Shown: positions 1 through 62,508 of the stretch, one piece after another
How positions within the stretch are numbered: the stretch's first letter is position 1
How the letters are laid out: each line of letters opens with the position of its first letter
Source: a virus
Lineage: Duplodnaviria > Heunggongvirae > Uroviricota > Caudoviricetes
Virus record (IMG/VR): IMGVR_UViG_3300014208_000001
Coordinates: 293,318 to 355,825 of that record
Reading direction: 5' to 3' (one strand)
Length of the DNA stretch: 62,508 nt
Position numbers and translations under genes: made by a program
Notes under the pieces: generated by a model
Databases searched by the model: none
What the model was told of the DNA's origin: nothing
What the model saw: the letters and a program-made list of their open reading frames with translations, nothing else

Positions 1-148
1 TATAAATCAATCGCTTTTATATTGTCGCATGATTCTATAGCATGTATTAAACTTAATGCTAATGGAATGGTCGAACATGATGTGATGAGCACTACTATAC
101 CTCTTATCGATATATCGAGAGAAATTTTATTAAAAGTGTTATGCGATT

Positions 149-952
149 TTGGAGAGACAGAATATGAAATGGATGAAAAGCACTCTTTACGATACGTTAT
201 CAATTCAAATGGTGGGTCGAAACTTAATTACATTACATTACCCATTTATAGAAGCGATACTATCAACGATCCCGTTGGGATGTAGATATGTAATTGGCGA
301 TTTTGGTAAAGACGATTTAACGCCAGTCATAAACATATTAGATAAATATATTCCAATAGAAGTAGTAAAAATCCAATGGCTATGTGATGTAGATTTACCA
401 CGATCATTAGGATATGGTGCTGTAGCTCTTGGAAAAGCCATACAAGATTTATCTCAGCATAGTCCAACATATTACGTTTTAAATCAACAAGCATGTGAAG
501 TATATTGTGACGATGCGATAGAGAGCATATATGCTCTTCAAAGCATGGTACCTATGGATTTTAAATTTAGACATTTTTACGGATCAATGAATCATGGTGG
601 GTATGGATATGGCGGATATCAAACAGCAACACGTCTGATCAACAAGGATACGAAATTTGATCAATGGGACGGGTGTTGGCCAAATGGTTATGGTGGCGGA
701 TTACCAATTGGCGGTCATATTAATAGATATGGTTATTGTCACCATAATACCATAACTCAAAAGTTACGCAATCATGCTGCACTATATTTTGATGGTGATC
801 CAGAACCCAAAATTAGAGGTACATTAGCGTTAGGAAAAACACAAACATGGTTTGAAGGACACCATGAATGTGTGCAACATTTGTTAAACATAAATAATTA
901 TGACGTCAATTACAGTTTAGAGCACGCTGTTAAATATTTAGAGAAACCATGA
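149..952 (+). CDS. hypothetical protein (Gly/Tyr-rich motifs), first gene of a GT2/PaaK-like cluster
   Basis: 267-aa ORF coupled to the next gene by an ATGA overlap; true start may be ATG 164. Confidence 0.6.
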   Translation: MERQNMKWMKSTLYDTLSIQMVGRNLITLHYPFIEAILSTIPLGCRYVIGDFGKDDLTPVINILDKYIPIEVVKIQWLCDVDLPRSLGYGAVALGKAIQDLSQHSPTYYVLNQQACEVYCDDAIESIYALQSMVPMDFKFRHFYGSMNHGGYGYGGYQTATRLINKDTKFDQWDGCWPNGYGGGLPIGGHINRYGYCHHNTITQKLRNHAALYFDGDPEPKIRGTLALGKTQTWFEGHHECVQHLLNINNYDVNYSLEHAVKYLEKP

Positions 953-1527
953 ATTTACTTTCGATAATTATCGCATCATCGAATCCAAAGTTGGCAGCAT
1001 TAACAGTATCGCAAGCATATAAACAAGCTGAAGGATTACCAATAGAGATAATATGTGTCGCTGAAGGTTTTACTGTTAAGCAATTACCAAAATTACAATG
1101 TGTTAGATATGTTGAAAAGTCACTTGAAGGATATGCTGGGGCATTTGCAAAAGACAGAGGAGTATCACTAGCTACTGGGGAATACGTGACGTTTTGGGAT
1201 GATGATAATTTTTATTATCAAAATGCGATAAGCGATATTTTAACGTCATTATTATTTAAACCAATGATATCTATATTTAAAGTGGAGCATCTAACACCAT
1301 CACAGAATTATACAATACCGAGAGAAAATCCAACTAATGGATTTACTATGGGTGATATTGATACAATGTGTTTTATAGTTAATAAATATTTAGCAAATAG
1401 AGTTTTATGGTCAGAACATAAAGGAAAGCAAACAGATTTTGCTTGGATTAGTAAAATTAATAAGTTATCACAAAACGTGAAATTTAACAATATCGTAATC
1501 GGCCAAAAAATTACGACTTATGGATAA
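949..1527 (+). CDS. glycosyltransferase family 2
   Basis: LSIII N-terminus; GVSLATGEYVTFWDDDN (DxD) motif. Confidence 0.85.
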   Translation: MNLLSIIIASSNPKLAALTVSQAYKQAEGLPIEIICVAEGFTVKQLPKLQCVRYVEKSLEGYAGAFAKDRGVSLATGEYVTFWDDDNFYYQNAISDILTSLLFKPMISIFKVEHLTPSQNYTIPRENPTNGFTMGDIDTMCFIVNKYLANRVLWSEHKGKQTDFAWISKINKLSQNVKFNNIVIGQKITTYG

Positions 1528-2686
1528 TTTCATATCGAGTACATTAAATGATGATTATATAATATTACTTAAAAAATATATGAAAATATGTAAACATTTA
1601 ATGAAACATAACCAATGTTATAATATTATATATTATATGCGCGATAGATTTCATGAATATATCGACGAAACATGCCCATTATATACGCAAGATATTATGT
1701 CAAAAGTGTCTTTATTGGATAAAGAAAAATGGTATAATAAATCATATGATAATATGACAAATCACACTAATGGTACCACAGGACCAATATTTCAATACTT
1801 AATATGGAAAGATATTTATGATTTCATAGAGCGAGAATGTCATTATAAATATATAGCGGATGAGTTTGATATACATGATAGGCCAATAGTATTTAACATG
1901 CTTAATAACACAGATTATCCATATTTAGATACAAGCATTATTGATTCTGGACATTCAGATATTATTATAAATACACATGGAATATCAAATTCATATGTAT
2001 ATACAGCTGTTAAAGGATCATATTATTATAATGACATAAATTCTCATTATAATAATATTATTGAATTTTTAAAATCTACTAAAGTCGATATAATATTATC
2101 AAGTGGTGATGTTATAAATAGTTTAGTAAATTACATGAAAAAAACTAATTATTCTGGCAAATTGTGTACATTGTTAAGTAACACATGCGAATCATATTTA
2201 GATGATGATATTAGATATATATCTAATTTTGTAACATATTTTTGTGATCATATGAGATGTTGGGATGGTGGGGCCACATTCTTTACGTGTAAGTATAATA
2301 CATATCATATTTGTGACAATTTAGCATATTCTAGATCTATTAATAATAAATTAATTACTGATGATTATTTTAGTGTATGTTCCCCATTTTTTAATTATTG
2401 GAATGGTGATTATGTCAAAATCGATGATAATATTCAATTATGTAAATGTGGTAGGTATTATAGAAATTTTGAATTTGTCAAAAGTAGACCATTCACTATC
2501 TCAAACATGAATAGTAACACAATTAAAGAAATAATTAAATCATCTGGTATACATGAAATTAAAATAGTAAAATGCGACCGTGACAAAATAACAATCACAA
2601 CAACTAAGCAACCATCTCAAGAATCAACTCAAAAAATTCAAGAATCGTTACCAAAATTTAAGGTGATATATGAAATCGTTACTTGA
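1520..2686 (+). CDS. phenylacetate-CoA ligase/CapK-like adenylating protein (divergent)
   Basis: TNGTTG P-loop-like motif; Y..GD and CKCGR motifs typical of the PaaK/CapK family. Confidence 0.6.
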   Translation: MDNFISSTLNDDYIILLKKYMKICKHLMKHNQCYNIIYYMRDRFHEYIDETCPLYTQDIMSKVSLLDKEKWYNKSYDNMTNHTNGTTGPIFQYLIWKDIYDFIERECHYKYIADEFDIHDRPIVFNMLNNTDYPYLDTSIIDSGHSDIIINTHGISNSYVYTAVKGSYYYNDINSHYNNIIEFLKSTKVDIILSSGDVINSLVNYMKKTNYSGKLCTLLSNTCESYLDDDIRYISNFVTYFCDHMRCWDGGATFFTCKYNTYHICDNLAYSRSINNKLITDDYFSVCSPFFNYWNGDYVKIDDNIQLCKCGRYYRNFEFVKSRPFTISNMNSNTIKEIIKSSGIHEIKIVKCDRDKITITTTKQPSQESTQKIQESLPKFKVIYEIVT

Positions 2687-3344
2687 TACTATTGATATCG
2701 GTTGGAGATCTTCGAATTTTACAATAAATAATAAAACAATTAAAATCACATACAAAACCGGTATGCCGCATAAACCAGCTGAACATATATGGTTATCTGA
2801 TATTGTAGCCGCCAACCATATTCAACCAATCAATGATACATTATGTTATGAATATGGTATTGGATATATTTCATCGATACTCAAAGAATCTGGGTACAAT
2901 ATTGATACTATTCAAGCACCAGATGTATTATACACTAATATTATACTAGCGCATGAATCTTTTTTGACTATCGATATATTAACAAAGTGGAATAAAAAAG
3001 GCAAAATTTATATAATTGTCGATGGCGAAGTTAGTATACCATTATTAACATTCGCCAATAGTAATGGATTACTTTATAATATTAATCAAAAAGCATCTAT
3101 TATCGGCGCATCTAATGGTAATACTTCAGAATATAAAATTTCAATAGTAGAAATGTTTAAATTAGATATATCATGTATATATAGATCACTTAACCCAATA
3201 CGATCAGAAGTCTGCGAATCATGCAATAATTCAAAAATTGAAATACAAATATATAAATGTGAGAAATATGGTGAATGTTGCACGAACGGGACTAAATTTA
3301 GATCGTGCGTAACATGTGTTGATAGGATATCAAATGAAACTTAA
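2670..3344 (+). CDS. hypothetical protein with Cys-rich C-terminus
   Basis: 224-aa ORF; CESC, CEKYGECC and CVTC motifs. Confidence 0.6.
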   Translation: MKSLLDTIDIGWRSSNFTINNKTIKITYKTGMPHKPAEHIWLSDIVAANHIQPINDTLCYEYGIGYISSILKESGYNIDTIQAPDVLYTNIILAHESFLTIDILTKWNKKGKIYIIVDGEVSIPLLTFANSNGLLYNINQKASIIGASNGNTSEYKISIVEMFKLDISCIYRSLNPIRSEVCESCNNSKIEIQIYKCEKYGECCTNGTKFRSCVTCVDRISNET

Positions 3345-3990
3345 AATAATACTTAATGAATTTATTGGGCCTAATCCAGATACATTTTATGGTCAAAGGG
3401 GCGCAATAACATTTGTATACGCTAATGATCAAGGTTTAATTTATGATAGTGGATCACGAACTCATTATGAATTAATATTTGATAATATGGAAAATTTTGG
3501 ATTGAATGGCGATTCATATACTAGTTTAGATAATGCGGTCGCTGCCGTTGAAAAATTCCGAGATACACAATTAGAAGATACTTTTTTGACAGGTAGAATT
3601 GGTGAAATTAATAATAACATATATATTGCGTTTTGGAACCGTAATATACAGTTAATACAAAATGAAATAAAAGATTGTATTGAAGAATTAATAAATATGC
3701 AGGCTATAGATAGCAGCACGATTTTATCATTTCCGACAGCCGAATTGACCACTGTTAAAAATGTATTAGAAAACAAACCAATTGTACCATTATTTCAAAA
3801 TACATCAGATGTAGATGAAATACGTAAGTTACATTTAATGCAGCCACAGTTAAAACGTGCAGCTATGAAAAGATTAGGATTGGCATCTGGTGGAGCGAAA
3901 TCAAAATGGCAAGACCAAGCTGAACAGGTGAAATTAGTATCACCTGGCCAGAAATGGTGGGCACCAACATCAGAATCTGCGATTAAATAA
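3334..3990 (+). CDS. hypothetical protein with MKLKIILNE leader (possible virion-internal protein)
   Basis: ATG 3334; leader resembles the other MKL...E proteins. Confidence 0.6.
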   Translation: MKLKIILNEFIGPNPDTFYGQRGAITFVYANDQGLIYDSGSRTHYELIFDNMENFGLNGDSYTSLDNAVAAVEKFRDTQLEDTFLTGRIGEINNNIYIAFWNRNIQLIQNEIKDCIEELINMQAIDSSTILSFPTAELTTVKNVLENKPIVPLFQNTSDVDEIRKLHLMQPQLKRAAMKRLGLASGGAKSKWQDQAEQVKLVSPGQKWWAPTSESAIK

Positions 3991-4640
3991 TGAAAATTTT
4001 ATATGTCACGCCAATTAAATGTGAACCATATGTAGTTTGTGTAGAATTAAATAAATCAATATATTATATTATAATAGATACACCTGGCGCTGTATACTTG
4101 TCAAAAACACAATTACACATTAATGATATCAATAATTGGTTAATTAAAGAAACACAAACAAAATATAATTACCGCGATCTGCTAAATATGTCCGAAAATT
4201 TTAGATATGGTTATGATTCGGCTATAATCAACAGTCAACAATATGAATGGCTACAGGAATCATTACAAAATATCATAAACAAAATATTTAGAACGAATAT
4301 AATATCGCATTTTAAAAATACTTATAGTATAGAATTATTAGATCATGATAAATTTTTAGATATCATAGATAGACTACGCACGCATACGATAAATTCACCA
4401 ACTATAAGTAATATAATTGCTAGATTATTAAAATACGCCGAATTGCATAGTCAAGAAAGCATATCATTTATTGAAAAATTAGCACAAAAATATAATTGTA
4501 AATTAACAAATCCAAAATATGAAAATGATCTGCATGATATAATTATAAAATTGTTAGATGATGAAATACATGATATTGATACTAATCATATCAAGTGCGA
4601 TGCCGATGATTTATTAAAACGTTATATTAAAAGTGTTTAA
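3990..4640 (+). CDS. hypothetical protein
   Basis: 216-aa ORF with TAATG coupling. Confidence 0.6.
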   Translation: MKILYVTPIKCEPYVVCVELNKSIYYIIIDTPGAVYLSKTQLHINDINNWLIKETQTKYNYRDLLNMSENFRYGYDSAIINSQQYEWLQESLQNIINKIFRTNIISHFKNTYSIELLDHDKFLDIIDRLRTHTINSPTISNIIARLLKYAELHSQESISFIEKLAQKYNCKLTNPKYENDLHDIIIKLLDDEIHDIDTNHIKCDADDLLKRYIKSV

Positions 4641-4692
4641 TAGCTGTATTTTTGTCTTATGTATTTTATTGTGTTGTTCACAAAGGTTTCAT

Positions 4693-6306
4693 ATGACACC
4701 AACAGAAGAAAACGACAACAAATTATATTCGCAAGATATGTATACGGGACCAACACAGTTCACGCATCTCCATAACCACTCGGTATGGTCACCTCTGGAC
4801 GGTGTTGGCACCCCGTTACAGTATGCCAAAGAATGTGAAAAACGCGGATATACCGCAATGAGTGCTACAGAACATGGAAATGTGGCCAGCATACCAGACA
4901 TGTATGTTCACTTTAAACAACGCAATTTAAAATTTATTGCCGGTTGTGAGATATACTACTGTGACCACGAACCATTACGCCAAAGCCAATATTTATCGCG
5001 ATCAGAATTAAAAAAATTAAAAATATCTAAAAACCAAGATGACATTAAATTATATTATAAATTAACCAGAAATAGACATCTTACAGTTTTAGCCAAAAAT
5101 ATGACTGGTTATCATAATCTTTTAAAATTAACAACTCAAGCATATGAAACTGGCTTATTTGGCATGGGTAGAACACAATATCCACGTATATGGTTTGACA
5201 AATTATGCGAATATAAAGAAGGACTAATCATATTATCTGGTTGTTTAAATGGTCCAGTATCACATGCTATACGTCATAAAGAAGGTAAAGATAAAAATGG
5301 CAATATCGAATATACAATAAGTGATAGAGAAAGATTGACAGATGCTATACAATATGTCAAAAAATTCAAAAAAGAATTTGGAGAAGATTATTTTATAGAA
5401 TTACAAATGCCAGGTATCGAAGATGACCATACGGTATTTAAAATGTTATTATCATTAGCCGATGAATATAATATTAAACCAGTATTAACGAATGATGTGC
5501 ATTATTTAACTAGAGAAGAGCATGAAATACAAAAAATAATGATGGCTATAGAGCAAGGAACAACAGTAAATGATCCTAACTTGTTCCATGTTAATAGCAG
5601 CGAACAATATATGAAAACACGTGGCGAATTATGGGCCACATTCAAAAATGGAAAATACTCACAAACAACTAACGACGCAATATTCGAACAGATGTGCGAC
5701 AATACATTATTAATTTCTGATAGATGTGAAAAATTGAATATCGACTCATCACCTAAAATACCACATATATCAAATGCTGACACAGAATTAAAAGATTTAG
5801 TACATAGAAAATTAAAAGAGCTTAAACTTGATATCAACACCGAAAAATTTAATATCGATGGCAAACTGGTAACATACAAAGAACAAGCCGACATTGAATT
5901 AAATAGAATAATTGAAAAAGGATTCTCTAGTTACTTTTTGATAACTAGGGAACTAATCAAATTTGGTAGAAGTAAAGGATGGCCTTTTGGCCCTAGAGGG
6001 TGCGTTACACCAGATTCATTGATTAATACCAGTAAGTCTGAGCAAAAGAAAATTATTGATATACAAATAGGAGATAAGGTTTTAGATGGTTTTGGTGATG
6101 AGCAAATCGTAGAAAATAAATTTATTTATGATGTGTCAGAAGAATTGTTTATTATCGAATTAGATGGGTGCGAATTAGAAGTCACAGCTGATCATAAATT
6201 TTATATCATTAGAAATGAGGTGGTTTTACTTTTACCTGTATATCAAATCAAAGATACCGATGAAATCATTGGTGATCTCTTGGATCAACGAGACATCCAT
6301 GTCTAA
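4693..6306 (+). CDS. dnaE: DNA polymerase III alpha, piece 1: PHP domain plus start of palm, ending in split intein N-half (IntN1)
   Basis: FTHLHNHSVWSPLDG, TEHGN, GCEIY, HLTVLAKNMTGYHNL, SGCLNG, TNDVHY, ELNRIIEKGFSSYFLI and GPRG|C motifs; ATG 4693 follows AAAGG. Confidence 0.95.
   Translation: MTPTEENDNKLYSQDMYTGPTQFTHLHNHSVWSPLDGVGTPLQYAKECEKRGYTAMSATEHGNVASIPDMYVHFKQRNLKFIAGCEIYYCDHEPLRQSQYLSRSELKKLKISKNQDDIKLYYKLTRNRHLTVLAKNMTGYHNLLKLTTQAYETGLFGMGRTQYPRIWFDKLCEYKEGLIILSGCLNGPVSHAIRHKEGKDKNGNIEYTISDRERLTDAIQYVKKFKKEFGEDYFIELQMPGIEDDHTVFKMLLSLADEYNIKPVLTNDVHYLTREEHEIQKIMMAIEQGTTVNDPNLFHVNSSEQYMKTRGELWATFKNGKYSQTTNDAIFEQMCDNTLLISDRCEKLNIDSSPKIPHISNADTELKDLVHRKLKELKLDINTEKFNIDGKLVTYKEQADIELNRIIEKGFSSYFLITRELIKFGRSKGWPFGPRGCVTPDSLINTSKSEQKKIIDIQIGDKVLDGFGDEQIVENKFIYDVSEELFIIELDGCELEVTADHKFYIIRNEVVLLLPVYQIKDTDEIIGDLLDQRDIHV
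6001..6303 (+). other. split intein N-fragment 1 (101 aa)
   Basis: starts with Cys (CVTPDSLI), IQIGDKV, block B LEVTADHKF; acidic; followed directly by a stop. Confidence 0.92.
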
Positions 6307-7300
6307 AATAATTAAAGTAATATACAATTGTGAAAAATGTGGTATTGAATGCACTACTACGAATCATAATTTAAGATATAGAAAGAATTATAAAAATGAA
6401 TATATATGTCAAAAATGTTTGATAAAATTAGAAAAGTCAATGGATGTATTTAAAGCTATTCCGGTTGAATTTCATTATCAAATATTTGCAAATTTAATCG
6501 AATATGAAATAGCTATACAATATTTATGCAATATATCAACAAATACATGTGTTAAATTCACATGCCAAAAATGTAATGGTATTAATATTATGCGCTGGCG
6601 TGATTTAGAACGTAGAAAATATCATAAATATGACAATATTTGCTCGAAATGTTTAAACAAATTAATACAAAATAATCCTGAAAAATTAGAAGCTAATAAA
6701 AATAATGCTAAGAAATTATGGTATAGTGAAGACTATAAATCACGTTGTTTAAGAGCATTTGAATCACATAATAAGAAAATGCAATTAGATCCAAAATATG
6801 CTAATAAGCATCGTAGAAAGTCTAAATCAGTTACTGGTAAGATTTTAATTGATAATCAACTAATTATATTTGATAGTGCATTTGAATTGATATTTTTATG
6901 GAGTATTAGAGGTAAATACAATATTATTAGAAGATGTGATTTTGCTATAGCATATAATAATCATTTTTATCATCCAGATTTTTTAGTTGTTGATAATGAT
7001 AATAATCGAATAATAATAGAAGTAAAAGGATTTTATAAAAATAATATTATTGCGAAACAAAAAGCTGCGGAACAATATATTATTGAAACTAATATCGCTG
7101 ATTCGTATATTTTATATGACACAGAACGTTTATTGTCTGAAAGTATTTTACATGGAATTGGTGGTGCTTACATGTGGAAACAAATCAAGGAGATAAATCA
7201 TGAAGCAATTATCAGCTTCACAGATCCGAAACATCAACGAATTGCAGAAATTGGTATCAACAGGTTCCGTAAAGAGATTAAAAATCAAGAGTATGTCTAG
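6299..7300 (+). CDS. free-standing putative homing endonuclease (Zn-ribbon repeats plus PD-(D/E)xK nuclease)
   Basis: CEKC, CQKC, CQKC and CSKC repeats; FDSAFE...YHPDFLV...IIIEVKG catalytic motif; lies between IntN1 and IntC1. Confidence 0.8.
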   Translation: MSKIIKVIYNCEKCGIECTTTNHNLRYRKNYKNEYICQKCLIKLEKSMDVFKAIPVEFHYQIFANLIEYEIAIQYLCNISTNTCVKFTCQKCNGINIMRWRDLERRKYHKYDNICSKCLNKLIQNNPEKLEANKNNAKKLWYSEDYKSRCLRAFESHNKKMQLDPKYANKHRRKSKSVTGKILIDNQLIIFDSAFELIFLWSIRGKYNIIRRCDFAIAYNNHFYHPDFLVVDNDNNRIIIEVKGFYKNNIIAKQKAAEQYIIETNIADSYILYDTERLLSESILHGIGGAYMWKQIKEINHEAIISFTDPKHQRIAEIGINRFRKEIKNQEYV

Positions 7301-7532
7301 ACGCCATTATACTGGTAAAGTATATGATTTGCAAGTTAGTGTTACTAATACATATAAATTAAATGGTGTTTTAAGTTCAAATTCTGCTGGCGGATCATTA
7401 GTATGCTTCTTAATAGAAATCACATCAGGCGTCGATCCCATGTTATGGGATTTATCGTTTGATAGATTTTTAAGTGCTAGTCGTGGCGGATATTTATTAA
7501 ACATCAAAATGCCAGACCCGGTGATACAATGA
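7200..7532 (+). CDS. dnaE: DNA polymerase III alpha, piece 2: IntC1 (7200-7382) plus 49-aa extein
   Basis: AAGGAG RBS; KIKSMSRRHYTGKVYDLQV...NGVLSSN|SAGGSLVCFLIEITSGVDPMLWDLSFDRFLS continues the DnaE GRGSAAGSLV..GIT.VDP...L.FERFL motif. Confidence 0.92.
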   Translation: MKQLSASQIRNINELQKLVSTGSVKRLKIKSMSRRHYTGKVYDLQVSVTNTYKLNGVLSSNSAGGSLVCFLIEITSGVDPMLWDLSFDRFLSASRGGYLLNIKMPDPVIQ

Positions 7533-7888
7533 TTACAATAACTATTGATATTGTTGTAGATGGTTCTAATTTTATAGGTACCGCAAAATGTGAATATATT
7601 GATCATTATGGTAAAAAATTAACATCTATTATGCCGCATGTTTTTAAAAATATCAATGAATCATATACTGAAGATTTATGCGAATTATGTTTATTAGTTA
7701 TGGTTTTACAAAATATAATACCAGGCCATAGAAAAAATATAACAATATTTGTTCATCATCAATTAATAATTAGTATTGTTAATAAAATTATAAAACCAAC
7801 TGGAATATATAAAAATTTTGGAAACAAGTTGCTTAAAATATTAACAAATTGCGATTCTTTTATAATAAAAAGATTAGAAAAGGTTTAA
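7529..7888 (+). CDS. hypothetical protein, possibly a degenerate RNase H-like fold
   Basis: IVVDGS...EL...LQ...ITIF..HQLII pattern. Confidence 0.4.
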   Translation: MITITIDIVVDGSNFIGTAKCEYIDHYGKKLTSIMPHVFKNINESYTEDLCELCLLVMVLQNIIPGHRKNITIFVHHQLIISIVNKIIKPTGIYKNFGNKLLKILTNCDSFIIKRLEKV

Positions 7889-7890
7889 TT

Positions 7891-8667
7891 ATGGAAATTG
7901 AGCGAGTTATTCAAGACATTATGAATGAATTTTCATTCAGAAAAGCAGTTGATAAAGTACGTATCAATGGGTATGATATTAATAATAATATTAATGCATT
8001 CTATAAAACAGAAGAAATACATATGTCATCATATACTCATATTAAATATGGTTTGGCCAGACTTTGTATACAACTTACGAACACACATCTAATTGTCGCA
8101 GCACCATCGTGGTTTTCAGAATTTAATATACAAAAATTTTCATTATTAGAAAATTTTGAAGATGAATTAAGATTTAGTGTTGAAAAATACGCTACTGACA
8201 TATCTCCAAAATATGATATTTATAAAAAATATCTTCAAATAGGCACACCATACAGTGAATATTTTAAGCGTTTTCATTACATAAAGGATATGCGAGATCG
8301 TCCACGCGCGTCTGTCATGTTTAATACCAGCATTCAAACACCTAATAAATATGTTGGTATGTATGCATTCGGCCCATTTAGTCATTTTGGGCGCGAAAAT
8401 TTAGTAATGGGTTTTGATGGTGAATATGTCATCGAAATGTATACAACGCAACGTGAACCCTGCGACTTCACGAGTGGTTCAACTGAGTATCATAATAAAA
8501 TGCATCTATTAAATACAAAAGCATTAAATTATTATGCATCAACTATGAATAAAACAAAAAGAGCATATTTACAATTACAGAAAGATAAAAGAAACGCACC
8601 GCCAATATCTAAAAATCCATGTGCGGAAATATTATTGAAAAGCAAAAAAGGTAAGAAAACGAAATAA
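7891..8667 (+). CDS. hypothetical protein
   Basis: long ORF; ATG 7891 follows AAGG. Confidence 0.6.
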   Translation: MEIERVIQDIMNEFSFRKAVDKVRINGYDINNNINAFYKTEEIHMSSYTHIKYGLARLCIQLTNTHLIVAAPSWFSEFNIQKFSLLENFEDELRFSVEKYATDISPKYDIYKKYLQIGTPYSEYFKRFHYIKDMRDRPRASVMFNTSIQTPNKYVGMYAFGPFSHFGRENLVMGFDGEYVIEMYTTQREPCDFTSGSTEYHNKMHLLNTKALNYYASTMNKTKRAYLQLQKDKRNAPPISKNPCAEILLKSKKGKKTK

Positions 8668-8669
8668 TT

Positions 8670-9104
8670 TTATAAATTCTTACGCATAGTAATTTCTTTA
8701 CATTTAAAACCGTGTTTCGCGTAAAAACCGGTATTATTTTCATTACATGATAATAATACTTTATAACATGATCTTAATGACGCTTCATTTAATAGAAATG
8801 ATACCATAGATTTACCTATACCAACATTTCTATAGCCTTTTTTGACTACAACATCCTCTATGTGTCCGATTGTGCTCAAACCATGTATTAATTTCTTCTC
8901 AAATAATATTGATGCTGTACCTATTACTATTATATCTATTACTAATATAACAATTTTATCTTGATTGATAATATGTTCGTACGCTTCGCGTAGTATTTTT
9001 TCATTTGGCGTAATGTTTGCTGGTGACAAATCGTTAAGCACAGTAAGATACTCATTCATTCGTTGAAAGGAGAGATGTTCAATATGCATAACTTTCCCTT
9101 TCAT
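8670..9104 (-). CDS. GNAT acetyltransferase, glucosamine-6-phosphate N-acetyltransferase (GNA1)-like
   Basis: EKKLIHG...GHIEDVVV...YRNVGIGK...CYKVLLSC....FYAKHGF. Confidence 0.85.
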   Translation of the reverse strand: MKGKVMHIEHLSFQRMNEYLTVLNDLSPANITPNEKILREAYEHIINQDKIVILVIDIIVIGTASILFEKKLIHGLSTIGHIEDVVVKKGYRNVGIGKSMVSFLLNEASLRSCYKVLLSCNENNTGFYAKHGFKCKEITMRKNL

Positions 9105-9133
9105 AGTTATATAATATTTGATATAACAATATT

Positions 9134-9820
9134 ATGAGTATATCATCACTTAATATTAATGACCATAGGCTAATAATTAGCGATCATGCTTGCTATAGAT
9201 GGCGCGAAAGGGGAAGTTGTTATATTAATATAACAGAAGCAGTACGTAAATCACAAATATTAACAGAAGAAGAAACGAAATTTATAACTGAATTACAAAT
9301 ATCATTAGATAGATATTACTCGATATTTGATAATAGATATGTATTCGTATTAGCATATGATAACGATATACTAACAGTAGTAACAGTAATCAAATTACAA
9401 TACGAATTAATACCAGGATCATTAAAAGCAGAACAACATATATCAAATAAAATAAATATATTAGAGTCATTAAATAATGAAACTTATATAGAATATATAC
9501 GTAAGCAAGCACTTATGTATAGCGCAACTGCAGCATTTTATAAATTATTAAAAACAAATCCATCATTATTAGATCATGCTACGTTTGATATACCACCAAG
9601 AATTCATTCAGTATTACTCGATGAATCATTACGTGATTTTAAACAATTTTGTCGTAGTTATTGTGTTCCAGCATTATTAGACCCAGTAGATGATTCATTT
9701 ATACTTATGCTGAATGATTTCGGCAAAATAAATTGTAAAATGTACGTAACCCATACAATAAAATATGTCACGCCAGAATTATTTTACTCATTAAAATCAG
9801 AAAACAAAATATTAACGTAA
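9134..9820 (+). CDS. hypothetical protein (N-terminal SDHAxxRWxER motif)
   Basis: 228-aa ORF. Confidence 0.55.
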   Translation: MSISSLNINDHRLIISDHACYRWRERGSCYINITEAVRKSQILTEEETKFITELQISLDRYYSIFDNRYVFVLAYDNDILTVVTVIKLQYELIPGSLKAEQHISNKINILESLNNETYIEYIRKQALMYSATAAFYKLLKTNPSLLDHATFDIPPRIHSVLLDESLRDFKQFCRSYCVPALLDPVDDSFILMLNDFGKINCKMYVTHTIKYVTPELFYSLKSENKILT

Positions 9821-9843
9821 TTCGCCATAACAAAGAAGCAACA

Positions 9844-10194
9844 ATGGAAATTGAAACACCAAAAGAAGAAAAAAAGCCCCCAGGGTTTGATTATCAAAAT
9901 ACGGCATTTTATTTAATGCGGCCACACTCAATGTCTGTGATAGAAGCGTATAAAATAAAAAACAAAGCAGAGCATGCTGCTTTAATTAAAAAAGCGGTCG
10001 ATTTGCAATTGTATGTGTGGTATTCTAAAGCCGATGAACCCAAAATTTATATTGTAGACTTTGATAGTATACCAGAAATAGCTTATACTAATTTGACCAA
10101 ACATGATATATCTAAATTAATATGCCCAAGATGCGGAAAGTCATTAAAAAGTAAATCAGGTTACACTTTACATATGAAGCAAATCCATGGTTAA
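9844..10194 (+). CDS. protein with C-terminal C2H2 zinc finger
   Basis: CPRCGKSLKSKSGYTLHMKQIH. Confidence 0.7.
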   Translation: MEIETPKEEKKPPGFDYQNTAFYLMRPHSMSVIEAYKIKNKAEHAALIKKAVDLQLYVWYSKADEPKIYIVDFDSIPEIAYTNLTKHDISKLICPRCGKSLKSKSGYTLHMKQIHG

Positions 10195-10399
10195 GAAACA
10201 ATACGAAATCCGCAAAATATATAGGCCAAATCTCCTATGGGAGTATCAAGCTTTTAGAGTTGTAAACGATGAAGCTAAAGGCGTACCACCGCAATTAAAA
10301 ACAGAGTATGTTGAACGTATTATGGCTGAGGGGCCAAAAGACGCCGTCGATAAATATTATTTTGAACACATGAATTCTGACATGGATTTATGGGCATGA
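10187..10399 (+). CDS. hypothetical protein
   Basis: 70-aa ORF overlapping both neighbours. Confidence 0.55.
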   Translation: MVKKQYEIRKIYRPNLLWEYQAFRVVNDEAKGVPPQLKTEYVERIMAEGPKDAVDKYYFEHMNSDMDLWA

Positions 10400-12033
10400 T
10401 GAATTGGACAGAACTTCAACGAGAATCATTTAAATTATTGATTCAAAAAAAGTTAGGGCCAAAATATCAAAAACGATTAATATTTGAATTTAAAGAAATA
10501 GAAAAACAAGGAGCCAACGCATATTGGCTCAATATTATAAATAACAAATTAAAATTCACTGATAATCCTAATAAATTATTACTGCCATGGCTGCATTCGG
10601 CGGTCATAGATGATAGTGATCCTTTAGACGATCATACAATCACAACAGCAAATTTCAATATTATTAAAAAATATCAAGATGAGCATGGGGCATTACCAAT
10701 CGGTATTATAAAAGATACTGATATGCCAGATATCGATATTGATTGCTTACCAATGGCTAGAGAACATATTAAAAAATTCGCAATGGCAAAATATAACATT
10801 ATATCGAATGATAATTATGGAGCAGTGTGTAGTGTGGGAGCGTGGCAAACATTTAAATTCAAAGCGGCATTACGAGATGTTGCATCAGCAACCGGATTAT
10901 GCAGCAAAAGTGAAATATTCGAATTAACAAAATTATTACCTGATGAAGTAGATGAAATAAAAGAAGGAGGATTATCAACATGTAAAGGAAAAATAATAGA
11001 TATAAATACAAATATCACAAAAGATTGCAAAACATCACATAGATTAATCGAATGTCCAAATTGCGCGAGTAAAGAAACAGAATCACCGACTATAGGTCAA
11101 GTTTTAAATGACCATAAATATCTAACAGAATTCTACACAAAATATCCAACCATAGTAGAATCTGCTATCAATTTAATAGGACGAGTGCAACACATTGGTA
11201 TGCATGCTGGAGCGATTATAATCGCTGATAGGTCATTATTTGGTAATATTCCGATGTCAAAAAGCAAAAGTAAAGGTTCAGAATATTGGGTTAGTATGTG
11301 GTCAGAAGGCAGAAATACTCAATTATCAAAATTTGGCTTCACAAAATGGGATATTTTAGGATTAAAAACACTCGAGTATATTTATGAATGTTGCAAATTA
11401 TTAAGGTCAACTAAGAACATATATTTTGGCGAAAAAACAACAGATCCAGAATATGTGCCAATGGATGGTTGGGATCATGTTAATCCAAAATTTGTAGGAG
11501 AAATCGAAGGTACTAAAGTTAAAGGTATGGCTGGGTATTATTATATTAATGACGAGAAGAAGTGGATTAGCCTAAATGATGATAATGTTTTAAGGACAGC
11601 TAGAGAATTAAAAACGGATACTGTATTCCAATTTGATACAGAATTGGCAAAATCAATATTAAAAACAGGTACACCAAAATCATTTGATGACTTAATGTTA
11701 CTAAGTGCAATGGGCCACCCTGGTCCGATGGACTGCTGTGCGCCATACGCAAAAGTGTTAACAGATGACGGATACGTGGAAATTAAAGATATTGACGGAT
11801 CTCAAAATATAGCGTATATCAATGACCAAAATGAAATATCATACACAACTCAATATCTAATTGGAGAATCTGGCGAGAAAGAAATATTTGAAATCGAAAC
11901 CGAAGATGGAAATATTGTTCCAGTATCAAAAGACCATTTGATACTGACTCCAAAAGGATTTATCAAAGTTCAAGATCTAAAAGAAAACGATGATATTATG
12001 AATTTAACGCCACAAACACCAAAAGAAACATAA
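10390..12033 (+). CDS. dnaE: DNA polymerase III alpha, piece 3: catalytic palm/thumb ending in IntN2
   Basis: MPDIDIDC, KAALRDVA, GMHAGAIII, KWDILGLKTL, VFQFD and HPGPMD|C motifs. Confidence 0.95.
   Translation: MGMMNWTELQRESFKLLIQKKLGPKYQKRLIFEFKEIEKQGANAYWLNIINNKLKFTDNPNKLLLPWLHSAVIDDSDPLDDHTITTANFNIIKKYQDEHGALPIGIIKDTDMPDIDIDCLPMAREHIKKFAMAKYNIISNDNYGAVCSVGAWQTFKFKAALRDVASATGLCSKSEIFELTKLLPDEVDEIKEGGLSTCKGKIIDINTNITKDCKTSHRLIECPNCASKETESPTIGQVLNDHKYLTEFYTKYPTIVESAINLIGRVQHIGMHAGAIIIADRSLFGNIPMSKSKSKGSEYWVSMWSEGRNTQLSKFGFTKWDILGLKTLEYIYECCKLLRSTKNIYFGEKTTDPEYVPMDGWDHVNPKFVGEIEGTKVKGMAGYYYINDEKKWISLNDDNVLRTARELKTDTVFQFDTELAKSILKTGTPKSFDDLMLLSAMGHPGPMDCCAPYAKVLTDDGYVEIKDIDGSQNIAYINDQNEISYTTQYLIGESGEKEIFEIETEDGNIVPVSKDHLILTPKGFIKVQDLKENDDIMNLTPQTPKET
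11734..12030 (+). other. split intein N-fragment 2 (99 aa)
   Basis: CCAPYAKVLTDDGYVEIKDI...IFEIETEDG...VSKDHLILTPKGFIKVQDLKEND; followed by a stop. Confidence 0.92.
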
Positions 12034-12037
12034 AATT

Positions 12038-12598
12038 ATGAGCAATCCTACACAAGAATTGATAAAATTATCAGCACAACATGGGACATCGTTTTTGACA
12101 GATACTATATTAACAAACCCTAAATTCGCAATATGGAGCGGTTCATCTAAGCCGTTCCAACATCATTATGGTAAAGGTGGACTAGCCCAACATACATTAG
12201 AAGTCACACAATTATGTTTACAATCTAATATAACACTTGGTAACCCAGTACCAATTCAACATATTTTGCTAGCCGCGATTTTTCATGATTGTGGCAAAAT
12301 GTGGGATTATGAACCGCTTGATGATTCTTTTGAAGAGTGGCAAGGTACTATTCATAAAAGAAGAATTCATCATATTTCTAGATCAGCTATAATATGGACG
12401 GAAACAATCAATAATTTTAAAAATGCATTTGCATTCCAATATAAAGATGAAATCTTACACGCTATTTTATCACATCATGGGTTACGCGAATGGGGTAGCC
12501 CAGTATCGCCTAACACCAAATTAGCGTGGCTATTACATTTGTGTGATGGTATTAGTGCAAGAATTAATGATTGTGACAAGCAATCAGATATTACGTAA
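12038..12598 (+). CDS. HD-domain phosphohydrolase (YhaM-like HD domain)
   Basis: HH..GGLAQHTLEV, FHDCGK, HAILSHHG..EWGSP and LHLCD motifs. Confidence 0.88.
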   Translation: MSNPTQELIKLSAQHGTSFLTDTILTNPKFAIWSGSSKPFQHHYGKGGLAQHTLEVTQLCLQSNITLGNPVPIQHILLAAIFHDCGKMWDYEPLDDSFEEWQGTIHKRRIHHISRSAIIWTETINNFKNAFAFQYKDEILHAILSHHGLREWGSPVSPNTKLAWLLHLCDGISARINDCDKQSDIT

Positions 12599-12811
12599 TT
12601 CGAGTTCTAATGTAATCGATTGTGCCAATAGTTTTTTAGCGTGAGTTTGTTGTATACTATCTGATAATAATTTATTGGTCATATCAAACAATAACGGGGA
12701 CACTATAATTAAATCTTTGCATGTATAAATAAATATTTTTAAACATATATGTGGATATCCTTCTATGGCATTTTCTAATATTTCTTCAACTATTTGTAAT
12801 TCTGCTTCCAT
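12584..12811 (-). CDS. hypothetical protein
   Basis: third of three tandem minus-strand ORFs. Confidence 0.5.
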   Translation of the reverse strand: MEAELQIVEEILENAIEGYPHICLKIFIYTCKDLIIVSPLLFDMTNKLLSDSIQQTHAKKLLAQSITLELELRNI

Positions 12812-12820
12812 AATGTATAT

Positions 12821-13135
12821 TTATGTGTAGAATTCGTTTAATTCATTAATTTCAATGATCATTGATATTTTATCTATGATATTATCACAAGAATTTTCGG
12901 TATCAATTAGATTAATTATTTCTTGATGTACTATTCTCATTTGATCGGTAGTAGCGCCACATATATGCGACGCGTAAATAGTGACCATTATAGAATCATC
13001 ACAACGTACATTAAACCAGACAATTCTATATTGGTTTCTGGCAACGAAAGCATTATTTATGATATCGATTCCTAAATATTTAGAAATGCGATCACATATC
13101 ATGTCTTCGATAGCAGATTTTACATGATTAGTCAT
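12821..13135 (-). CDS. hypothetical protein
   Basis: 104-aa ORF coupled to the upstream ORF. Confidence 0.55.
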   Translation of the reverse strand: MTNHVKSAIEDMICDRISKYLGIDIINNAFVARNQYRIVWFNVRCDDSIMVTIYASHICGATTDQMRIVHQEIINLIDTENSCDNIIDKISMIIEINELNEFYT

Positions 13136-13470
13136 TTATAATCTCTAAAAGATTCCATACGTCTAGTGATCAAAATATGAGTTAATGTTGATAATACTTT
13201 TTCAATTGATGTATCTAATTTATCAGGTAATGTATTAATTTTAATAATATTATTTGATCCATTACCATTCCATATTTTTACTATTATATCACCTCCATCA
13301 TAAATTGTAGTGATCACTGATGTATGCACTACGACTTTACCATTCCGTAAATTATTAATTTCATAAAAATCGGCATATAATACAGTAGTTGGTTTTTCAA
13401 AATTATATCTTTTAGCAATAGCTTCTATAACCATATCATGGACGGCACGCAATAGGTCTAAATCGTACAT
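13132..13470 (-). CDS. hypothetical protein
   Basis: 112-aa ORF. Confidence 0.55.
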   Translation of the reverse strand: MYDLDLLRAVHDMVIEAIAKRYNFEKPTTVLYADFYEINNLRNGKVVVHTSVITTIYDGGDIIVKIWNGNGSNNIIKINTLPDKLDTSIEKVLSTLTHILITRRMESFRDYK

Positions 13471-13503
13471 AATACATATTGCATTGCGTCGTATTTTGTT
13501 AAA

Positions 13504-13926
13504 ATGTTACTATCAAACGGAAACTTATGGGATCATAATGATGGTTATATTGCTATCACAACAAATGGAGTAATAAAAGATAATGGCGATTTAGTTATGG
13601 GTGCTGGTGTCGCATTAGAAGCTAAAGTAAGATATCCAGAGTTACCAACAATCTTAGGAAAATATGTTTTTGAATATGGGAATCAACCTTATATATGTAA
13701 GAAATTTAAATTAATATCATTCCCGACTAAACATCATTTTAAAAATCCTTCTGATATTGATTTAATATTGCAAAGTGCACGTATTCTTACAAAAATGTTA
13801 GATAGAATTGATATTCAAAAAGTTTATATGCCAAAACCTGGTTGTGGCAATGGTGGATTACAATGGATATATGTCAAACCATTATTAGAAAAGATATTAG
13901 ATGATCGATTCACAATTATCGAGTGA
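13504..13926 (+). CDS. macrodomain (ADP-ribose binding/hydrolase) protein
   Basis: ITTNG...VMGAGVA, FPTK..F..PS and PKPGCGNGGLQW..VKP motifs. Confidence 0.88.
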   Translation: MLLSNGNLWDHNDGYIAITTNGVIKDNGDLVMGAGVALEAKVRYPELPTILGKYVFEYGNQPYICKKFKLISFPTKHHFKNPSDIDLILQSARILTKMLDRIDIQKVYMPKPGCGNGGLQWIYVKPLLEKILDDRFTIIE

Positions 13927-14440
13927 AATAACAATACTAATAATCGATTCATTTAAAACATATATAGGATTATACCATAAATTATACCATGATGAATATG
14001 ATATATATCTACATAAAGGTGGCATAATAGAAATCGTGTTGAATCACAATCGTGGAACAGGGTCATTAACATCAAGTTGTGTATCTGTTTTAATTAATTT
14101 GACTAATAATATTATGATACGATATCATAACGCATATAATAGCGCATTTTGTGGTGTTTTACATAATGAAAATGTTGACTATGATGAGTTTGATCCTTCA
14201 ACTATTTTAGATAAACTCGTGATGCTTCATGTTTATAACACATTACAATTACATACAAGATATGCGACGTATATACAAGATACTAATACTATATATATCA
14301 AAAGTTTGCGAATAACATTACTATGTGACTTATTCACTTTATATGATTCTAAAAATGAAACAACTACTGAAATACATAGGGGTATACACAACGAGTCTAA
14401 AATGATTGAATTTGTACTAAGGAGTAATCATGAAGATTAA
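13901..14440 (+). CDS. hypothetical protein
   Basis: 179-aa ORF. Confidence 0.55.
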   Translation: MIDSQLSSEITILIIDSFKTYIGLYHKLYHDEYDIYLHKGGIIEIVLNHNRGTGSLTSSCVSVLINLTNNIMIRYHNAYNSAFCGVLHNENVDYDEFDPSTILDKLVMLHVYNTLQLHTRYATYIQDTNTIYIKSLRITLLCDLFTLYDSKNETTTEIHRGIHNESKMIEFVLRSNHED

Positions 14441-16055
14441 ATCGATCACGAGCAAAGGGGTAATGAAAACATATGATATATTAAATAACGCACCGAATAA
14501 ATTATTAAATCAAGGTAATTTTATAATTGATAATATAATAGTACATAATTCGATACCAGATGTCATCAAAAATCGTGATGATAAAACTGATAAATGGAAA
14601 GCAGAATTAAAACATTTATCTAATGATATATATAACATATTACAAACCACATATGGTAAAATTGTGTTTCAAGAGCAATTGGCAAATATTTGGCAAATAG
14701 TTGGTGGGTTTACCGCTACAGAAGCCCAAGAAGCACGAAAATCAGTAGCCAAAAAATGGGTAGAAAAACTTAAACCCATCAAACAAAAATGGATAACTGG
14801 TGCAACAACAACATTAGGATATGATGAAGCTATAAAGTGGTGGGATGATATGGAGTCTTTCGGACGATATGCTTTTAATAAGTCACACTCTGTTGCATAT
14901 AGTTTAGTTGCATATAGATGTTTATATTTGAAAACATATTATCCAGCCGAATGGTGGGCGACAGTTATGACTAGATGCCATCGGCAAAAATTAACGAGAT
15001 TTATGGAAGTGGCCAGATCAGAAAATGTTAGATTTGGTATTTTCGACCCAAATCATCTTACTGGCGATTTTACAGTTCTTAAAGACAATGATGGAAGCGA
15101 TTATATAAGTCCAGGATTGTTAGGTGTTAAAGGAGTGAAATCAAAGGCTACCGTGTACGAAGGTAAAGGTGATTTCACAAATATAGATGATTTTATAAAT
15201 GCTAAAGGTGCCCATAAAGTAACAATGGAAAGATTAATAAAATTAGGTACTTTTTCACGCATGGAAGGTCATAGCAATATAAAAGCAACATGGATGTGGT
15301 ATTTGTATGCGTACACTAAAGACACAAAAGTGCGTAGTGAAATAAAGGCACAACTATTAGAGGTTCAAGGATGGGATCAAAATACCATACGTGAAGAAAT
15401 AGAACGTCAAGCTAAAGAATATAGAATTTTATATCCAAAGCGAAATAAAATACCAACCAAAATATTGAATTGGAAACCTAAACCAAATGATGATAGAGAA
15501 AGTGTTATGAAATTGGTCGTAAATGATTACACATTATCTGAATTACTTGCATTCGAAAAAGATTATTTGGGGTATTATTTAAGATCGCCATTAGATATGT
15601 ATAAATTATCTGGTTTAACAATATCATCAGCTAAGAAGTATTTTAAAAATAACGCCGGTGCTGAATCATATAAAACAATAGCCAGAATTGAATGTGTCGT
15701 GCAAAATGCATACATAGGTCAAACTAAAGACAAAAAATCGACATTTGCCAGATTGGCTATCACTGATGGCAAATTAACAGCTAGTGTATTTTGCTGGGAA
15801 AAAGAATTAGATGATATAGTGGCGCAATGGTATCATAAAGAAAATTCAATTGATTTATTGTTTGTTGTTGGTAAATTAATGTCAGAAGGTAAAGAAGAAG
15901 AAGCAACACAATTTTATTCAGATGTATATGATTCATATTTAAAATATATAACAAGTAAAGGAGTAAAAATTAGCGTGGTATATAATGAGCAGAGATCAAC
16001 ATACAGTATTGCCAAAAGAACGCCAATCACATTTTTAGAATTGAGAGCCACATGA
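14430..16055 (+). CDS. dnaE: DNA polymerase III alpha, piece 4: IntC2 (14430-14549) plus fingers/HhH/OB-fold extein
   Basis: AAGGAG RBS; MKIKSITSKG..KTYDI...NFIIDNIIVHN|SIPD; TYGKIVFQEQ, RYAFNKSHSVAY, YLKTYYPAEWW and EKDYLGYY motifs. Confidence 0.95.
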   Translation: MKIKSITSKGVMKTYDILNNAPNKLLNQGNFIIDNIIVHNSIPDVIKNRDDKTDKWKAELKHLSNDIYNILQTTYGKIVFQEQLANIWQIVGGFTATEAQEARKSVAKKWVEKLKPIKQKWITGATTTLGYDEAIKWWDDMESFGRYAFNKSHSVAYSLVAYRCLYLKTYYPAEWWATVMTRCHRQKLTRFMEVARSENVRFGIFDPNHLTGDFTVLKDNDGSDYISPGLLGVKGVKSKATVYEGKGDFTNIDDFINAKGAHKVTMERLIKLGTFSRMEGHSNIKATWMWYLYAYTKDTKVRSEIKAQLLEVQGWDQNTIREEIERQAKEYRILYPKRNKIPTKILNWKPKPNDDRESVMKLVVNDYTLSELLAFEKDYLGYYLRSPLDMYKLSGLTISSAKKYFKNNAGAESYKTIARIECVVQNAYIGQTKDKKSTFARLAITDGKLTASVFCWEKELDDIVAQWYHKENSIDLLFVVGKLMSEGKEEEATQFYSDVYDSYLKYITSKGVKISVVYNEQRSTYSIAKRTPITFLELRAT

Positions 16056-16678
16056 GTTATAATCCATATGATTTAATCACAATCACGTTTAATGGCCAAA
16101 GTGGCTTATATGCTAGACCGATTGAATTAGACAGTGAAATAGTTGATCATAATAAAATGACTAATGCAGCCGGTGAATTGGCTAAGCCTAAAACATTCGT
16201 TACCACATGTCCAACATGTGGTGATGGTGTTCAATTCGAAGCTGATGTATATCAGCCATATCATGTAGATTATACGTGTGAGTATTATTGTGACAGATGT
16301 CCTATTAAAACCAAACCATCAGTTAATCCATTTAGAACTGTTGATATCGATTTGAATCCGGTTGTGTCAGAAACAATCGAACCAATTAATGATGATGATC
16401 ATCACTCTTTTGAAAAGAATGATGTACCAATCGAGAATAAAGAGCTATTAGAAACTCTATCGAATATTACGGATGAATCATTAGAAGTCGTAATGACCAC
16501 GCCGATGCCATCAGAAACACTTTCTCAACCGGTCGAAGAGAAAGTTGAACCATCGGTGCCAAGTGACGTGGCTATGCCAAGCGAACCACAAGAAGCCGAT
16601 CAGAAATATGATACAAAATTAACTGCCGAATCTGAAGATGATAAGAAGAAACCTAAGAAATCAAAGAAATCTGAATGA
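16052..16678 (+). CDS. hypothetical Zn-ribbon protein with acidic low-complexity tail
   Basis: CPTC...CDRC; E/P-rich C-terminus. Confidence 0.6.
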   Translation: MSYNPYDLITITFNGQSGLYARPIELDSEIVDHNKMTNAAGELAKPKTFVTTCPTCGDGVQFEADVYQPYHVDYTCEYYCDRCPIKTKPSVNPFRTVDIDLNPVVSETIEPINDDDHHSFEKNDVPIENKELLETLSNITDESLEVVMTTPMPSETLSQPVEEKVEPSVPSDVAMPSEPQEADQKYDTKLTAESEDDKKKPKKSKKSE

Positions 16679-17589
16679 ATTTTATACTCGGATCTGGGAT
16701 AAATGCGTTATTAGCCAAATTAATAATGGGTAATTCGTGGCAGATTGTGCCATTTGGTAGGAGTAGGTTTTTTTCATTTAATCCTGCATTATGCGATAAT
16801 TTCATAATCAAAGATGATAGAATATCAGAATTCTTAAAAGACGCATTTAAAATATCATCAGAATCATTCGATTATAAGTGTGCGTATTCTACAGGAGGTC
16901 ATATATACAATGAATATGATACTAATCTAACTGACGATTGGTTACATAAAATATATAATGGTCAAGCACCTGGCCATTTACAACATTATTATAAATCACA
17001 TATGAAATTTGAAGTGTATAATTTACGAATTAATAAATTATACACTACTTTATTGAATAGTATGAAAGATGAAATTATAAGTAATTCGACGCTTGGAAAC
17101 ATAACATCAATTAATGATGGATACTTTATACGCAATGGTAAAAAAGAAGAGTACAATAAAATAATAAACACTATCCCACAAAATGCATTTATGACATTAT
17201 GTGGTAAAACTAGTAATTTAATTGCCAAAGATGTTTCAATATTGCATATTGAAACAGCTAAACTAAATTTTGAAGGATATAATCAGTTATGGGTAACTGA
17301 TAGAATGTTTGATTTTTATAAAGTTACTCAAGTTAGTCCTAATAGATATGTATTTTATTGCCATAATGATATCCCACAGCCTGGACCATATTTTATGCCG
17401 ATTTTGGGCAATGATTTTGATATATTAGATGGTACATCAATACAACATATGCTACCGATTAATAAGGTTACTCAATTTGATACAGATAATATAAAACATG
17501 TAGGATCGATGGCACAATGGGATGTTGGAATGGATGTTGGATCATGTATTATAAAATTATTGATGCTATCAACGTGGGGCAGGAACTGA
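16675..17589 (+). CDS. FAD/NAD-binding oxidoreductase-like protein
   Basis: N-terminal ILGSGINALLA Rossmann-like motif; IINTIP; C-terminal GSMAQW. Confidence 0.55.
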   Translation: MNFILGSGINALLAKLIMGNSWQIVPFGRSRFFSFNPALCDNFIIKDDRISEFLKDAFKISSESFDYKCAYSTGGHIYNEYDTNLTDDWLHKIYNGQAPGHLQHYYKSHMKFEVYNLRINKLYTTLLNSMKDEIISNSTLGNITSINDGYFIRNGKKEEYNKIINTIPQNAFMTLCGKTSNLIAKDVSILHIETAKLNFEGYNQLWVTDRMFDFYKVTQVSPNRYVFYCHNDIPQPGPYFMPILGNDFDILDGTSIQHMLPINKVTQFDTDNIKHVGSMAQWDVGMDVGSCIIKLLMLSTWGRN

Positions 17590-17958
17590 TATTAAAGTTA
17601 GATTATGTTGTGTGGTTGACGTAATAGATTCATTGTCTTCCATCATTGATCGCATAATACTTAAAAAATCTTCAACATATGGAACTGATGTTATTTTATC
17701 ATCCATATCTAATAATAATATTGATTTTTCACAAAAATACACAGTCGGTGACATTACTGTAATAAATATTGAGTCTAATTTTGCTAATATTATAGACGGT
17801 AAACCATATGGTCTACTAGTCGGAGTATAATCATAATGAATTATATCAAATATTTGAGGTGAAGCGTATATCAAAAATTCATCTCCGAATTCTTGCATTA
17901 TACCTTCTATATAATGTACAAAATCGCTACCTTCGATTGATGTGTGGTCGAATTTCAT
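17569..17958 (-). CDS. hypothetical protein
   Basis: 129-aa ORF. Confidence 0.5.
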   Translation of the reverse strand: MKFDHTSIEGSDFVHYIEGIMQEFGDEFLIYASPQIFDIIHYDYTPTSRPYGLPSIILAKLDSIFITVMSPTVYFCEKSILLLDMDDKITSVPYVEDFLSIMRSMMEDNESITSTTQHNLTLISVPAPR

Positions 17959-17988
17959 AGATGTTTATTTCTGAGAATCGGCTGTTTG

Positions 17989-18249
17989 TTAATCGTTAGC
18001 CAGCCGCTTATAATAATCTCGTTCAGATCTAGTGGCCAATAAGTCAAATTCCAAATATTTGATATTCAACTGAATATCAGACATAGCGTCCAAAATCGAT
18101 GATGTGACAGCTACTTCTCTCTGGTCACATGACTCAACAATGATTTTTAGATTCATCAATATAATTAATTGTATTTGTTCGTCACATGCTGACGCAATAT
18201 CTATTATGTTTGATATTGCTTCAGACATGTGTTCAGAATGATTAGTCAT
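17989..18249 (-). CDS. hypothetical protein
   Basis: AGGAG RBS; 86 aa. Confidence 0.6.
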   Translation of the reverse strand: MTNHSEHMSEAISNIIDIASACDEQIQLIILMNLKIIVESCDQREVAVTSSILDAMSDIQLNIKYLEFDLLATRSERDYYKRLAND

Positions 18250-18270
18250 ATTATACTCCTATTAATATAT

Positions 18271-18444
18271 TTATCTTAATCGATTATGGCGCGATATCTC
18301 CGATCTGTGAATACCAAAAGTTTTAGGTGCTTCAAAAAGAATTTTACAGCCGCCTTTCCTACAGTCAGCCACTGTAATAATCATTTTTTGCCCGTTAATT
18401 TCTACGATTATCTTCTCATTTTCTTTACGGTCCAATACTAACAT
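18271..18444 (-). CDS. csrA: CsrA/RsmA-family translational regulator (57 aa; below the ORF-track cutoff)
   Basis: hand translation MLVLDRKENEKIIVEINGQKMIITVADCRKGGCKILFEAPKTFGIHRSEISRHNRLR matches MLVLxRK..E.I.I...I.V....V.IG.EAP....IHR.EI; AAGGA RBS. Confidence 0.88.
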   Translation of the reverse strand: MLVLDRKENEKIIVEINGQKMIITVADCRKGGCKILFEAPKTFGIHRSEISRHNRLR

Positions 18445-18507
18445 CTAAAATCCTTTTCAGATTTTTAATTGGTGATCACACCAAACAAATACACAAAACG
18501 TCAAACG

Positions 18508-19176
18508 CTATTGCAATTGAAAACCATTGGACTCAAGCGTTTTACGCGCAGCATTGATATCTTTGATATTGTACCATGATATTTTGGTAGATGATTCACC
18601 TTTGACGAAATCATCAAGTGGTAAAGTATTTCCTTTTTTACCTAATGTGCCATTGTATGTATTGAAGCATAATTTTCTTGGAGGATCAGATAATAAAATT
18701 AATACATGTGCTCGTACGTCTGTGTTTGGATCATCAAATCGAACTTGCGATTTGGTCCAGAGTTCACCGATTTTCTTCAATTCTTCGAAATCAACAACCG
18801 ATGGCTCTTGCTTCATTTTCACTACCTTCGATTTTTTGGCTTTATTGACTGTTCTGCCAATCCAAAACAGCTCTAATTCACCATGGCATTCAAATACGGT
18901 TGACGTATCAGTTGATTCTACACACTTTATATACCTACAAAATGGGCATACAGCATTATATTTATCGTCTAAAGCCGATATCGATGCCACGGATGCTTTA
19001 CCAGCGGCTTCAGATGGTAATAATCTATTGATATTAACTAATATTTCTATATTATCTTTATCTCTTAATGTTGCTATGTGCAATTTGATACTTATAATAG
19101 TATATCCATTCATAATCCGTCCATCTAATCCCAATATGCATACAGATTCTCCTGGTTTCAAAATACCCTCCACCAT
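18508..19176 (-). CDS. hypothetical protein
   Basis: 222-aa ORF with CPFC motif. Confidence 0.6.
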   Translation of the reverse strand: MVEGILKPGESVCILGLDGRIMNGYTIISIKLHIATLRDKDNIEILVNINRLLPSEAAGKASVASISALDDKYNAVCPFCRYIKCVESTDTSTVFECHGELELFWIGRTVNKAKKSKVVKMKQEPSVVDFEELKKIGELWTKSQVRFDDPNTDVRAHVLILLSDPPRKLCFNTYNGTLGKKGNTLPLDDFVKGESSTKISWYNIKDINAARKTLESNGFQLQ

Positions 19177-19201
19177 GTAATACTACAAAATAAAAACAAA
19201 T

Positions 19202-19495
19202 TTACCCGTTAATTTGTTTTAAAAGACGTTGCAATTTAATTTTAGCATTCTTAATAAAGTCTTGATCTGATGATTTTCTTATTCTATCAGCTAATTCTCG
19301 AGCTTGTCTCTTCAAATCATCTACGTCAATAGTATTACTTTCTTCATGCATCGATTTTAAATAATCAATACATAATGTAGCAAATATTTCTACAGTTTGC
19401 TTGTTTCGTAATTTATCGGTAGATAATTGAGTATGTATATTTTGATACGTTTTATGATTAAAAATATTATTTAATAATTCACGTAAACTTTTCAT
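19202..19495 (-). CDS. hypothetical protein
   Basis: 97 aa, ATGA-coupled. Confidence 0.55.
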   Translation of the reverse strand: MKSLRELLNNIFNHKTYQNIHTQLSTDKLRNKQTVEIFATLCIDYLKSMHEESNTIDVDDLKRQARELADRIRKSSDQDFIKNAKIKLQRLLKQING

Positions 19496-19788
19496 TTAAT
19501 GCCTTTCAATATTCGCTTAATGGTATCGACGTCAACATTATCATTATCACCACTAATATGTTTTTGCATTTGAGTGGCCGTTATATTAAAAAATTCGACC
19601 AATTTATTATGAGGTATATATGGTGTCAATTTTTGAAAAACTAACTCCCAAAAATCACGATTATTAAGGATTTGCCCATTATGTTTAGAAGCACTATTAA
19701 TTATATTTTGCAAATTTATATGAACACCCTTGTGTGGCCCACTAGTAAACTCAAAATCATATGATTCATTAATATAATTTAATTTCAT
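19492..19788 (-). CDS. hypothetical protein with MKLNYINE leader
   Basis: GGAGG RBS before ATG 19788. Confidence 0.6.
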   Translation of the reverse strand: MKLNYINESYDFEFTSGPHKGVHINLQNIINSASKHNGQILNNRDFWELVFQKLTPYIPHNKLVEFFNITATQMQKHISGDNDNVDVDTIKRILKGIK

Positions 19789-19831
19789 GTTTCCTCCATA
19801 GTATTTTTGTCCCAAAAGCGAAAATGGTAAA

Positions 19832-20140
19832 ATGAAACCACCAATAATAATTATTAGTTATGCTAATAAACAATCAATATTTAGTTATGCTGATGGCGAT
19901 TCACAAACAATACCAATATTTAAAAATCCAACTACGGCAATAAAATACTGTAAGAGATTAGAAAAAGCGCTCAACGAAAAATTCAAAACATTAGTGGTGT
20001 CAAATAATCTAAATGAATTTTTTACCACTATTTCAAAATATTGTAAAAACGCAATAATAGATCCACCACCAATTCCATTGTCGATTGAAGAAATCGGAAC
20101 ACCAGGCACATTAATAGAATTAACTAATTTAATATCATGA
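19832..20140 (+). CDS. hypothetical protein
   Basis: 102 aa, coupled to the next gene. Confidence 0.55.
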   Translation: MKPPIIIISYANKQSIFSYADGDSQTIPIFKNPTTAIKYCKRLEKALNEKFKTLVVSNNLNEFFTTISKYCKNAIIDPPPIPLSIEEIGTPGTLIELTNLIS

Positions 20141-21159
20141 CAAAACCAAAAATTCTATTCATTTGCAAAGACAGAAATACAAATACATATCATGAAGGAA
20201 AATATGGCTTATATAATTCATCAACATTTGTATGCGAAACATTGCACAAAATCGGCTATACATGTAAAGTAATAACAGTATTTGATGCTAACTGTATCGA
20301 TAAGGAAATCACAGCATATAAACCAGATGTAGTAATATTAGAAGCATTATGGGCTCCGCCATATAAAATACGAGAATTAACTAAAATATCACGACATAAG
20401 AATATAAAATGGATTGTACGAATACATAGCAAAGGCACATTTTTAGCAAATGAAGGAATTGCATTCGATTGGATCAACGAATATAACAAAATCAATAATG
20501 TAACAATATCAACTAATAATGCTCAATTTAATAATGATATGGTATCATTAGGATATGATTCAGAGTATTTACCAAACATATATTACGTTAATTATGGTAT
20601 TGAGCGGTTAAAAGTAAAAGATGATTATATTGATATAGGGTGTTTCGGCTCAATACGTCCAATGAAAAATCATCTACAACAAGCAATAGTCGCAATAGAA
20701 TTTGCAAATTATATGGATAGACCACTACGATTTCATATCAATAGTTCACGGTATGAACAAAACGGCAATAATGTTCTTAAAAATTTACGAGCATTATTTA
20801 GAGAATCATCACATAAATTAATCGAACATGATTGGTTATCGCATTATAGATTTTGCGAATTAGTAGCAAGTATGGATATTGGTATGCAAGTATCATTAAC
20901 CGAAAGTTTTAATATTGTATCAGCAGATTTTGTTAATACCAATGTTCCAATTATAACATGTTCAGACATCACATTTGTATCATCATTATACCATGCTATT
21001 CAAACAGATAGCACATCAATATTTGGCGCATTATTAAATGCGTGGTATGGTGATTATATTAATTTACAAAGAATAAATAAATGGCATTTAAATGCTTATA
21101 ATAAACATGCTCTTAGGACATGGATTCGTTATCTCAATTGCGCGATCTCAAAACATTGA
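20137..21159 (+). CDS. glycosyltransferase (GT-B, GT4-like)
   Basis: KPDVVI, GCFGSIRPMKN and MQVSLTESFNIV motifs. Confidence 0.75.
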   Translation: MTKPKILFICKDRNTNTYHEGKYGLYNSSTFVCETLHKIGYTCKVITVFDANCIDKEITAYKPDVVILEALWAPPYKIRELTKISRHKNIKWIVRIHSKGTFLANEGIAFDWINEYNKINNVTISTNNAQFNNDMVSLGYDSEYLPNIYYVNYGIERLKVKDDYIDIGCFGSIRPMKNHLQQAIVAIEFANYMDRPLRFHINSSRYEQNGNNVLKNLRALFRESSHKLIEHDWLSHYRFCELVASMDIGMQVSLTESFNIVSADFVNTNVPIITCSDITFVSSLYHAIQTDSTSIFGALLNAWYGDYINLQRINKWHLNAYNKHALRTWIRYLNCAISKH

Positions 21160-21183
21160 TAATTTTCGTCATCTTCATAAAAA

Positions 21184-21849
21184 TCAATCAAATCCGATGT
21201 CGATGAAGTTGACGTTGTACTCTCTGGCATATTTGGTTGCTGGTTTTCCGATTTTGGGTCCGGCAACGTATAATATTGATCGTTCAAATTGCTCACCATA
21301 TTTTCTAACCTGAACACAAGCGGATGTGTTAATTAATTTTCTCTTCACCTCAATAATATGTATAATATTATCAGTTTTGATCAATATATCAATAGGTCCA
21401 TAATCAGTTCTATATTCTCTTTCTATTGTAAATTCGTTTGGCAAATCAATATAATCAGTAATATTATTGATTAATTTATTGACTAAATCAGCTTCTGATT
21501 TTATCAACTTAATTGAATTGTTAGACCATTCATCTAAATACGTAATACTAATAATATTAGTAATATTAATTTCTAATAATTCATTTTTACGATGGCATGT
21601 TAATAATGAATTATTATATGATAATTTACAATTCGATGGCTGATAATTCAATGGCGAGATATTAGATGATCCATGTATTTGAATACTATTATCTGCTTTT
21701 TTGATTAGTAAATAATTACCATTTTCTAATATTGACGATGCTCTACCATCATACTTTATAGTACCGTGAAAATATAAAGTAAAGTCTTTAGAAAAATCGA
21801 TCATGGAGAGATTCTCATGTCTATGGAAGATATAACAATTTACCGTCAA
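21184..21849 (-). CDS. nucS: NucS/EndoMS-family endonuclease
   Basis: Y.GRA.S.L..G..L.IKK.D.S..IH, PLNYQP, SEADL, EREY.T..GPIDIL, IEVKR and QVRKY motifs. Confidence 0.85.
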   Translation of the reverse strand: MTVNCYIFHRHENLSMIDFSKDFTLYFHGTIKYDGRASSILENGNYLLIKKADNSIQIHGSSNISPLNYQPSNCKLSYNNSLLTCHRKNELLEINITNIISITYLDEWSNNSIKLIKSEADLVNKLINNITDYIDLPNEFTIEREYRTDYGPIDILIKTDNIIHIIEVKRKLINTSACVQVRKYGEQFERSILYVAGPKIGKPATKYAREYNVNFIDIGFD

Positions 21850-22074
21850 TTACCGATCATAAACAATCGAGTTCGTGATCGCTATAACAGCCACAATTAT
21901 TTAACATCAACGACCGCAGAAGCTGCTATATCAGGTAGCACAATTGATAGATTGAGTCTAGGGTCCGGAAGACCACGCGGATGGAAAACCGGCGCGCAAG
22001 AATGGCTCACATTACCTGGCATTAAACCATATGAATGGTACGCTACAGACCCACAAGATAGTTTAAATTTTTGA
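21817..22074 (+). CDS. hypothetical protein
   Basis: 85-aa ORF after GGAG. Confidence 0.5.
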   Translation: MSMEDITIYRQLPIINNRVRDRYNSHNYLTSTTAEAAISGSTIDRLSLGSGRPRGWKTGAQEWLTLPGIKPYEWYATDPQDSLNF

Positions 22075-22091
22075 TATAGCTAAATAAATGT

Positions 22092-22829
22092 ATGGCGACA
22101 GCGACACCATCTATGTTTATTACCGTATTTGTCCATGGATATAAAGACCCATTATATAATGTCGGAGGATGGTCAACAATAATATGCAATAATACTCTTA
22201 AAGAGACAACAGAATTATTTGGTAATGATACAGAAATAACAGATAGAAGAATGATACAAGTAAGCATAGCTGAATCATTAGAAGCTATATTTTCAAAATA
22301 TGGTGGTAATAATCTGATTGATTTAATATCACCGACTAAATATATTCAAAATGCTATAGGTGATTGGAGAGCAGGATCACCTGGAAGAAGAGTTGGATGG
22401 ATGCACGCGTGGGCTAAAAAAGATTGGCATAAAGCAAACAACACATCACTTAGAAATGCACACTTGTGGGAACGTATTTATAACACTGTGTGCAAACAAC
22501 ACACAGTGAGAGTAATCAAATCAGAATTGATTAAAAATAGCGTTTACCTTGATAGGTGTGTATATCTTGCACAATGTTCCGTTGCTAAAAATACCCCAAC
22601 CCCATTTAACTATACAATTAACCCAAATATATTCGATATTATAAATAAAAATCCAAATGACGAAATACATAAATTAATTAATACACGTATTGGATGGTTA
22701 GCATTAATTAGAGGATTACGAAAATTATCGGCATCGTTATCAATAGATTGTCTAAATGAAAGAGATTTAATCGAACTAGCCCAAACCGAAGAAATGATCA
22801 AATTACGACTAAAGGAAAAGAATCTGTGA
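22092..22829 (+). CDS. ribonuclease HI-like protein (catalytic residues appear diverged) with C-terminal extension
   Basis: GGWSTII...ELFG....TDRRM, GWM.AW.KK.W and LRNAHLWE motifs. Confidence 0.7.
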   Translation: MATATPSMFITVFVHGYKDPLYNVGGWSTIICNNTLKETTELFGNDTEITDRRMIQVSIAESLEAIFSKYGGNNLIDLISPTKYIQNAIGDWRAGSPGRRVGWMHAWAKKDWHKANNTSLRNAHLWERIYNTVCKQHTVRVIKSELIKNSVYLDRCVYLAQCSVAKNTPTPFNYTINPNIFDIINKNPNDEIHKLINTRIGWLALIRGLRKLSASLSIDCLNERDLIELAQTEEMIKLRLKEKNL

Positions 22830-23722
22830 TCAAAGAAATAAAAGTTTTAGACGATGGATTCGTCAGATTAGTAGACTCAATGGGCACGGACGCAGCAATT
22901 GTGCAAGCTGCGAGAGTTTCATATGGTGAAGGCACCAAATCGATAAATGATGATGAAACATTAATCAATTATTTAATGAGACATAATCATACAACACCAT
23001 TTGAAATGGTCGAATTTAAATTCCATATTAGAATGCCGATGGATATCTGGCGGCAACACATCAGGCATAGAACAGCAAGTGTAAATGAATATAGCACACG
23101 ATATTCATTAGCGATAGATTCTAAAGCCAAAACAGCATCTGACGCATGGCGTGCACAATCAACATCAAATAAACAAGGTAGTGATGGAACAATAACTGAA
23201 TTAAAAGATATCAACAATTTATTTAATTTAGATACAACCAATCCAGGAGAATATCTTTCAAAAGAAGAAGCATTATTACACGATCTATCACAAACTGTAT
23301 ACAATAATCGGATAAACTCAGGTGTAGCAAGAGAACAAGCACGCAAAGATCTACTATTATCAACATACACTGAAGCATATTGGAAAATTGATTTACACAA
23401 TTTACTACATTATTTAAGATTACGCATAGATAATCATGCTCAATTAGAAATCAGAGAATATGCAAAAGCATTAGGTTCATTAATATCAAATATAACGCCA
23501 ATAGCATGGAATGCATTTAAAACATATAGAATGAACAGTATGCTGTTAACAGCATACGATATACATGTAATAAGTATTATTAATACTTTAACAGAACGAA
23601 TAATTGATAATGCAATCGCAATATCAATCACAAACGGTCATGTACCATTAAAATGGTCAAATCCAAAATGTAGAGAACGTATCGAATGTGTAGAGAAATT
23701 ACAACGCCTTGGATTTGTTTAA
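22826..23722 (+). CDS. thyX: FAD-dependent thymidylate synthase
   Basis: AARVSY, HTTPFE, RQHIRHRTASVNEYSTRY, REQAR and HAQLEIR motifs. Confidence 0.97.
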   Translation: MIKEIKVLDDGFVRLVDSMGTDAAIVQAARVSYGEGTKSINDDETLINYLMRHNHTTPFEMVEFKFHIRMPMDIWRQHIRHRTASVNEYSTRYSLAIDSKAKTASDAWRAQSTSNKQGSDGTITELKDINNLFNLDTTNPGEYLSKEEALLHDLSQTVYNNRINSGVAREQARKDLLLSTYTEAYWKIDLHNLLHYLRLRIDNHAQLEIREYAKALGSLISNITPIAWNAFKTYRMNSMLLTAYDIHVISIINTLTERIIDNAIAISITNGHVPLKWSNPKCRERIECVEKLQRLGFV

Positions 23723-24220
23723 TATCGAAATATCTTGACCAAATAACGTAGTACGTGTTTTAGGGATATATTTATCTTTTTTATATAATGAAAACATTGC
23801 CGAAATATGATTAGTTAATTTAGTTATGATATCTATATCAGTTATATTTACACTAATCTGACTCGTACTATTCAGAAAAAGCGTACCATTGGTCATATAT
23901 GACATAATATATCTACCACCGGTAATTATACAATAATTACCAGTATGTTTATTAAGCGATATTGTTAGATACACAGTGTTTCCATAATATATCAATATGT
24001 AATAATATTGTTTTTTGTGATACGCATGAATTATATGAGACATATACACATATTCTTTTGATGTATAATTAAGTGGTACACGATCGGTTTTAGTACGTAT
24101 TAAATGTGATTTATTATCTAATGTTCTAAGATGCTTCAGTGATGCATTGGCGATAACGTCTAACGGATTCATGTAAATAGAAATACGAACGTAAAACAAA
24201 AATATCATGAAAGTTAACAA
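23699..24220 (-). CDS. hypothetical protein
   Basis: ORF; true start probably internal (MNPLD). Confidence 0.5.
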   Translation of the reverse strand: MLTFMIFLFYVRISIYMNPLDVIANASLKHLRTLDNKSHLIRTKTDRVPLNYTSKEYVYMSHIIHAYHKKQYYYILIYYGNTVYLTISLNKHTGNYCIITGGRYIMSYMTNGTLFLNSTSQISVNITDIDIITKLTNHISAMFSLYKKDKYIPKTRTTLFGQDISILNKSKAL

Positions 24221-24860
24221 TGATAAATCAAATACTTACTGATCGAGACACTTATTTAATAAATTTATTTAATACCTATAATGGTAGAATATCATGTGAT
24301 AATTTTATAAAAGCATGTAATTATGATTCTGATTTAATAATTTGGGTACTTATGATGATTGAACGAAATTTGGTTTCTAGAGATGGCGATTTTTACGTGT
24401 TAGTTAATAAAGGTTGAAAAATGCAAAAATATACACTTGGTACAGATGTAGCATACTTAGCAGATGATAAAAAATATGTAATTGTAGCCGCTAAATTAAT
24501 CAAAAGTGAAATTGTCTATGATTTATCCGATGATATAGTGTCTGATATATTACATTATAATGTTGACGAATCACGTATATTATCAGTTGACGAATACAAA
24601 ACACTCATGATAGACAAAGCGAATAACATATGATAAATAATGATTATATCGATTATAGAGCTAAATTAGGTTTTATATCAGGATTATGCGTTGGTTTAAG
24701 TTTATCAGAAACAAATGTAGCGCCTGAAATAGAAGAAGAATTACATAAATTTGGCGATATAGGAATTAAGCATTTATTTGAAAATATTATTGATAATCCA
24801 GAAGCATTAGCTGATGCATCAAATTTCTTTGACCAATTATATGAAAAATATTTAGTATGA
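24220..24860 (+). other. three small hypothetical CDS (24220-24417, 24421-24633, 24630-24860)
   Basis: tandem, closely coupled ORFs. Confidence 0.5.
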
Positions 24861-25103
24861 GACAGATTTCCAATGGCCAATAATTGGCACACCATGTAAT
24901 CTCTTAGTTATTGTCCGTTTATATAAAACATTTTCAGAAGCATTATAATAATAATCATTTCTATACGTTAGCGGATCTGGTTCAAATGGAGTTATTTCTA
25001 CCAATGTCGCGCCATATGTTTCTAAATAATTATATGTGGAATATCCTAAACTTTCAGAATTACGCCTAGACATTATATCAGCGATAAAAGTATTTGTGTC
25101 CAT
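24852..25103 (-). CDS. hypothetical protein
   Basis: 83-aa ORF. Confidence 0.5.
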   Translation of the reverse strand: MDTNTFIADIMSRRNSESLGYSTYNYLETYGATLVEITPFEPDPLTYRNDYYYNASENVLYKRTITKRLHGVPIIGHWKSVSY

Positions 25104-25112
25104 AAATTATAT

Positions 25113-25673
25113 TTACGACAAGATAGACCTACAAAGCACATCAGTCATCTTTTTGATAAATGGTGTTAATTTACTAGATTTAGGAATAATAGTATTAGTT
25201 GATAAATCAAACACATTATCAAAATCAAATAAAAATTTAAAATCATGCTTCCCATCTATTTCACCACGTGTTGTCAAATCAACAACAATACCAGGAACTA
25301 TATCTGGATTATACAATTCGGCATCAGTAACAAACACATATTGACATGGGCCTTTAATATCAACCCACGCGAATTTATTACATTTATTTTGAGTACCTAT
25401 AATAGCAGCTTCTATGCACATTCTATCAAGTTCAGATTGTTTGATAGGTTTATAGCCCTTGTTAGCTTTTTCACGATACTTGCTATCGATAAAATTAGCA
25501 GCTTTATATAAAGAAGTAAATGATTTTATTTGTGATTGCGGCTTAATACCAATTCTGCCCCATTTCACAGTAACTGTATATGTTTTCTCATCTAAATATG
25601 CAGACCAAAATTTATTATGTACATCAGATGTATTAATCAGAATATGTTCATCTTTGTACTTGTCGTACCACAT
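25113..25673 (-). CDS. WGR-domain protein
   Basis: HNKFW...V.VKWGRIG...Q.K.F....A....K..EK..KGY. Confidence 0.85.
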   Translation of the reverse strand: MWYDKYKDEHILINTSDVHNKFWSAYLDEKTYTVTVKWGRIGIKPQSQIKSFTSLYKAANFIDSKYREKANKGYKPIKQSELDRMCIEAAIIGTQNKCNKFAWVDIKGPCQYVFVTDAELYNPDIVPGIVVDLTTRGEIDGKHDFKFLFDFDNVFDLSTNTIIPKSSKLTPFIKKMTDVLCRSILS

Positions 25674-25703
25674 ATCAGACCTTTCTAAAAATAATATCTT
25701 TCG

Positions 25704-26129
25704 TTAATTGTTTTTCTTGTAAAATAAAATTAAATCATTGACAAATACATCATATTCATGTATAGTATACATATGAATTATATTACCGCCAATCGAAATA
25801 ATTATAGAAGTATCATCTATCGCCACACTAACTGTATTTATACATACATACATAGTATCATTGATGATAGTCGCACCGAATGAACCTAATGTTGTTTTAG
25901 ATATATCATACGCTATATTTAATACATCATTATATATAATAGAGACTGGTACATCAAATTCATCTGGTATTCTGGTTAAATGTCCATTTTGGTAGTTTGG
26001 CATAACTACCATAGCATAACACTCATTGCATTTACTATTATTTTGTAATGCGCATGTGCATGTTGGTGATGTTATATAAAAATGGATCATACTGCATTTT
26101 TGCAATATGTATTTATTTTGTAAAATCAA
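25704..26129 (-). CDS. hypothetical protein
   Basis: 141-aa ORF. Confidence 0.5.
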   Translation of the reverse strand: MILQNKYILQKCSMIHFYITSPTCTCALQNNSKCNECYAMVVMPNYQNGHLTRIPDEFDVPVSIIYNDVLNIAYDISKTTLGSFGATIINDTMYVCINTVSVAIDDTSIIISIGGNIIHMYTIHEYDVFVNDLILFYKKNN

Positions 26130-27034
26130 TTACTTTTATGGTAATAAACATATTCACGCCACGCATCATTATTACGTTTAATAATTGGTTCAGCTTCTTT
26201 CCATCGCTGCCTAAGTATATTGCATGCGTATAAACATGCAAATCTAGGATCTTTTATTATCACTGGTTCTGCTTCTGGCCATCTGCCATGTATAACATCT
26301 CTGCATATAACATATATCCATTTTGGATATTTTATCAATACTTTTTCAGCTTCTGGCCATCTTCCTTTAATAATTTTAGACATAAAATTACATAATACTT
26401 CTGGTGGATTATTTGGGCTTATATATGGAATAATATTTTTAAAATATTCTAAAGTAGCTGGTTCATCATTAACGTCAACGCTTTCAGAATAATCACTAGT
26501 AAATTGAATCGCTGGTTTATTTCCGGTCCAGATTTGTCCAACCCATCCGAATTCATCGATGTAATCATCTGCATAATTTTCACCATGCGATTTACGGGTA
26601 CACCACCTAGTACCTTCACCAAGTTGAGCTAAACTATTTGAATCTCGTATTACTAGACAAATATGTGGCCCATTTTGGCCATTAACATTAACACCAGGCA
26701 AATTAGTAATAGAACTATGTTCAGCCGGTTTCACATGAGCATATCTATCCAACGTATTGATTATATCATCAAATGATTTATAAGACAGAATATTTTTATT
26801 TGATAATTTAGCATTCATTTTAATAAATGTCGCTAATACACTTTTAACTTTATCAATATCGTCTGGTAATGATATGTTATTTTTATACCATTGTCTCAAA
26901 ATAAATTTTCTATGTTGACTATTATTTGTACATTTATTAATTAATTTAATAACATCATTGCTATTTAAATTAGATTGACGCGATATTTCATCAATCAAAT
27001 CTTGAACAGCTTCTATTAATAATGATAATTTCAT
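26126..27034 (-). CDS. MKLS-leader protein with GEGTxWCT motif and GRWPEAE helical repeats
   Basis: paralogue of 28579-29871; three RWxEAE repeats. Confidence 0.75.
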   Translation of the reverse strand: MKLSLLIEAVQDLIDEISRQSNLNSNDVIKLINKCTNNSQHRKFILRQWYKNNISLPDDIDKVKSVLATFIKMNAKLSNKNILSYKSFDDIINTLDRYAHVKPAEHSSITNLPGVNVNGQNGPHICLVIRDSNSLAQLGEGTRWCTRKSHGENYADDYIDEFGWVGQIWTGNKPAIQFTSDYSESVDVNDEPATLEYFKNIIPYISPNNPPEVLCNFMSKIIKGRWPEAEKVLIKYPKWIYVICRDVIHGRWPEAEPVIIKDPRFACLYACNILRQRWKEAEPIIKRNNDAWREYVYYHKSN

Positions 27035-27067
27035 AAAATAAATTTTATTGAATAAATTTTTTCCGAA

Positions 27068-27535
27068 TCATTTTGATAACTCGATTATTTTGCCAGTGGG
27101 AGCAAAACAAATGTTCTTTACATACGCACAATATGTATCAAAAAATAAATCATATTCATAAATTTTAAAAAGATCAGGAGGTACCTGTTTAAACTGACCA
27201 GACTTTTGTGAACCGTACCGCCATCTAACTGACAAAAAATATTTATTGACGCAAACAATTATTTTATCATATATTCGAATAACAATAGTTTCATCTATCA
27301 TTAATGCGTCTGATGATAAATTATTATCTAAAACAATATTATTAATATCATTCAACATAATATTATATGTTTCTGGCAAATAATTTTTGGCGGTATATTT
27401 AAAATCATGATCTAATTTAATTAATCCTCCACTTATGCGTGGATATACTACATCATCAATTGGTTCATTACATATTGTAAAATATTCTATAATTGGCTTA
27501 ATCTGTTCCATACTGTGTTGCAAAATACGTCCCAA
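27068..27535 (-). CDS. hypothetical protein
   Basis: 155-aa ORF; start uncertain. Confidence 0.5.
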   Translation of the reverse strand: MGRILQHSMEQIKPIIEYFTICNEPIDDVVYPRISGGLIKLDHDFKYTAKNYLPETYNIMLNDINNIVLDNNLSSDALMIDETIVIRIYDKIIVCVNKYFLSVRWRYGSQKSGQFKQVPPDLFKIYEYDLFFDTYCAYVKNICFAPTGKIIELSK

Positions 27536-28446
27536 TTGTAATCACGAACACACGTTTCTCTGTTCCTCAAAGACATCTCTTTCAATACACCAGACGGCTT
27601 GTTAAGCCACTCTCGCAAAATTCTAATTGACCCATTAATATCATTTAATAGAATACTAACAACTGAAGAATCATAATATCCAGATTCTCGAGTGCAAATA
27701 GGTATCAAACCAGATGCTAAACCAACTTCAGCTATTGTAGTCGGATTAGCATCGCTACATGACGTACTTATTATTATATCATTTCTAGCACATATGGTTC
27801 TTAATTTATCTTGTCCTAAATCTTGCCAGCCTTCAACATACGTATTCGGTAATCTAAATAAAGGATGATCGCTACTACCACCATACCACTCAAATTTAAC
27901 ATCTGGCATTCTTGATGCTAATTGTGTTAGCATTCCGAGATTTTTTTGAGGCATTGAACTACCGACATACACTATACCACGACTACCAACATTATTAAAA
28001 TCACCTTTTAAATATTGATAAATATCAGCATTAACTGACATATCTAATCTTGTGATTTTTGGTTTCCAATGAGCGAATGATGATTGTTCTAATGTATCAT
28101 ACCAATATTTTCCCATAATTGAAAATATCGCTGTTGCTTTGCGAGATATTTCATCAAATGGCATGTTATCTTCTGGTCTACCATGATGCAATGGATGAAT
28201 TGTACATTTTGCTCTACATGGTTTATCACTTCTAAATGCTCTTTGAACAACTGTACCAGGATCATAATTTGGATGCCCAAGTAATATATCATCTGGCTGT
28301 AAATCTATATCATAATGCGCATCCCAATGATGATATATGACTTCAGCTCTCTGACTAAGAAATCTATGTAAATTTTTAGTTATTGTGTATGGTGAGCAAT
28401 TTCTACCTTCGTCTGGTGTTCCGGCATAAACAAAATGGATTCGCAT
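27487..28446 (-). CDS. glycosyltransferase (GT-B, GT4-like)
   Basis: VYVGS...KNL, DIIISTS.SDANPTTIAE...SGLIPICTRESG motifs. Confidence 0.8.
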   Translation of the reverse strand: MRIHFVYAGTPDEGRNCSPYTITKNLHRFLSQRAEVIYHHWDAHYDIDLQPDDILLGHPNYDPGTVVQRAFRSDKPCRAKCTIHPLHHGRPEDNMPFDEISRKATAIFSIMGKYWYDTLEQSSFAHWKPKITRLDMSVNADIYQYLKGDFNNVGSRGIVYVGSSMPQKNLGMLTQLASRMPDVKFEWYGGSSDHPLFRLPNTYVEGWQDLGQDKLRTICARNDIIISTSCSDANPTTIAEVGLASGLIPICTRESGYYDSSVVSILLNDINGSIRILREWLNKPSGVLKEMSLRNRETCVRDYNWDVFCNTVWNRLSQL

Positions 28447-28455
28447 TTTTATGTC

Positions 28456-28578
28456 CTAATGATGTGTGGTTTTAATGGGGTTTATTATTTCTCGTATTTG
28501 TTCTGGTGGTATATGGTCTCTAGTTGATATAGTGTTTATTAGGTCTTCTACTGTTTCTAGTAATGTTGATAATTTCAT
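28456..28578 (-). pseudogene. 40-aa truncated duplicate of the N-terminus of 28579-29871
   Basis: MKLSTLLETVEDLINTISTRDHIPPEQIREIINPIKTTHH*; first 19 aa identical to the adjacent gene. Confidence 0.75.
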
Positions 28579-29871
28579 TTAATGTCCAAATTTGTTTTTG
28601 TATTTAAGCCAAATATATGAATTTTGTGATATTACTCTTTCGGCTTCTGGCCAGCTCCTATGTAAAATATTAACCGCGTATTCATACGCTGAAGTACTAT
28701 CATGCATTATATATTCTTCTGCTTCTGGCCATCTACCATGCAGGATTTTGGTCGCATATAATACTGCCGCACGCGGTTCTTTCATTATTATTGGTTCAGC
28801 TTCTTGCCATCTTCCATGCATAATTTCTTCAGCGTATGTTACAGCATATGCTAACGGCCAACCTAATGCCGATTTACTCGATACGGAAAGTGATAATAAT
28901 TTTCTTTCGGCTTCTGGCCATCGTCCTTTAATCACATTGCGTGCGTAATTTACTATATTATGCAATCCGTCGAGTATGACTGGCTCTGCTTCTGGCCATC
29001 TGCCTTTAATAATATCACGCGCATACTTATATGATTCATGATCTGATTCTAGTATGATTGGCTCTGCTTCTGGCCATCTACTGCGTAAAATTTTAGTAGC
29101 ATAATCAACCATCGCAGTAATTAGATAAGAATTATCATTTTCTTTATTGGCACGTTGTAATACTAATTGTTCTATTTTTTCAGATTTACCGCCTATTACA
29201 TTTATAGCATAATTAATTAATTTATCTGGTGATGATGAATCAGATAATGGTATCAATTCACGCAATTCTTCAGGAATAACAATTTCATTGTCACTTCTAT
29301 CCATTACTTGGTCTAAATTAGATGTAAATTGAATAATAGGCGTATTTGTGTGCCAGATTTGCCCGATCCAATTATATTCATTTATATAATGTGAAGCTTG
29401 GCATCTTTCATATGATCCTCTAGTACACCACTTAGTCCCTTCACCTAATTGCTCTAATGAATATTCATCAGAGATTTTAAAACTACGATATGGTCCTAAT
29501 GTTTTATATAAAGTGACACCATGCAAACTAAGTGGGTCAATTGTTAACCCACCTTCTCTCTTACTCACAGAACCTATTAATGGATCGATTGCATTTTCTA
29601 GATCATTAATAGTTTTATAACTGAGTAAATCTTTATTTGGTAATCTTGGTTTAACGCTATGAAAGTTAGTTAGAGTTTCTTTTATTCTTGGGCCATCTTC
29701 TGGCAATCTAATATTGTTTTTAGCCCATTGCCTAATGACGAATTGTGAATATTTTGGGCTAACCGAATAATTATTTATTATATTTCGTATTTCGTCTGGT
29801 GATATATGATTTTTAGTTGATATGGTGTTGATTAGGTCTTCGACTGTTTCTAGTAATGTTGATAATTTCAT
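28579..29871 (-). CDS. MKLS-leader protein with GEGTKWCT motif and six (G)RWPEAE-type repeats
   Basis: roughly 24-aa repeats YA..I..GRWPEAE..I, also visible as gcttctggccatc DNA repeats. Confidence 0.8.
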   Translation of the reverse strand: MKLSTLLETVEDLINTISTKNHISPDEIRNIINNYSVSPKYSQFVIRQWAKNNIRLPEDGPRIKETLTNFHSVKPRLPNKDLLSYKTINDLENAIDPLIGSVSKREGGLTIDPLSLHGVTLYKTLGPYRSFKISDEYSLEQLGEGTKWCTRGSYERCQASHYINEYNWIGQIWHTNTPIIQFTSNLDQVMDRSDNEIVIPEELRELIPLSDSSSPDKLINYAINVIGGKSEKIEQLVLQRANKENDNSYLITAMVDYATKILRSRWPEAEPIILESDHESYKYARDIIKGRWPEAEPVILDGLHNIVNYARNVIKGRWPEAERKLLSLSVSSKSALGWPLAYAVTYAEEIMHGRWQEAEPIIMKEPRAAVLYATKILHGRWPEAEEYIMHDSTSAYEYAVNILHRSWPEAERVISQNSYIWLKYKNKFGH

Positions 29872-29883
29872 AAAGTATGTTTG

Positions 29884-30111
29884 TCATAAACCAGCTTTAG
29901 ACAATTTAGTATAATAATGTGGGTCTTCTTTCAAATGATCCATTGCTATTTCTCGTGCTAATTTTTCATCTTTGGTATGTTCTAATTCTACTTTGATACC
30001 CATTTCTAATTGTTTCGAATCGAAATCAGATACGTTAACTTTATCGGCTAAGCCGCCGCTAATAATATCTTGGCGGGTAATGAATCGTTCTGTGATTAAT
30101 GATAATTTCAT
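29884..30111 (-). CDS. DUF5661-like protein with MKLSLITE leader
   Basis: L.MGIKVELEHT.D...A.EIAMDHLKEDP.YYTKL. Confidence 0.75.
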   Translation of the reverse strand: MKLSLITERFITRQDIISGGLADKVNVSDFDSKQLEMGIKVELEHTKDEKLAREIAMDHLKEDPHYYTKLSKAGL

Positions 30112-30121
30112 ACAGTAATTT

Positions 30122-31117
30122 TTATAAACCATGTGATTTTATGAATTCTATATATCCATCCAAATCGTCTTTGAACCAGAAATTTTTACCTTCTTTCCTG
30201 ATCGGAGCACTACTCACAGCTTCACTGTTTATGGCTTCAAACCATTTGATGTCTTTCTTACACCAGTTAGTATTACAAGCATTCGATAGGCCACTTGAAA
30301 CACTAAAAAACGCATCGCATTTATTGAATAAATGAGCACATTCTCTTACACTAAGTGATCCAACAAAATATACATGACCTGGAGAGAAATCATTAATCGT
30401 ATTGACATTTTCGTCGCTAGCTCTACTAATATAAATATTAGTATTACCATCAAGAAGATATTTACATATTTTGAAAAGCCAAGCTTCGGTGAAATATGAT
30501 TGTCCACTTTCATGCCCAGCTTCAATGAGAATATTTCGACAATTCTTCGGCACTACATTCCAAAAGTCATCGACTTTGTGTGTTTCGCCATCATTCAATC
30601 GTAAAATTGTCTCTAATGGCCAATTATAATCTATATCATCATGTTCTAATGTCCTAATCCACGCACATATTAAATTAACGCCAATGTCATTATGTTTTAA
30701 ACTTGTCCATTTATCTGGATTTATCATAGGGTGTGGATTATAAATTTTAGTATAACCTCTATTTTCCAAGAGTGGAGGTATTACATGAACTAAATTCAAT
30801 GATGAATTTTTATCATATGATTGAATTTCAATAGTATTATTGATTAATGGATTTTCATGAAATGCTGATGCGTATTTAGTTGATGTGTATATATCAATTA
30901 TAGCATTTGGCCATTTGGCTTTAATTGGTTTCAGCATTAGTGTGCTATTGAAATTATCGCCAAGTGATCCTGGCTGAATTATCGCTATAGCGTGTTGATC
31001 TCCGCTATATGATTTGAAATTGTCTGTGTTAATTTTAGAACCTATATTCATTTTGATGTTGCGTTTAGCAGCTAATTTTTTGAAAACCGCTAATCTAACT
31101 GGTCGTGGTTTTGGCAT
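30122..31117 (-). CDS. GT9 (ADP-heptose:LPS heptosyltransferase)-like glycosyltransferase
   Basis: GSLGD...T.ML..IK.KWPNA.I, F.ENP.I and SSGLS motifs. Confidence 0.8.
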   Translation of the reverse strand: MPKPRPVRLAVFKKLAAKRNIKMNIGSKINTDNFKSYSGDQHAIAIIQPGSLGDNFNSTLMLKPIKAKWPNAIIDIYTSTKYASAFHENPLINNTIEIQSYDKNSSLNLVHVIPPLLENRGYTKIYNPHPMINPDKWTSLKHNDIGVNLICAWIRTLEHDDIDYNWPLETILRLNDGETHKVDDFWNVVPKNCRNILIEAGHESGQSYFTEAWLFKICKYLLDGNTNIYISRASDENVNTINDFSPGHVYFVGSLSVRECAHLFNKCDAFFSVSSGLSNACNTNWCKKDIKWFEAINSEAVSSAPIRKEGKNFWFKDDLDGYIEFIKSHGL

Positions 31118-31134
31118 GGTATTTTATGTACTAT

Positions 31135-31797
31135 TTAATTAGAAAGATCAACATCAAGTAATTTATTACCAGATTCATCAACACGACGTTCTAATGACAT
31201 TGCATTATGATAATATAACACAAGATGCTCATCGATAACGCCAAATTTTTCATTACCAGCGTGCATCGCCTCCCAAAATCTAGCATCGCCTATAACATAA
31301 TATTCGCCAAAATATCCATATTTATCATGTAATATTCTACGCCATGTTGGGCATGGTCCCATTGTTGATCCAGGATAACAAATTGGAATATCACTAATAT
31401 GAACCCAATTTGGCCATTGTTGAGGATATACATTTGACACTAAAACTTTACTACTAACCATACTAAAATCAGAATTATCTAATGTGTGCACACATTTTTC
31501 ATAATAAGTTGGTGCTATTAAATCATCAGCATTACTGTTTGAAATATACTTACATTTTGAGATTTTAATACCATCATTCCATGATTTATATAGTTTAACA
31601 TAATCATTAAAATATAATTCTGTTACATTTTTATATGATAGAAACGAAGAATAAATTGATCGTTCGCATTCTAAATTTTGACAATTTAATAATATAATAT
31701 GTAATTTATCAAATATTGTTTGTTCACGTAAATTTTCCAATTTATGTTTAATATATTTTGATGCTTTAAAAACAGATACTAATACTGTAATGTCCAT
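31135..31797 (-). CDS. glycosyltransferase family 2
   Basis: ITVLVS, WNDGIK...KYISNSNADD motifs. Confidence 0.85.
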   Translation of the reverse strand: MDITVLVSVFKASKYIKHKLENLREQTIFDKLHIILLNCQNLECERSIYSSFLSYKNVTELYFNDYVKLYKSWNDGIKISKCKYISNSNADDLIAPTYYEKCVHTLDNSDFSMVSSKVLVSNVYPQQWPNWVHISDIPICYPGSTMGPCPTWRRILHDKYGYFGEYYVIGDARFWEAMHAGNEKFGVIDEHLVLYYHNAMSLERRVDESGNKLLDVDLSN

Positions 31798-32003
31798 TAT
31801 GAAACTTTCTTTGTATATTTCTGTAAGTCAGCGATTATTAATGGCAACAATTGTTCATCAGTCCAAATATCACGCCCAGCAGCTAATCTAGCCGCATATT
31901 TTTCAATATTTTTCTCTATAGTTTCGATATCACGTTTACATGGTTCGTCTTTGGTATAATTATTCGGCAAAATATGCAACGAAAAGTCTTCATTCATGAT
32001 CAT
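31797..32003 (-). CDS. hypothetical protein
   Basis: 68 aa within the operon. Confidence 0.5.
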   Translation of the reverse strand: MIMNEDFSLHILPNNYTKDEPCKRDIETIEKNIEKYAARLAAGRDIWTDEQLLPLIIADLQKYTKKVS

Positions 32004-32004
32004 C

Positions 32005-32802
32005 TCACATTTCGTCTAATGCCTTTATTAATTCATCACGATTATGAATCCATTGTATATTAGAATGCAATTCTAATTCAGCGATTCTCTTTTCATATCG
32101 ATAATATGAATCGATCCACAAACAAATTATTTTCTTAGGCTGCCGTTCTTTTGGTAATGCCATCGACGCACAAAAAAAGCCCGATCCCACAGAAAACATA
32201 GCACCACAATGTGCCAAAGCACAAATACACGTTCGTCTCGACCACCTTAACATATCGTCAATGTATTTGGTTTTTGGGGCATTTTGATTACTTAACCAAC
32301 ATATTCTATGAGTGTCTTTAAATTTATCAACAATTAAATCAATATCATTTTGAGTAGCCCAACTTTGCCCAGATGTAAACACACTTTCAATAGCAATCGT
32401 TGGCATACCATCATCATATCTGTTTCCATCATTTATTTCATTAATAGTTGGTATAAAAATTGGTTTTTGATTGAAAGGTTTGATACCAATTTCTCTACCA
32501 GTAAGCATTGGCGTATCTATTAATGAATGAGATCCATCTAACGCTATAAACTGTTCAAATTTGATATTTTGCGTCAATTGGAATGCTGTATAACCAGCTC
32601 TAGAATAAAATGAATACCCTTCATTTAAATTGTTGATAATATCAATGTTATCAACAAATGGTATATTCATAAATGCATCAACACAGTGCGATTTAGTCGC
32701 AACATTTACTTTTTGATTATAATGTTCACTTATTGCTTTAATAAGTGGGAGATTAAAAAGGCAATCTCCAAATCCATACGCAGCTTCAACACCTATTTTC
32801 AT
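32005..32802 (-). CDS. GT9-like glycosyltransferase
   Basis: GFGDCL...P.IKAI, F.N.PFVD and SGF motifs. Confidence 0.75.
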   Translation of the reverse strand: MKIGVEAAYGFGDCLFNLPLIKAISEHYNQKVNVATKSHCVDAFMNIPFVDNIDIINNLNEGYSFYSRAGYTAFQLTQNIKFEQFIALDGSHSLIDTPMLTGREIGIKPFNQKPIFIPTINEINDGNRYDDGMPTIAIESVFTSGQSWATQNDIDLIVDKFKDTHRICWLSNQNAPKTKYIDDMLRWSRRTCICALAHCGAMFSVGSGFFCASMALPKERQPKKIICLWIDSYYRYEKRIAELELHSNIQWIHNRDELIKALDEM

Positions 32803-33536
32803 AACTCACCATTTCTATATTTCGCAGCTTTAGTATGAAATTTGGCCCATTCTTCTCCGGTTATCGCACGATGCCATAAATTACGTGATCTACCATTTGA
32901 TCCATCTCTCCATAAGTAACACGCTAAATGATCATTTAACCAATAGAATTTAGATTTACCAACATGTGAACATCGCATCCACCAATCAGCATCAGCCAAA
33001 GCACCAAAACTATCGTCAAAATAGCCGAGATTATTATGTAAACTTCTACGCCACATAGGAAAATGCCCAGCGCCAGCTCTATCAATATCTCCCGTAAATT
33101 GACCAGGCGCTCCACCATTATCAACTTCTTTTGGCGGCCACGTTTGATTTTCCCTAGCTGTCGTTAACCAACTAGGGTACACAAAATCATAATTCTGATT
33201 ACTATCTAAAAATGATGATAATATTCTATAACAATCTGGGCTCACTATATCATCGGTATTTGCATTTGTAATATAATCAGATGTTGAATTTTGTATTATA
33301 TAATTCCACGTCGCATACACATTTATCCGCGACTCTAATCTTTTATAAATGATATTTGAATATTTTTGACTATATGCTAATGGTATATCGTGATCTCTAT
33401 TATCTGGACTATCAGCATTAACGCACCATATTTCGATATCATTAAATATAGTTGATCCTATTAAATTGTTAAGTCTGTTTTCTATCCACACACCTGATTC
33501 ATACATAGATACCATTGCAACAATTTTAGCCATCAT
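32799..33536 (-). CDS. glycosyltransferase family 2
   Basis: WNY.I.....YITNANTDD; PMWR..LH...GYFD; D.DWW. Confidence 0.85.
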   Translation of the reverse strand: MMAKIVAMVSMYESGVWIENRLNNLIGSTIFNDIEIWCVNADSPDNRDHDIPLAYSQKYSNIIYKRLESRINVYATWNYIIQNSTSDYITNANTDDIVSPDCYRILSSFLDSNQNYDFVYPSWLTTARENQTWPPKEVDNGGAPGQFTGDIDRAGAGHFPMWRRSLHNNLGYFDDSFGALADADWWMRCSHVGKSKFYWLNDHLACYLWRDGSNGRSRNLWHRAITGEEWAKFHTKAAKYRNGEL

Positions 33537-34132
33537 GCATCCTTATGATGTGGTATTTTATTATTTGTTTTCGCATCATTATACATTTTTAATTGTCTGA
33601 AAAGTTGAATATAAGAAACACCATTAATCATATCATCATATAATTCATCTATGCAATTTAATAAAAATGCTATCTGTGAAGATAAAATATTTAATCTATC
33701 GTCAAATTCATTATTGATGTTTAAATCAGTAGTATGTAGAAATTTAAGAATAGTAATAGACATACGATCTATAATACTACCTATTGTTTCAGAATTTGCT
33801 TTACCAGTTCCAACTTGATTTTCAATTAAAATTAAATCTATTTTTTCAATAGTATTATTACGTAATTGATTATGCTTATCGATTAATGGTTTATATTTTA
33901 CAATCAAATCATCTTTTTTCGATCTACAATAATCTTCAGCATGCCATATCTGATAATTATGCCTACATAACTCATATAATGTATTTAAATAAATATCGTT
34001 AATTATATCCTCTTCACCTATGAATTCAATATTATTATTGTGCCACGTTTGTAACGTATTATTGACAAAACTAAATGTAGTTGATGATGTATGATGTTTT
34101 AAGATTGGATCAAAATTGAGAATTTTAATCAT
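33533..34132 (-). CDS. DUF4254-like protein
   Basis: WH.ED..R...ID..NQ.R...IE.ID...NSET.GS.IDR.SI..LK..H. Confidence 0.75.
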   Translation of the reverse strand: MIKILNFDPILKHHTSSTTFSFVNNTLQTWHNNNIEFIGEEDIINDIYLNTLYELCRHNYQIWHAEDYCRSKKDDLIVKYKPLIDKHNQLRNNTIEKIDLILIENQVGTGKANSETIGSIIDRMSITILKFLHTTDLNINNEFDDRLNILSSQIAFLLNCIDELYDDMINGVSYIQLFRQLKMYNDAKTNNKIPHHKDA

Positions 34133-34904
34133 TGGTAATGGCTTTGTAGCAAAGTGTTTGCGAGATGCGTTTGTAGAATTATGCCACGATGTTATGATAA
34201 CACACAGAAATCAAAATAACACAATAGAGTATCCAGTTTATTCATTGTATTTAGACCCGAGTGACATACACCAATTTAAAAAATTGCTTACTGTATATAC
34301 ACCATCTATTGTGATTTATGCTGCTGGATGTAAAGACTTACCAATGTGCGAATTAAATAGTCAAGATGCTACTAATATCAATGCTGTATATCCATCATTA
34401 TTATCACAGATATACCAACCATTTGTGTATATTTCAACAGATTATGTATTTGATGGCACTTCTGGTCAATATAACGAAAATTCACAAACAAATCCAACAA
34501 CGGTATATGGTCAAACCAAACGCCAAGGAGAAGTAACAACTTACGGTCATATAATACGAACTGGCGGATTATATAACAATCATCATTATCCAACATGGGT
34601 GAAATGGTTACGCTCGATGTTTAAAACCACCAGCGATACAGTAACAGCATATTCAAATGTGTACAATACACCAACTCATACATATGATTTAGCAACATCA
34701 ATATTAGAATTAATACAAGAACCACCGATGATTTATCATGTAACTGGAAAAGACAAAATTAATAGATATGATTTACTTACATTATATGCACGCCATAATG
34801 GTTTTGATTATAATCGTATAATACACTCAGAAAGTGACCACAAAGACCTGTCACTAACATCAATAAAATACCCATTACAAAGAGGAGTACTAGAATTCAT
34901 ATAA
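34116..34904 (+). CDS. dTDP-4-dehydrorhamnose reductase (RmlD)-like SDR
   Basis: ILIIGNGFV, ISTDYVFDG and YGQTK (YxxxK) motifs. Confidence 0.85.
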   Translation: MRILIIGNGFVAKCLRDAFVELCHDVMITHRNQNNTIEYPVYSLYLDPSDIHQFKKLLTVYTPSIVIYAAGCKDLPMCELNSQDATNINAVYPSLLSQIYQPFVYISTDYVFDGTSGQYNENSQTNPTTVYGQTKRQGEVTTYGHIIRTGGLYNNHHYPTWVKWLRSMFKTTSDTVTAYSNVYNTPTHTYDLATSILELIQEPPMIYHVTGKDKINRYDLLTLYARHNGFDYNRIIHSESDHKDLSLTSIKYPLQRGVLEFI

Positions 34905-34969
34905 TATTAAAAACAACAAATTTCAACACAATAGACATTTCATCACCGGGCAACGTACAAGGCGATGAA

Positions 34970-35836
34970 ATGATAGCTAGAGCATGGTATAAATATTTAT
35001 CATATGATGAACATGTAGCTCACATACAATATTTTAATTTACAACATATTAAGAGAGAGTCAGACAATAAAATAGTAATACATTTCCATCCAGAATTAGA
35101 AATAGACAAAGATGCAATTAATATATTATACTTTCAAAACGCATATCCAGATCCTCCATATCAAGGCGGGTCATTAGGACAATTTAACAAATTATACAAT
35201 ACTGACCGTTATGATGCATTCATCTTTCCGAGTGATACACTAGCTTCAGCATGTATGGAAGATAAAATAGATCCATTTGTCGCTATACCATTTGCTACAG
35301 ATCCAGAAATATTTTATCCTATGGAAAGTGACCCGCAATATCAACACCAAGTAGTTATGGTCGGTAATAATATACGAGGAGAAGTTATAAATGAACAATA
35401 TATCGCTCCGGCACTGCAACATCTAACATTATTTGGTAATCCAGCTGGTTGGCCATCAAAATATCTAACGAAGCATAAAGGAAAATTACCACATGATGAT
35501 GAATCAGTATTATATTGTTCATCGTCTATTTGTTTAAATGCACACATTTCAGAACATATTAAATATGATGTTATAAATTTTAGAATATATAATATTTTAG
35601 CATGTGGCGGATTTGTAATAACAGATTCGACCACAACATTAGAAACCGAATTTAAAGATTCAGTATTTATAACACCAGGTTATGATAAATTAATAGATGC
35701 GATAACTCATTTTATATGCAATCCGCACGATACTATTAAATACCGACAAAATGGCCTAGAATTAGTCAAAAAGTCACATACTTTTAAACATCGTATTGAA
35801 AAGTTGACAAACTTTTTATCAGGAATTTGCCAGTGA
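34970..35836 (+). CDS. CgeB-like (GT-B) glycosyltransferase
   Basis: PFATDPEIFYP, LNAH, NFRIY.ILACGGFVITD and HTF.HR motifs; true start probably further upstream. Confidence 0.82.
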   Translation: MIARAWYKYLSYDEHVAHIQYFNLQHIKRESDNKIVIHFHPELEIDKDAINILYFQNAYPDPPYQGGSLGQFNKLYNTDRYDAFIFPSDTLASACMEDKIDPFVAIPFATDPEIFYPMESDPQYQHQVVMVGNNIRGEVINEQYIAPALQHLTLFGNPAGWPSKYLTKHKGKLPHDDESVLYCSSSICLNAHISEHIKYDVINFRIYNILACGGFVITDSTTTLETEFKDSVFITPGYDKLIDAITHFICNPHDTIKYRQNGLELVKKSHTFKHRIEKLTNFLSGICQ

Positions 35837-36075
35837 AAAAACAATTATATATTCAATGTATACTAAGCAAAAGAAATATGATCAGAACATCGTTCATACC
35901 AGAAAAATATGCACAGATAGGTAAAATACTCAAATTACGAAATGATGATGTATGGAATGATGGATGGAGAGTTGATTCGACTGGAGCAAGCGAATTAATA
36001 GGCGAATTAAATATTAACAAAAGTATAAAAGAACATAGAAAGCGTACTGGTGATTCCCTAACAAAAGAACAATAA
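35827..36075 (+). CDS. hypothetical protein
   Basis: 82 aa; IPEKYA.IGK.LKL...GW.V. Confidence 0.55.
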   Translation: MPVKKQLYIQCILSKRNMIRTSFIPEKYAQIGKILKLRNDDVWNDGWRVDSTGASELIGELNINKSIKEHRKRTGDSLTKEQ

Positions 36076-36078
36076 CAT

Positions 36079-36525
36079 ATGCAAAAATCTTTAGTGCACC
36101 GTTCATGTTATATTATTCTATTTATATTAACTATATTAAGTATTGTATCAATAATAAACTTATTACACCATGAAAGCTCTACTACATATATTGATCATCA
36201 TGATGATCAAATAACATCACAAAGTGTAAAAAGATCATCGAAATGGACAACAATACGTACTAATTATTTAAGAGCACATCCAGTATGCGAAGCATGCGGA
36301 TCAACAATAGATTTAAATATTCATCACGTAATACCATTTCATATTGATCCATCAAAAGAATTAGACCCAACCAATCTAATAACACTGTGTAGACAACATC
36401 ACTTATCAATAGGCCATATGTGCTCTACTAATAAACCTAATTGGTCATGTGCGAACCCAAATGTTCGAAAAGATGCCGCCGCATGGCTCAAAAAACATAA
36501 AAAAGCTGATTTTACAGCCAAATAA
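36079..36525 (+). CDS. HNH endonuclease with N-terminal hydrophobic segment
   Basis: CEACG...LNIHHVIP...NLITLCRQHH. Confidence 0.8.
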   Translation: MQKSLVHRSCYIILFILTILSIVSIINLLHHESSTTYIDHHDDQITSQSVKRSSKWTTIRTNYLRAHPVCEACGSTIDLNIHHVIPFHIDPSKELDPTNLITLCRQHHLSIGHMCSTNKPNWSCANPNVRKDAAAWLKKHKKADFTAK

Positions 36526-36558
36526 TATGATGTAACAATCAATATTAAAGGGTATTAT

Positions 36559-37311
36559 ATGCGACTGTTAAAGCCAGAAGATATTCTTGATACATATGGT
36601 TGTGAATGGGTATTACAAGCAAGTAATATCGACGACGAAGATAAAGATATGATTTCATTCAGATTAAATGAAATCAAAAAACTATACATTGATATCGCCA
36701 GAGAACGAATTAGGGCAGAAGCACGGTTCGTTGGTATCGAACTTGAAGATGGATTTTCATTTTCAAAACTGCGATCAGAAATAGCAAAACGTATAGAAAA
36801 AGTAGTTACTGATAAATTGATGAATCCAGCCAAAAGAGTGAATCTAATGGCTGAAATTATTAAAGCACATCAATCGACCGGCGCAGATATGACTGGTATA
36901 AATTTACAACGATTTGGTGTAATGACTGAAGTACCAAAACCAACGGTTGATGTTGATGCCCATTGGTTTATTAAAAACGATGATGGATCGGTGCATAATA
37001 ATCCAAAATGGGCTGAAATAGCAAACGCATTCGCCAAAATCGAAGAGGCTAATTCAAATTCAGCAATCATTAGCAGTATTGATAAATTAAATCAATTGCA
37101 GCACAATAGTTTTCATATTTTGATTGATTTACAAACAGGTAGAATGCTAAACATAAATGGCGCACATCATGCAGATGCTGTTGATAGAGTTAAGAAGGTT
37201 CTAGATATTAAATTCAATGCAAAATCTCCACATGATTTTATTGGAGAAATGAGTAAAGATATTACTAATTTAATGATCAAATACAGATCAGCCACAATTC
37301 AGGTTAAATAA
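36559..37311 (+). CDS. hypothetical protein (W..IA..F...IDKL..L.H.S motif)
   Basis: motif shared with 37647-38630. Confidence 0.6.
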   Translation: MRLLKPEDILDTYGCEWVLQASNIDDEDKDMISFRLNEIKKLYIDIARERIRAEARFVGIELEDGFSFSKLRSEIAKRIEKVVTDKLMNPAKRVNLMAEIIKAHQSTGADMTGINLQRFGVMTEVPKPTVDVDAHWFIKNDDGSVHNNPKWAEIANAFAKIEEANSNSAIISSIDKLNQLQHNSFHILIDLQTGRMLNINGAHHADAVDRVKKVLDIKFNAKSPHDFIGEMSKDITNLMIKYRSATIQVK

Positions 37312-37679
37312 TGCGTTTTGCATCAGCATCAATGTATTTAACGATAGTTACATTGATTATGAGTATAATATTTGCATGCTCTCAATTGTTTTTGCCAGCA
37401 ATGGCAATGGCTCTTATGATATTTTGCCCACTTAGTTTATACGTATTTGATAAATTATATAATATACCCAAAATCCAAGATGAAATTCCAGAAATAGTAT
37501 ACACAAGCGACGCGATCAATGAATTAGATAAAACAATATCTGAAATAGAAGCATTAATAACCAATGCAGCAGAAGATATAGCAAAAAGACGAAACGAAAC
37601 CCCACATACAATTGGTATCGATGATATCATAGAAGCTAAAAATTACTTAATAATGATTTCTAATAAAATTGCCAAATAA
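37311..37679 (+). CDS. membrane protein (two N-terminal transmembrane segments)
   Basis: hydrophobic N-terminus followed by a helical region. Confidence 0.55.
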   Translation: MRFASASMYLTIVTLIMSIIFACSQLFLPAMAMALMIFCPLSLYVFDKLYNIPKIQDEIPEIVYTSDAINELDKTISEIEALITNAAEDIAKRRNETPHTIGIDDIIEAKNYLIMISNKIAK

Positions 37680-38630
37680 TCCTGTTTTAGCGACTGATAT
37701 AGTAGCTGATATTAAATCAGTTACTAATTTAAATTGCTTACTTATCGGCTTTGCAATATCGATAGTTTGATTATTATTTGTTATTATTATTGTATCATTT
37801 GATTCTTTAATGAAAATGGTGCCTGATATTTTATCACCAAGTATCATGTGTTTTTGTAATTTGTTTGTTTTACCATCCCACACTATTAATGGGGTTATGT
37901 CGCCTTTGTATAATACTGTATTAAATATCACTGACAGTATTAATGTATCATTTACTTTTTTAACATTTATACCATCATGAATTTGTCGTCTTAATGATGT
38001 GTATAACTTATCGATTTCTGATACTGGTTTATCATATTGCCCATGATATGATGACCTGCCTATTAATGATCTGACACCAGACGATGATAAATTAAATAAT
38101 TGTGATGGCGATGCGTTATCTCGTGTATTCAACGCATTTTCCAACCAATTGTATTCATCCATATAATCAATTATATGCCCGCTGTGATGAAATAAATTAT
38201 ACAATTTATCTATTGTGTAGATTTTAGTTGTTAATCCTTTAGATAATGATCTATACAATTCAATAAATTTTGATGCTAAAGAAAACCATGTATCACCAGT
38301 AAAGTTAAAACGATGATTTATCGCAATTAACTTTGGTATTAAATCACACATATCATCTAATGATAAATTATGCGTTAGTACATAATTATGTTCATGTATA
38401 TCATATTGATCCATTAATTGTTTGATTTCATTATTATGCTCATCAATTAGCCTGTCTAATAATATATTACCGAATTGATATAAATGATCAGATAATATAT
38501 GATTAACTAATGATTCTAAATGCTGCTTTACCGATGTATTTGACATATCACTTTGATACGCATATATTAATGAATATAAATCATAAAAATCAGTTTTCTT
38601 AATATCTTCATTAATTAATGACAATTTCAT
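37647..38630 (-). CDS. MKLSLINE-leader hypothetical protein
   Basis: 327 aa; IDKLYNLFHHSG motif. Confidence 0.65.
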   Translation of the reverse strand: MKLSLINEDIKKTDFYDLYSLIYAYQSDMSNTSVKQHLESLVNHILSDHLYQFGNILLDRLIDEHNNEIKQLMDQYDIHEHNYVLTHNLSLDDMCDLIPKLIAINHRFNFTGDTWFSLASKFIELYRSLSKGLTTKIYTIDKLYNLFHHSGHIIDYMDEYNWLENALNTRDNASPSQLFNLSSSGVRSLIGRSSYHGQYDKPVSEIDKLYTSLRRQIHDGINVKKVNDTLILSVIFNTVLYKGDITPLIVWDGKTNKLQKHMILGDKISGTIFIKESNDTIIITNNNQTIDIAKPISKQFKLVTDLISATISVAKTGLFGNFIRNHY

Positions 38631-38632
38631 TT

Positions 38633-40012
38633 TTATGAAGCCGGCAAATTAGTTGGTTTACCATCTTTAGAATATTGGCTAAATTTAGGAGCATAATTCT
38701 CACCAAGCCACCCAATAGTCTTAGCTAACGCGCCAGTATTATTTGGGTGTCCATCATATAAAGCATAATTCTTCAAAGATTCACCATGGCCAATAGTAAC
38801 TAATTCTTCCCACAATTCAGTACCTGGGAATGGGATACAATCACTAATTTGCCAATGTATCTTATTACCACGTTTACCGCCCATATCAGCTAATTCTTTA
38901 AGAATTGTCTGATCTCGTTGCCAACTACCATCTTTCTCACCAGGTAGATTTTTCATAGTTGTAAAATGGAATTCCATATTAGAAAACGTATTAACAATAT
39001 ATTTCAAATTATCATAAGCTTTAGAAACATCTAAATTTTTCTTAACATTATCAGATAATTGTTGATTAAATGTCTCAACACCAAACCTCATACCAACACA
39101 ACCAGAATCAACCATATACGAATATAATTCTTTACTAGACGTATCGATCCGACCCATCATAGTCCATGGTTTACCGATTTCTTTTAATCCATCGCATATT
39201 TTGCGTATTCTTGATGGCCCCAAATTCCATGTATCATCATCAAAGAAAATACTACCTAATCCATTACCAAGCAATGATGCCATTTGCTTAATTTCGTCAA
39301 TAACCATTTCAGGAGACCTAGCCCTATAATTACCATTATTTAATACATTAGGCCACTGGCAATACGTGCATTTAAATGGGCATCCTCTAGATGTCATAAC
39401 TGTTAATTGAGATCGGGCAGTTTGCATACTAGGATCATAATAATTGCCTAAATATTCAATTGGTCTATACGGTAAGAAATTTTCACCATTGGGCAATGTA
39501 TTAATATTTTCTAAATGTTCGTATTTATAAATTGGTTTGGCTTGATTTAATTTCTGACAAATATCTAATGCTGGTATGTCATATTCGCCAATTATACAAT
39601 GATCAACATGGCGAGATTTAATTATCTCATCAGCATTCACTTTCATATGTGGACCACAATAAACATTTCTACAATTTATTGTGTCCTTACACCATAATGC
39701 TAATTCATCTATAGCACCAAATGTCGGAGTCGCCACGTCATAGAATATAAGGTCCGGTCTTAGATCATAAATGAATGTACGTGTTTGATCATAATTGCTA
39801 TGCTGTAATGCGACACCATCATAAAAATAACAATCAAACCCATGCGATTTAACATATGCCATAGACCATCCTAACCAGAATGGAAATGGTGCATACCCAT
39901 GAAAACTACCACCAGGCATTGTCCATGGCCAACGAGACCCAGCATTAGGGCCAGTGTGTATTTGACCATTCACATGTTTAATGAATGGAATATTGGCAAA
40001 CAAAACTTTCAT
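38633..40012 (-). CDS. B12-binding-type radical SAM protein (HpnJ-like)
   Basis: AGSRW, GPH, GEYD, SRGCPFKCTYCQWP (CxxxCxxC), FDDD and PFPGT motifs. Confidence 0.9.
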   Translation of the reverse strand: MKVLFANIPFIKHVNGQIHTGPNAGSRWPWTMPGGSFHGYAPFPFWLGWSMAYVKSHGFDCYFYDGVALQHSNYDQTRTFIYDLRPDLIFYDVATPTFGAIDELALWCKDTINCRNVYCGPHMKVNADEIIKSRHVDHCIIGEYDIPALDICQKLNQAKPIYKYEHLENINTLPNGENFLPYRPIEYLGNYYDPSMQTARSQLTVMTSRGCPFKCTYCQWPNVLNNGNYRARSPEMVIDEIKQMASLLGNGLGSIFFDDDTWNLGPSRIRKICDGLKEIGKPWTMMGRIDTSSKELYSYMVDSGCVGMRFGVETFNQQLSDNVKKNLDVSKAYDNLKYIVNTFSNMEFHFTTMKNLPGEKDGSWQRDQTILKELADMGGKRGNKIHWQISDCIPFPGTELWEELVTIGHGESLKNYALYDGHPNNTGALAKTIGWLGENYAPKFSQYSKDGKPTNLPAS

Positions 40013-40020
40013 TGTATAAC

Positions 40021-40665
40021 CTATGTAGTAAAATCGAGTGAAATTGGCTTATTATTAGATTTTCTAACACCCCAACAGCTACTTGTATGATCACCGACCA
40101 TAACAGTTAAACCTGGGTACGTGGTATCAACCACATTTTTAATATCTGGATGGTATATATATTCATGTGTATGATATCCAGAAACATAATAATCATGACC
40201 AGCTAATACACCACCTTCTTTTACTTTAGGCCACCACATATTAATATCTCGAGCAATAGCTTCAGATGAGTGATCACCATCAATAAAAACAAAATCTAAT
40301 GAATTGTCAGCAAATAATTTAACTTCAATTTCTGATCTACCCATTATATATGTTATATAACTACACAAATCAGCTTCAACAATATGATGTGTTAAGATCG
40401 ATGCTACGTTATTGTGATATCGTTGAATATATTCTTTATGTTCAGGTGATCCTGTGCCAGAATCTATCGAATATAAATGAATATTTTTATTTGATTCTTT
40501 AATAGCCTCACCCATATAGATTGTAGATCTACCAATCCATGTACCTATTTCTAAAAATACAGCACCATCTTGACTTATATCAACCATTTTTTGATATAAT
40601 TTAACAATATCATCGGCCCAACCTTGAATTTGCTCATAATATTTTGGCATCATTCTTCTCCACAA
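40021..40665 (-). CDS. class I SAM-dependent methyltransferase (Methyltransf_24-like)
   Basis: LEIGTWIGRS, DFVFIDGDH and GGVLAGHDY motifs. Confidence 0.88.
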   Translation of the reverse strand: MWRRMMPKYYEQIQGWADDIVKLYQKMVDISQDGAVFLEIGTWIGRSTIYMGEAIKESNKNIHLYSIDSGTGSPEHKEYIQRYHNNVASILTHHIVEADLCSYITYIMGRSEIEVKLFADNSLDFVFIDGDHSSEAIARDINMWWPKVKEGGVLAGHDYYVSGYHTHEYIYHPDIKNVVDTTYPGLTVMVGDHTSSCWGVRKSNNKPISLDFTT

Positions 40666-41033
40666 TGTACATCAATCAACTGTATGAATTGGTCACCACC
40701 AAAAGGTGCACAAACGCACTTATATCCAACCGATGAAATTATCGACAACATTCCTTTAGCCGCTGGATGATTAAAACTATGAACAACAAACATATCAACT
40801 GACGGTTTATTTTCACTTATCCATCTAGCAACTGTAGTACCTGTATTATGGTTGCTAGTGTCAACGAATATTTCACCACCAAGATCATGATCTAAAAACA
40901 CAATATGCCAATGTTTAGAATCCAATTGATTGATACATTCGTCTGCTGTTTCAACTGTATCAGCAAATGGCACTTTACTTATAAATTTCTTAGTGCGACT
41001 CATATCATCGTCAAGAAACAAAACATCAATCAC
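40650..41033 (-). CDS. cyclic-phosphate-processing receiver-like domain protein
   Basis: LFLDDD, FLDHDLG, TG..VA.W and VHSFN motifs. Confidence 0.75.
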   Translation of the reverse strand: MIDVLFLDDDMSRTKKFISKVPFADTVETADECINQLDSKHWHIVFLDHDLGGEIFVDTSNHNTGTTVARWISENKPSVDMFVVHSFNHPAAKGMLSIISSVGYKCVCAPFGGDQFIQLIDVHCGEE

Positions 41034-41821
41034 AAGTTCACCTCTGGGTTATATGACAAAGCACCAACATGTTTTTGTAATAACGATGGTAAAATACAAC
41101 CATGATCGACTAACGTATAAAATGGCTCTAAAATTTGATGTGCGTATTCTGGGTCAATTTGCTCGCCAGCATTTAATCGATTTAGCAAATTAATGCTTTT
41201 TGCTTTTCTTTCTTGATAGTTCGAATTTGTAATATAAAATGAATCGGCATGATTTATCATTTTTTGCAAAATATTTTTAAGAAATACATACCCAGCATGA
41301 TATACTAGTATATTACTATATGTCGCCGATGTTATTTCGCCTCCGAAATTATATCCATCAGTGATTGACCTAATACCTTTTTTGTTTTTAATTATGCGTA
41401 TAGCATGTTCATAAGCGTTTGATTGTATCTTTTTAAGCATAGTATATCTTAAATGTGCAAATTGCATATAAATAGCATCATATCCATCATTTATTAATGA
41501 TTTTACTTTATCATATTCACATTCATGTATGATTTCATCAGATTGTAAGTAGAATATATATTCTCCAGTGCATTTATCTAATCCATCATTAGTTATATCA
41601 GCGAATTTAGTACCATCAGAACAATTACCCCAATCATATGAATAAATTTTGAATTTATCATTTTTAATGCGATTAATATAATCAATCGTTCCGTCTGTTG
41701 AATTGCCTTCACATATTATTATTTCATCGCATATAGCATCTAGACATTTTAATGTCTCTACAAATGTGTATCCGCATGTTATGCCGTTTTTTAATATCGT
41801 CAACCCACTTATTTTAGGCAT
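41030..41821 (-). CDS. glycosyltransferase family 2
   Basis: DEIII..G.S.DGT; CTGEYIFYLQSDE. Confidence 0.85.
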   Translation of the reverse strand: MPKISGLTILKNGITCGYTFVETLKCLDAICDEIIICEGNSTDGTIDYINRIKNDKFKIYSYDWGNCSDGTKFADITNDGLDKCTGEYIFYLQSDEIIHECEYDKVKSLINDGYDAIYMQFAHLRYTMLKKIQSNAYEHAIRIIKNKKGIRSITDGYNFGGEITSATYSNILVYHAGYVFLKNILQKMINHADSFYITNSNYQERKAKSINLLNRLNAGEQIDPEYAHQILEPFYTLVDHGCILPSLLQKHVGALSYNPEVNL

Positions 41822-42737
41822 TTTCCACCGTTTTATACCATTCGATCGTTTTCTTTAACCCGTCCTTTAGTTTTGTTTTAGCTATGAAACCCAACATACT
41901 TGTTGCCTTGGAAACGTCAAGGCAACGTCTCGGTTGGCCATCTGGCATATTAAAGTTCCACGAAATTTTTCTATTAAATCCCATCAATTCACATATTATA
42001 GAAATAAGATCTCTAATCGAAATTTCAACGCCAGATCCTATATTTATGAATTCTGGGTCATCTAATTTTTCTAATGCGGTTATAACAGCTTCACAAAAAT
42101 CAGGAGCATACAAAAATTCTCTAGTTGCACTACCAGTACCCCACAATTCTATATCAGTATCATTATTAATCGCATCATCAACTTTTCTAATCATAGCTGG
42201 AATAACATGAGAATTTTCTAAATCAAAATGATCATATGGTCCATACATATTAACTGGAATTAAATTACATACTGATAATTTATGCTGCTTATAAAATGCC
42301 TGTGCACCATATAACGCATTTAATTTAGCGACCCCATAATTTGCATTAGTTGGTTCAGGTGCCCCATAATTCATCAAATATTCTTCTTTGAATGGTGGAG
42401 GACAATCTTTGGCATAACTACAAGCAGTACCAACAATAACTATTTTCTTTAAATCACATTCTAAAGCGGCTTCTAAAACCGCTGCAGATATTTTAGTTGA
42501 TGCTAGCCACAAATCAGCTGGGCGTTTTCTATTTAATCCGATACCACCACATTCAGCGGCCAAATTAACAACATGATCGATATTATTAGAAATAATCCAC
42601 TTAATAATATCATCTTTATTAGTGGCGTCAACACCTAATCTCCTTGATGTAGAAACATGTTCTATTCCATGTTCAACACAATATTGAATCAAATTTTGAC
42701 CAACGAAACCAGTACCACCAAGAATGCCAATTTTCAT
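41814..42737 (-). CDS. fcl: GDP-L-fucose synthase
   Basis: GGTGFVG, LAA.CGGIG.N, YGVAK, N.YGP.D.FD...SHVIPA, WGTG...REFLY and PDGQPRR motifs; GGAGG RBS. Confidence 0.92.
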   Translation of the reverse strand: MKIGILGGTGFVGQNLIQYCVEHGIEHVSTSRRLGVDATNKDDIIKWIISNNIDHVVNLAAECGGIGLNRKRPADLWLASTKISAAVLEAALECDLKKIVIVGTACSYAKDCPPPFKEEYLMNYGAPEPTNANYGVAKLNALYGAQAFYKQHKLSVCNLIPVNMYGPYDHFDLENSHVIPAMIRKVDDAINNDTDIELWGTGSATREFLYAPDFCEAVITALEKLDDPEFINIGSGVEISIRDLISIICELMGFNRKISWNFNMPDGQPRRCLDVSKATSMLGFIAKTKLKDGLKKTIEWYKTVENA

Positions 42738-42832
42738 AAAATATCCTCCGTGAAATATATACACAATTCTAAAGTATTAAAAATCATAAACTAACGTACA
42801 TGAATTTACCAAAATATTAACTAAAGAAAAAC

Positions 42833-43219
42833 ATGAGAACGGGCATAACACGAAAGGCAAAAGAAATGTCGTGGTTGCGTGCTGCCCTAAAAACACAATT
42901 AGACAAAGCTGTACCATTAGATAGTACATGCTTTATAACATTACAAGAATACTGCGCAGAAAATTCCAAAAACACTCAAATCACACCAGCTATAATTAAA
43001 AGCTATCAAAAAAGCCAACAATATTATTCAGGTAGACAAAAACAAATAGGTGATATACAATTATATGTATTAATACCATCAAACACAATAAAATGTTTAC
43101 ATATCATATCATTATGTGAAAATGAAATCGATGAATATGAAGACAAATATGAACTATGTAAAAACGGCAAAAGTATTATGCCAATAATACAAATTAAACA
43201 TTGTCCCAATTCATTCTAG
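42833..43219 (+). CDS. hypothetical protein
   Basis: 128-aa ORF. Confidence 0.5.
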   Translation: MRTGITRKAKEMSWLRAALKTQLDKAVPLDSTCFITLQEYCAENSKNTQITPAIIKSYQKSQQYYSGRQKQIGDIQLYVLIPSNTIKCLHIISLCENEIDEYEDKYELCKNGKSIMPIIQIKHCPNSF

Positions 43220-46200
43220 CTGGCAAAATACCACGCTTGGTTTGTAAATGAATTATAATCAATTCTCTAATCCTAACAGTATCAATTAATGTATTAATAG
43301 CCACTATAGATAAGCCAGTATAAATTTCAGTAGATTGACCAATAGCAACTAATTCAGTACCAGTATATTTATACGTCGTATATAATGATGGTTTAGCACT
43401 TTTAATAATCAATGTATCTTTAATAGTTGCATTATATCCATTGATTTTAGTATTTGGATCGATTAAATCACGCTCATAAGTTAAAAACTTAGCGATATTT
43501 GACGATGGTGTCAATGTTCTCTTAAATTCACTATCAACTTCAAAAGTATCAGATGGTACATTCAAATCATACTCATATGGACCACCACCGACATATTCTA
43601 GAGGAACATCACTACACGATAATGTAGAGGTATCAGTTCCTAATAAATCAAACGCACCACGCCCTTCACCAAATATTATCGTGTACGGTCCACCAGGAAC
43701 TCCAATACCGCCATCGTCACCAAAAACCATAATACCAGCATTCCTAAATACTAACATATTAGTTAATACAGCTTGTAAATAGCTAGCACTTTCATTATAT
43801 TGAATATAATCTGAATATTCATCATCATAGATAAATCGATACGTTCCAGACTTAGTATTGTTTATTGAAACACGTTGTATCTCTTGGTTTCCAGAAACAC
43901 CATTGACTTTAACTTTTGGAACGATAGTTGCACCCAATAACCCAGTAGCATTACTCGTCATTAATGGATGATTGGTTCTACCTAAATCATTAATAAATTC
44001 AACGTCATAAACATTAGCACTTGATAATACAACAGAAACATTAGCACCAATACAAGTCAACGCTTCTAGTGCTGATTGAACATCAGCAGCACTAGCACCA
44101 AAATGAATAGGTGATGTAGTACATTCATCATATGACAATGTAAAACTACCACCTTTACCTTTACTAATATCGATACGTTGCTTTTCATTAATACCAACAC
44201 CACCCTGCCATAAAGTGGTGACAATACCTTCTGGTTCTTGAGTACTAGCAATAACCAATAAAGAGCTAGATGCCATAACACTAAAATAATGTCCATTTCT
44301 AGTATTATTAAATGCAATATCATCATTTTTTGGAGTATTATTAAACCATAATAATGCTGGCGGGTGCGTTTCGGTTGATATTCTAGTATCACTTAATGTT
44401 ACAAATCTGATCCTATGAAACGCATTATCATTGACTTCACCAGTCTGTGTCTTAATATAATCAAATACCTCTTCGACAGCAGCTTTATAATCATTTATAT
44501 CACTAGTGCTTGGGGTAACGCCAGCAGGAAATAATCTAAATTTTCTAGTCCCATTAAATACAAATCCAGACACAGTAGGTGATTTGATCACAAAATAAGA
44601 AAATAATGGGCGAACACCCAAATTACTGGACCTAACGGTCAAAGCTGTAGTGATTAACCCATTATCATCTTCATACCCTGAATCATATGAATCAGCAACA
44701 CTAGTTTCATATGTAAATGTAACATTAAATTTATTAATTCTATTACTAGCATCACTAATATCAATACTAGATAGGCTTATTGGATTATTAAATGAATCTA
44801 ATAAAACATTATTAGTACCCAACCGTATAACAGGTGCATTATAAAAATCAGTTCGTATATCTAAATACAATTCTGGGTAATTTAATATATTACCCACATT
44901 TAACGTTATTGGGACACCTGATACATTACCTTCTGATGTGCTATGTCGTATTTTATCACGCCATGGATAAAATTTAGCCTTAAACACTGCAGTTTTAACA
45001 TATGAAGTTATTATTTGACCCAAATACCCAAATTCAGCCGTAATACCACTATCTGGATAATCTGGGTTACAATTATCAATAGTATAATTAAATTTTGCCG
45101 CTATAGAACGACCGATACTAGAAGCGGCTAACGCACCCAATTTAAATAACGCTACACCACCAGCGGTAGGACTTGTTGAATTGGATGCCGGTCTATAACC
45201 AAGATTAGCGATAAAATGTGAATCTGCAGCCCCAGACTCATCAATCGACGTATAAATATTAGTACTTGACATTGTCTCAGTAAAGAAGCCATAACCTGGT
45301 ATACCATTAGCTGATGCATCAGCGGTTGGATATAATGTTGTGGTTACTATTGATCCAAAAGCTAATTTAACATCGATTGGCGTCAAATTAGAAAAAAATG
45401 TATACGCATTAGATATAGTATAAATAACTAATTCATCAACGTTTTGACCTTTCAAATCTCCAACGAAATCAACATCCCATGGCCCAGAATGATTTATAGT
45501 GCTATTATTGCCATATCCATTAGGTGCTGTAACAATAATATTACCTTCGCCAAGTAATCCTTCAAGAGCTTTACGCATTTGAAGATTACTTGGGGTTAAT
45601 AATACTTGCGTTTCTAAAGTGTTATAACTAACTCTAAAACTAATACCATTAGGAACCTCTAAACGTTGACGTTCATTATATGATCCCTGAGTTAATTCAC
45701 TTATCTTTATAGGAACTAAACCACTTAATTTATCACCATTAACACTAACTAATGGTAAATCTTGACCACCAAGATTATTAATAAATGTTATAAAATATGG
45801 ACTAGATACGCTACCTGTGCCAGTAACGCTAACATTACCCACAGCTATACTATCTAAAGCAGCTAACGCATTTTCAATATCTTGAGCAACAGCACCTAAC
45901 CCAATATCGACAGTAGTATCATTTAAGAATGTAATAGTAAATGATCCGCCAGTAGCGCCCGGTATACTAAAATATTGTATTTCATTTACGCCATACCCAC
46001 GTTGAATTCTAAGCACATTAATTGACGGAACACACGGAGCACTATAGAATCCGACCATATCCACTTTAAATTTAGAAATTGACGTATCAATCGAACTTTG
46101 GTATACATCAGATGAATTAACTGTTATTTGATCTAAACCATTATTTGCTAAAACATCCAAATTAAACGTTGCTATTTTCTTCCAAACAGCTAAATTAGCA

Positions 46201-46988
46201 TCACCATCATCAAATGATGATGTAGGGAAATTTTTACTGAAAAACGTATATTGACCATTACGCTTATACTTTAAATCAATAACCAATGAAGTATCATCAG
46301 ACCCATCTGTGCCATCAAATTCACCTATAGTATTCGCTAATGCACAAACAGTAACTGATTCAATGATACCTTCAGATGGCAAAGGAAATTCATCAAGTGT
46401 TAATGTTAAATAATCCTGCTTATCCAAATTATAAATAATATCAATATACGCATAACTTTTATTAGTAATTCTTTTGGTATCACCATCACTTATTAAAGCA
46501 ATTTCTGTCGGTTTAATGATATCATTAAACAAAGTATCAAAATCAGTCCTGGTGGTACGAGTGCTATTGTACCATGTAGTACTATATTCAATATTTGGCC
46601 TATTAAGTACTTTATAGCCATTAACTAATAATGGCATTGTTCTAGTTTTGGTTACATCTAATGGATTACGAACAACATATTGAACGCATAATGCGTATAT
46701 GGCAATATTTTTATTTGGTATATCAGACCAATGTAATGTTATTGCTGGATTTTTAATTTCACAAGAATTATATACAGGCTCGGTTGGTATTATTTGCGGT
46801 GTTTTAACAGACAGAGAATATTTAAGTAGTTGAGGACTAGTAGTCGTGGCACAGTCTTCTGAAGTATAATCAATATATGTATAATCTGGTATTGCTTCAG
46901 TTGTTTTTTGGTTTACTGTTATTATTTCTGTATATGTAGTTTGACTTATTTCTGAATTAAATGCTATAGATTCATATCCATCAGCCAT
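43194..46988 (-). CDS. large virion structural/tail-associated protein with four NE.Q...GG.F...ALEAL..G.NV.V...Y.V.F repeats
   Basis: 1264 aa, S/T/G/N-rich; two pairs of roughly 100-aa repeats flank a unique segment. Confidence 0.65.
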   Translation of the reverse strand: MADGYESIAFNSEISQTTYTEIITVNQKTTEAIPDYTYIDYTSEDCATTTSPQLLKYSLSVKTPQIIPTEPVYNSCEIKNPAITLHWSDIPNKNIAIYALCVQYVVRNPLDVTKTRTMPLLVNGYKVLNRPNIEYSTTWYNSTRTTRTDFDTLFNDIIKPTEIALISDGDTKRITNKSYAYIDIIYNLDKQDYLTLTLDEFPLPSEGIIESVTVCALANTIGEFDGTDGSDDTSLVIDLKYKRNGQYTFFSKNFPTSSFDDGDANLAVWKKIATFNLDVLANNGLDQITVNSSDVYQSSIDTSISKFKVDMVGFYSAPCVPSINVLRIQRGYGVNEIQYFSIPGATGGSFTITFLNDTTVDIGLGAVAQDIENALAALDSIAVGNVSVTGTGSVSSPYFITFINNLGGQDLPLVSVNGDKLSGLVPIKISELTQGSYNERQRLEVPNGISFRVSYNTLETQVLLTPSNLQMRKALEGLLGEGNIIVTAPNGYGNNSTINHSGPWDVDFVGDLKGQNVDELVIYTISNAYTFFSNLTPIDVKLAFGSIVTTTLYPTADASANGIPGYGFFTETMSSTNIYTSIDESGAADSHFIANLGYRPASNSTSPTAGGVALFKLGALAASSIGRSIAAKFNYTIDNCNPDYPDSGITAEFGYLGQIITSYVKTAVFKAKFYPWRDKIRHSTSEGNVSGVPITLNVGNILNYPELYLDIRTDFYNAPVIRLGTNNVLLDSFNNPISLSSIDISDASNRINKFNVTFTYETSVADSYDSGYEDDNGLITTALTVRSSNLGVRPLFSYFVIKSPTVSGFVFNGTRKFRLFPAGVTPSTSDINDYKAAVEEVFDYIKTQTGEVNDNAFHRIRFVTLSDTRISTETHPPALLWFNNTPKNDDIAFNNTRNGHYFSVMASSSLLVIASTQEPEGIVTTLWQGGVGINEKQRIDISKGKGGSFTLSYDECTTSPIHFGASAADVQSALEALTCIGANVSVVLSSANVYDVEFINDLGRTNHPLMTSNATGLLGATIVPKVKVNGVSGNQEIQRVSINNTKSGTYRFIYDDEYSDYIQYNESASYLQAVLTNMLVFRNAGIMVFGDDGGIGVPGGPYTIIFGEGRGAFDLLGTDTSTLSCSDVPLEYVGGGPYEYDLNVPSDTFEVDSEFKRTLTPSSNIAKFLTYERDLIDPNTKINGYNATIKDTLIIKSAKPSLYTTYKYTGTELVAIGQSTEIYTGLSIVAINTLIDTVRIRELIIIHLQTKRGILPARMNWDNV

Positions 46989-47461
46989 TATATTCCACTC
47001 ACATGAGTTGTTTTTGTATTCTCTATCATTTGTTGTGTTAAATCACTTATATCTTGTATCTCTTTAGCTAATTCAGTAGCTCTCTCAACCATTAATTTTG
47101 AATATTTTTCTACTTGTGCTTCATAATTATATTTGGCAAGTATGAATTGATCTAACTCCTTAATTTTAGTGATAGTTTTCAATAATTCATTGAGATATAC
47201 TTGATCTTCAGTATCCCACTTTTCATGTAAAATTGGACATGCCGTCTCTTTTAAACAATATACATATGCAGCATATTCAACTGTAGCCTTAACCAATGTA
47301 TCCCATTCATCATCGCTAATTTGCATTTTCAATGATGCTAATGTACCATCATAATAACGGATTTCTTCCTCAAGAACGAATACAGTACATTTAGAACGTC
47401 TCTTTCTAGACATTAATTTCACCTGTCCCATCGCATTTAGCACAAAGTTGTGATTTACCAC
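46988..47461 (-). CDS. hypothetical protein
   Basis: helical ORF; start probably internal (MSRKRR). Confidence 0.55.
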   Translation of the reverse strand: MVNHNFVLNAMGQVKLMSRKRRSKCTVFVLEEEIRYYDGTLASLKMQISDDEWDTLVKATVEYAAYVYCLKETACPILHEKWDTEDQVYLNELLKTITKIKELDQFILAKYNYEAQVEKYSKLMVERATELAKEIQDISDLTQQMIENTKTTHVSGI

Positions 47462-48119
47462 GATTAATTAGAGAGCCTTTACCGCCACACATTGGGCAAG
47501 TTTTGGTTTTATATCCATCACCTTCAGCGAATGATGTAATATTATCATTCATAGAATTATTCGCTATTTGTTTAAATCTGCGTTGCATAGTATTATCATC
47601 CATAACATTATTTATGCGTATAGTAGTTGTACCAGTTTGGTCGATTTTTTGAGCTGGGATCACCATGTCTATGCCACGTATATTAACTATTTCAGGTTTT
47701 GCTTTGCCTGGGCCTAAAGCAGATGTATCATATGCATTACCACCATCAGCACCAGCAGAATTATTCACTCTTATATTCATTCGAGCATTATCAAAAATTT
47801 TAGAATCAACTAATTCGCTATCAATATTTTCAGATATCACCTCAGTTTGCTGTACAGGCGCAGCTTTACGCGGCGCATCAATAACCAATCCGGATTGAGT
47901 AGTCGTTAAATCGAATCCCAATAATTTAGCTTGTTCCAACAAATCATTTAATTTCTTCTTGCGGTCTAAAAATGCCTCTTTGGCTTTCTTGGGTGTTGTG
48001 TCTTCGGCATGTTCATCGCATAAATATATCAATGCCTTTTCATTGTCTTCCAATGCAAGGGTCATAGTATTGTTTAAATTCTGTTGCGTATTGCAAATGA
48101 TGCAAGAATTCGATGCCAT
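47406..48119 (-). CDS. Zn-finger protein with DnaJ-type CxxCxGxG pair at the C-terminus
   Basis: CIIC..CDEH; CPMCGGKG...CAKCDGTG; AAGGAG RBS. Confidence 0.65.
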   Translation of the reverse strand: MASNSCIICNTQQNLNNTMTLALEDNEKALIYLCDEHAEDTTPKKAKEAFLDRKKKLNDLLEQAKLLGFDLTTTQSGLVIDAPRKAAPVQQTEVISENIDSELVDSKIFDNARMNIRVNNSAGADGGNAYDTSALGPGKAKPEIVNIRGIDMVIPAQKIDQTGTTTIRINNVMDDNTMQRRFKQIANNSMNDNITSFAEGDGYKTKTCPMCGGKGSLINRGKSQLCAKCDGTGEINV

Positions 48120-48155
48120 AATGCGTCTCCTTAAAATTATTTACTGGATAATTTA

Positions 48156-48889
48156 ATGCAAAAGTTCACAATCATCGACGTTGATTTAGGATATAATGTA
48201 GACCAAATAATAAACGAAGATATAGTAGAAATAACTTCAAAAATGAAAGAAGACATAGATTCAGCTATAACAGTATCAAAAGCCACCCAACAAGTTAGAG
48301 ACTCAAAAAAAATAAAAGAAGACAAAGCAGACCATATCCTAAATACACTATATGAACAATTAATAGACCCACAAAATATAGATCATAAATTACAACTTGA
48401 TCATATAACAAAAGAAATAGACGGAGCAATAGCAAACGTAGGAGCATTCGTCACACGGATGAAAACACTGTTAAGAAATAAAGGTGGCATTTACATGATC
48501 CTCAAAAAGAAAATAAATGGGGAACAATGTTACTGCCTTGAACAAATCGACGAAATAAAATGAACCCAAAATTTCTACATTTCAGCACAGGATCACTAGG
48601 ACAAGACCCATACATCATTGTTGATTGCAACGGTACTAAATATAAATACGATTTCCCAGAACAATTACTAGCAAAATCGATATTCACTTACGGCCAAAGA
48701 GCACCAAACAAAGCACTACAAAAACTCAAACTATTAACAGACAAAAACCTTATCAAATACACAAACATCAGTAAACCGCCAACACCGCCAACACCAAAAA
48801 CAATAGACTGTTTAACACCACCATCAAACACAACCAAATTATCACTACCACCATACAAAAAAGAACAGAAAACACTAGACTTTGTGTGA
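48156..48889 (+). other. two hypothetical CDS (48156-48563, 48560-48889)
   Basis: ATGA-coupled ORFs. Confidence 0.55.
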
Positions 48890-49403
48890 AATATTACGCG
48901 CAATAGAATCACACATATGGAACTTTTTGCCATTAATAACTGAAACATATAGAAATAAAACTACACTAGTAGTATATCATTTATATTCAGAAATACACAT
49001 AGTACTATCAGACAAAACCATACAAATACATAAACTAAATATCGAAATAGACTTATTAGACCCAAAATTATTCGAAAAAATAGAAACAGCATTCATGACA
49101 CACGTACCATGGCTTAAAACCAAATGAGCGACATCATATCAATAATATATGACCATATATACCCTCAATTATTCACCAAAAACAATGATATATATGATAT
49201 AATATTAGAAGACAATGATATTGAAATATATACAAAATTCAAAAAAGGACCGCTATTAACCATATCAGTCTCAGATACCTCACTAAAATTATTAAACTGT
49301 AACATAACATTAAATTTACACGACGATAATCTATTCCAAGAATTAACAAACCAAATATCAATATTAAAACAATGGCACAACACCACATTCATGACATAAA
49401 ACA

Positions 49404-50165
49404 ATGACACAATTAACATGGATACTACAAACAGATATATTCACAGAATACGAAAAAGAATTACAACATATAATAACCACACAACAACACAATTTAATAC
49501 TCACACACAGAACAACCAAACCGCCACCAATAAATGACCCAGCGATATTTTACGGATCACTTAATTACTTCACAAAAATACCAAACAACCCAGGCATCTA
49601 CTATAATAACATATTATTCTCATGCGCATCATACTACCCACTATTTAAAGAATTATTAAATATAAATTATATTATGCTACCATATGGCGATCTACTACGT
49701 AATAAATCACTAATATTTAATATATTTAATAATGAAATCTTTATAAGACCAAATTCACCATCTAAAATATTCACAGGATTTTCAATACACAAAAACGACT
49801 TTGAAAAAGAAATATCATATTTAAACATAGACAGACACACATTAATCTTAATCGCACAACACCAACAAATACAAGAAGAATATAGATTCATAATAATCAA
49901 CAATAAAATCATAACACATAGCGGATATTCATGGAATGATACAACCCCACATGTGCCACAAGCAGCAATAGATTTTACATCCGCATTACTAAATAGATTC
50001 GATTATAAAAATTATGTAATGGATATTTGCAAAGTAAATGATCAATTTTACTTATTAGAATTAAATTGCATTAATAGTTCTGGATTATACGACTGCGACC
50101 TAACAAAATTTGTTTTCGAATTATCAAAAATAGCACTAGAGGATTACAATGAGATATTTATTTGA
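49404..50165 (+). CDS. ATP-grasp protein (DUF4343/R2K-like)
   Basis: FIRP.S..K.FTG, EYRFII and YVMDIC......LELN..N.SGLY motifs. Confidence 0.82.
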   Translation: MTQLTWILQTDIFTEYEKELQHIITTQQHNLILTHRTTKPPPINDPAIFYGSLNYFTKIPNNPGIYYNNILFSCASYYPLFKELLNINYIMLPYGDLLRNKSLIFNIFNNEIFIRPNSPSKIFTGFSIHKNDFEKEISYLNIDRHTLILIAQHQQIQEEYRFIIINNKIITHSGYSWNDTTPHVPQAAIDFTSALLNRFDYKNYVMDICKVNDQFYLLELNCINSSGLYDCDLTKFVFELSKIALEDYNEIFI

Positions 50166-52566
50166 CACACACGATTCGATAATATATGATGAAACATTTA
50201 CTGAATATGGATGTATCACATTTAATGAATTAGGTATGACATGTGATAACATACCATTTATAGTAAACCCAGTATACTTCGGCGAATTAATGTGTATCAT
50301 ACTAGATGATTTAAGAAACATTGAAGGATCACGATACTTATCAGCAGAATGCTATGACCATATCAATCAATATGTCGTATTAGATATCGTAAACAGAGTA
50401 TCAATAAATATAGCAACTAACATAACAATCAAAACAATCGATGACGATGATTATGATCGTGAAGAATATGTTACAATTAAAACATTTACTTTTGATGAAT
50501 TACAAAAATTAACAAAATATTTAAAAAATCATTTTAAACGATATTAAGTGTACTTTCATAAGCCCAAATTTGAATATAATCACATTTGACGCATACCCAA
50601 CCTGAACTAGTAGCTATTAATATTTCTCCGCACATACAAGTATATGGATGATATAGACCAGATTGTTGATATTCAGTCAACTTCTCAACAATCTCTTTAG
50701 ACCACGGCACGAATATTAATTCTGGGTCTTTCATGGTATCTCAAATGGATCTATATATTTTTGTATCTTAAAAATTTTACATAATATTCTAACTTCACCA
50801 CGAGTTGGTGGTATCGGTACATCAGCCAAATCACAATTATCAAAATATGGACAATATACTCCATTACGTATACAAGAGAAAAAATGATCAGTGCCGATTT
50901 CAGACACTAACCAATTTTCATCAATAAACATATCATTATCATTCACTTTAATATCTTCTGTATAATAAAACACGCCATACCAATTGGATCACTACTATTA
51001 ACCAAATTAATTTTAAATCCTCCACCAAATTCATCGATAATAATAATATCACTAAGCGTAATTGATATTTTACAAGTGACATCATCAAACATAATATCGA
51101 TATCATTATCTCTTATACTTACTACCTTATACCTACGTTTTAACTCTTCAAATAATACGTCTCTAATCTCACTCATATTAACCGATTGCATCAAAAACGC
51201 AAAAAGTAAACATGTACGCCATTGGAAATATAAGTGATAAATCAGGCAGAATATATAAATTATCTGATTCACTATATCCAATAGGAACCAACGCACTCAT
51301 ACCACAAACATACGAACCAATAAACAACGATTTATACGAAGTACTAATACATGATATAATAACATATATCGACAACGTAAAGCCAAAAATAATACATAAC
51401 CAAGCCACAACATTAAGTATACGACAAATGTGGCTAATAATAGAAAACACAACCACTATAGAAGTAGCACTAGATTCACTATCAAGAATTATCGTAATCA
51501 TAGATATAACAGCAACACATATCACAGTTACTATTGACAGATTCAGATTACAAACAATAGAAATATTAACTTATACAAGTGAAAAATTTATCAAAATAAT
51601 AGATGACCTTATAAATACCAAATTAGCAAGCACCATTTTGCTAACGGCTTCTAAGTAATTTATCGTGCAAAATACATGTTTTATACTGATAAACAGCATC
51701 ACGCAACACTTTAATAATAAAATCAATAGCATCAGGACTAATAATATCACTATGCCTATGTGATTTCCAACAATTTATATCATTAAACATTCTAATCACT
51801 GGTAACGATGGGAATACGAAAATATCAAAATTACTATCAGATATTCTCAAACTAATAATAGTATGCTTTAACATCGGACATGTTCTAGACATATCAACGT
51901 TAATAATATTTTTATTTTCATATGACGTATGAATAATATGTAAAAGTGAATACGAATTATCAATTTCGTCACATATATAATAACATTTAAAATCATCATC
52001 CAAGTCACGACACACATCTATCATAATCATTATCAAATCGGTTATATTATCAAATTTATGCTGCGGATACACAATAATCATTAAAAAACTCCTTCAAGTA
52101 TTTTACAAAACATTCAACTTATGTAAAAGAAAATAATGTGTAAATATTACGCCGACGAATGGGGCTCAATCAGCAAAACAAAGCAATTATATAACTCAGA
52201 ATTACCAGAAATACTATCATTATTCGTCGACGAAACACTAAAATTTTACGACAGTAAAGTATCATTCATTATGTACTACACAACCAACGAATTACGAATC
52301 TTCACATCAGATAGAAATATAGAAATACTTATTATGAATTCGGTTAAAATAATAATAAAACATGGAGAAGAATACATAATAAATATATCATTATTTGAAT
52401 ACACATCACAATTAACCCAACTATACACAATATACGCATTACTAAATCAACTACGATGCCCAGAAGTATTATTAATAAAGTCACTAATCAAGTACAAAAC
52501 AATATCAAACGCATACAATGTAATAACACAATTAAAAGACATCAAAAGCATAAAAGAAAAAGTAAA

Positions 52567-52866
52567 ATGACACACGAAGTAATCGACAGACAAAATTTCA
52601 TAACAGCCGCTGCTATAAAAAATATCCTACGTTTTGCAAACCAATTACAAAACGACCCAGAATTACTCAAAAGAAAAGAAATAAACAAGTGCAGATATTG
52701 CCACTATAATAAAGGAAAATTAACACTAAACGCATTCAAAGAATTCACTTGCGAATGCTGCAAAACAAACTTCATGCACCCAAATTACGTGCATCAAACA
52801 TTCTGCAAAAAATGTGCAGAAATTCTCAACGCCTGTAAAGAATGTGGAGCTAGCTTAAACATATGA
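52567..52866 (+). CDS. multi-CxxC zinc-finger protein
   Basis: CRYC, CECC, CKKC and CKEC motifs; ATG 52567. Confidence 0.65.
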   Translation: MTHEVIDRQNFITAAAIKNILRFANQLQNDPELLKRKEINKCRYCHYNKGKLTLNAFKEFTCECCKTNFMHPNYVHQTFCKKCAEILNACKECGASLNI

Positions 52867-55800
52867 CACTCAAAGAATTACTAGAAAAATTATCAAAATA
52901 CCCACCAGAATCAATAATAGTCAATATAGACAATGCAGGATTCATAACCAAAACATCAGGAATAACAACCATCAGTCAAGCAAATGTACACGATGGACAA
53001 GAATATTTAGATATCCCAAAAGATCACCCAATAGCAATATCAATACTCCATATTACCAACAAGCGTATAAGTACTATTAGCAATATGATGGTACTGTGCG
53101 ACAACATCACCAAATAACTTATCGATATCAACATAATCAACATAATTAAAATGATAATTATGCTCAAATGGTATAACATTAATAACAATATTATACCGAT
53201 TCAAATAAACACTAAACTCATACACACCATTCTTAATATCACATTCACACGAATCAGACGCATTACAATAAATTATAAACATATGCTTAAATTTTTTACT
53301 AATAATATCATTAATTATAACAGTATATAAATCACCGATAATACCACAAACATTATCAACACTCTCATTAGTATTTATAGAAATAAACTGATCATCACTA
53401 TAAAACGCAATATCATGATTATAAAAAGGACCATCAACAATATACAATTCATTTATCATAAAATTGACCAATAATAAATTCAGCCTCCGCCAAAGATTTA
53501 CGCCAAATATCCTTAATAATCTGAAAATCAACACCAGAAGGAGAACACAATTTAATATCTCTCCTATATTGCAAATAAATCTGAAAAGCAGTATCAAAAC
53601 GCAACTTATCAAGATCACTCATCTTTACACCCATGCTCAACAATTTGCTTAGCAAAATCACACAATATATCTAACTGACAAAACACCTCATCAAAACCAT
53701 TGGCATGACCCCTATCCCACGCCATATTCTCCAAAATAGAAACACCCTCATCATCAAGAAAATCAGTATATCCCAATGACTCCCTACAATCACGCCAAAA
53801 CTCATCAATCAACTCACTGACTTTATTATTATATGGCCTAACAGCCTCTTTAAACCATTCAGCACTTTTACGCTTAATATCATCCATAGCAGCATTACGA
53901 TCACTAACAGTCAAAGGTGTATTATTAATCACCTCGATCAACGACTTCTCATAATCACGTTTATTAGGATATTCAATACCACTATCAGAATAATACTTAA
54001 AATCTTTCATACCACCTCCATCCAATAAACCAAACACCAAGAAACTTTTACAAATACATCAAAACATGTAAAAGAACAATATGAATGAAAGTATACACGC
54101 AATAATACTAACCGAAATACTATCATTACTCCCAAACTCCAACATCCAACCATTCGGACTAGATGATCCAGACGCAGGAACAGGATTTATACACATATAT
54201 AAGAAACGACGATACACAATAGACATATTAATCTCAGGATTCAAAGTAACAATAAAATTACACAGCGACATACTACCAAAACAAACCCCACTAATACTAA
54301 ATATACTAGACGACCAAATACTAGAAAAAATAATACCATACATAAAAGAATCATTCACAAACCACATAACAAAAATCGATAACCTACAACCAATAACATG
54401 ACAAACGACCTACTAACAATAATCATCAACACAATAAAAGAAACACTACCATTAACAAAATGCGTAACATCAATAGACTCAGCATCAATAGAACACGAAT
54501 CACTATTACTATACATATCTCTACAAAATAATACTATACATATCCTATCAATATACGGAACACAAGACACAGACATGCACGTATTAAACATGACAGAACA
54601 AACAATACTCACAGACCTAAAAAATCTAACACAAAAAATATACAAACGATACAAAGAGTACGAACTACTAGAATGGTAACTCACATCCTACTAAACCACA
54701 TTAGAACAATATTCAAAGCACATAAATTAGCAACAATATTCAACACATCATGCATCACCACTCAAACTATAAACAATAGCACTATAAAATTAATGTATAT
54801 TGTACGTGACAAACACTTCACAATCGAAATGACAGTCAACGAATTAACAGTATTAATAGTATGTTTAGGATTAGGCGTATTCAACACACTACAAATCGAT
54901 TTAACAGACCCAAACATATTTGATATTATCTCAACCACACTCAACGAAGAACTAAACACCCACATACACAAAATACAATTCTACCAAAAACTAAATTATG
55001 ACATCTATACATAACATAATACAACAACTAATAATCGAACAACTACAACAAAAACCACTACTAATCGACTCACAACATGTAGAAAAATTAGGAATGCTAC
55101 AATCATACTTTAAATTCGACGAACTAGTACTAAATATTCATGTCTTAATAAAAGACAACACACTATACTTATCCGCATACCCACACAACCGCACTTTTAA
55201 TTATGATATCACCCACCTAGTAGATTTAACAGATCCAAATATAATCACATCAATAACCAACTACATCCAAAAAGTAAAAACACACTATGACCTACCTTGA
55301 ACAAATAATCATAAACGAATTCACAAAACACATCCCACCAAACTCAACCATAAACCACTCAAACAACACCATATCAATACTAACAACAATAAACAACGAA
55401 GCACTACAATATCACATACACACAACACACAACACACTAACCATAAAAATCCTATCAACAGTCAACCAATCCAATCAAATCACACTAAACCTATCAAACC
55501 CACACATAATATCACAACTAAAACTACACATACTAGAAGCACTCGCCCACCACCAATACAGCACACTCATATCAAAACTATTATTTATGAACAAATATAA
55601 TCCTTGATTTTATCAAACTCATAAAACTCTATACGCCAACGCTTATCTGAAAAATTATCAAAAACATCAATATACTCATCTAAAACAGTAACCGTATAAA
55701 TAAGACCACCACTAAACCCACCATGAAACGACTGAATAACCAAAAACTCCTGCGGCCTCCAAATAATATAATCAACACCAACACCCAACTCAATAATATA

Positions 55801-56438
55801 ATCAACAATAACCAACTCAAACTGAGAAAGCGACGTATGATACTTAACAGCCATCAAATACCCCACAAATATTAACAAACCAAAACAACAAAACAATATC
55901 ACAAAAACACCACAAAAAGTAAAACACCAAATAACCATGGAAACAGACCTAGACACCATAATAATAGAAACATTCACACAACACCACAACATATCACACA
56001 CATACAAACCAGACACAACCACCATAATACTAGAATCACTATCACCTCACGGACTAATAGTAACACGCATAACCACCACCAACACACTACACCTCAAAAC
56101 ACAACAATACCTATACAAACAATTAGCACAACCACAAGAAACAACCATCCAACTAACAGACCCACACATACTAACCAAACTAGACACATATGCAAGAAAT
56201 AGCTACCATAATAATCAATAGCATAACAAACAACATAGGAAAAATAACATCAACATATACACTACACAACTACTACATACTAACAATCAAAAACATAATA
56301 ATAGAAATATTCATATTTGACATACCACTAATAAAAATATACCACATATCACCAAGAGGAATAAGAGCACTACTATCAGAAATACACTACAACCCACTAC
56401 ACGACAACCCACAAATACTAGGCACACAATAACAAACA

Positions 56439-56708
56439 TCACACAATAACATCTTCACACAACTTATTAACAACCACCTCATACAACTCAATAACAATCG
56501 AACCACCCTCACTAAAAATATCACCACTCATACAACGCATCAAAAGATCAACATTATACCTATAAGAATTCAAATCAATAGCCTTAAAAATATCATCAGT
56601 AGTATTATAACTACTATACCCCTGCGAATATTCATGATCAGACACATACCCATCATTCTTGCTATCGATAACCTTCATAACCTTGATAACTTTAGTAACA
56701 ACGTTCAC
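56439..56708 (-). CDS. hypothetical protein
   Basis: GTG start after GAGGG. Confidence 0.5.
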   Translation of the reverse strand: MNVVTKVIKVMKVIDSKNDGYVSDHEYSQGYSSYNTTDDIFKAIDLNSYRYNVDLLMRCMSGDIFSEGGSIVIELYEVVVNKLCEDVIV

Positions 56709-56733
56709 ATTAAAAGCCCTCTAAAACTCCGGA

Positions 56734-56999
56734 AAATATTTCGCGCAGAAAAACACACTCCGGGGACCCAAAAAATTAATTTCTAATCTGCGACATAACA
56801 GCAGCATAAGCATGAATAGATGCCCAATCTGGTTCAGCTTCATCTGAGTGATGCCTACGCCAACCCTCCTGCCGACAAGTTTCAGAACAATAAAACTTAT
56901 TAAGATTCTCAACAGGCACACGCTTATTACAAATACTACAAAAACCAGTTGCAAACGGCATCAAAAGCCCCCTAGGAGTTAAAGAAATATATCGCGCAG
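56734..56999. repeat. direct repeat AAATAT(T/A)TCGCGCAG (56734-56748, 56985-56999), each with a nearby AAAAGCCC element
   Basis: visible twice, upstream of the last two minus-strand AT-rich genes. Confidence 0.6.
56776..56961 (-). CDS. small Zn-finger protein
   Basis: CSIC...FYCSETCR; AGGGG RBS. Confidence 0.6.
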   Translation of the reverse strand: MPFATGFCSICNKRVPVENLNKFYCSETCRQEGWRRHHSDEAEPDWASIHAYAAVMSQIRN

Positions 57000-57011
57000 G
57001 AGAGAAACCCG

Positions 57012-57036
57012 ACCCCTATTGGGGTATATTTACCCC
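57012..57036. repeat. interlocked inverted repeats ACCCC-TATT-GGGGT / GGGGTA-TATT-TACCCC at the AT/GC junction
   Basis: direct reading of 57011-57047. Confidence 0.6.
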
Positions 57037-57051
57037 TTCCCCCTCCCATAC

Positions 57052-57216
57052 TTAGTATGTTGCAGGGAATATCTGTGCCAGTAAATCGTACGCGAGTGCT
57101 CCCCCGACAATTGGGACAGCGAGTAATTCGATGGTGAGGATTGTCAGTTTATTGTTGCTTCCCTTGGCTGCTGCGTAAAGGATGGCGAGCCATGCTGCTG
57201 CTGGAATTGTGACCAT
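57052..57216 (-). CDS. small membrane protein (54 aa)
   Basis: AAGGAG RBS; MVTIPAAAWLAILY...; two hydrophobic segments. Confidence 0.65.
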   Translation of the reverse strand: MVTIPAAAWLAILYAAAKGSNNKLTILTIELLAVPIVGGALAYDLLAQIFPATY

Positions 57217-57422
57217 CGTGGTCTCCTTGTGCACGTCGTGTGCTGGGAATTGTTGCAGGGCACAGGGGGCTCCGAAAAGTGGGAGCCCCCTTGCCGAGAC
57301 ACCCGACGCTGGTTCGGGTTCACCACCTCCGACGCTGGCTCGGAAGAACACCATTCGCTCAGGGGGTTGTTGCAGGGGGCGGGGATCCAGTAAAAGTGGG
57401 ATCCCCGCCACCCCGCAGGCGG

Positions 57423-57587
57423 TCACTCGTCGTCTTCGTCGACGTCGATGTCCATCTCTGCGTCGTCGTTGTCTTCGTCGTCGGGGTCGAGGTCGTGGTG
57501 GTCCTCCTGTTCGGAGCGGTTCACTTGACGTGTCGCGAGATCGTCTGCGATTGCAGCGTCGATCTCACTCCTGCGGAGCATCATCAT
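57423..57587 (-). CDS. small highly acidic protein (54 aa; not in the ORF track)
   Basis: GGAGGAG RBS; MMMLRRSEIDAAIADDLATRQVNRSEQEDHHDLDPDDEDNDDAEMDIDVDEDDE. Confidence 0.7.
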   Translation of the reverse strand: MMMLRRSEIDAAIADDLATRQVNRSEQEDHHDLDPDDEDNDDAEMDIDVDEDDE

Positions 57588-57624
57588 GGCTCACTCTCCT
57601 CCGGGCGGAATTGCCCGATGCCGG

Positions 57625-57653
57625 ATTATTGCGGCAGGGGGGAGTGTCGTCAA
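57625..57653 (-). promoter_or_regulatory. sigma70-like promoter TTGACG-N17-AATAAT
   Basis: near-consensus, upstream of 57587; back-to-back with the + strand copy at 57689-57718. Confidence 0.7.
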
Positions 57654-57870
57654 GTGGCGGTGGTGGTGGCGGGTGGCGAGCAGCCCACTTAACGAGGAGT
57701 GGGGGGTGCCGCAACAGGGGGGAGTCAGGGACGCGAACGACGAAACGACGCGACTGACGACCACCGCGACACCCGGAATTGCCGGGACCACCCGGTGGTG
57801 CAAGAATCTGGTGTGGTGGGGGCGTGGTGCTCCCGCCCTGCAACGCAACTCTCGAATGGGGTCTCGAATC

Positions 57871-58218
57871 ATGGCCACGCAGAACACGAAGAAGGAAGCG
57901 GCACGCGTCAGCGAAGGTCTCGTCAAACTCGTGCAGGACACCAGCCCGGTCGCCAAGTGCCTGGACACGGACAGCGTGCGGGGGCTGCTCCTGATGGCTC
58001 TGCAGACCGTCTCGGTGAAGCGGTCGATCCTGCAGGCGGTGGGTGTCACGGACATCTCCGAGGACAAGCTGAACGAGCCGCTGACGCTGCCCGCGAAGAA
58101 GGCGACCCGCCGTCGCAAGCAGAACGTCGCCGCGAACGCCGCTGCGAACGCCGCCGCTGCTGCCGAACCCGGCAACGACGACGAGGAAGAGGAAGACGAC
58201 GACAACGACGGCGAATGA
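57871..58218 (+). CDS. hypothetical protein with basic patch, Ala-rich linker and acidic tail
   Basis: ATG 57871; GC-rich third codon positions; ends EPGNDDEEEEDDDNDGE. Confidence 0.7.
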   Translation: MATQNTKKEAARVSEGLVKLVQDTSPVAKCLDTDSVRGLLLMALQTVSVKRSILQAVGVTDISEDKLNEPLTLPAKKATRRRKQNVAANAAANAAAAAEPGNDDEEEEDDDNDGE

Positions 58219-58275
58219 TCGCCTGCGGGACCTCCACCCGCTTTTTCTCTGCTGGGGCGGGGAGACAACTCCCCG

Positions 58276-58330
58276 CCCATTTTCTCTCACTCCCACTCAC
58301 TGCAACAGAGAGGGGTTGAGAGAAAATGGG
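58276..58330 (+). repeat. long hairpin CCCATTTTCTCTCA...TGAGAGAAAATGGG enclosing one motif copy
   Basis: perfect 14-bp inverted repeat. Confidence 0.7.
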
Positions 58331-58354
58331 CTCTTTCCAGAAAGGAAATCACGT

Positions 58355-58636
58355 ATGTTGATCCACTACATGGACCATAACGACGGTGAAATGATTGTCA
58401 AAGTCGAGGAAGACACCTATCGCGAGACGCTGACCAACCTCGACGGTAGAGAACTCGCGGAATGGTTTTCCAAAGCCAAAGAAATCATCAACCACGATCC
58501 GAAGATCTCGGAGTTTGACGCCTGCGAAGCTTTTTTCTCGTTCACCGATGTCGCGAATGGCTACACCACCGCGAAATCGCTCCTAGCAGAGCTTGACGAC
58601 GAGGGGCGAGGAAGACGAATAACCAGCCAGTTGTGA
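58355..58636 (+). CDS. hypothetical acidic protein
   Basis: AAGGA RBS; ATG 58355. Confidence 0.65.
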   Translation: MLIHYMDHNDGEMIVKVEEDTYRETLTNLDGRELAEWFSKAKEIINHDPKISEFDACEAFFSFTDVANGYTTAKSLLAELDDEGRGRRITSQL

Positions 58637-58671
58637 GTGGTGAACTTGAGACCCCGTGACTTGGAGGGACA

Positions 58672-58749
58672 GTGAAAACTCGCACACTCATGTGGTTTGC
58701 GTTGGTGTGTTCGCTTTTGAATTCGCTTGCGATCATTCTGCGACCGTGA
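58672..58749 (+). CDS. 25-aa hydrophobic peptide
   Basis: GGAGGG RBS; MKTRTLMWFALVCSLLNSLAIILRP. Confidence 0.5.
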   Translation: MKTRTLMWFALVCSLLNSLAIILRP

Positions 58750-58816
58750 ATTGTACGGACCTCCCCCTTCTTGAAAGAGGAGGGGGAGTTTTGCCAGCCC
58801 ACTTTCCAGCGAGGAA

Positions 58817-59032
58817 ATGCCCGTGCCTGAACAGAAACTGTACAAGAACAAGTGTGATTCGCTGCAGTATTGTCCTGTCGTGAACGGCGAGGACAGGCCG
58901 ATCGGTGACAGCGTGTCTGAGCAGGATTTGGCTGATCGTGGCTTTGTGCCGGTCAAGGCGTGGCGTTTGGGAGAATTGGTGGTGTTTGAGAGCGAGAACG
59001 GGAATTCGGTCCTCGATTGCTCTCAGAACTGA
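58817..59032 (+). CDS. hypothetical protein
   Basis: follows motif and GAGGA RBS (start may be GTG 58823). Confidence 0.6.
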   Translation: MPVPEQKLYKNKCDSLQYCPVVNGEDRPIGDSVSEQDLADRGFVPVKAWRLGELVVFESENGNSVLDCSQN

Positions 59033-59121
59033 TCACTGACCCGCCACGTGAGGGTTTACGGGACTCCCCATTCTTGAAATAGGAGGGGGGGTCCCGTTCC
59101 ATTTCCAGCGAGGAAATACGA

Positions 59122-59463
59122 ATGTTGAAAGATGATTTTGCTCAGCAAGCACTAGCATATGCACAATCGATTTCGGCGGTGAAACCAGCTCACCGTAACG
59201 GTGGAGAGGTGTCTAATTCACCGTTAATTGTGCTGCAGGATTTGTATCTCGCGTATTGCAACAGCGAGATTCTCGAACCGGGCAATTACTCCGCGAACGA
59301 ACTCCGCGAATTGATCTGTGAATATCACGCTAATGGTACGAAGGGCGTGTACATTATGGATCAAGATGAGATCATCGACGAACTGTGGCGAGCATACGTC
59401 GACAGTCTGGATGATGACGACGATTGTACTCCAGCCGAATTCCTCAGTACACTCTGCGAATAA
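59122..59463 (+). CDS. hypothetical acidic protein
   Basis: follows motif and RBS. Confidence 0.65.
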   Translation: MLKDDFAQQALAYAQSISAVKPAHRNGGEVSNSPLIVLQDLYLAYCNSEILEPGNYSANELRELICEYHANGTKGVYIMDQDEIIDELWRAYVDSLDDDDDCTPAEFLSTLCE

Positions 59464-59539
59464 GCCACCGGGGTTTACCGGATCCCCCTTCTTGAAAGAG
59501 GAGGGGGTAGAGGCCCCACTTTCCAGCGAGGAAAAATCC

Positions 59540-59914
59540 GTGAGCAAACAAAAGCAAATGGCTTTGAAAAAGATGCTGGATACTGCGGCGGCGTGTCAAG
59601 AATGGCGTGCCAACAACCGTGGTGTCATCCCATTGGAGAGCCAACATCTCTTTGACGAAAATCGCAAAGCTCGCATTGAGTACGGGCGATTGTGCACCAA
59701 AGAAGAAGCCAAAATCTGCAAAGTCGCAAAGGTGACAGATCTCGCCACCAATGAGGAATTCGTTGATTTGCGAGTTCCACTCGATGTGTTCAAACGCATC
59801 AGGGAGGCTATCGAAGCCGGTTTTTCTGACGAAGAACAGTTTGCACTGGCCGCAGACGGTAAATTGTATGCCAGAACGCTTTCTGTGTTGTTTGACCTCA
59901 GGAAGATCGATTGA
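59540..59914 (+). CDS. hypothetical protein
   Basis: GTG 59540 after GAGGA. Confidence 0.65.
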   Translation: MSKQKQMALKKMLDTAAACQEWRANNRGVIPLESQHLFDENRKARIEYGRLCTKEEAKICKVAKVTDLATNEEFVDLRVPLDVFKRIREAIEAGFSDEEQFALAADGKLYARTLSVLFDLRKID

Positions 59915-59999
59915 ACATACAGATGGATTGGTTTACCGGATCCCCCCCCTTCTTGAAATAGGATGGGGAGAACCACCCTTTCCAGTGAGGAAAATATGA

Positions 60000-60221
60000 A
60001 TGTTCGAATGTTTTAGTCTTACAGATTTCACATGGGTTGAATTGCTGGAATTCATGCTGATTCCGCATTACAGCAACCAACATAGGGATGATACGCCGCC
60101 AAAATCGTTCGAAATCAAAACCATCAAGTGTGGCGATGAAAACGAACAATTCTTGGTGGTATGGGATGGGCAACGGCCAACAGATCAACAAATTATCAAC
60201 CAATTCATCATGAGGAAATAA
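60000..60221 (+). CDS. hypothetical protein
   Basis: follows motif and RBS. Confidence 0.6.
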   Translation: MFECFSLTDFTWVELLEFMLIPHYSNQHRDDTPPKSFEIKTIKCGDENEQFLVVWDGQRPTDQQIINQFIMRK

Positions 60222-60484
60222 TGCAACTCAACCACGCCCAACTCATCCGGCAAGCTTCCGAAACCATCGACTCCGAAATCGAAATCTACGCCGACTATTC
60301 TGGTCGCGGAATGATGGGGAATTCGACCGCCGGAGTCACTGGCGATAAGAGTTCAATCATCGCTGCGATGGTTTACGCGGCATTTGAAATTGGTCGCAGT
60401 GGTGGTGATGTCGACGAATTCATGGTTGATATCCATCGACTGCGATGGGACAACATGGGACGATCTGATGTGATCGCTTACTAG
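60221..60484 (+). CDS. hypothetical phage protein (YSGRGM motif)
   Basis: GAGGA RBS; TAATG coupling. Confidence 0.65.
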   Translation: MQLNHAQLIRQASETIDSEIEIYADYSGRGMMGNSTAGVTGDKSSIIAAMVYAAFEIGRSGGDVDEFMVDIHRLRWDNMGRSDVIAY

Positions 60485-60496
60485 GAAGGGTGATGA

Positions 60497-60685
60497 ATGA
60501 CACCACACGATAAGGCTCGCGAAGAGCGTGCTCTGAATTGTGATACGGATAATTTGGAAGCCCTCGAAGATGCCATTCGAGGGCTTCAAAGCACAGATGA
60601 CCCATCTTTGGTTGGGTTACATGATGAGTTAATGGAGAAATACGAGAAATTGAAACGTCAGCGTGATACTCCGACTGATGTTTAG
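60497..60685 (+). CDS. hypothetical protein
   Basis: 62 aa; convergent with the minus-strand block. Confidence 0.55.
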   Translation: MTPHDKAREERALNCDTDNLEALEDAIRGLQSTDDPSLVGLHDELMEKYEKLKRQRDTPTDV

Positions 60686-60690
60686 CTCGC

Positions 60691-60939
60691 CTATTCGTTG
60701 ACTGGTGAGATGTATCTGCTTTCTACTCGTCCATCTGGTTCGAGGACTTCGAGGTAGCAGCTTGGACAATTTGTGTCTTTGACTTGTCCGAGTGTGAGTT
60801 GTTCGTCGGGCGGTAGGTCTGGATTGATTTCGTTGATCCAGCTTGTCGCCGCTTGAATCAGAGCTTCTTCACGTGTTGCAGCTTCGACCCAGAGCAATTC
60901 CCACCAATCTCCGTCGACGATTATTGGCCATTTTTTCAT
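60691..60939 (-). CDS. hypothetical protein
   Basis: follows motif; GGAG RBS. Confidence 0.6.
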   Translation of the reverse strand: MKKWPIIVDGDWWELLWVEAATREEALIQAATSWINEINPDLPPDEQLTLGQVKDTNCPSCYLEVLEPDGRVESRYISPVNE

Positions 60940-61010
60940 TGTCTACTTCTCCCGGCGGGACCATCCCCACACCCCCCTCTTGCAGGGGGAGGGGGATCGG
61001 TAAAATCCCG

Positions 61011-61310
61011 TCAGAGAGTGTTCTCCTCGCTGGCGAAGATGCATTCAGCAACACGTGCTCGCAGTGCTGGTGTCCACGCGATTTCTTCGTCGGTGAAGAG
61101 TGGTTCGGTCAGTTCGCAGAGATCAGTATCCACGAGTTCTTCTCTTGACGCGTGAACTCTGCTGTCGAACTCCCGGCTTTCATCAGGCATCGCAACTGTG
61201 ATGTGAACGATTCCTTCGATGTCGTCGTCATTCACGACGTTGAGCAAAGCATCATACTCCGTTTCGTCGTCACGACGCACTGTCGATAGAGCCAACACTG
61301 TCACTTGCAT
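61011..61310 (-). CDS. hypothetical acidic protein
   Basis: ATG 61310 after GGGAG. Confidence 0.65.
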   Translation of the reverse strand: MQVTVLALSTVRRDDETEYDALLNVVNDDDIEGIVHITVAMPDESREFDSRVHASREELVDTDLCELTEPLFTDEEIAWTPALRARVAECIFASEENTL

Positions 61311-61382
61311 TTCTGATTCTCCCAGTGGGGCCAATCCCCCACACCCCACTGTTTCAGGGGCATGGGGATCGGTAAACCCCGC

Positions 61383-61676
61383 TTAGCTCGTCATAGCCTT
61401 GATCATGAGCGTCACCGCAGCTCCATGATCACCACCAAACGCCATACGAGCGATCTCACCAATCACATGAGCATCAGAGACAGGTCCGTTGACGCGGGAA
61501 TCACCCCAGTACCACTGCTTCCGATGCAAGTACCGCTTGAACGTGATCTCTTCTTTGGTGGTGTCTTCGGTGAGCTTGATGAAAATCCGGACGATGCGGA
61601 CTGGTCGCGTTTGACCATGCTTGTTGCGGGGGAAGATGCGGAATTCGTCACGGTCAGTGGTAATCGCGTATCGCAT
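61383..61676 (-). CDS. hypothetical protein
   Basis: GGAG RBS; follows motif. Confidence 0.6.
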   Translation of the reverse strand: MRYAITTDRDEFRIFPRNKHGQTRPVRIVRIFIKLTEDTTKEEITFKRYLHRKQWYWGDSRVNGPVSDAHVIGEIARMAFGGDHGAAVTLMIKAMTS

Positions 61677-61848
61677 TCGAGGGTCTCCAAAGGATTATTG
61701 GCCTGACCCACTTCTATTACAGGACCCCCCAATGATAGTAAAATCCCCCCTCCCGAGGAACACTCAGGAGGGGGCACCCATGCTAGCCTGTTATAAGGTG
61801 AGGGAAGAAACACTAGCTACCATGCACCTCACCATAAGTGCGTGTTCG

Positions 61849-62178
61849 TTACTCGAAACCGTACTCCTCAGGATCAAAATCCACAGGGAGAGCATCCAAA
61901 AACGTCACAGCTCCCTTCTGCGTCGGAAATTCAACGTCAAGCCGCGACCACACCGGATCAGGATAATCAGACTGCACGTGGCACTCAATCCCAGCAGCAC
62001 TGGCGATGACGAGATACTTCGGAAACTCTCGGTAAACAGGCGGGCCGTCACTCCACTCTTCGGCACCACTGAACGCCATCCACATGTCTTTGTTGAACGG
62101 CAGCGTTTTGGGGTTGATCGCGGATGATTTACCGATACCGATCGCCACGCAATCGCGAATCAATTGTCCGAAGTTCAT
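61849..62178 (-). CDS. hypothetical protein
   Basis: follows the motif at 62213-62240. Confidence 0.6.
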   Translation of the reverse strand: MNFGQLIRDCVAIGIGKSSAINPKTLPFNKDMWMAFSGAEEWSDGPPVYREFPKYLVIASAAGIECHVQSDYPDPVWSRLDVEFPTQKGAVTFLDALPVDFDPEEYGFE

Positions 62179-62229
62179 GGTACTCTCTCTGTTTGGGTGA
62201 GCGGAACCCCATCCTATTGCTACCAGCTG

Positions 62230-62508
62230 TCAGCCGTAAAGGAGATCGCTGGAGGGGTCACGCGGATCACGTCGAGCGGCTTCAATCGCTCGCGTGGCCG
62301 ACAAATCACCGCGTTGGTGTGCCACCGGCACAGCCACAATCTTGAATTGGACCACATCGCCGTCATGATTGCCGACGGTGAACACACCGTTCTCGTACTT
62401 CTGCTGAAGCACACACTTAAGTCCAACGAGTGGATGCACAACCTCCACGGATGACGCTTGCTTTGCCGGTGTCATTTTGAAAGCGTCAAGCACATTGGCG
62501 GTGATTTG
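62230..62508 (-). CDS. hypothetical protein (5' end outside the window)
   Basis: frame stays open to the window edge. Confidence 0.45.
   Translation of the reverse strand, partial: QITANVLDAFKMTPAKQASSVEVVHPLVGLKCVLQQKYENGVFTVGNHDGDVVQFKIVAVPVAHQRGDLSATRAIEAARRDPRDPSSDLLYG

Follow-up and report, generated by a model that had tools for sequence, protein, structure and literature searches.

A phage DnaE encoded in four genes and probably assembled by two split inteins

The DnaE locus

The window analysed here, a stretch of 62,508 nucleotides, belongs to the complete, 356-kb genome of an uncultured giant phage whose DnaE is spread over four open reading frames. These are p1 (4693-6306), a 436-aa extein followed by a 101-aa IntN1; p2 (7200-7532), a 61-aa IntC1 followed by a 49-aa extein; p3 (10390 or 10396-12033), an extein of 448 or 446 aa followed by a 99-aa IntN2; and p4 (14430-16055), a 40-aa IntC2 followed by a 501-aa extein (Table 1). 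The initial annotation had described these frames, their junctions and their charges, all of which we found again as given, including the acidic nature of both IntN and the basic nature of both IntC; its four pieces stand, but it had overlooked a nuclease gene lying between IntN1 and IntC1 (6299-7300).

Comparison with DnaE profiles from Pfam and NCBIfam, a check that the annotation had suggested, places the four exteins as consecutive, abutting segments, matching TIGR00594 positions 1-362 (p1), 363-395 (p2), 397-641 (p3) and 654-1022 (p4). All the elements of this family C polymerase (PHP, GS motif, three catalytic aspartates, fingers and HhH) were found in the correct order. The start of p3 is likelier to be 10396 or 10399 than 10390, because an ATGA there overlaps the upstream stop and the database protein P0001 has 545 aa. 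Chain B would therefore measure ~947 aa (~446+501) rather than the 949 aa first proposed, the 485 aa (436+49) given for chain A being retained.

Table 1. Features of the DnaE locus, in window coordinates
Feature	Position	Strand	Remarks
DnaE chain A N-extein, 436 aa	4693..6000	+	PHP and palm start; ends just 5' of nucleotide-binding GS-motif serine
IntN1, 101 aa	6001..6306	+	Cys1; block-B TxxH 6184-6195; net -14; TIGR01445 26 bits
PD-(D/E)XK (TnsA-N-like) endonuclease, free-standing, 333 aa	6299..7300	+	invariant PD...ExK
IntC1, 61 aa	7200..7382	+	block-F Asp; C-terminal Ser-Ser-Asn; no His F:13/G:6; net +9
DnaE chain A C-extein, 49 aa	7383..7532	+	GS-motif Ser+1; E. coli R390/R396 matches; predicted docking tail
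DnaE chain B N-extein, ~446 aa	10396..11733	+	~110-aa N-terminal docking domain first; catalytic DxD 10726-10743; third catalytic Asp 11344-11361; Zn-ribbon-like insert; fingers start
IntN2, 99 aa	11734..12033	+	Cys1; block-B SxxH 11926-11937; net -12; TIGR01445 28.6 bits
Six unrelated ORFs between intein 2 halves	12038..14440	.	HD-domain protein, three reverse-strand, one phosphatase-annotated, one without assignment; nuclease not detected
IntC2, 40 aa	14430..14549	+	block-F Asp; C-terminal His-Asn; net +3
DnaE chain B C-extein, 501 aa	14550..16055	+	Ser+1; fingers with intact FNKSH; HhH; C-terminal region

No PolB was found in the complete phage genome. An ORF of 393 aa elsewhere in it weakly resembles family A polymerases, and because of its presence we only infer that the phage depends solely on the four-piece DnaE. 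The genome carries four further inteins, all inside long open frames. Promoter-like sites show no excess (91 against 95.9 in shuffles). None of the cultured phages is closely related, the top matches being 22-28% identical. The one GTDB match, to an 8-kb contig in a Deltaproteobacteria MAG, is too slight a basis for assigning a host.

The break between chains A and B

In every locus of the family that we inspected, chains A and B have a gene each. Intein-less alleles, which the initial annotation had proposed to look for among relatives, do exist, both chains being intact in many homologues: site 1 is uninterrupted in 91 of 120 homologues of A, and 73 of 120 homologues of B are full-length proteins of more than 870 aa. 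Since these intein-free relatives show a DnaE natively made of two genes, the third break would be non-covalent and, judging from the homologues compared, has long been present without an intein throughout the family. Inteins would account for two of the joins but not for the A/B break.

For an intein-free relative, the predicted A/B complex has an ipSAE of 0.81, against 0.00 for the best control; of solved complexes, 58 of 80 reach that mark, and of mismatched pairs, 2 of 110. At least 94% of the contacts agree between runs and partner pLDDT is at least 87, a prediction that may pass through likeness to single-chain DnaE structures. The 49-aa extein is predicted to make many contacts with chain B on its own. 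As a suggestion from hhalign (probability 1%, E 0.049), the N-terminal domain of B might be a duplicate of the pre-catalytic segment of A.

The intein halves and their junctions

Both IntN exceed the TIGR01445 cut-off when scanned on their own, and both inteins have the class 1 residues Cys1, terminal Asn and Ser+1. Block B reads TADH in intein 1 and SKDH in intein 2, and a YD motif with the block-F Asp is present in both IntC. The block-B His motif occurs in every IntN recovered (n=31 at site 1 and n=23 at site 2, some duplicates included), and all four halves are under purifying selection with dN far below dS (0.19 against 1.66 for IntN1; 0.35 against 2.18 for IntC2). His G:6 is present in intein 2; none of the intein 1 alleles seen has it, or His F:13. 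These histidines aid Asn cyclisation, yet are not obligatory in all inteins (PMC4031507).

A contiguous allele of intein 1 (P0134), 62-67% identical to the halves in the window, has a predicted HINT fold (pLDDT 86.7) and matches gp41-1 and other HINT domains in Foldseek with E of ~1e-7 to 1e-6. Intein 2 is assigned to HINT from sequence alone, and the match of IntN2 to the Npu/Ssp DnaE intein structures is weak (E ~6e-4).

The restoration of DnaE by joining the exteins, claimed from the first reading, is confirmed by alignment with intein-free relatives, which runs without a gap over either junction; the joined exteins are 73% identical to P0121 and 51% to P0041, and the latter has the same junction residues. 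The cyanobacterial site is uninterrupted, with FNKSH intact at 14865-14888, and both insertion sites differ from it. Two trans-splicing reactions giving two products are the best reading that these comparisons support.

The site-1 nuclease and cassette mobility

The 333-aa nuclease is the putative homing endonuclease of the intein 1 cassette. Its gene shares 8 nt with the end of p1 and, in a different frame, 101 nt with the beginning of p2, and ~33 N-terminal codons of IntC1 are dual-coding with it. The IntC1 extension may derive from the intein or from the nuclease; two nuclease homologues sharing the C-terminal motif were checked, and both lie inside the same cassette. The N-terminal half of the protein is Cys-rich and its TnsA-N-like match is weak. 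Small hairpins are predicted upstream of the gene, in an analysis without shuffle control, and an 8-nt overlap takes the place of a spacer.

A nuclease occupies the same position in four related contigs (L024, L039, L055 and L164) and in the P0247 contig. Two further contigs, L123 and L124 (99.4% and 98.7% identity over 19 kb), are set apart by a 1.39-kb intein-plus-nuclease cassette; since this ~99%-identical pair differs by exactly that cassette, we consider the site-1 cassette mobile. At site 2, a DUF723 ORF is present in L004, while the window has no nuclease there.

Split inteins across the family

Scans of viral contigs with a single sequence gave zero matches, whereas alignment-based scans succeeded. 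Two split inteins are present in this DnaE in nine other contigs, one of which has the same two sites. In L001, L004, L202 and L219, a middle piece is flanked by an IntC at one end and an IntN at the other. At two related finger sites, the net charges of IntN and IntC are anticorrelated (Spearman -0.99 over 9 pairs, which include reversed polarity and two near-duplicates and are related by descent). The site-2 allele of L055 is of opposite polarity. One site offers a natural series of states, running from intein-free through split with the nuclease, and the nuclease decayed or lost, to a return to the contiguous form.

A broader proposal, to which we give somewhat less than even odds, is that the family may harbour, at four sites in DnaE, a natural library of split inteins that are fast and whose mutual orthogonality is maintained by selection, charge-reversed alleles and three-segment tandem trans-splicing included. 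Splitting would then be mobile, through homing with the nuclease, and reversible, through nuclease deletion to a contiguous form, rather than a one-way accident.

A proposed assembly and its alternatives

With a probability of about 0.82, we propose that four translation products give rise to this family C polymerase, a heterodimer, by two splices and A/B docking, its layout arising from two independent invasions. The acidic IntN1 and the basic IntC1 would associate and carry out class 1 trans-splicing (Cys1 thioester, Ser+1 branch, Asn cyclisation), joining 436 and 49 aa into chain A, and IntN2 and IntC2 would likewise join ~446 and 501 aa into chain B. The chains would then dock non-covalently into one active site, the 49-aa tail of piece 2 packing into the N-terminal domain of B and setting the GS motif and the R390/R396 equivalents beside B's three catalytic aspartates. 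The invasions would have been selfish and have struck a polymerase already encoded by two genes; at site 1 the split intein and nuclease may still move as a unit, and at site 2 the nuclease was probably lost and other genes inserted between the halves.

From their divergence, the two pairs are likely to be mutually orthogonal. IntN1 and IntN2 are 25% identical, as are IntC1 and IntC2, and the site-1 inteins form a separate clade (support 100/100). Charge cannot separate the pairs in this genome because both are acidic-N/basic-C, and discrimination would probably act through shape and sequence. Because the pairs also share Cys1/Asn/Ser+1 chemistry, mis-capture is possible: both inteins might splice without strict orthogonality, the cross products A1-B2 and B1-A2 being tolerated, or being suppressed by extein pre-assembly or local translation instead of intein specificity. 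The common polarity and identical junction nucleophiles fit this alternative, as does the recent acquisition of mobile site-1 cassettes, which leaves little time for co-adaptation; moreover, charge alone failed to account for orthogonality in Npu DnaE (10.1101/546465). We nevertheless regard it as unlikely, given the divergence of the pairs, the orthogonality of 15 of 16 inteins in a library of distant inteins (PMC7090010), and the recurrence of two-split genomes at least 10 times.

The chance is smaller again that one intein, most plausibly intein 1, has ceased to complete splicing and serves as a non-covalent clasp. Its missing C-terminal histidines and the extensive contacts predicted for the unaided 49-aa extein would suit such a role, as would degenerate intein tails at a different site in the family, near B350 in L006, L007 and L209, which appear clasp-like; yet these breaks have lost Cys1 or the terminal Asn, while site-1 alleles conserve Cys1, block-B His, block-F Asp, terminal Asn and Ser+1. 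Moreover, four contiguous site-1 alleles place 149-192 aa within the GS motif of the active site, an insertion hardly compatible with function if it stayed unspliced. Rejoining by intron splicing of the RNA or by ribosomal bypassing, or an assembly or pseudogene artefact, is very improbable and largely refuted: Rfam gave zero matches across 4000-17000, the gaps between intein halves (0.9 kb at site 1, 2.4 kb at site 2) are occupied by ORFs, p2 and p4 each have their own strong upstream SD sequence, and the junctions recur under purifying selection in many independent assemblies, whose identity at these points excludes the assembly artefact that the initial annotation had itself raised.

Comparison with known systems

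Each ingredient of the four-piece replicase separately has precedent, and site 1 has the classic layout of a fractured gene. Three phage-like DnaE loci (GOS DnaE-1 to DnaE-3) with split inteins at non-cyanobacterial sites were described by Dassa 2009, one of them carrying part of an additional intein (PMC2677866). As in those fractured genes, site 1 consists of an N-part with IntN, a free-standing endonuclease on the same strand, and IntC with a C-part; the split falls between the N and C motif blocks, the halves bear opposite charges, and the DnaE sites are non-cyanobacterial. At both sites same-strand IntN and IntC genes rebuild a conserved enzyme, as in the definition of a fractured gene. 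The 2009 model foresaw nuclease loss and uncoupling of the halves, and site 2, with uncoupled halves and no nuclease, corresponds to its later stage (PMC2677866). Different from the fractured genes are the extra intein-free A/B break, a PD-(D/E)XK TnsA-like nuclease instead of the GIY-YIG or Vsr-like types of that sample, and the overlap of the nuclease with both neighbours instead of a 27-51-nt spacer (PMC2677866). A hairpin upstream of the endonuclease also belongs to the 2009 layout. The GIY-YIG/Vsr-like type describes that sample and does not define the fractured-gene layout.

The phage inteins share with the cyanobacterial Ssp/Npu DnaE intein the DnaE host, a ~100-aa acidic IntN, a ~40-aa basic IntC, Cys1 and the terminal Asn. 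They differ in their insertion sites, in Ser+1 instead of Cys+1, in residing in a phage genome, in being two pairs rather than one, and in a site 1 that is still mobile; the cyanobacterial insertion lies just 5' of the C in CFNKSH, where the phage has Ala and an unbroken motif. The split Pol III alpha of group 2.2 jumbo phages (Iyer 2021, PMC7824862) is similarly an intein-free two-protein catalytic module with the NTP-binding part apart from the Mg-binding part. That form is minimal and accompanied by a family B polymerase, whereas the phage DnaE is full-length (PHP, fingers, HhH) with no PolB found. Engineered tandem trans-splicing also places two split inteins in one compartment (PMC7090010, PMC12707363), and the middle pieces of the four related contigs resemble it; the inteins of this phage are natural and serve two separate chains, in contrast to its single three-segment chain.

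The literature searched, mostly open-access, contained no case of two natural split inteins within one phage protein, and no description of a four-polypeptide replicase with a two-chain active site was found in the searchable literature. Multi-fragment protein ligation is limited by the supply of orthogonal split inteins (PMC7090010, PMC12707363), and intein pairs found together in an infected cell, where they serve an essential enzyme, come as pre-screened candidates. The natural site series and the 99%-identical contigs, one with the cassette and one without, allow a direct test of the 2009 model of how split inteins originate and spread. The four-gene DnaE elaborates on a layout that has been known since 2009.

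Organization of the four-piece DnaE

The virus record holding the window is 355,825 bp long, has direct terminal repeats and is rated 100% complete. The four DnaE ORFs of the initial annotation, with their junctions and charges, are borne out in the window. Their exteins cover the DnaE profile in consecutive parts and, once joined, give a chain A of 485 aa (pieces 1 and 2) and a chain B of about 947 aa (pieces 3 and 4), both aligning without gaps over the junctions with intein-free relatives. The cyanobacterial intein site is vacant. That annotation overlooked a 333-aa ORF between IntN1 and IntC1, the halves of intein 1 (site 1), which belongs to a PD-(D/E)XK nuclease family in which the PD...ExK motif is invariant and Cys pairs occur. 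The palm of chain B contains an insert with four cysteines, resembling a Zn ribbon, that is invariant in the family alignment.

Four further inteins lie elsewhere in the genome: two LAGLIDADG inteins in a probable terminase large subunit (identified by motifs, with no Pfam terminase match); a third, whose C-terminal end was not located, interrupts a class II ribonucleotide reductase, and RecA carries a mini-intein. A 393-aa ORF shows weak similarity to family A DNA polymerases, in their C-terminal part (34.7 bits, barely above the cut-off).

Features of the window, its genome and related loci
Locus	Coordinates	Feature
Window	6299-7300	Nuclease ORF
Window	7200-7300	Dual-coding overlap
Window	10726-11100	Zn-ribbon-like insert
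L166, L167, L168	genome 180-185 kb, 201-205 kb, 259-261 kb	Four other inteins, inside long open frames
L168	2367-3545 (genome 254.9-256.0 kb)	393-aa ORF
L123	10549-11936	Cassette comparison, compared with L124
L124	12385-12390	Cassette comparison, compared with L123
L162 (P0131)	2858-4810	Contiguous site-1 intein
L163 (P0134)	10001-11899	Contiguous site-1 intein
P0157		Contiguous site-1 intein
L209		Contiguous site-1 intein
L006	13478-21494	Extra break near B350
L007	16529-21421	Extra break near B350
L209	9989-13012	Extra break near B350
Window		Sites a+c, two split inteins
L055		Sites a+c, two split inteins; layout identical to window
L008		Sites a+d, two split inteins
L039		Sites a+d, two split inteins
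L004		Sites c+d, two split inteins
L006		Sites a+b plus additional non-intein break; five pieces

Recurrence of multiply split DnaE

The family has split inteins at four positions: in the GS motif (a, site 1 of the window), at two close finger sites (b and c, the latter being site 2) and inside the FNKSH motif (d). Two split inteins occur in 6 of 63 dereplicated loci spanning both chains, a frequency biased by some loci having been picked for being split; automated scoring gave five, L055 having been mis-scored through a pattern artefact and then read directly from its locus. Four further partial contigs also carry two (L001, L164, L202 and L219). The architecture is real and recurrent, and no artefact.

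In L001, L004, L202 and L219 the middle piece (~255 aa) starts with an IntC and ends with an IntN, making these loci candidates for natural three-segment tandem trans-splicing. The tails at the B350 break are degenerate and intein-like, lack Cys1 and the terminal Asn, and flank a DUF723 ORF in L006 and L007. Five DnaE pieces extend over about 20 kb in L006/L050. Seven A chains (P0129, P0138, P0169, P0203, P0219, P0224, P0232) have a contiguous PHP-domain intein immediately preceding the GCE-motif Cys; in some A chains this intein co-occurs with the site-1 split intein.

A native two-gene polymerase

In homologue searches, chain A measures about 472 aa with site 1 intact in 91 of the 120 top matches, and chain B about 905 aa, with 73 of its 120 top matches exceeding 870 aa. 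DnaE of this family is natively encoded by two genes, so the break that parts piece 2 from piece 3 is an old one and involves no intein. Across it, the GS motif and the equivalents of E. coli R390 and R396 lie on the 49-aa extein of piece 2, and piece 3 carries the three catalytic aspartates.

When both chains of one intein-free relative were modelled, the predicted A/B complex scored 0.81 and the best control 0.00. Of 80 solved complexes 58 attained the mark of the A/B complex, as did 2 of 110 mismatched pairs. Contacts agreed between runs at 94% or more, with partner pLDDT of at least 87, and the tightest are predicted between the last 20 or so residues of A and the N-terminal domain of B. 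This pass may stem from likeness to single-chain DnaE structures. An additional intein-free break at about residues 80-115 of B, in L041, L047, L052 and L061, parts the N-terminal docking domain from the catalytic part.

Activity and orthogonality of the inteins

We infer that both inteins splice. Both possess Cys1, the block-B His, the block-F Asp, the terminal Asn and Ser+1; dN is far below dS in all four halves, and a HINT fold is predicted for a contiguous allele of intein 1. Contiguous site-1 alleles lie within an active-site motif, where excision is obligatory, which argues for activity. The sole anomaly is that intein 1, in all alleles, lacks His at F:13 and G:6, neither being obligatory for every intein (PMC4031507). 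Sites b and c are related, and their IntN and IntC net charges are tightly anticorrelated, polarity flipping jointly between alleles, over nine pairs that are related by descent and include two near-duplicates. Many site-c alleles (L002, L054, L055, L201) have a basic IntN and an acidic IntC, the reverse of the window and L001.

Functional orthogonality of the two pairs is probable (about 75%). N1 and N2 share 25% identity, as do C1 and C2; site-a inteins form a separate clade (support 100/100), and IntN2 clusters with site-b inteins (96/90, the bootstrap being unsettled). Distant inteins are mostly orthogonal (15/16; PMC7090010). Polarity, however, is common to both pairs in the window, whereas L055 has opposite polarities at those two sites. 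The other four inteins lie within long open frames, so that competition is expected among the four DnaE halves only. The site-c allele of the window is nearer to inteins of site b, 27 residues upstream.

Origin and mobility

Site 1 is a fractured gene by the 2009 definition (PMC2677866), with a different type of nuclease. Two related contigs, L123 and L124, share 99.4% and 98.7% identity across 19 kb. A 1.39-kb cassette of split intein plus nuclease at the GS motif sets them apart, showing a recent gain or precise loss. The few altered bases directly downstream are as homing with co-conversion would leave them, and we infer gain rather than loss; the two loci provide a substrate pair ready for a homing test.

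Among other site-1 alleles, L006 carries a decayed nuclease, L007 a deletion of it and L008 a replacement, and in each the last codons of the nuclease are kept in an overlapping frame. In the window, this 101-nt overlap encodes the nuclease C-terminus in one frame and, in another, an extension of IntC1 that is helical. Conservation of the two frames persists even where the nuclease is lost, and synonymous divergence in the overlap stays below that of the IntC core. In P0131, a contiguous allele, the start Met of IntC survives and vestiges of the two ends of the nuclease persist in other frames; this suggests that deletion of the nuclease fused the halves of a split intein again. At site 2 of the window, six unrelated genes and no nuclease separate the halves, an arrangement that is a later stage of the 2009 model.

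Comparison with known systems

The literature searched, which covered few subscription journals, yielded no account of a natural polymerase with two complete split inteins. Three DnaE loci with insertions at other sites appear in the 2009 paper, and one of them also contains part of a further intein (PMC2677866). Intein-free split Pol III has been described for a minimal form accompanying PolB (PMC7824862), which the window DnaE does not. The latter works like cyanobacterial split DnaE, yet is no member of that kind; it also works like the fractured genes of 2009, and to these site 1 belongs.

Follow-up and report, generated by a model that had tools for sequence, protein, structure and literature searches.

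An intein-free break in a phage DnaE polymerase as the probable boundary between the genes of two subunits

We analysed a window of 62,508 nucleotides (positions 293,318 to 355,825 of IMG/VR record IMGVR_UViG_3300014208_000001) from a 356-kb uncultured phage (355.8-kb record). DnaE is encoded here in four pieces separated by three breaks. Split intein 1 joins pieces 1 and 2 into a PHP and palm polypeptide (subunit A), and split intein 2 joins pieces 3 and 4 into a catalytic polypeptide (subunit B). The third break lies between the subunit A stop and the subunit B start (7532/10396). The features of the two subunits are as follows.

4693..6000, + strand: subunit A N-extein (piece 1), PHP and first part of the palm, ending GPRG; Pfam PHP, PF07733 positions 4-68
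6001..6306, + strand: split intein 1, N half, beginning with Cys, inside the GPRG/S motif; weak Hint match
6215..7300, + strand: endonuclease-like free-standing ORF between the intein 1 halves; weak DUF790, TnsA-like N and DUF1064 matches
7200..7382, + strand: split intein 1, C half, ending ...SSN followed by Ser +1; Intein_splicing profile positions 115-155
7383..7532, + strand: subunit A C-extein (piece 2), SAGGSL...FDRFLSASRGGYLLNIKMPDPVIQ then stop; PF07733 positions 52-99
10396..10719, + strand: subunit B N-domain (start of piece 3), about 108 aa, classed as a palm paralogue without a GS loop by hhalign, BLASTP and model
10720..11733, + strand: subunit B core part 1 (rest of piece 3), DxD strand, third Asp, thumb, Cys/His cluster and first part of the fingers; PF07733 positions 99-260, finger positions 24-89
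11734..12033, + strand: split intein 2, N half; Intein_splicing, 7.6e-5
14430..14549, + strand: split intein 2, C half, ending ...IVHN followed by Ser +1
14550..16055, + strand: subunit B C-extein (piece 4), remainder of the fingers, HhH and C-terminal region; PF17657 positions 94-163, HHH_6

We observed a strong PHP match in piece 1 (5.3e-32, Pfam), and the PHP metal-ligand motifs (HLHNH, LDG, EHG, CEI, RHL, GCL and DVH) were present in the translation as invariant columns among homologues. Subunit A also carries the nucleotide-binding half of the Pol-beta-like palm, with the GS loop (GPRG|S) and the FDRFLS.SR arginines. After splicing, subunit A is ~470 aa long and 55-71% identical to homologues of ~470 aa. 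More than 100 of these share the C-terminus ...SRGGYMLN.xMP followed by 1-6 variable residues. Subunit A ends 5 residues past the conserved MP, and the end of the 7383..7532 segment is its true C-terminus. The break at the intein 1 site was also found in four other genomes (L019, L023, L031 and L033). The families weakly matched by the ORF between the intein halves (DUF790, TnsA-like N and DUF1064) are of the PD-(D/E)xK type.

At the third break, the DNA_pol3_alpha profile (PF07733) reaches position 99 at the end of piece 2 and starts from position 99 in piece 3, which places the break exactly before the catalytic PDIDID. In piece 3 this match begins at residue 110, after about 108 extra residues. 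The initial annotation had proposed that piece 2 stops where DnaE enters the catalytic strand, that piece 3 carries ~110 extra residues and that the break is intein-free, and our profile searches bore out all three. The cut falls between the GS (nucleotide-binding) loop and the DxD strand. The TGA of subunit A (stop 7530-7532) shares an ATGA with the start codon of the next ORF, and a new start follows at 10396, so that PHP, palm and fingers are not on one polypeptide. Piece 3 probably starts at 10396 rather than 10390: the ATG at 10396 and the stop of the preceding ORF share an ATGA, and the protein has 545 aa in its database copy.

The other two DnaE breaks of this genome are joined by split inteins, and the N-domain ORF of some distant relatives ends with a HINT-like stretch. 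Both observations favour a scenario in which an intron, trans-splicing or a cryptic intein-like domain joins the parts after transcription or translation into a single-chain DnaE. However, on neither side of the third break did Pfam report a signal for Hint or an intein, although it detected both other inteins, and an Rfam search of 7300-10800 found no intron with matches admitted up to E<=1. The 1-6 variable residues are all that follows the conserved MP in subunit A. The N-terminus of subunit B is a helical palm homologue and not a Hint fold, and a joined product would contain the palm segment twice. One genome has the two genes on opposite strands with ~56 kb between them. These data make such joining highly improbable.

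Six ORFs occupy the gap between the two subunit genes.

7529..7888, + strand: gap ORF 1, 119 aa, ATG overlapping the subunit A stop; no Pfam or PHROG match
7849..8667, + strand: gap ORF 2, 272 aa; no Pfam or PHROG match
8670..9104, - strand: gap ORF 3, GNAT acetyltransferase; Pfam Acetyltransf_1, 2.8e-11
9134..9820, + strand: gap ORF 4, 228 aa; no Pfam or PHROG match
9844..10194, + strand: gap ORF 5, 116 aa, small-ORF family Z; BLASTP clustering with nine loci
10187..10399, + strand: gap ORF 6, 70 aa, stop overlapping the ATG at 10396

Only the GNAT ORF gave a clear family match, and four of the six had no match in Pfam or PHROG. Gap ORF 1 weakly matched a conserved gap family, Y (E 0.02). Nine relatives have a family Z member close upstream of their catalytic gene, and the C-terminus of gap ORF 5 carries a C2H2-like motif (weak zf-C2H2 match). 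Six intervening genes had been described as unrelated; the count is right, but the membership of ORF 9844-10194 in family Z means that not all are unrelated. Mobile elements heavily invade the locus, and together with the six gap ORFs, one on the opposite strand, this could point to a recent disruption specific to this contig, to pseudogenisation or to an assembly artefact. Comparative data refute this. Both ORFs flanking the break are intact and conserved, and the same termini and N-domain recur in hundreds of independent metagenomic proteins and at 42 IMG/VR loci, which leaves a local accident with next to no probability.

These metagenomic homologues fall into two classes, PHP and palm-N proteins of ~470 aa and catalytic proteins of ~900 aa with the N-domain. 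More than 100 subunit B homologues start with the N-domain. At most of the 42 IMG/VR loci with enough upstream sequence, the subunit A gene lies upstream of the subunit B gene on the same strand, 0.9-2.7 kb away; the gap reaches 10 kb in one genome, and another is the genome with the opposite-strand arrangement. Among homologues longer than 826 aa we found no fused A and B form, all in-family matches (40/40) being intein-bearing A subunits. Past these matches E jumps from 1e-98 to 1e-56, where canonical DnaE starts (30-34% identity). The fission had initially been assigned to this genome, a view that does not hold: each subunit has over 100 homologues with the same termini, and no fused form was found above 826 aa. 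By these comparisons, the split and the extra N-domain are conserved across the family and are not an event of this genome. No family B polymerase (PF00136) was matched in the 355.8-kb record, and a single, weak PolA-like ORF was present. Overall, we consider it probable that this C-family (DnaE) polymerase of huge phages is an old enzyme with two subunits throughout its family, and that the break at 7532/10396 separates the two subunit genes.

To place the N-domain, we compared its profile from 33 genomes with a full-length canonical DnaE profile (hhalign; probability 94%, E 9.2e-8, 73 columns). The aligned columns sit just upstream of PDIDVD, and the GPGRGS loop falls in a gap. An independent hhalign run with 106 and 68 sequences gave P=8e-9. 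Pairwise BLAST of piece 3 residues 1-110 against the pre-catalytic DnaE segment within the window detected nothing (E=19); the homology is significant at profile level. On this profile evidence, the subunit B N-domain and the pre-catalytic palm segment of DnaE are true paralogues. An 11-residue deletion has removed exactly the GPGRGS loop from the N-domain (a 12-residue gap when homologue P0012 is aligned by BLASTP with a single-chain phage DnaE). The N-domain has NPN where the loop would be, and in short-linker members the entire DP-to-PD stretch is deleted. It retains the Y..RL..E...I..G..Y helix motif of the canonical segment, and R27, E31, Q38, G39, L61 and P76 are invariant across the 33 genomes. 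The model of the domain is helical (pLDDT 91-98), and the domain occurs in 187 clusters (50% identity), nearly always at the protein N-terminus. The initial annotation called this region an eroded copy of the pre-catalytic segment; it is a duplicated copy, but its conservation and confident fold do not fit erosion. The N-domain matched its partner's own palm segment more weakly (E 2e-3) than canonical DnaE (E 9e-8), and this has no obvious fit with a simple duplication within the family.

The remainder of subunit B holds the catalytic core. The catalytic aspartates D114 and D116 (DxD) and D321 (KWDILGL) are invariant among homologues. The finger profile PF17657 breaks off after position 89 in piece 3 and resumes at position 94 in piece 4. 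The spliced protein (~900 aa) is collinear with intein-free homologues of ~900 aa. In a monomer model (pTM 0.63), the stretch from residue 108 to 448 can be superposed on residues 398-643 of E. coli alpha and 459-702 of Taq (Z 6-12). The model of subunit A homologue P0121 fits onto residues 1-396 of E. coli alpha and 5-455 of Taq (Z 33-35), with a high overall rmsd (~10 A) that leaves its inter-domain geometry uncertain. Subunit A plus subunit B from residue 108 thus tile canonical DnaE, with residues 1-107 of subunit B extra.

The distribution of motifs between the chains agrees with the proposed encoding of a PHP subunit that keeps a GRGS-type loop (GPRG/S, with intein 1 inside) and a catalytic subunit that has the aspartates. 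In the subunit A alignment, R434 and G435 are invariant and S436, R463 and R469 are conserved at 90% or more; even homologues of ~45% identity keep these GS-loop and arginine residues with little or no variation. None of the subunit B members examined has the GS motif or either arginine of the FERFLNPER-type motif. With the GS loop and two motif arginines only on subunit A and the three aspartates only on subunit B, a composite active site completed in trans is the most likely mechanism and the most economical reading of the sequences. Subunits A and B would most likely associate non-covalently, the palm segment of subunit A and its disordered, conserved C-terminal tail docking on the catalytic sheet of subunit B to assemble one active site from both chains. 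The last ~22 residues of subunit A are conserved, yet had pLDDT <50 in the monomer model of P0121 (71% identical), which fits folding on a partner.

Alternatively, subunit B could be self-sufficient. Its N-domain would complete the palm in cis, the NPN motif or finger residues would bind the triphosphate, and subunit A would be an epsilon-like PHP exonuclease with its palm remnant as a docking handle. The N-domain is, after all, a palm homologue with high conservation and a confident fold, it directly precedes the catalytic strand on the same chain, and, with the canonical helix motif retained, it could fill the canonical palm position. The PHP ligand motifs in subunit A suit an exonuclease, and make a proofreading role plausible in any case. 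The GS loop in subunit A could also be kept for structural reasons only. Inteins typically sit in functionally constrained motifs, and the persistence of the subunit A loop and arginines, with an intein in the motif, argues against self-sufficiency. So do the absence of both elements from subunit B and the complete loss of the DP-PD stretch in short-linker members. Rigid superposition of the subunit B monomer model, with its pTM of 0.63, on 14 DnaE/PolC structures starts at residues 108-115, and the N-domain is thus not modelled in the canonical slot. We regard a self-sufficient subunit B as possible, though unlikely. In the preferred two-chain site, the N-domain is most likely a structural or docking module and not a nucleotide-binding element.

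The closest published precedent, compared by the description in that paper, is the "minimal" Pol III alpha of group 2.2 (T4-like) jumbo phages, which is split into NTP-binding and Mg2+-/template-binding proteins (Iyer et al. 2021, Viruses 13:63, PMC7824862). These are encoded by separate genes without an intein and were proposed to reconstitute one enzyme (PMC7824862). In both systems, the palm is cut between its NTP- and Mg2+-binding halves into two genes. The group 2.2 version is a catalytic core alone, without PHP or the remaining Pol III alpha domains, and accompanies a family B polymerase, whereas the polymerase of our phage is full-sized, with PHP, palm, thumb, fingers and HhH, in a genome where no family B polymerase was found. 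The extra GS-less palm copy on the catalytic subunit has no counterpart in that description (PMC7824862). Canonical single-chain DnaE (E. coli 2HNH, Taq 2HPI/3E0D, M. tuberculosis 5LEW/7PU7) has the same domains in the same order, and single-chain DnaE is also known from phages (e.g., Gordonia phage RedWattleHog gp79). Our enzyme shares with the canonical one the three catalytic Asp residues, the GS loop and the PHP ligand motifs (30-34% identity to cellular DnaE); it differs in being two polypeptides, in the duplicated palm segment of ~85 residues and in the Cys/His cluster inserted in subunit B.

In fractured genes, split inteins flank a free-standing homing endonuclease (Dassa et al. 2009, NAR 37:2560, PMC2677866). 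Phage or marine DnaE genes are in pieces in such systems as well, and the split DnaE inteins of cyanobacteria are a similar case. Break 1 has this arrangement, and break 2 has it too except for the endonuclease. The third break differs from fractured genes in having no intein halves, and its products cannot be ligated by protein splicing. No recognisable endonuclease lies there; a novel one may be among the four gap ORFs without a match. The family B polymerase gp43 is split in some T4 relatives. In the T4-like phage Aeh1, an HNH endonuclease gene divides NrdA (cited in PMC2677866). By analogy, these cases resemble ours in that an essential replication enzyme is made as two proteins that would reassemble non-covalently. 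Those splits are recent, lineage-restricted and due to the insertion of an endonuclease gene, whereas the DnaE split here appears ancient and family-wide, with a duplicated segment at the junction.

The two-gene state probably goes back to a partial duplication that overlapped the palm segment, after which fission took place in an ancestor of the family. This order of events is plausible; no intermediate form was found. The GS-less N-domain may, as a rather doubtful idea, be an intramolecular stand-in that stabilises or silences the core until the PHP subunit brings the real GS loop. If so, polymerisation would be licensed only with the proofreading subunit in place, and synthesis and editing would be obligately coupled through the split active site.

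The window, whose GC content is ~30% except for a ~50% GC tail, makes up the final 62.5 kb of an IMG/VR virus record that is 355.8 kb long and carries direct terminal repeats. We identified four DnaE-encoding ORFs in it.

Extein segments of the four DnaE ORFs (window coordinates; Pfam matches as model positions)
4693-6000: piece 1, PHP domain and PF07733 positions 4-68; ends in GPRG, then the N half of a Cys-initiated intein
7383-7532: piece 2, PF07733 positions 52-99; the intein C half before it ends SSN|S
10396-11733: piece 3, PF07733 positions 99-260, finger positions 24-89; an intein N half comes next
14550-16055: piece 4, finger positions 94-163 and HhH; the intein C half before it ends VHN|S

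Because intein N and C halves flank the exteins of pieces 1/2 and 3/4, these two breaks are split-intein junctions. At the first, an endonuclease-like ORF stands free between the intein halves, an arrangement known from Dassa et al. 2009 (PMC2677866) as a "fractured gene". A third break, between pieces 2 and 3, had been described in the initial annotation as intein-free, and Pfam bore this out: both other inteins were detected, with no Hint/intein signal on either side of this break. Piece 2 ends, and the match in piece 3 begins (residue 110), at the identical PF07733 position, 99, and six ORFs, one a minus-strand GNAT, fill the 2.86-kb gap, which confirms the observed break in DnaE. Rfam found no intron in this gap, even at E ≤ 1. 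Piece 2 ends ...FDRFLSASRGGYLLNIKMPDPVIQ, followed by a TGA that overlaps the ATG of the next ORF. Reading this TGA as a sense codon was rejected because a TAA follows two codons downstream. The start of piece 3 is most likely 10396, where an ATG overlaps the stop of ORF 10187-10399; the piece 3 protein in the database is 545 aa long. A promoter/terminator scan was uninformative, with promoter-like matches at chance level in this AT-rich DNA. Over the last ~6.5 kb of the window (56000-62508), GC jumps from ~30% to ~50%, long ORFs are few and overlapping ORFs many, Rfam gave no match and only three short tandem repeats were present. This region may be terminal-repeat DNA, non-coding DNA or an assembly join.

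We then compared the two gene products, subunit A (PHP and nucleotide-binding palm half, pieces 1+2) and subunit B (catalytic chain, pieces 3+4), with their relatives. Among the hundreds of metagenomic proteins found with piece 3, many are ~900 aa long, have PF07733, finger and HhH present and PHP absent, and can be aligned from piece 3 residue 1. Piece 1 returned hundreds of ~470-aa proteins with PHP and partial PF07733, and the A homologues inspected share one end point (...SFDRFLSPSRGGYMLN.xMP plus 1-6 variable residues). Judged from contigs of matching length, A-type and B-type homologues occur on common contigs. Gene neighbourhoods were taken from IMG/VR loci found with an alignment query (a single-protein query found none). 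Most of the 42 loci that extend far enough upstream had the PHP gene preceding the catalytic gene on the same strand, across a gap of 0.9-2.7 kb in which two or three conserved small ORFs usually lay (families X, Y and Z). The two genes were ~10 kb apart in one genome and ~56 kb apart, on opposite strands, in another. A search for longer A relatives yielded 40 in-family proteins (830-1324 aa), all intein-bearing PHP subunits; finger/HhH domains were present in none of them, and no fused A+B form was found. In that search, E-values fell from 1e-98 to 1e-56 at the onset of canonical cellular DnaE (~1150 aa, 30-34% identity). Piece 3 had no tblastn match among GenBank phages at 1e-5; full-length P0012, an intein-free B homologue, matched 1277 GenBank phage records, all below 60% identity (25 matches listed at 23-28%). 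These phages thus hold distant DnaE only, and a cultured member of the two-gene family is therefore not on record there. Judged from these sequence comparisons, the split of DnaE into two genes is family-wide and old. The window is one more instance of this family-level arrangement, broken further by two split inteins.

Families X (~150 aa), Y (~150 aa) and Z (~120-250 aa) are regular occupants of the gap between the PHP and catalytic genes in the relatives' loci L004-L045 (for example, L013:8504-10025). They had no match in Pfam or PHROGs and are candidate accessory replisome proteins. Window ORF 9844-10194 is a member of family Z; the window also retains perhaps a weak Y (7529-7888, E 0.02), and X is missing.

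Subunit B opens with an N-domain of ~107 residues, which the initial annotation took for eroded copies of the DnaE segment that precedes the catalytic strand. Pairwise BLAST of the piece 3 N-terminus against the piece 1 tail within the window found nothing (E = 19), and the homology was visible at the profile level only. An N-domain profile (106 sequences) matched a profile of the canonical pre-catalytic segment (68 sequences) over 72 columns (probability 95.8%, P 8.2e-9). Likewise, N-domain alignment A4 (33 genomes) matched full-length canonical DnaE alignment A5 at columns 301-387, directly upstream of PDIDVD (probability 94.4%, E 9.2e-8). Both comparisons placed Y..RL.FE..EI.KQGA..YW opposite Y..RLeyEL.vI..mGF..YFL and LPWLLG...DP opposite SLVAYaLgIT.iDP, with an 11-residue gap in the N-domain removing PVGPGRGSAAG. 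A single BLASTP HSP between P0012 and Gordonia phage RedWattleHog gp79, a single-chain DnaE of 1064 aa, paired B residue 20 with gp79 residue 327 onward and had a 12-residue gap at GPGRGSAGG. The match of the N-domain to its own partner's profile was weaker (E 0.002-0.0075), in the correct register and the best among 20 control windows. An hmmsearch of PDB sequences with the catalytic-subunit profile gave a match that began at the DxD strand and did not reach the N-domain. On this profile evidence, the extra segment is a real palm paralogue.

The homology to the palm segment therefore stood, and the proposed erosion did not. R27, E31, Q38, G39, L61 and P76 of the N-domain are invariant across 33 genomes, Y24, L28, N57, P64 and D75 are nearly so, and the domain is modelled at pLDDT 91-98; it is not decaying. 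Its profile matched 187 clusters among 1.84 billion representatives (E ≤ 1e-3), and the domain lies at the very N-terminus save for two or three exceptions, one a false hit, among the 150 matches listed. Database protein P0482, returned by this search, was rejected as a low-complexity false hit. In at least about 30 of the matches listed, the N-domain stands alone as a protein of ~100-140 aa. In some distant relatives (L041, L042 and L044), a separate ORF of 128-141 aa encodes the N-domain; it ends in a HINT-like stretch (...LDNG..I.VP...) and lies 0.2-1.0 kb from the remainder of the gene. A 307-aa endonuclease-like ORF occupies the L041 gap on the minus strand (8925-9848).

Separate N-domain ORFs and gene remainders
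L041:8574-8999, N-domain ORF; 10007-12094, gene remainder
L044:9944-10330, N-domain ORF; 10533-12542, gene remainder

A further database protein, P0471 (1028 aa), is a distant PHP-less DnaE whose N-terminal segment Pfam sees as PF07733 from position 3. It also lacks GRGS (FENENGLLVEWLL) and may branch off at the margin of the catalytic-subunit family.

The ~85-residue segment is kept twice, once by the chain on each side of the cut. The proposed order of duplication followed by fission is plausible; no surviving intermediate form was found in the databases searched. The simplest origin lies in an ancestor of the family, either by partial duplication across this segment or by duplication of the whole gene and complementary truncation of the copies. 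Because the N-domain scored better against canonical DnaE than against its partner, an origin from two lineages is also possible. The initial interpretation is partly supported.

Structure models agreed with this division. The piece 3 extein model (448 aa, pLDDT 88.5, pTM 0.63) superposed from residues 108-115 on E. coli alpha 398-643, Taq 459-702 and M. tuberculosis 420-671 (Z 6-12). The model of P0121, an A homologue 71% identical to pieces 1+2, superposed on E. coli alpha 1-396 and Taq 5-455 (pLDDT 88.6, pTM 0.82; Z 33-35). A and B from residue 108 therefore add up to a canonical DnaE, gapless and without overlap, to which B residues 1-107 are additional. Rigid structural alignment (VIA) never superposed these residues together with the core. 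How the domains are arranged relative to each other is uncertain in the monomer models, with a pTM of 0.63 for B and an overall rmsd of ~10 Å for A. Likenesses of the N-domain to CNG/HCN channel C-linkers were generic helical matches (Z < 5) and were disregarded. B also carries a family-specific Cys/His cluster in its palm/thumb region (window 10981-11065, piece 3 residues ~198-225), with invariant C198, C213, H217, C222 and C225 (CKG...C..H....CP.C), in a region that is gapped in the alignment to single-chain DnaE. This cluster may be a zinc-binding module.

The nucleotide-binding elements lie on A only: the GS loop (R434 and G435 invariant, S436 ≥ 90%) and the arginine pair of the FDRFLS.SR motif. 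B alone carries the metal-binding aspartates, D114, D116 and D321. The main rival explanation is that the N-domain, itself related to the palm, completes the palm in cis, with A acting as an exonuclease subunit only. The N-domain has NPN in place of the GS loop, and its short-linker members lack the entire DP-to-PD stretch. Intein 1 (window 6001-7382) interrupts the nucleotide-binding motif of A at GPRG|S. Four other genomes (L019, L023, L031 and L033) are broken at the same residue (425/426 of database protein P0141); the intein site is therefore recurrent and allelic. Inteins typically insert into functionally constrained motifs, and their presence here marks GPRG|S as one. The last ~22 residues of P0121 are conserved, yet have pLDDT < 50; a predicted disordered tail of this kind suggests folding on a partner. 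From the divided motifs, the N-domain without a GS loop, the intein site and the A tail, we favour a non-covalent A-B heterodimer with a composite active site; the initial annotation had suggested that the site may be completed in trans. A would supply the GS loop and arginines, and B would supply D114, D116 and D321 to a single active site. The PHP domain is probably the proofreader, since its ligand motifs are present, and the B N-domain probably serves in docking or as a scaffold.

The replicases of bacteria are C-family polymerases and, to our knowledge, all C-family polymerases studied are single chains. We found no paper on a two-gene, full-size DnaE. T4-like jumbo phages with PolB encode a minimal phage-specific Pol III alpha as NTP-binding and Mg2+/template-binding proteins, and the PHP-containing Pol III alpha of group 3.2 phages are single, host-like proteins (Iyer et al. 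2021, PMC7824862). Marine jumbo phages carry PF07733, with no split mentioned (Weinheimer and Aylward 2022). The cut in the minimal Pol III alpha is analogous to the A/B break, whereas the window enzyme is full size, carries the duplicated segment and is apparently the main polymerase of its genome rather than a companion of PolB. No family B polymerase was found in this genome. The sole other polymerase-like signal came from a 393-aa open frame outside the window (G000:C1:254902-255267, minus strand), which matched part of DNA_pol_A weakly (model positions 246-377; 21 bits, rising to 36 when its neighbours are included).

Annotation pipelines will label the A and B genes as fragments or pseudogenes of "DNA polymerase III alpha", and knowing the two-subunit layout avoids misannotation for hundreds of huge-phage genomes. 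In this large natural family the palm is cut so that the triphosphate-binding loop lies on one side and the metal-binding aspartates on the other. The family would offer a natural system for telling apart what PHP and the nucleotide-binding and catalytic halves each contribute. The family may record gene fission via overlapping duplication, with the overlap kept under selection. If the composite active site is true, the Pol-beta-like nucleotidyltransferase fold of a replicase can form from two proteins.
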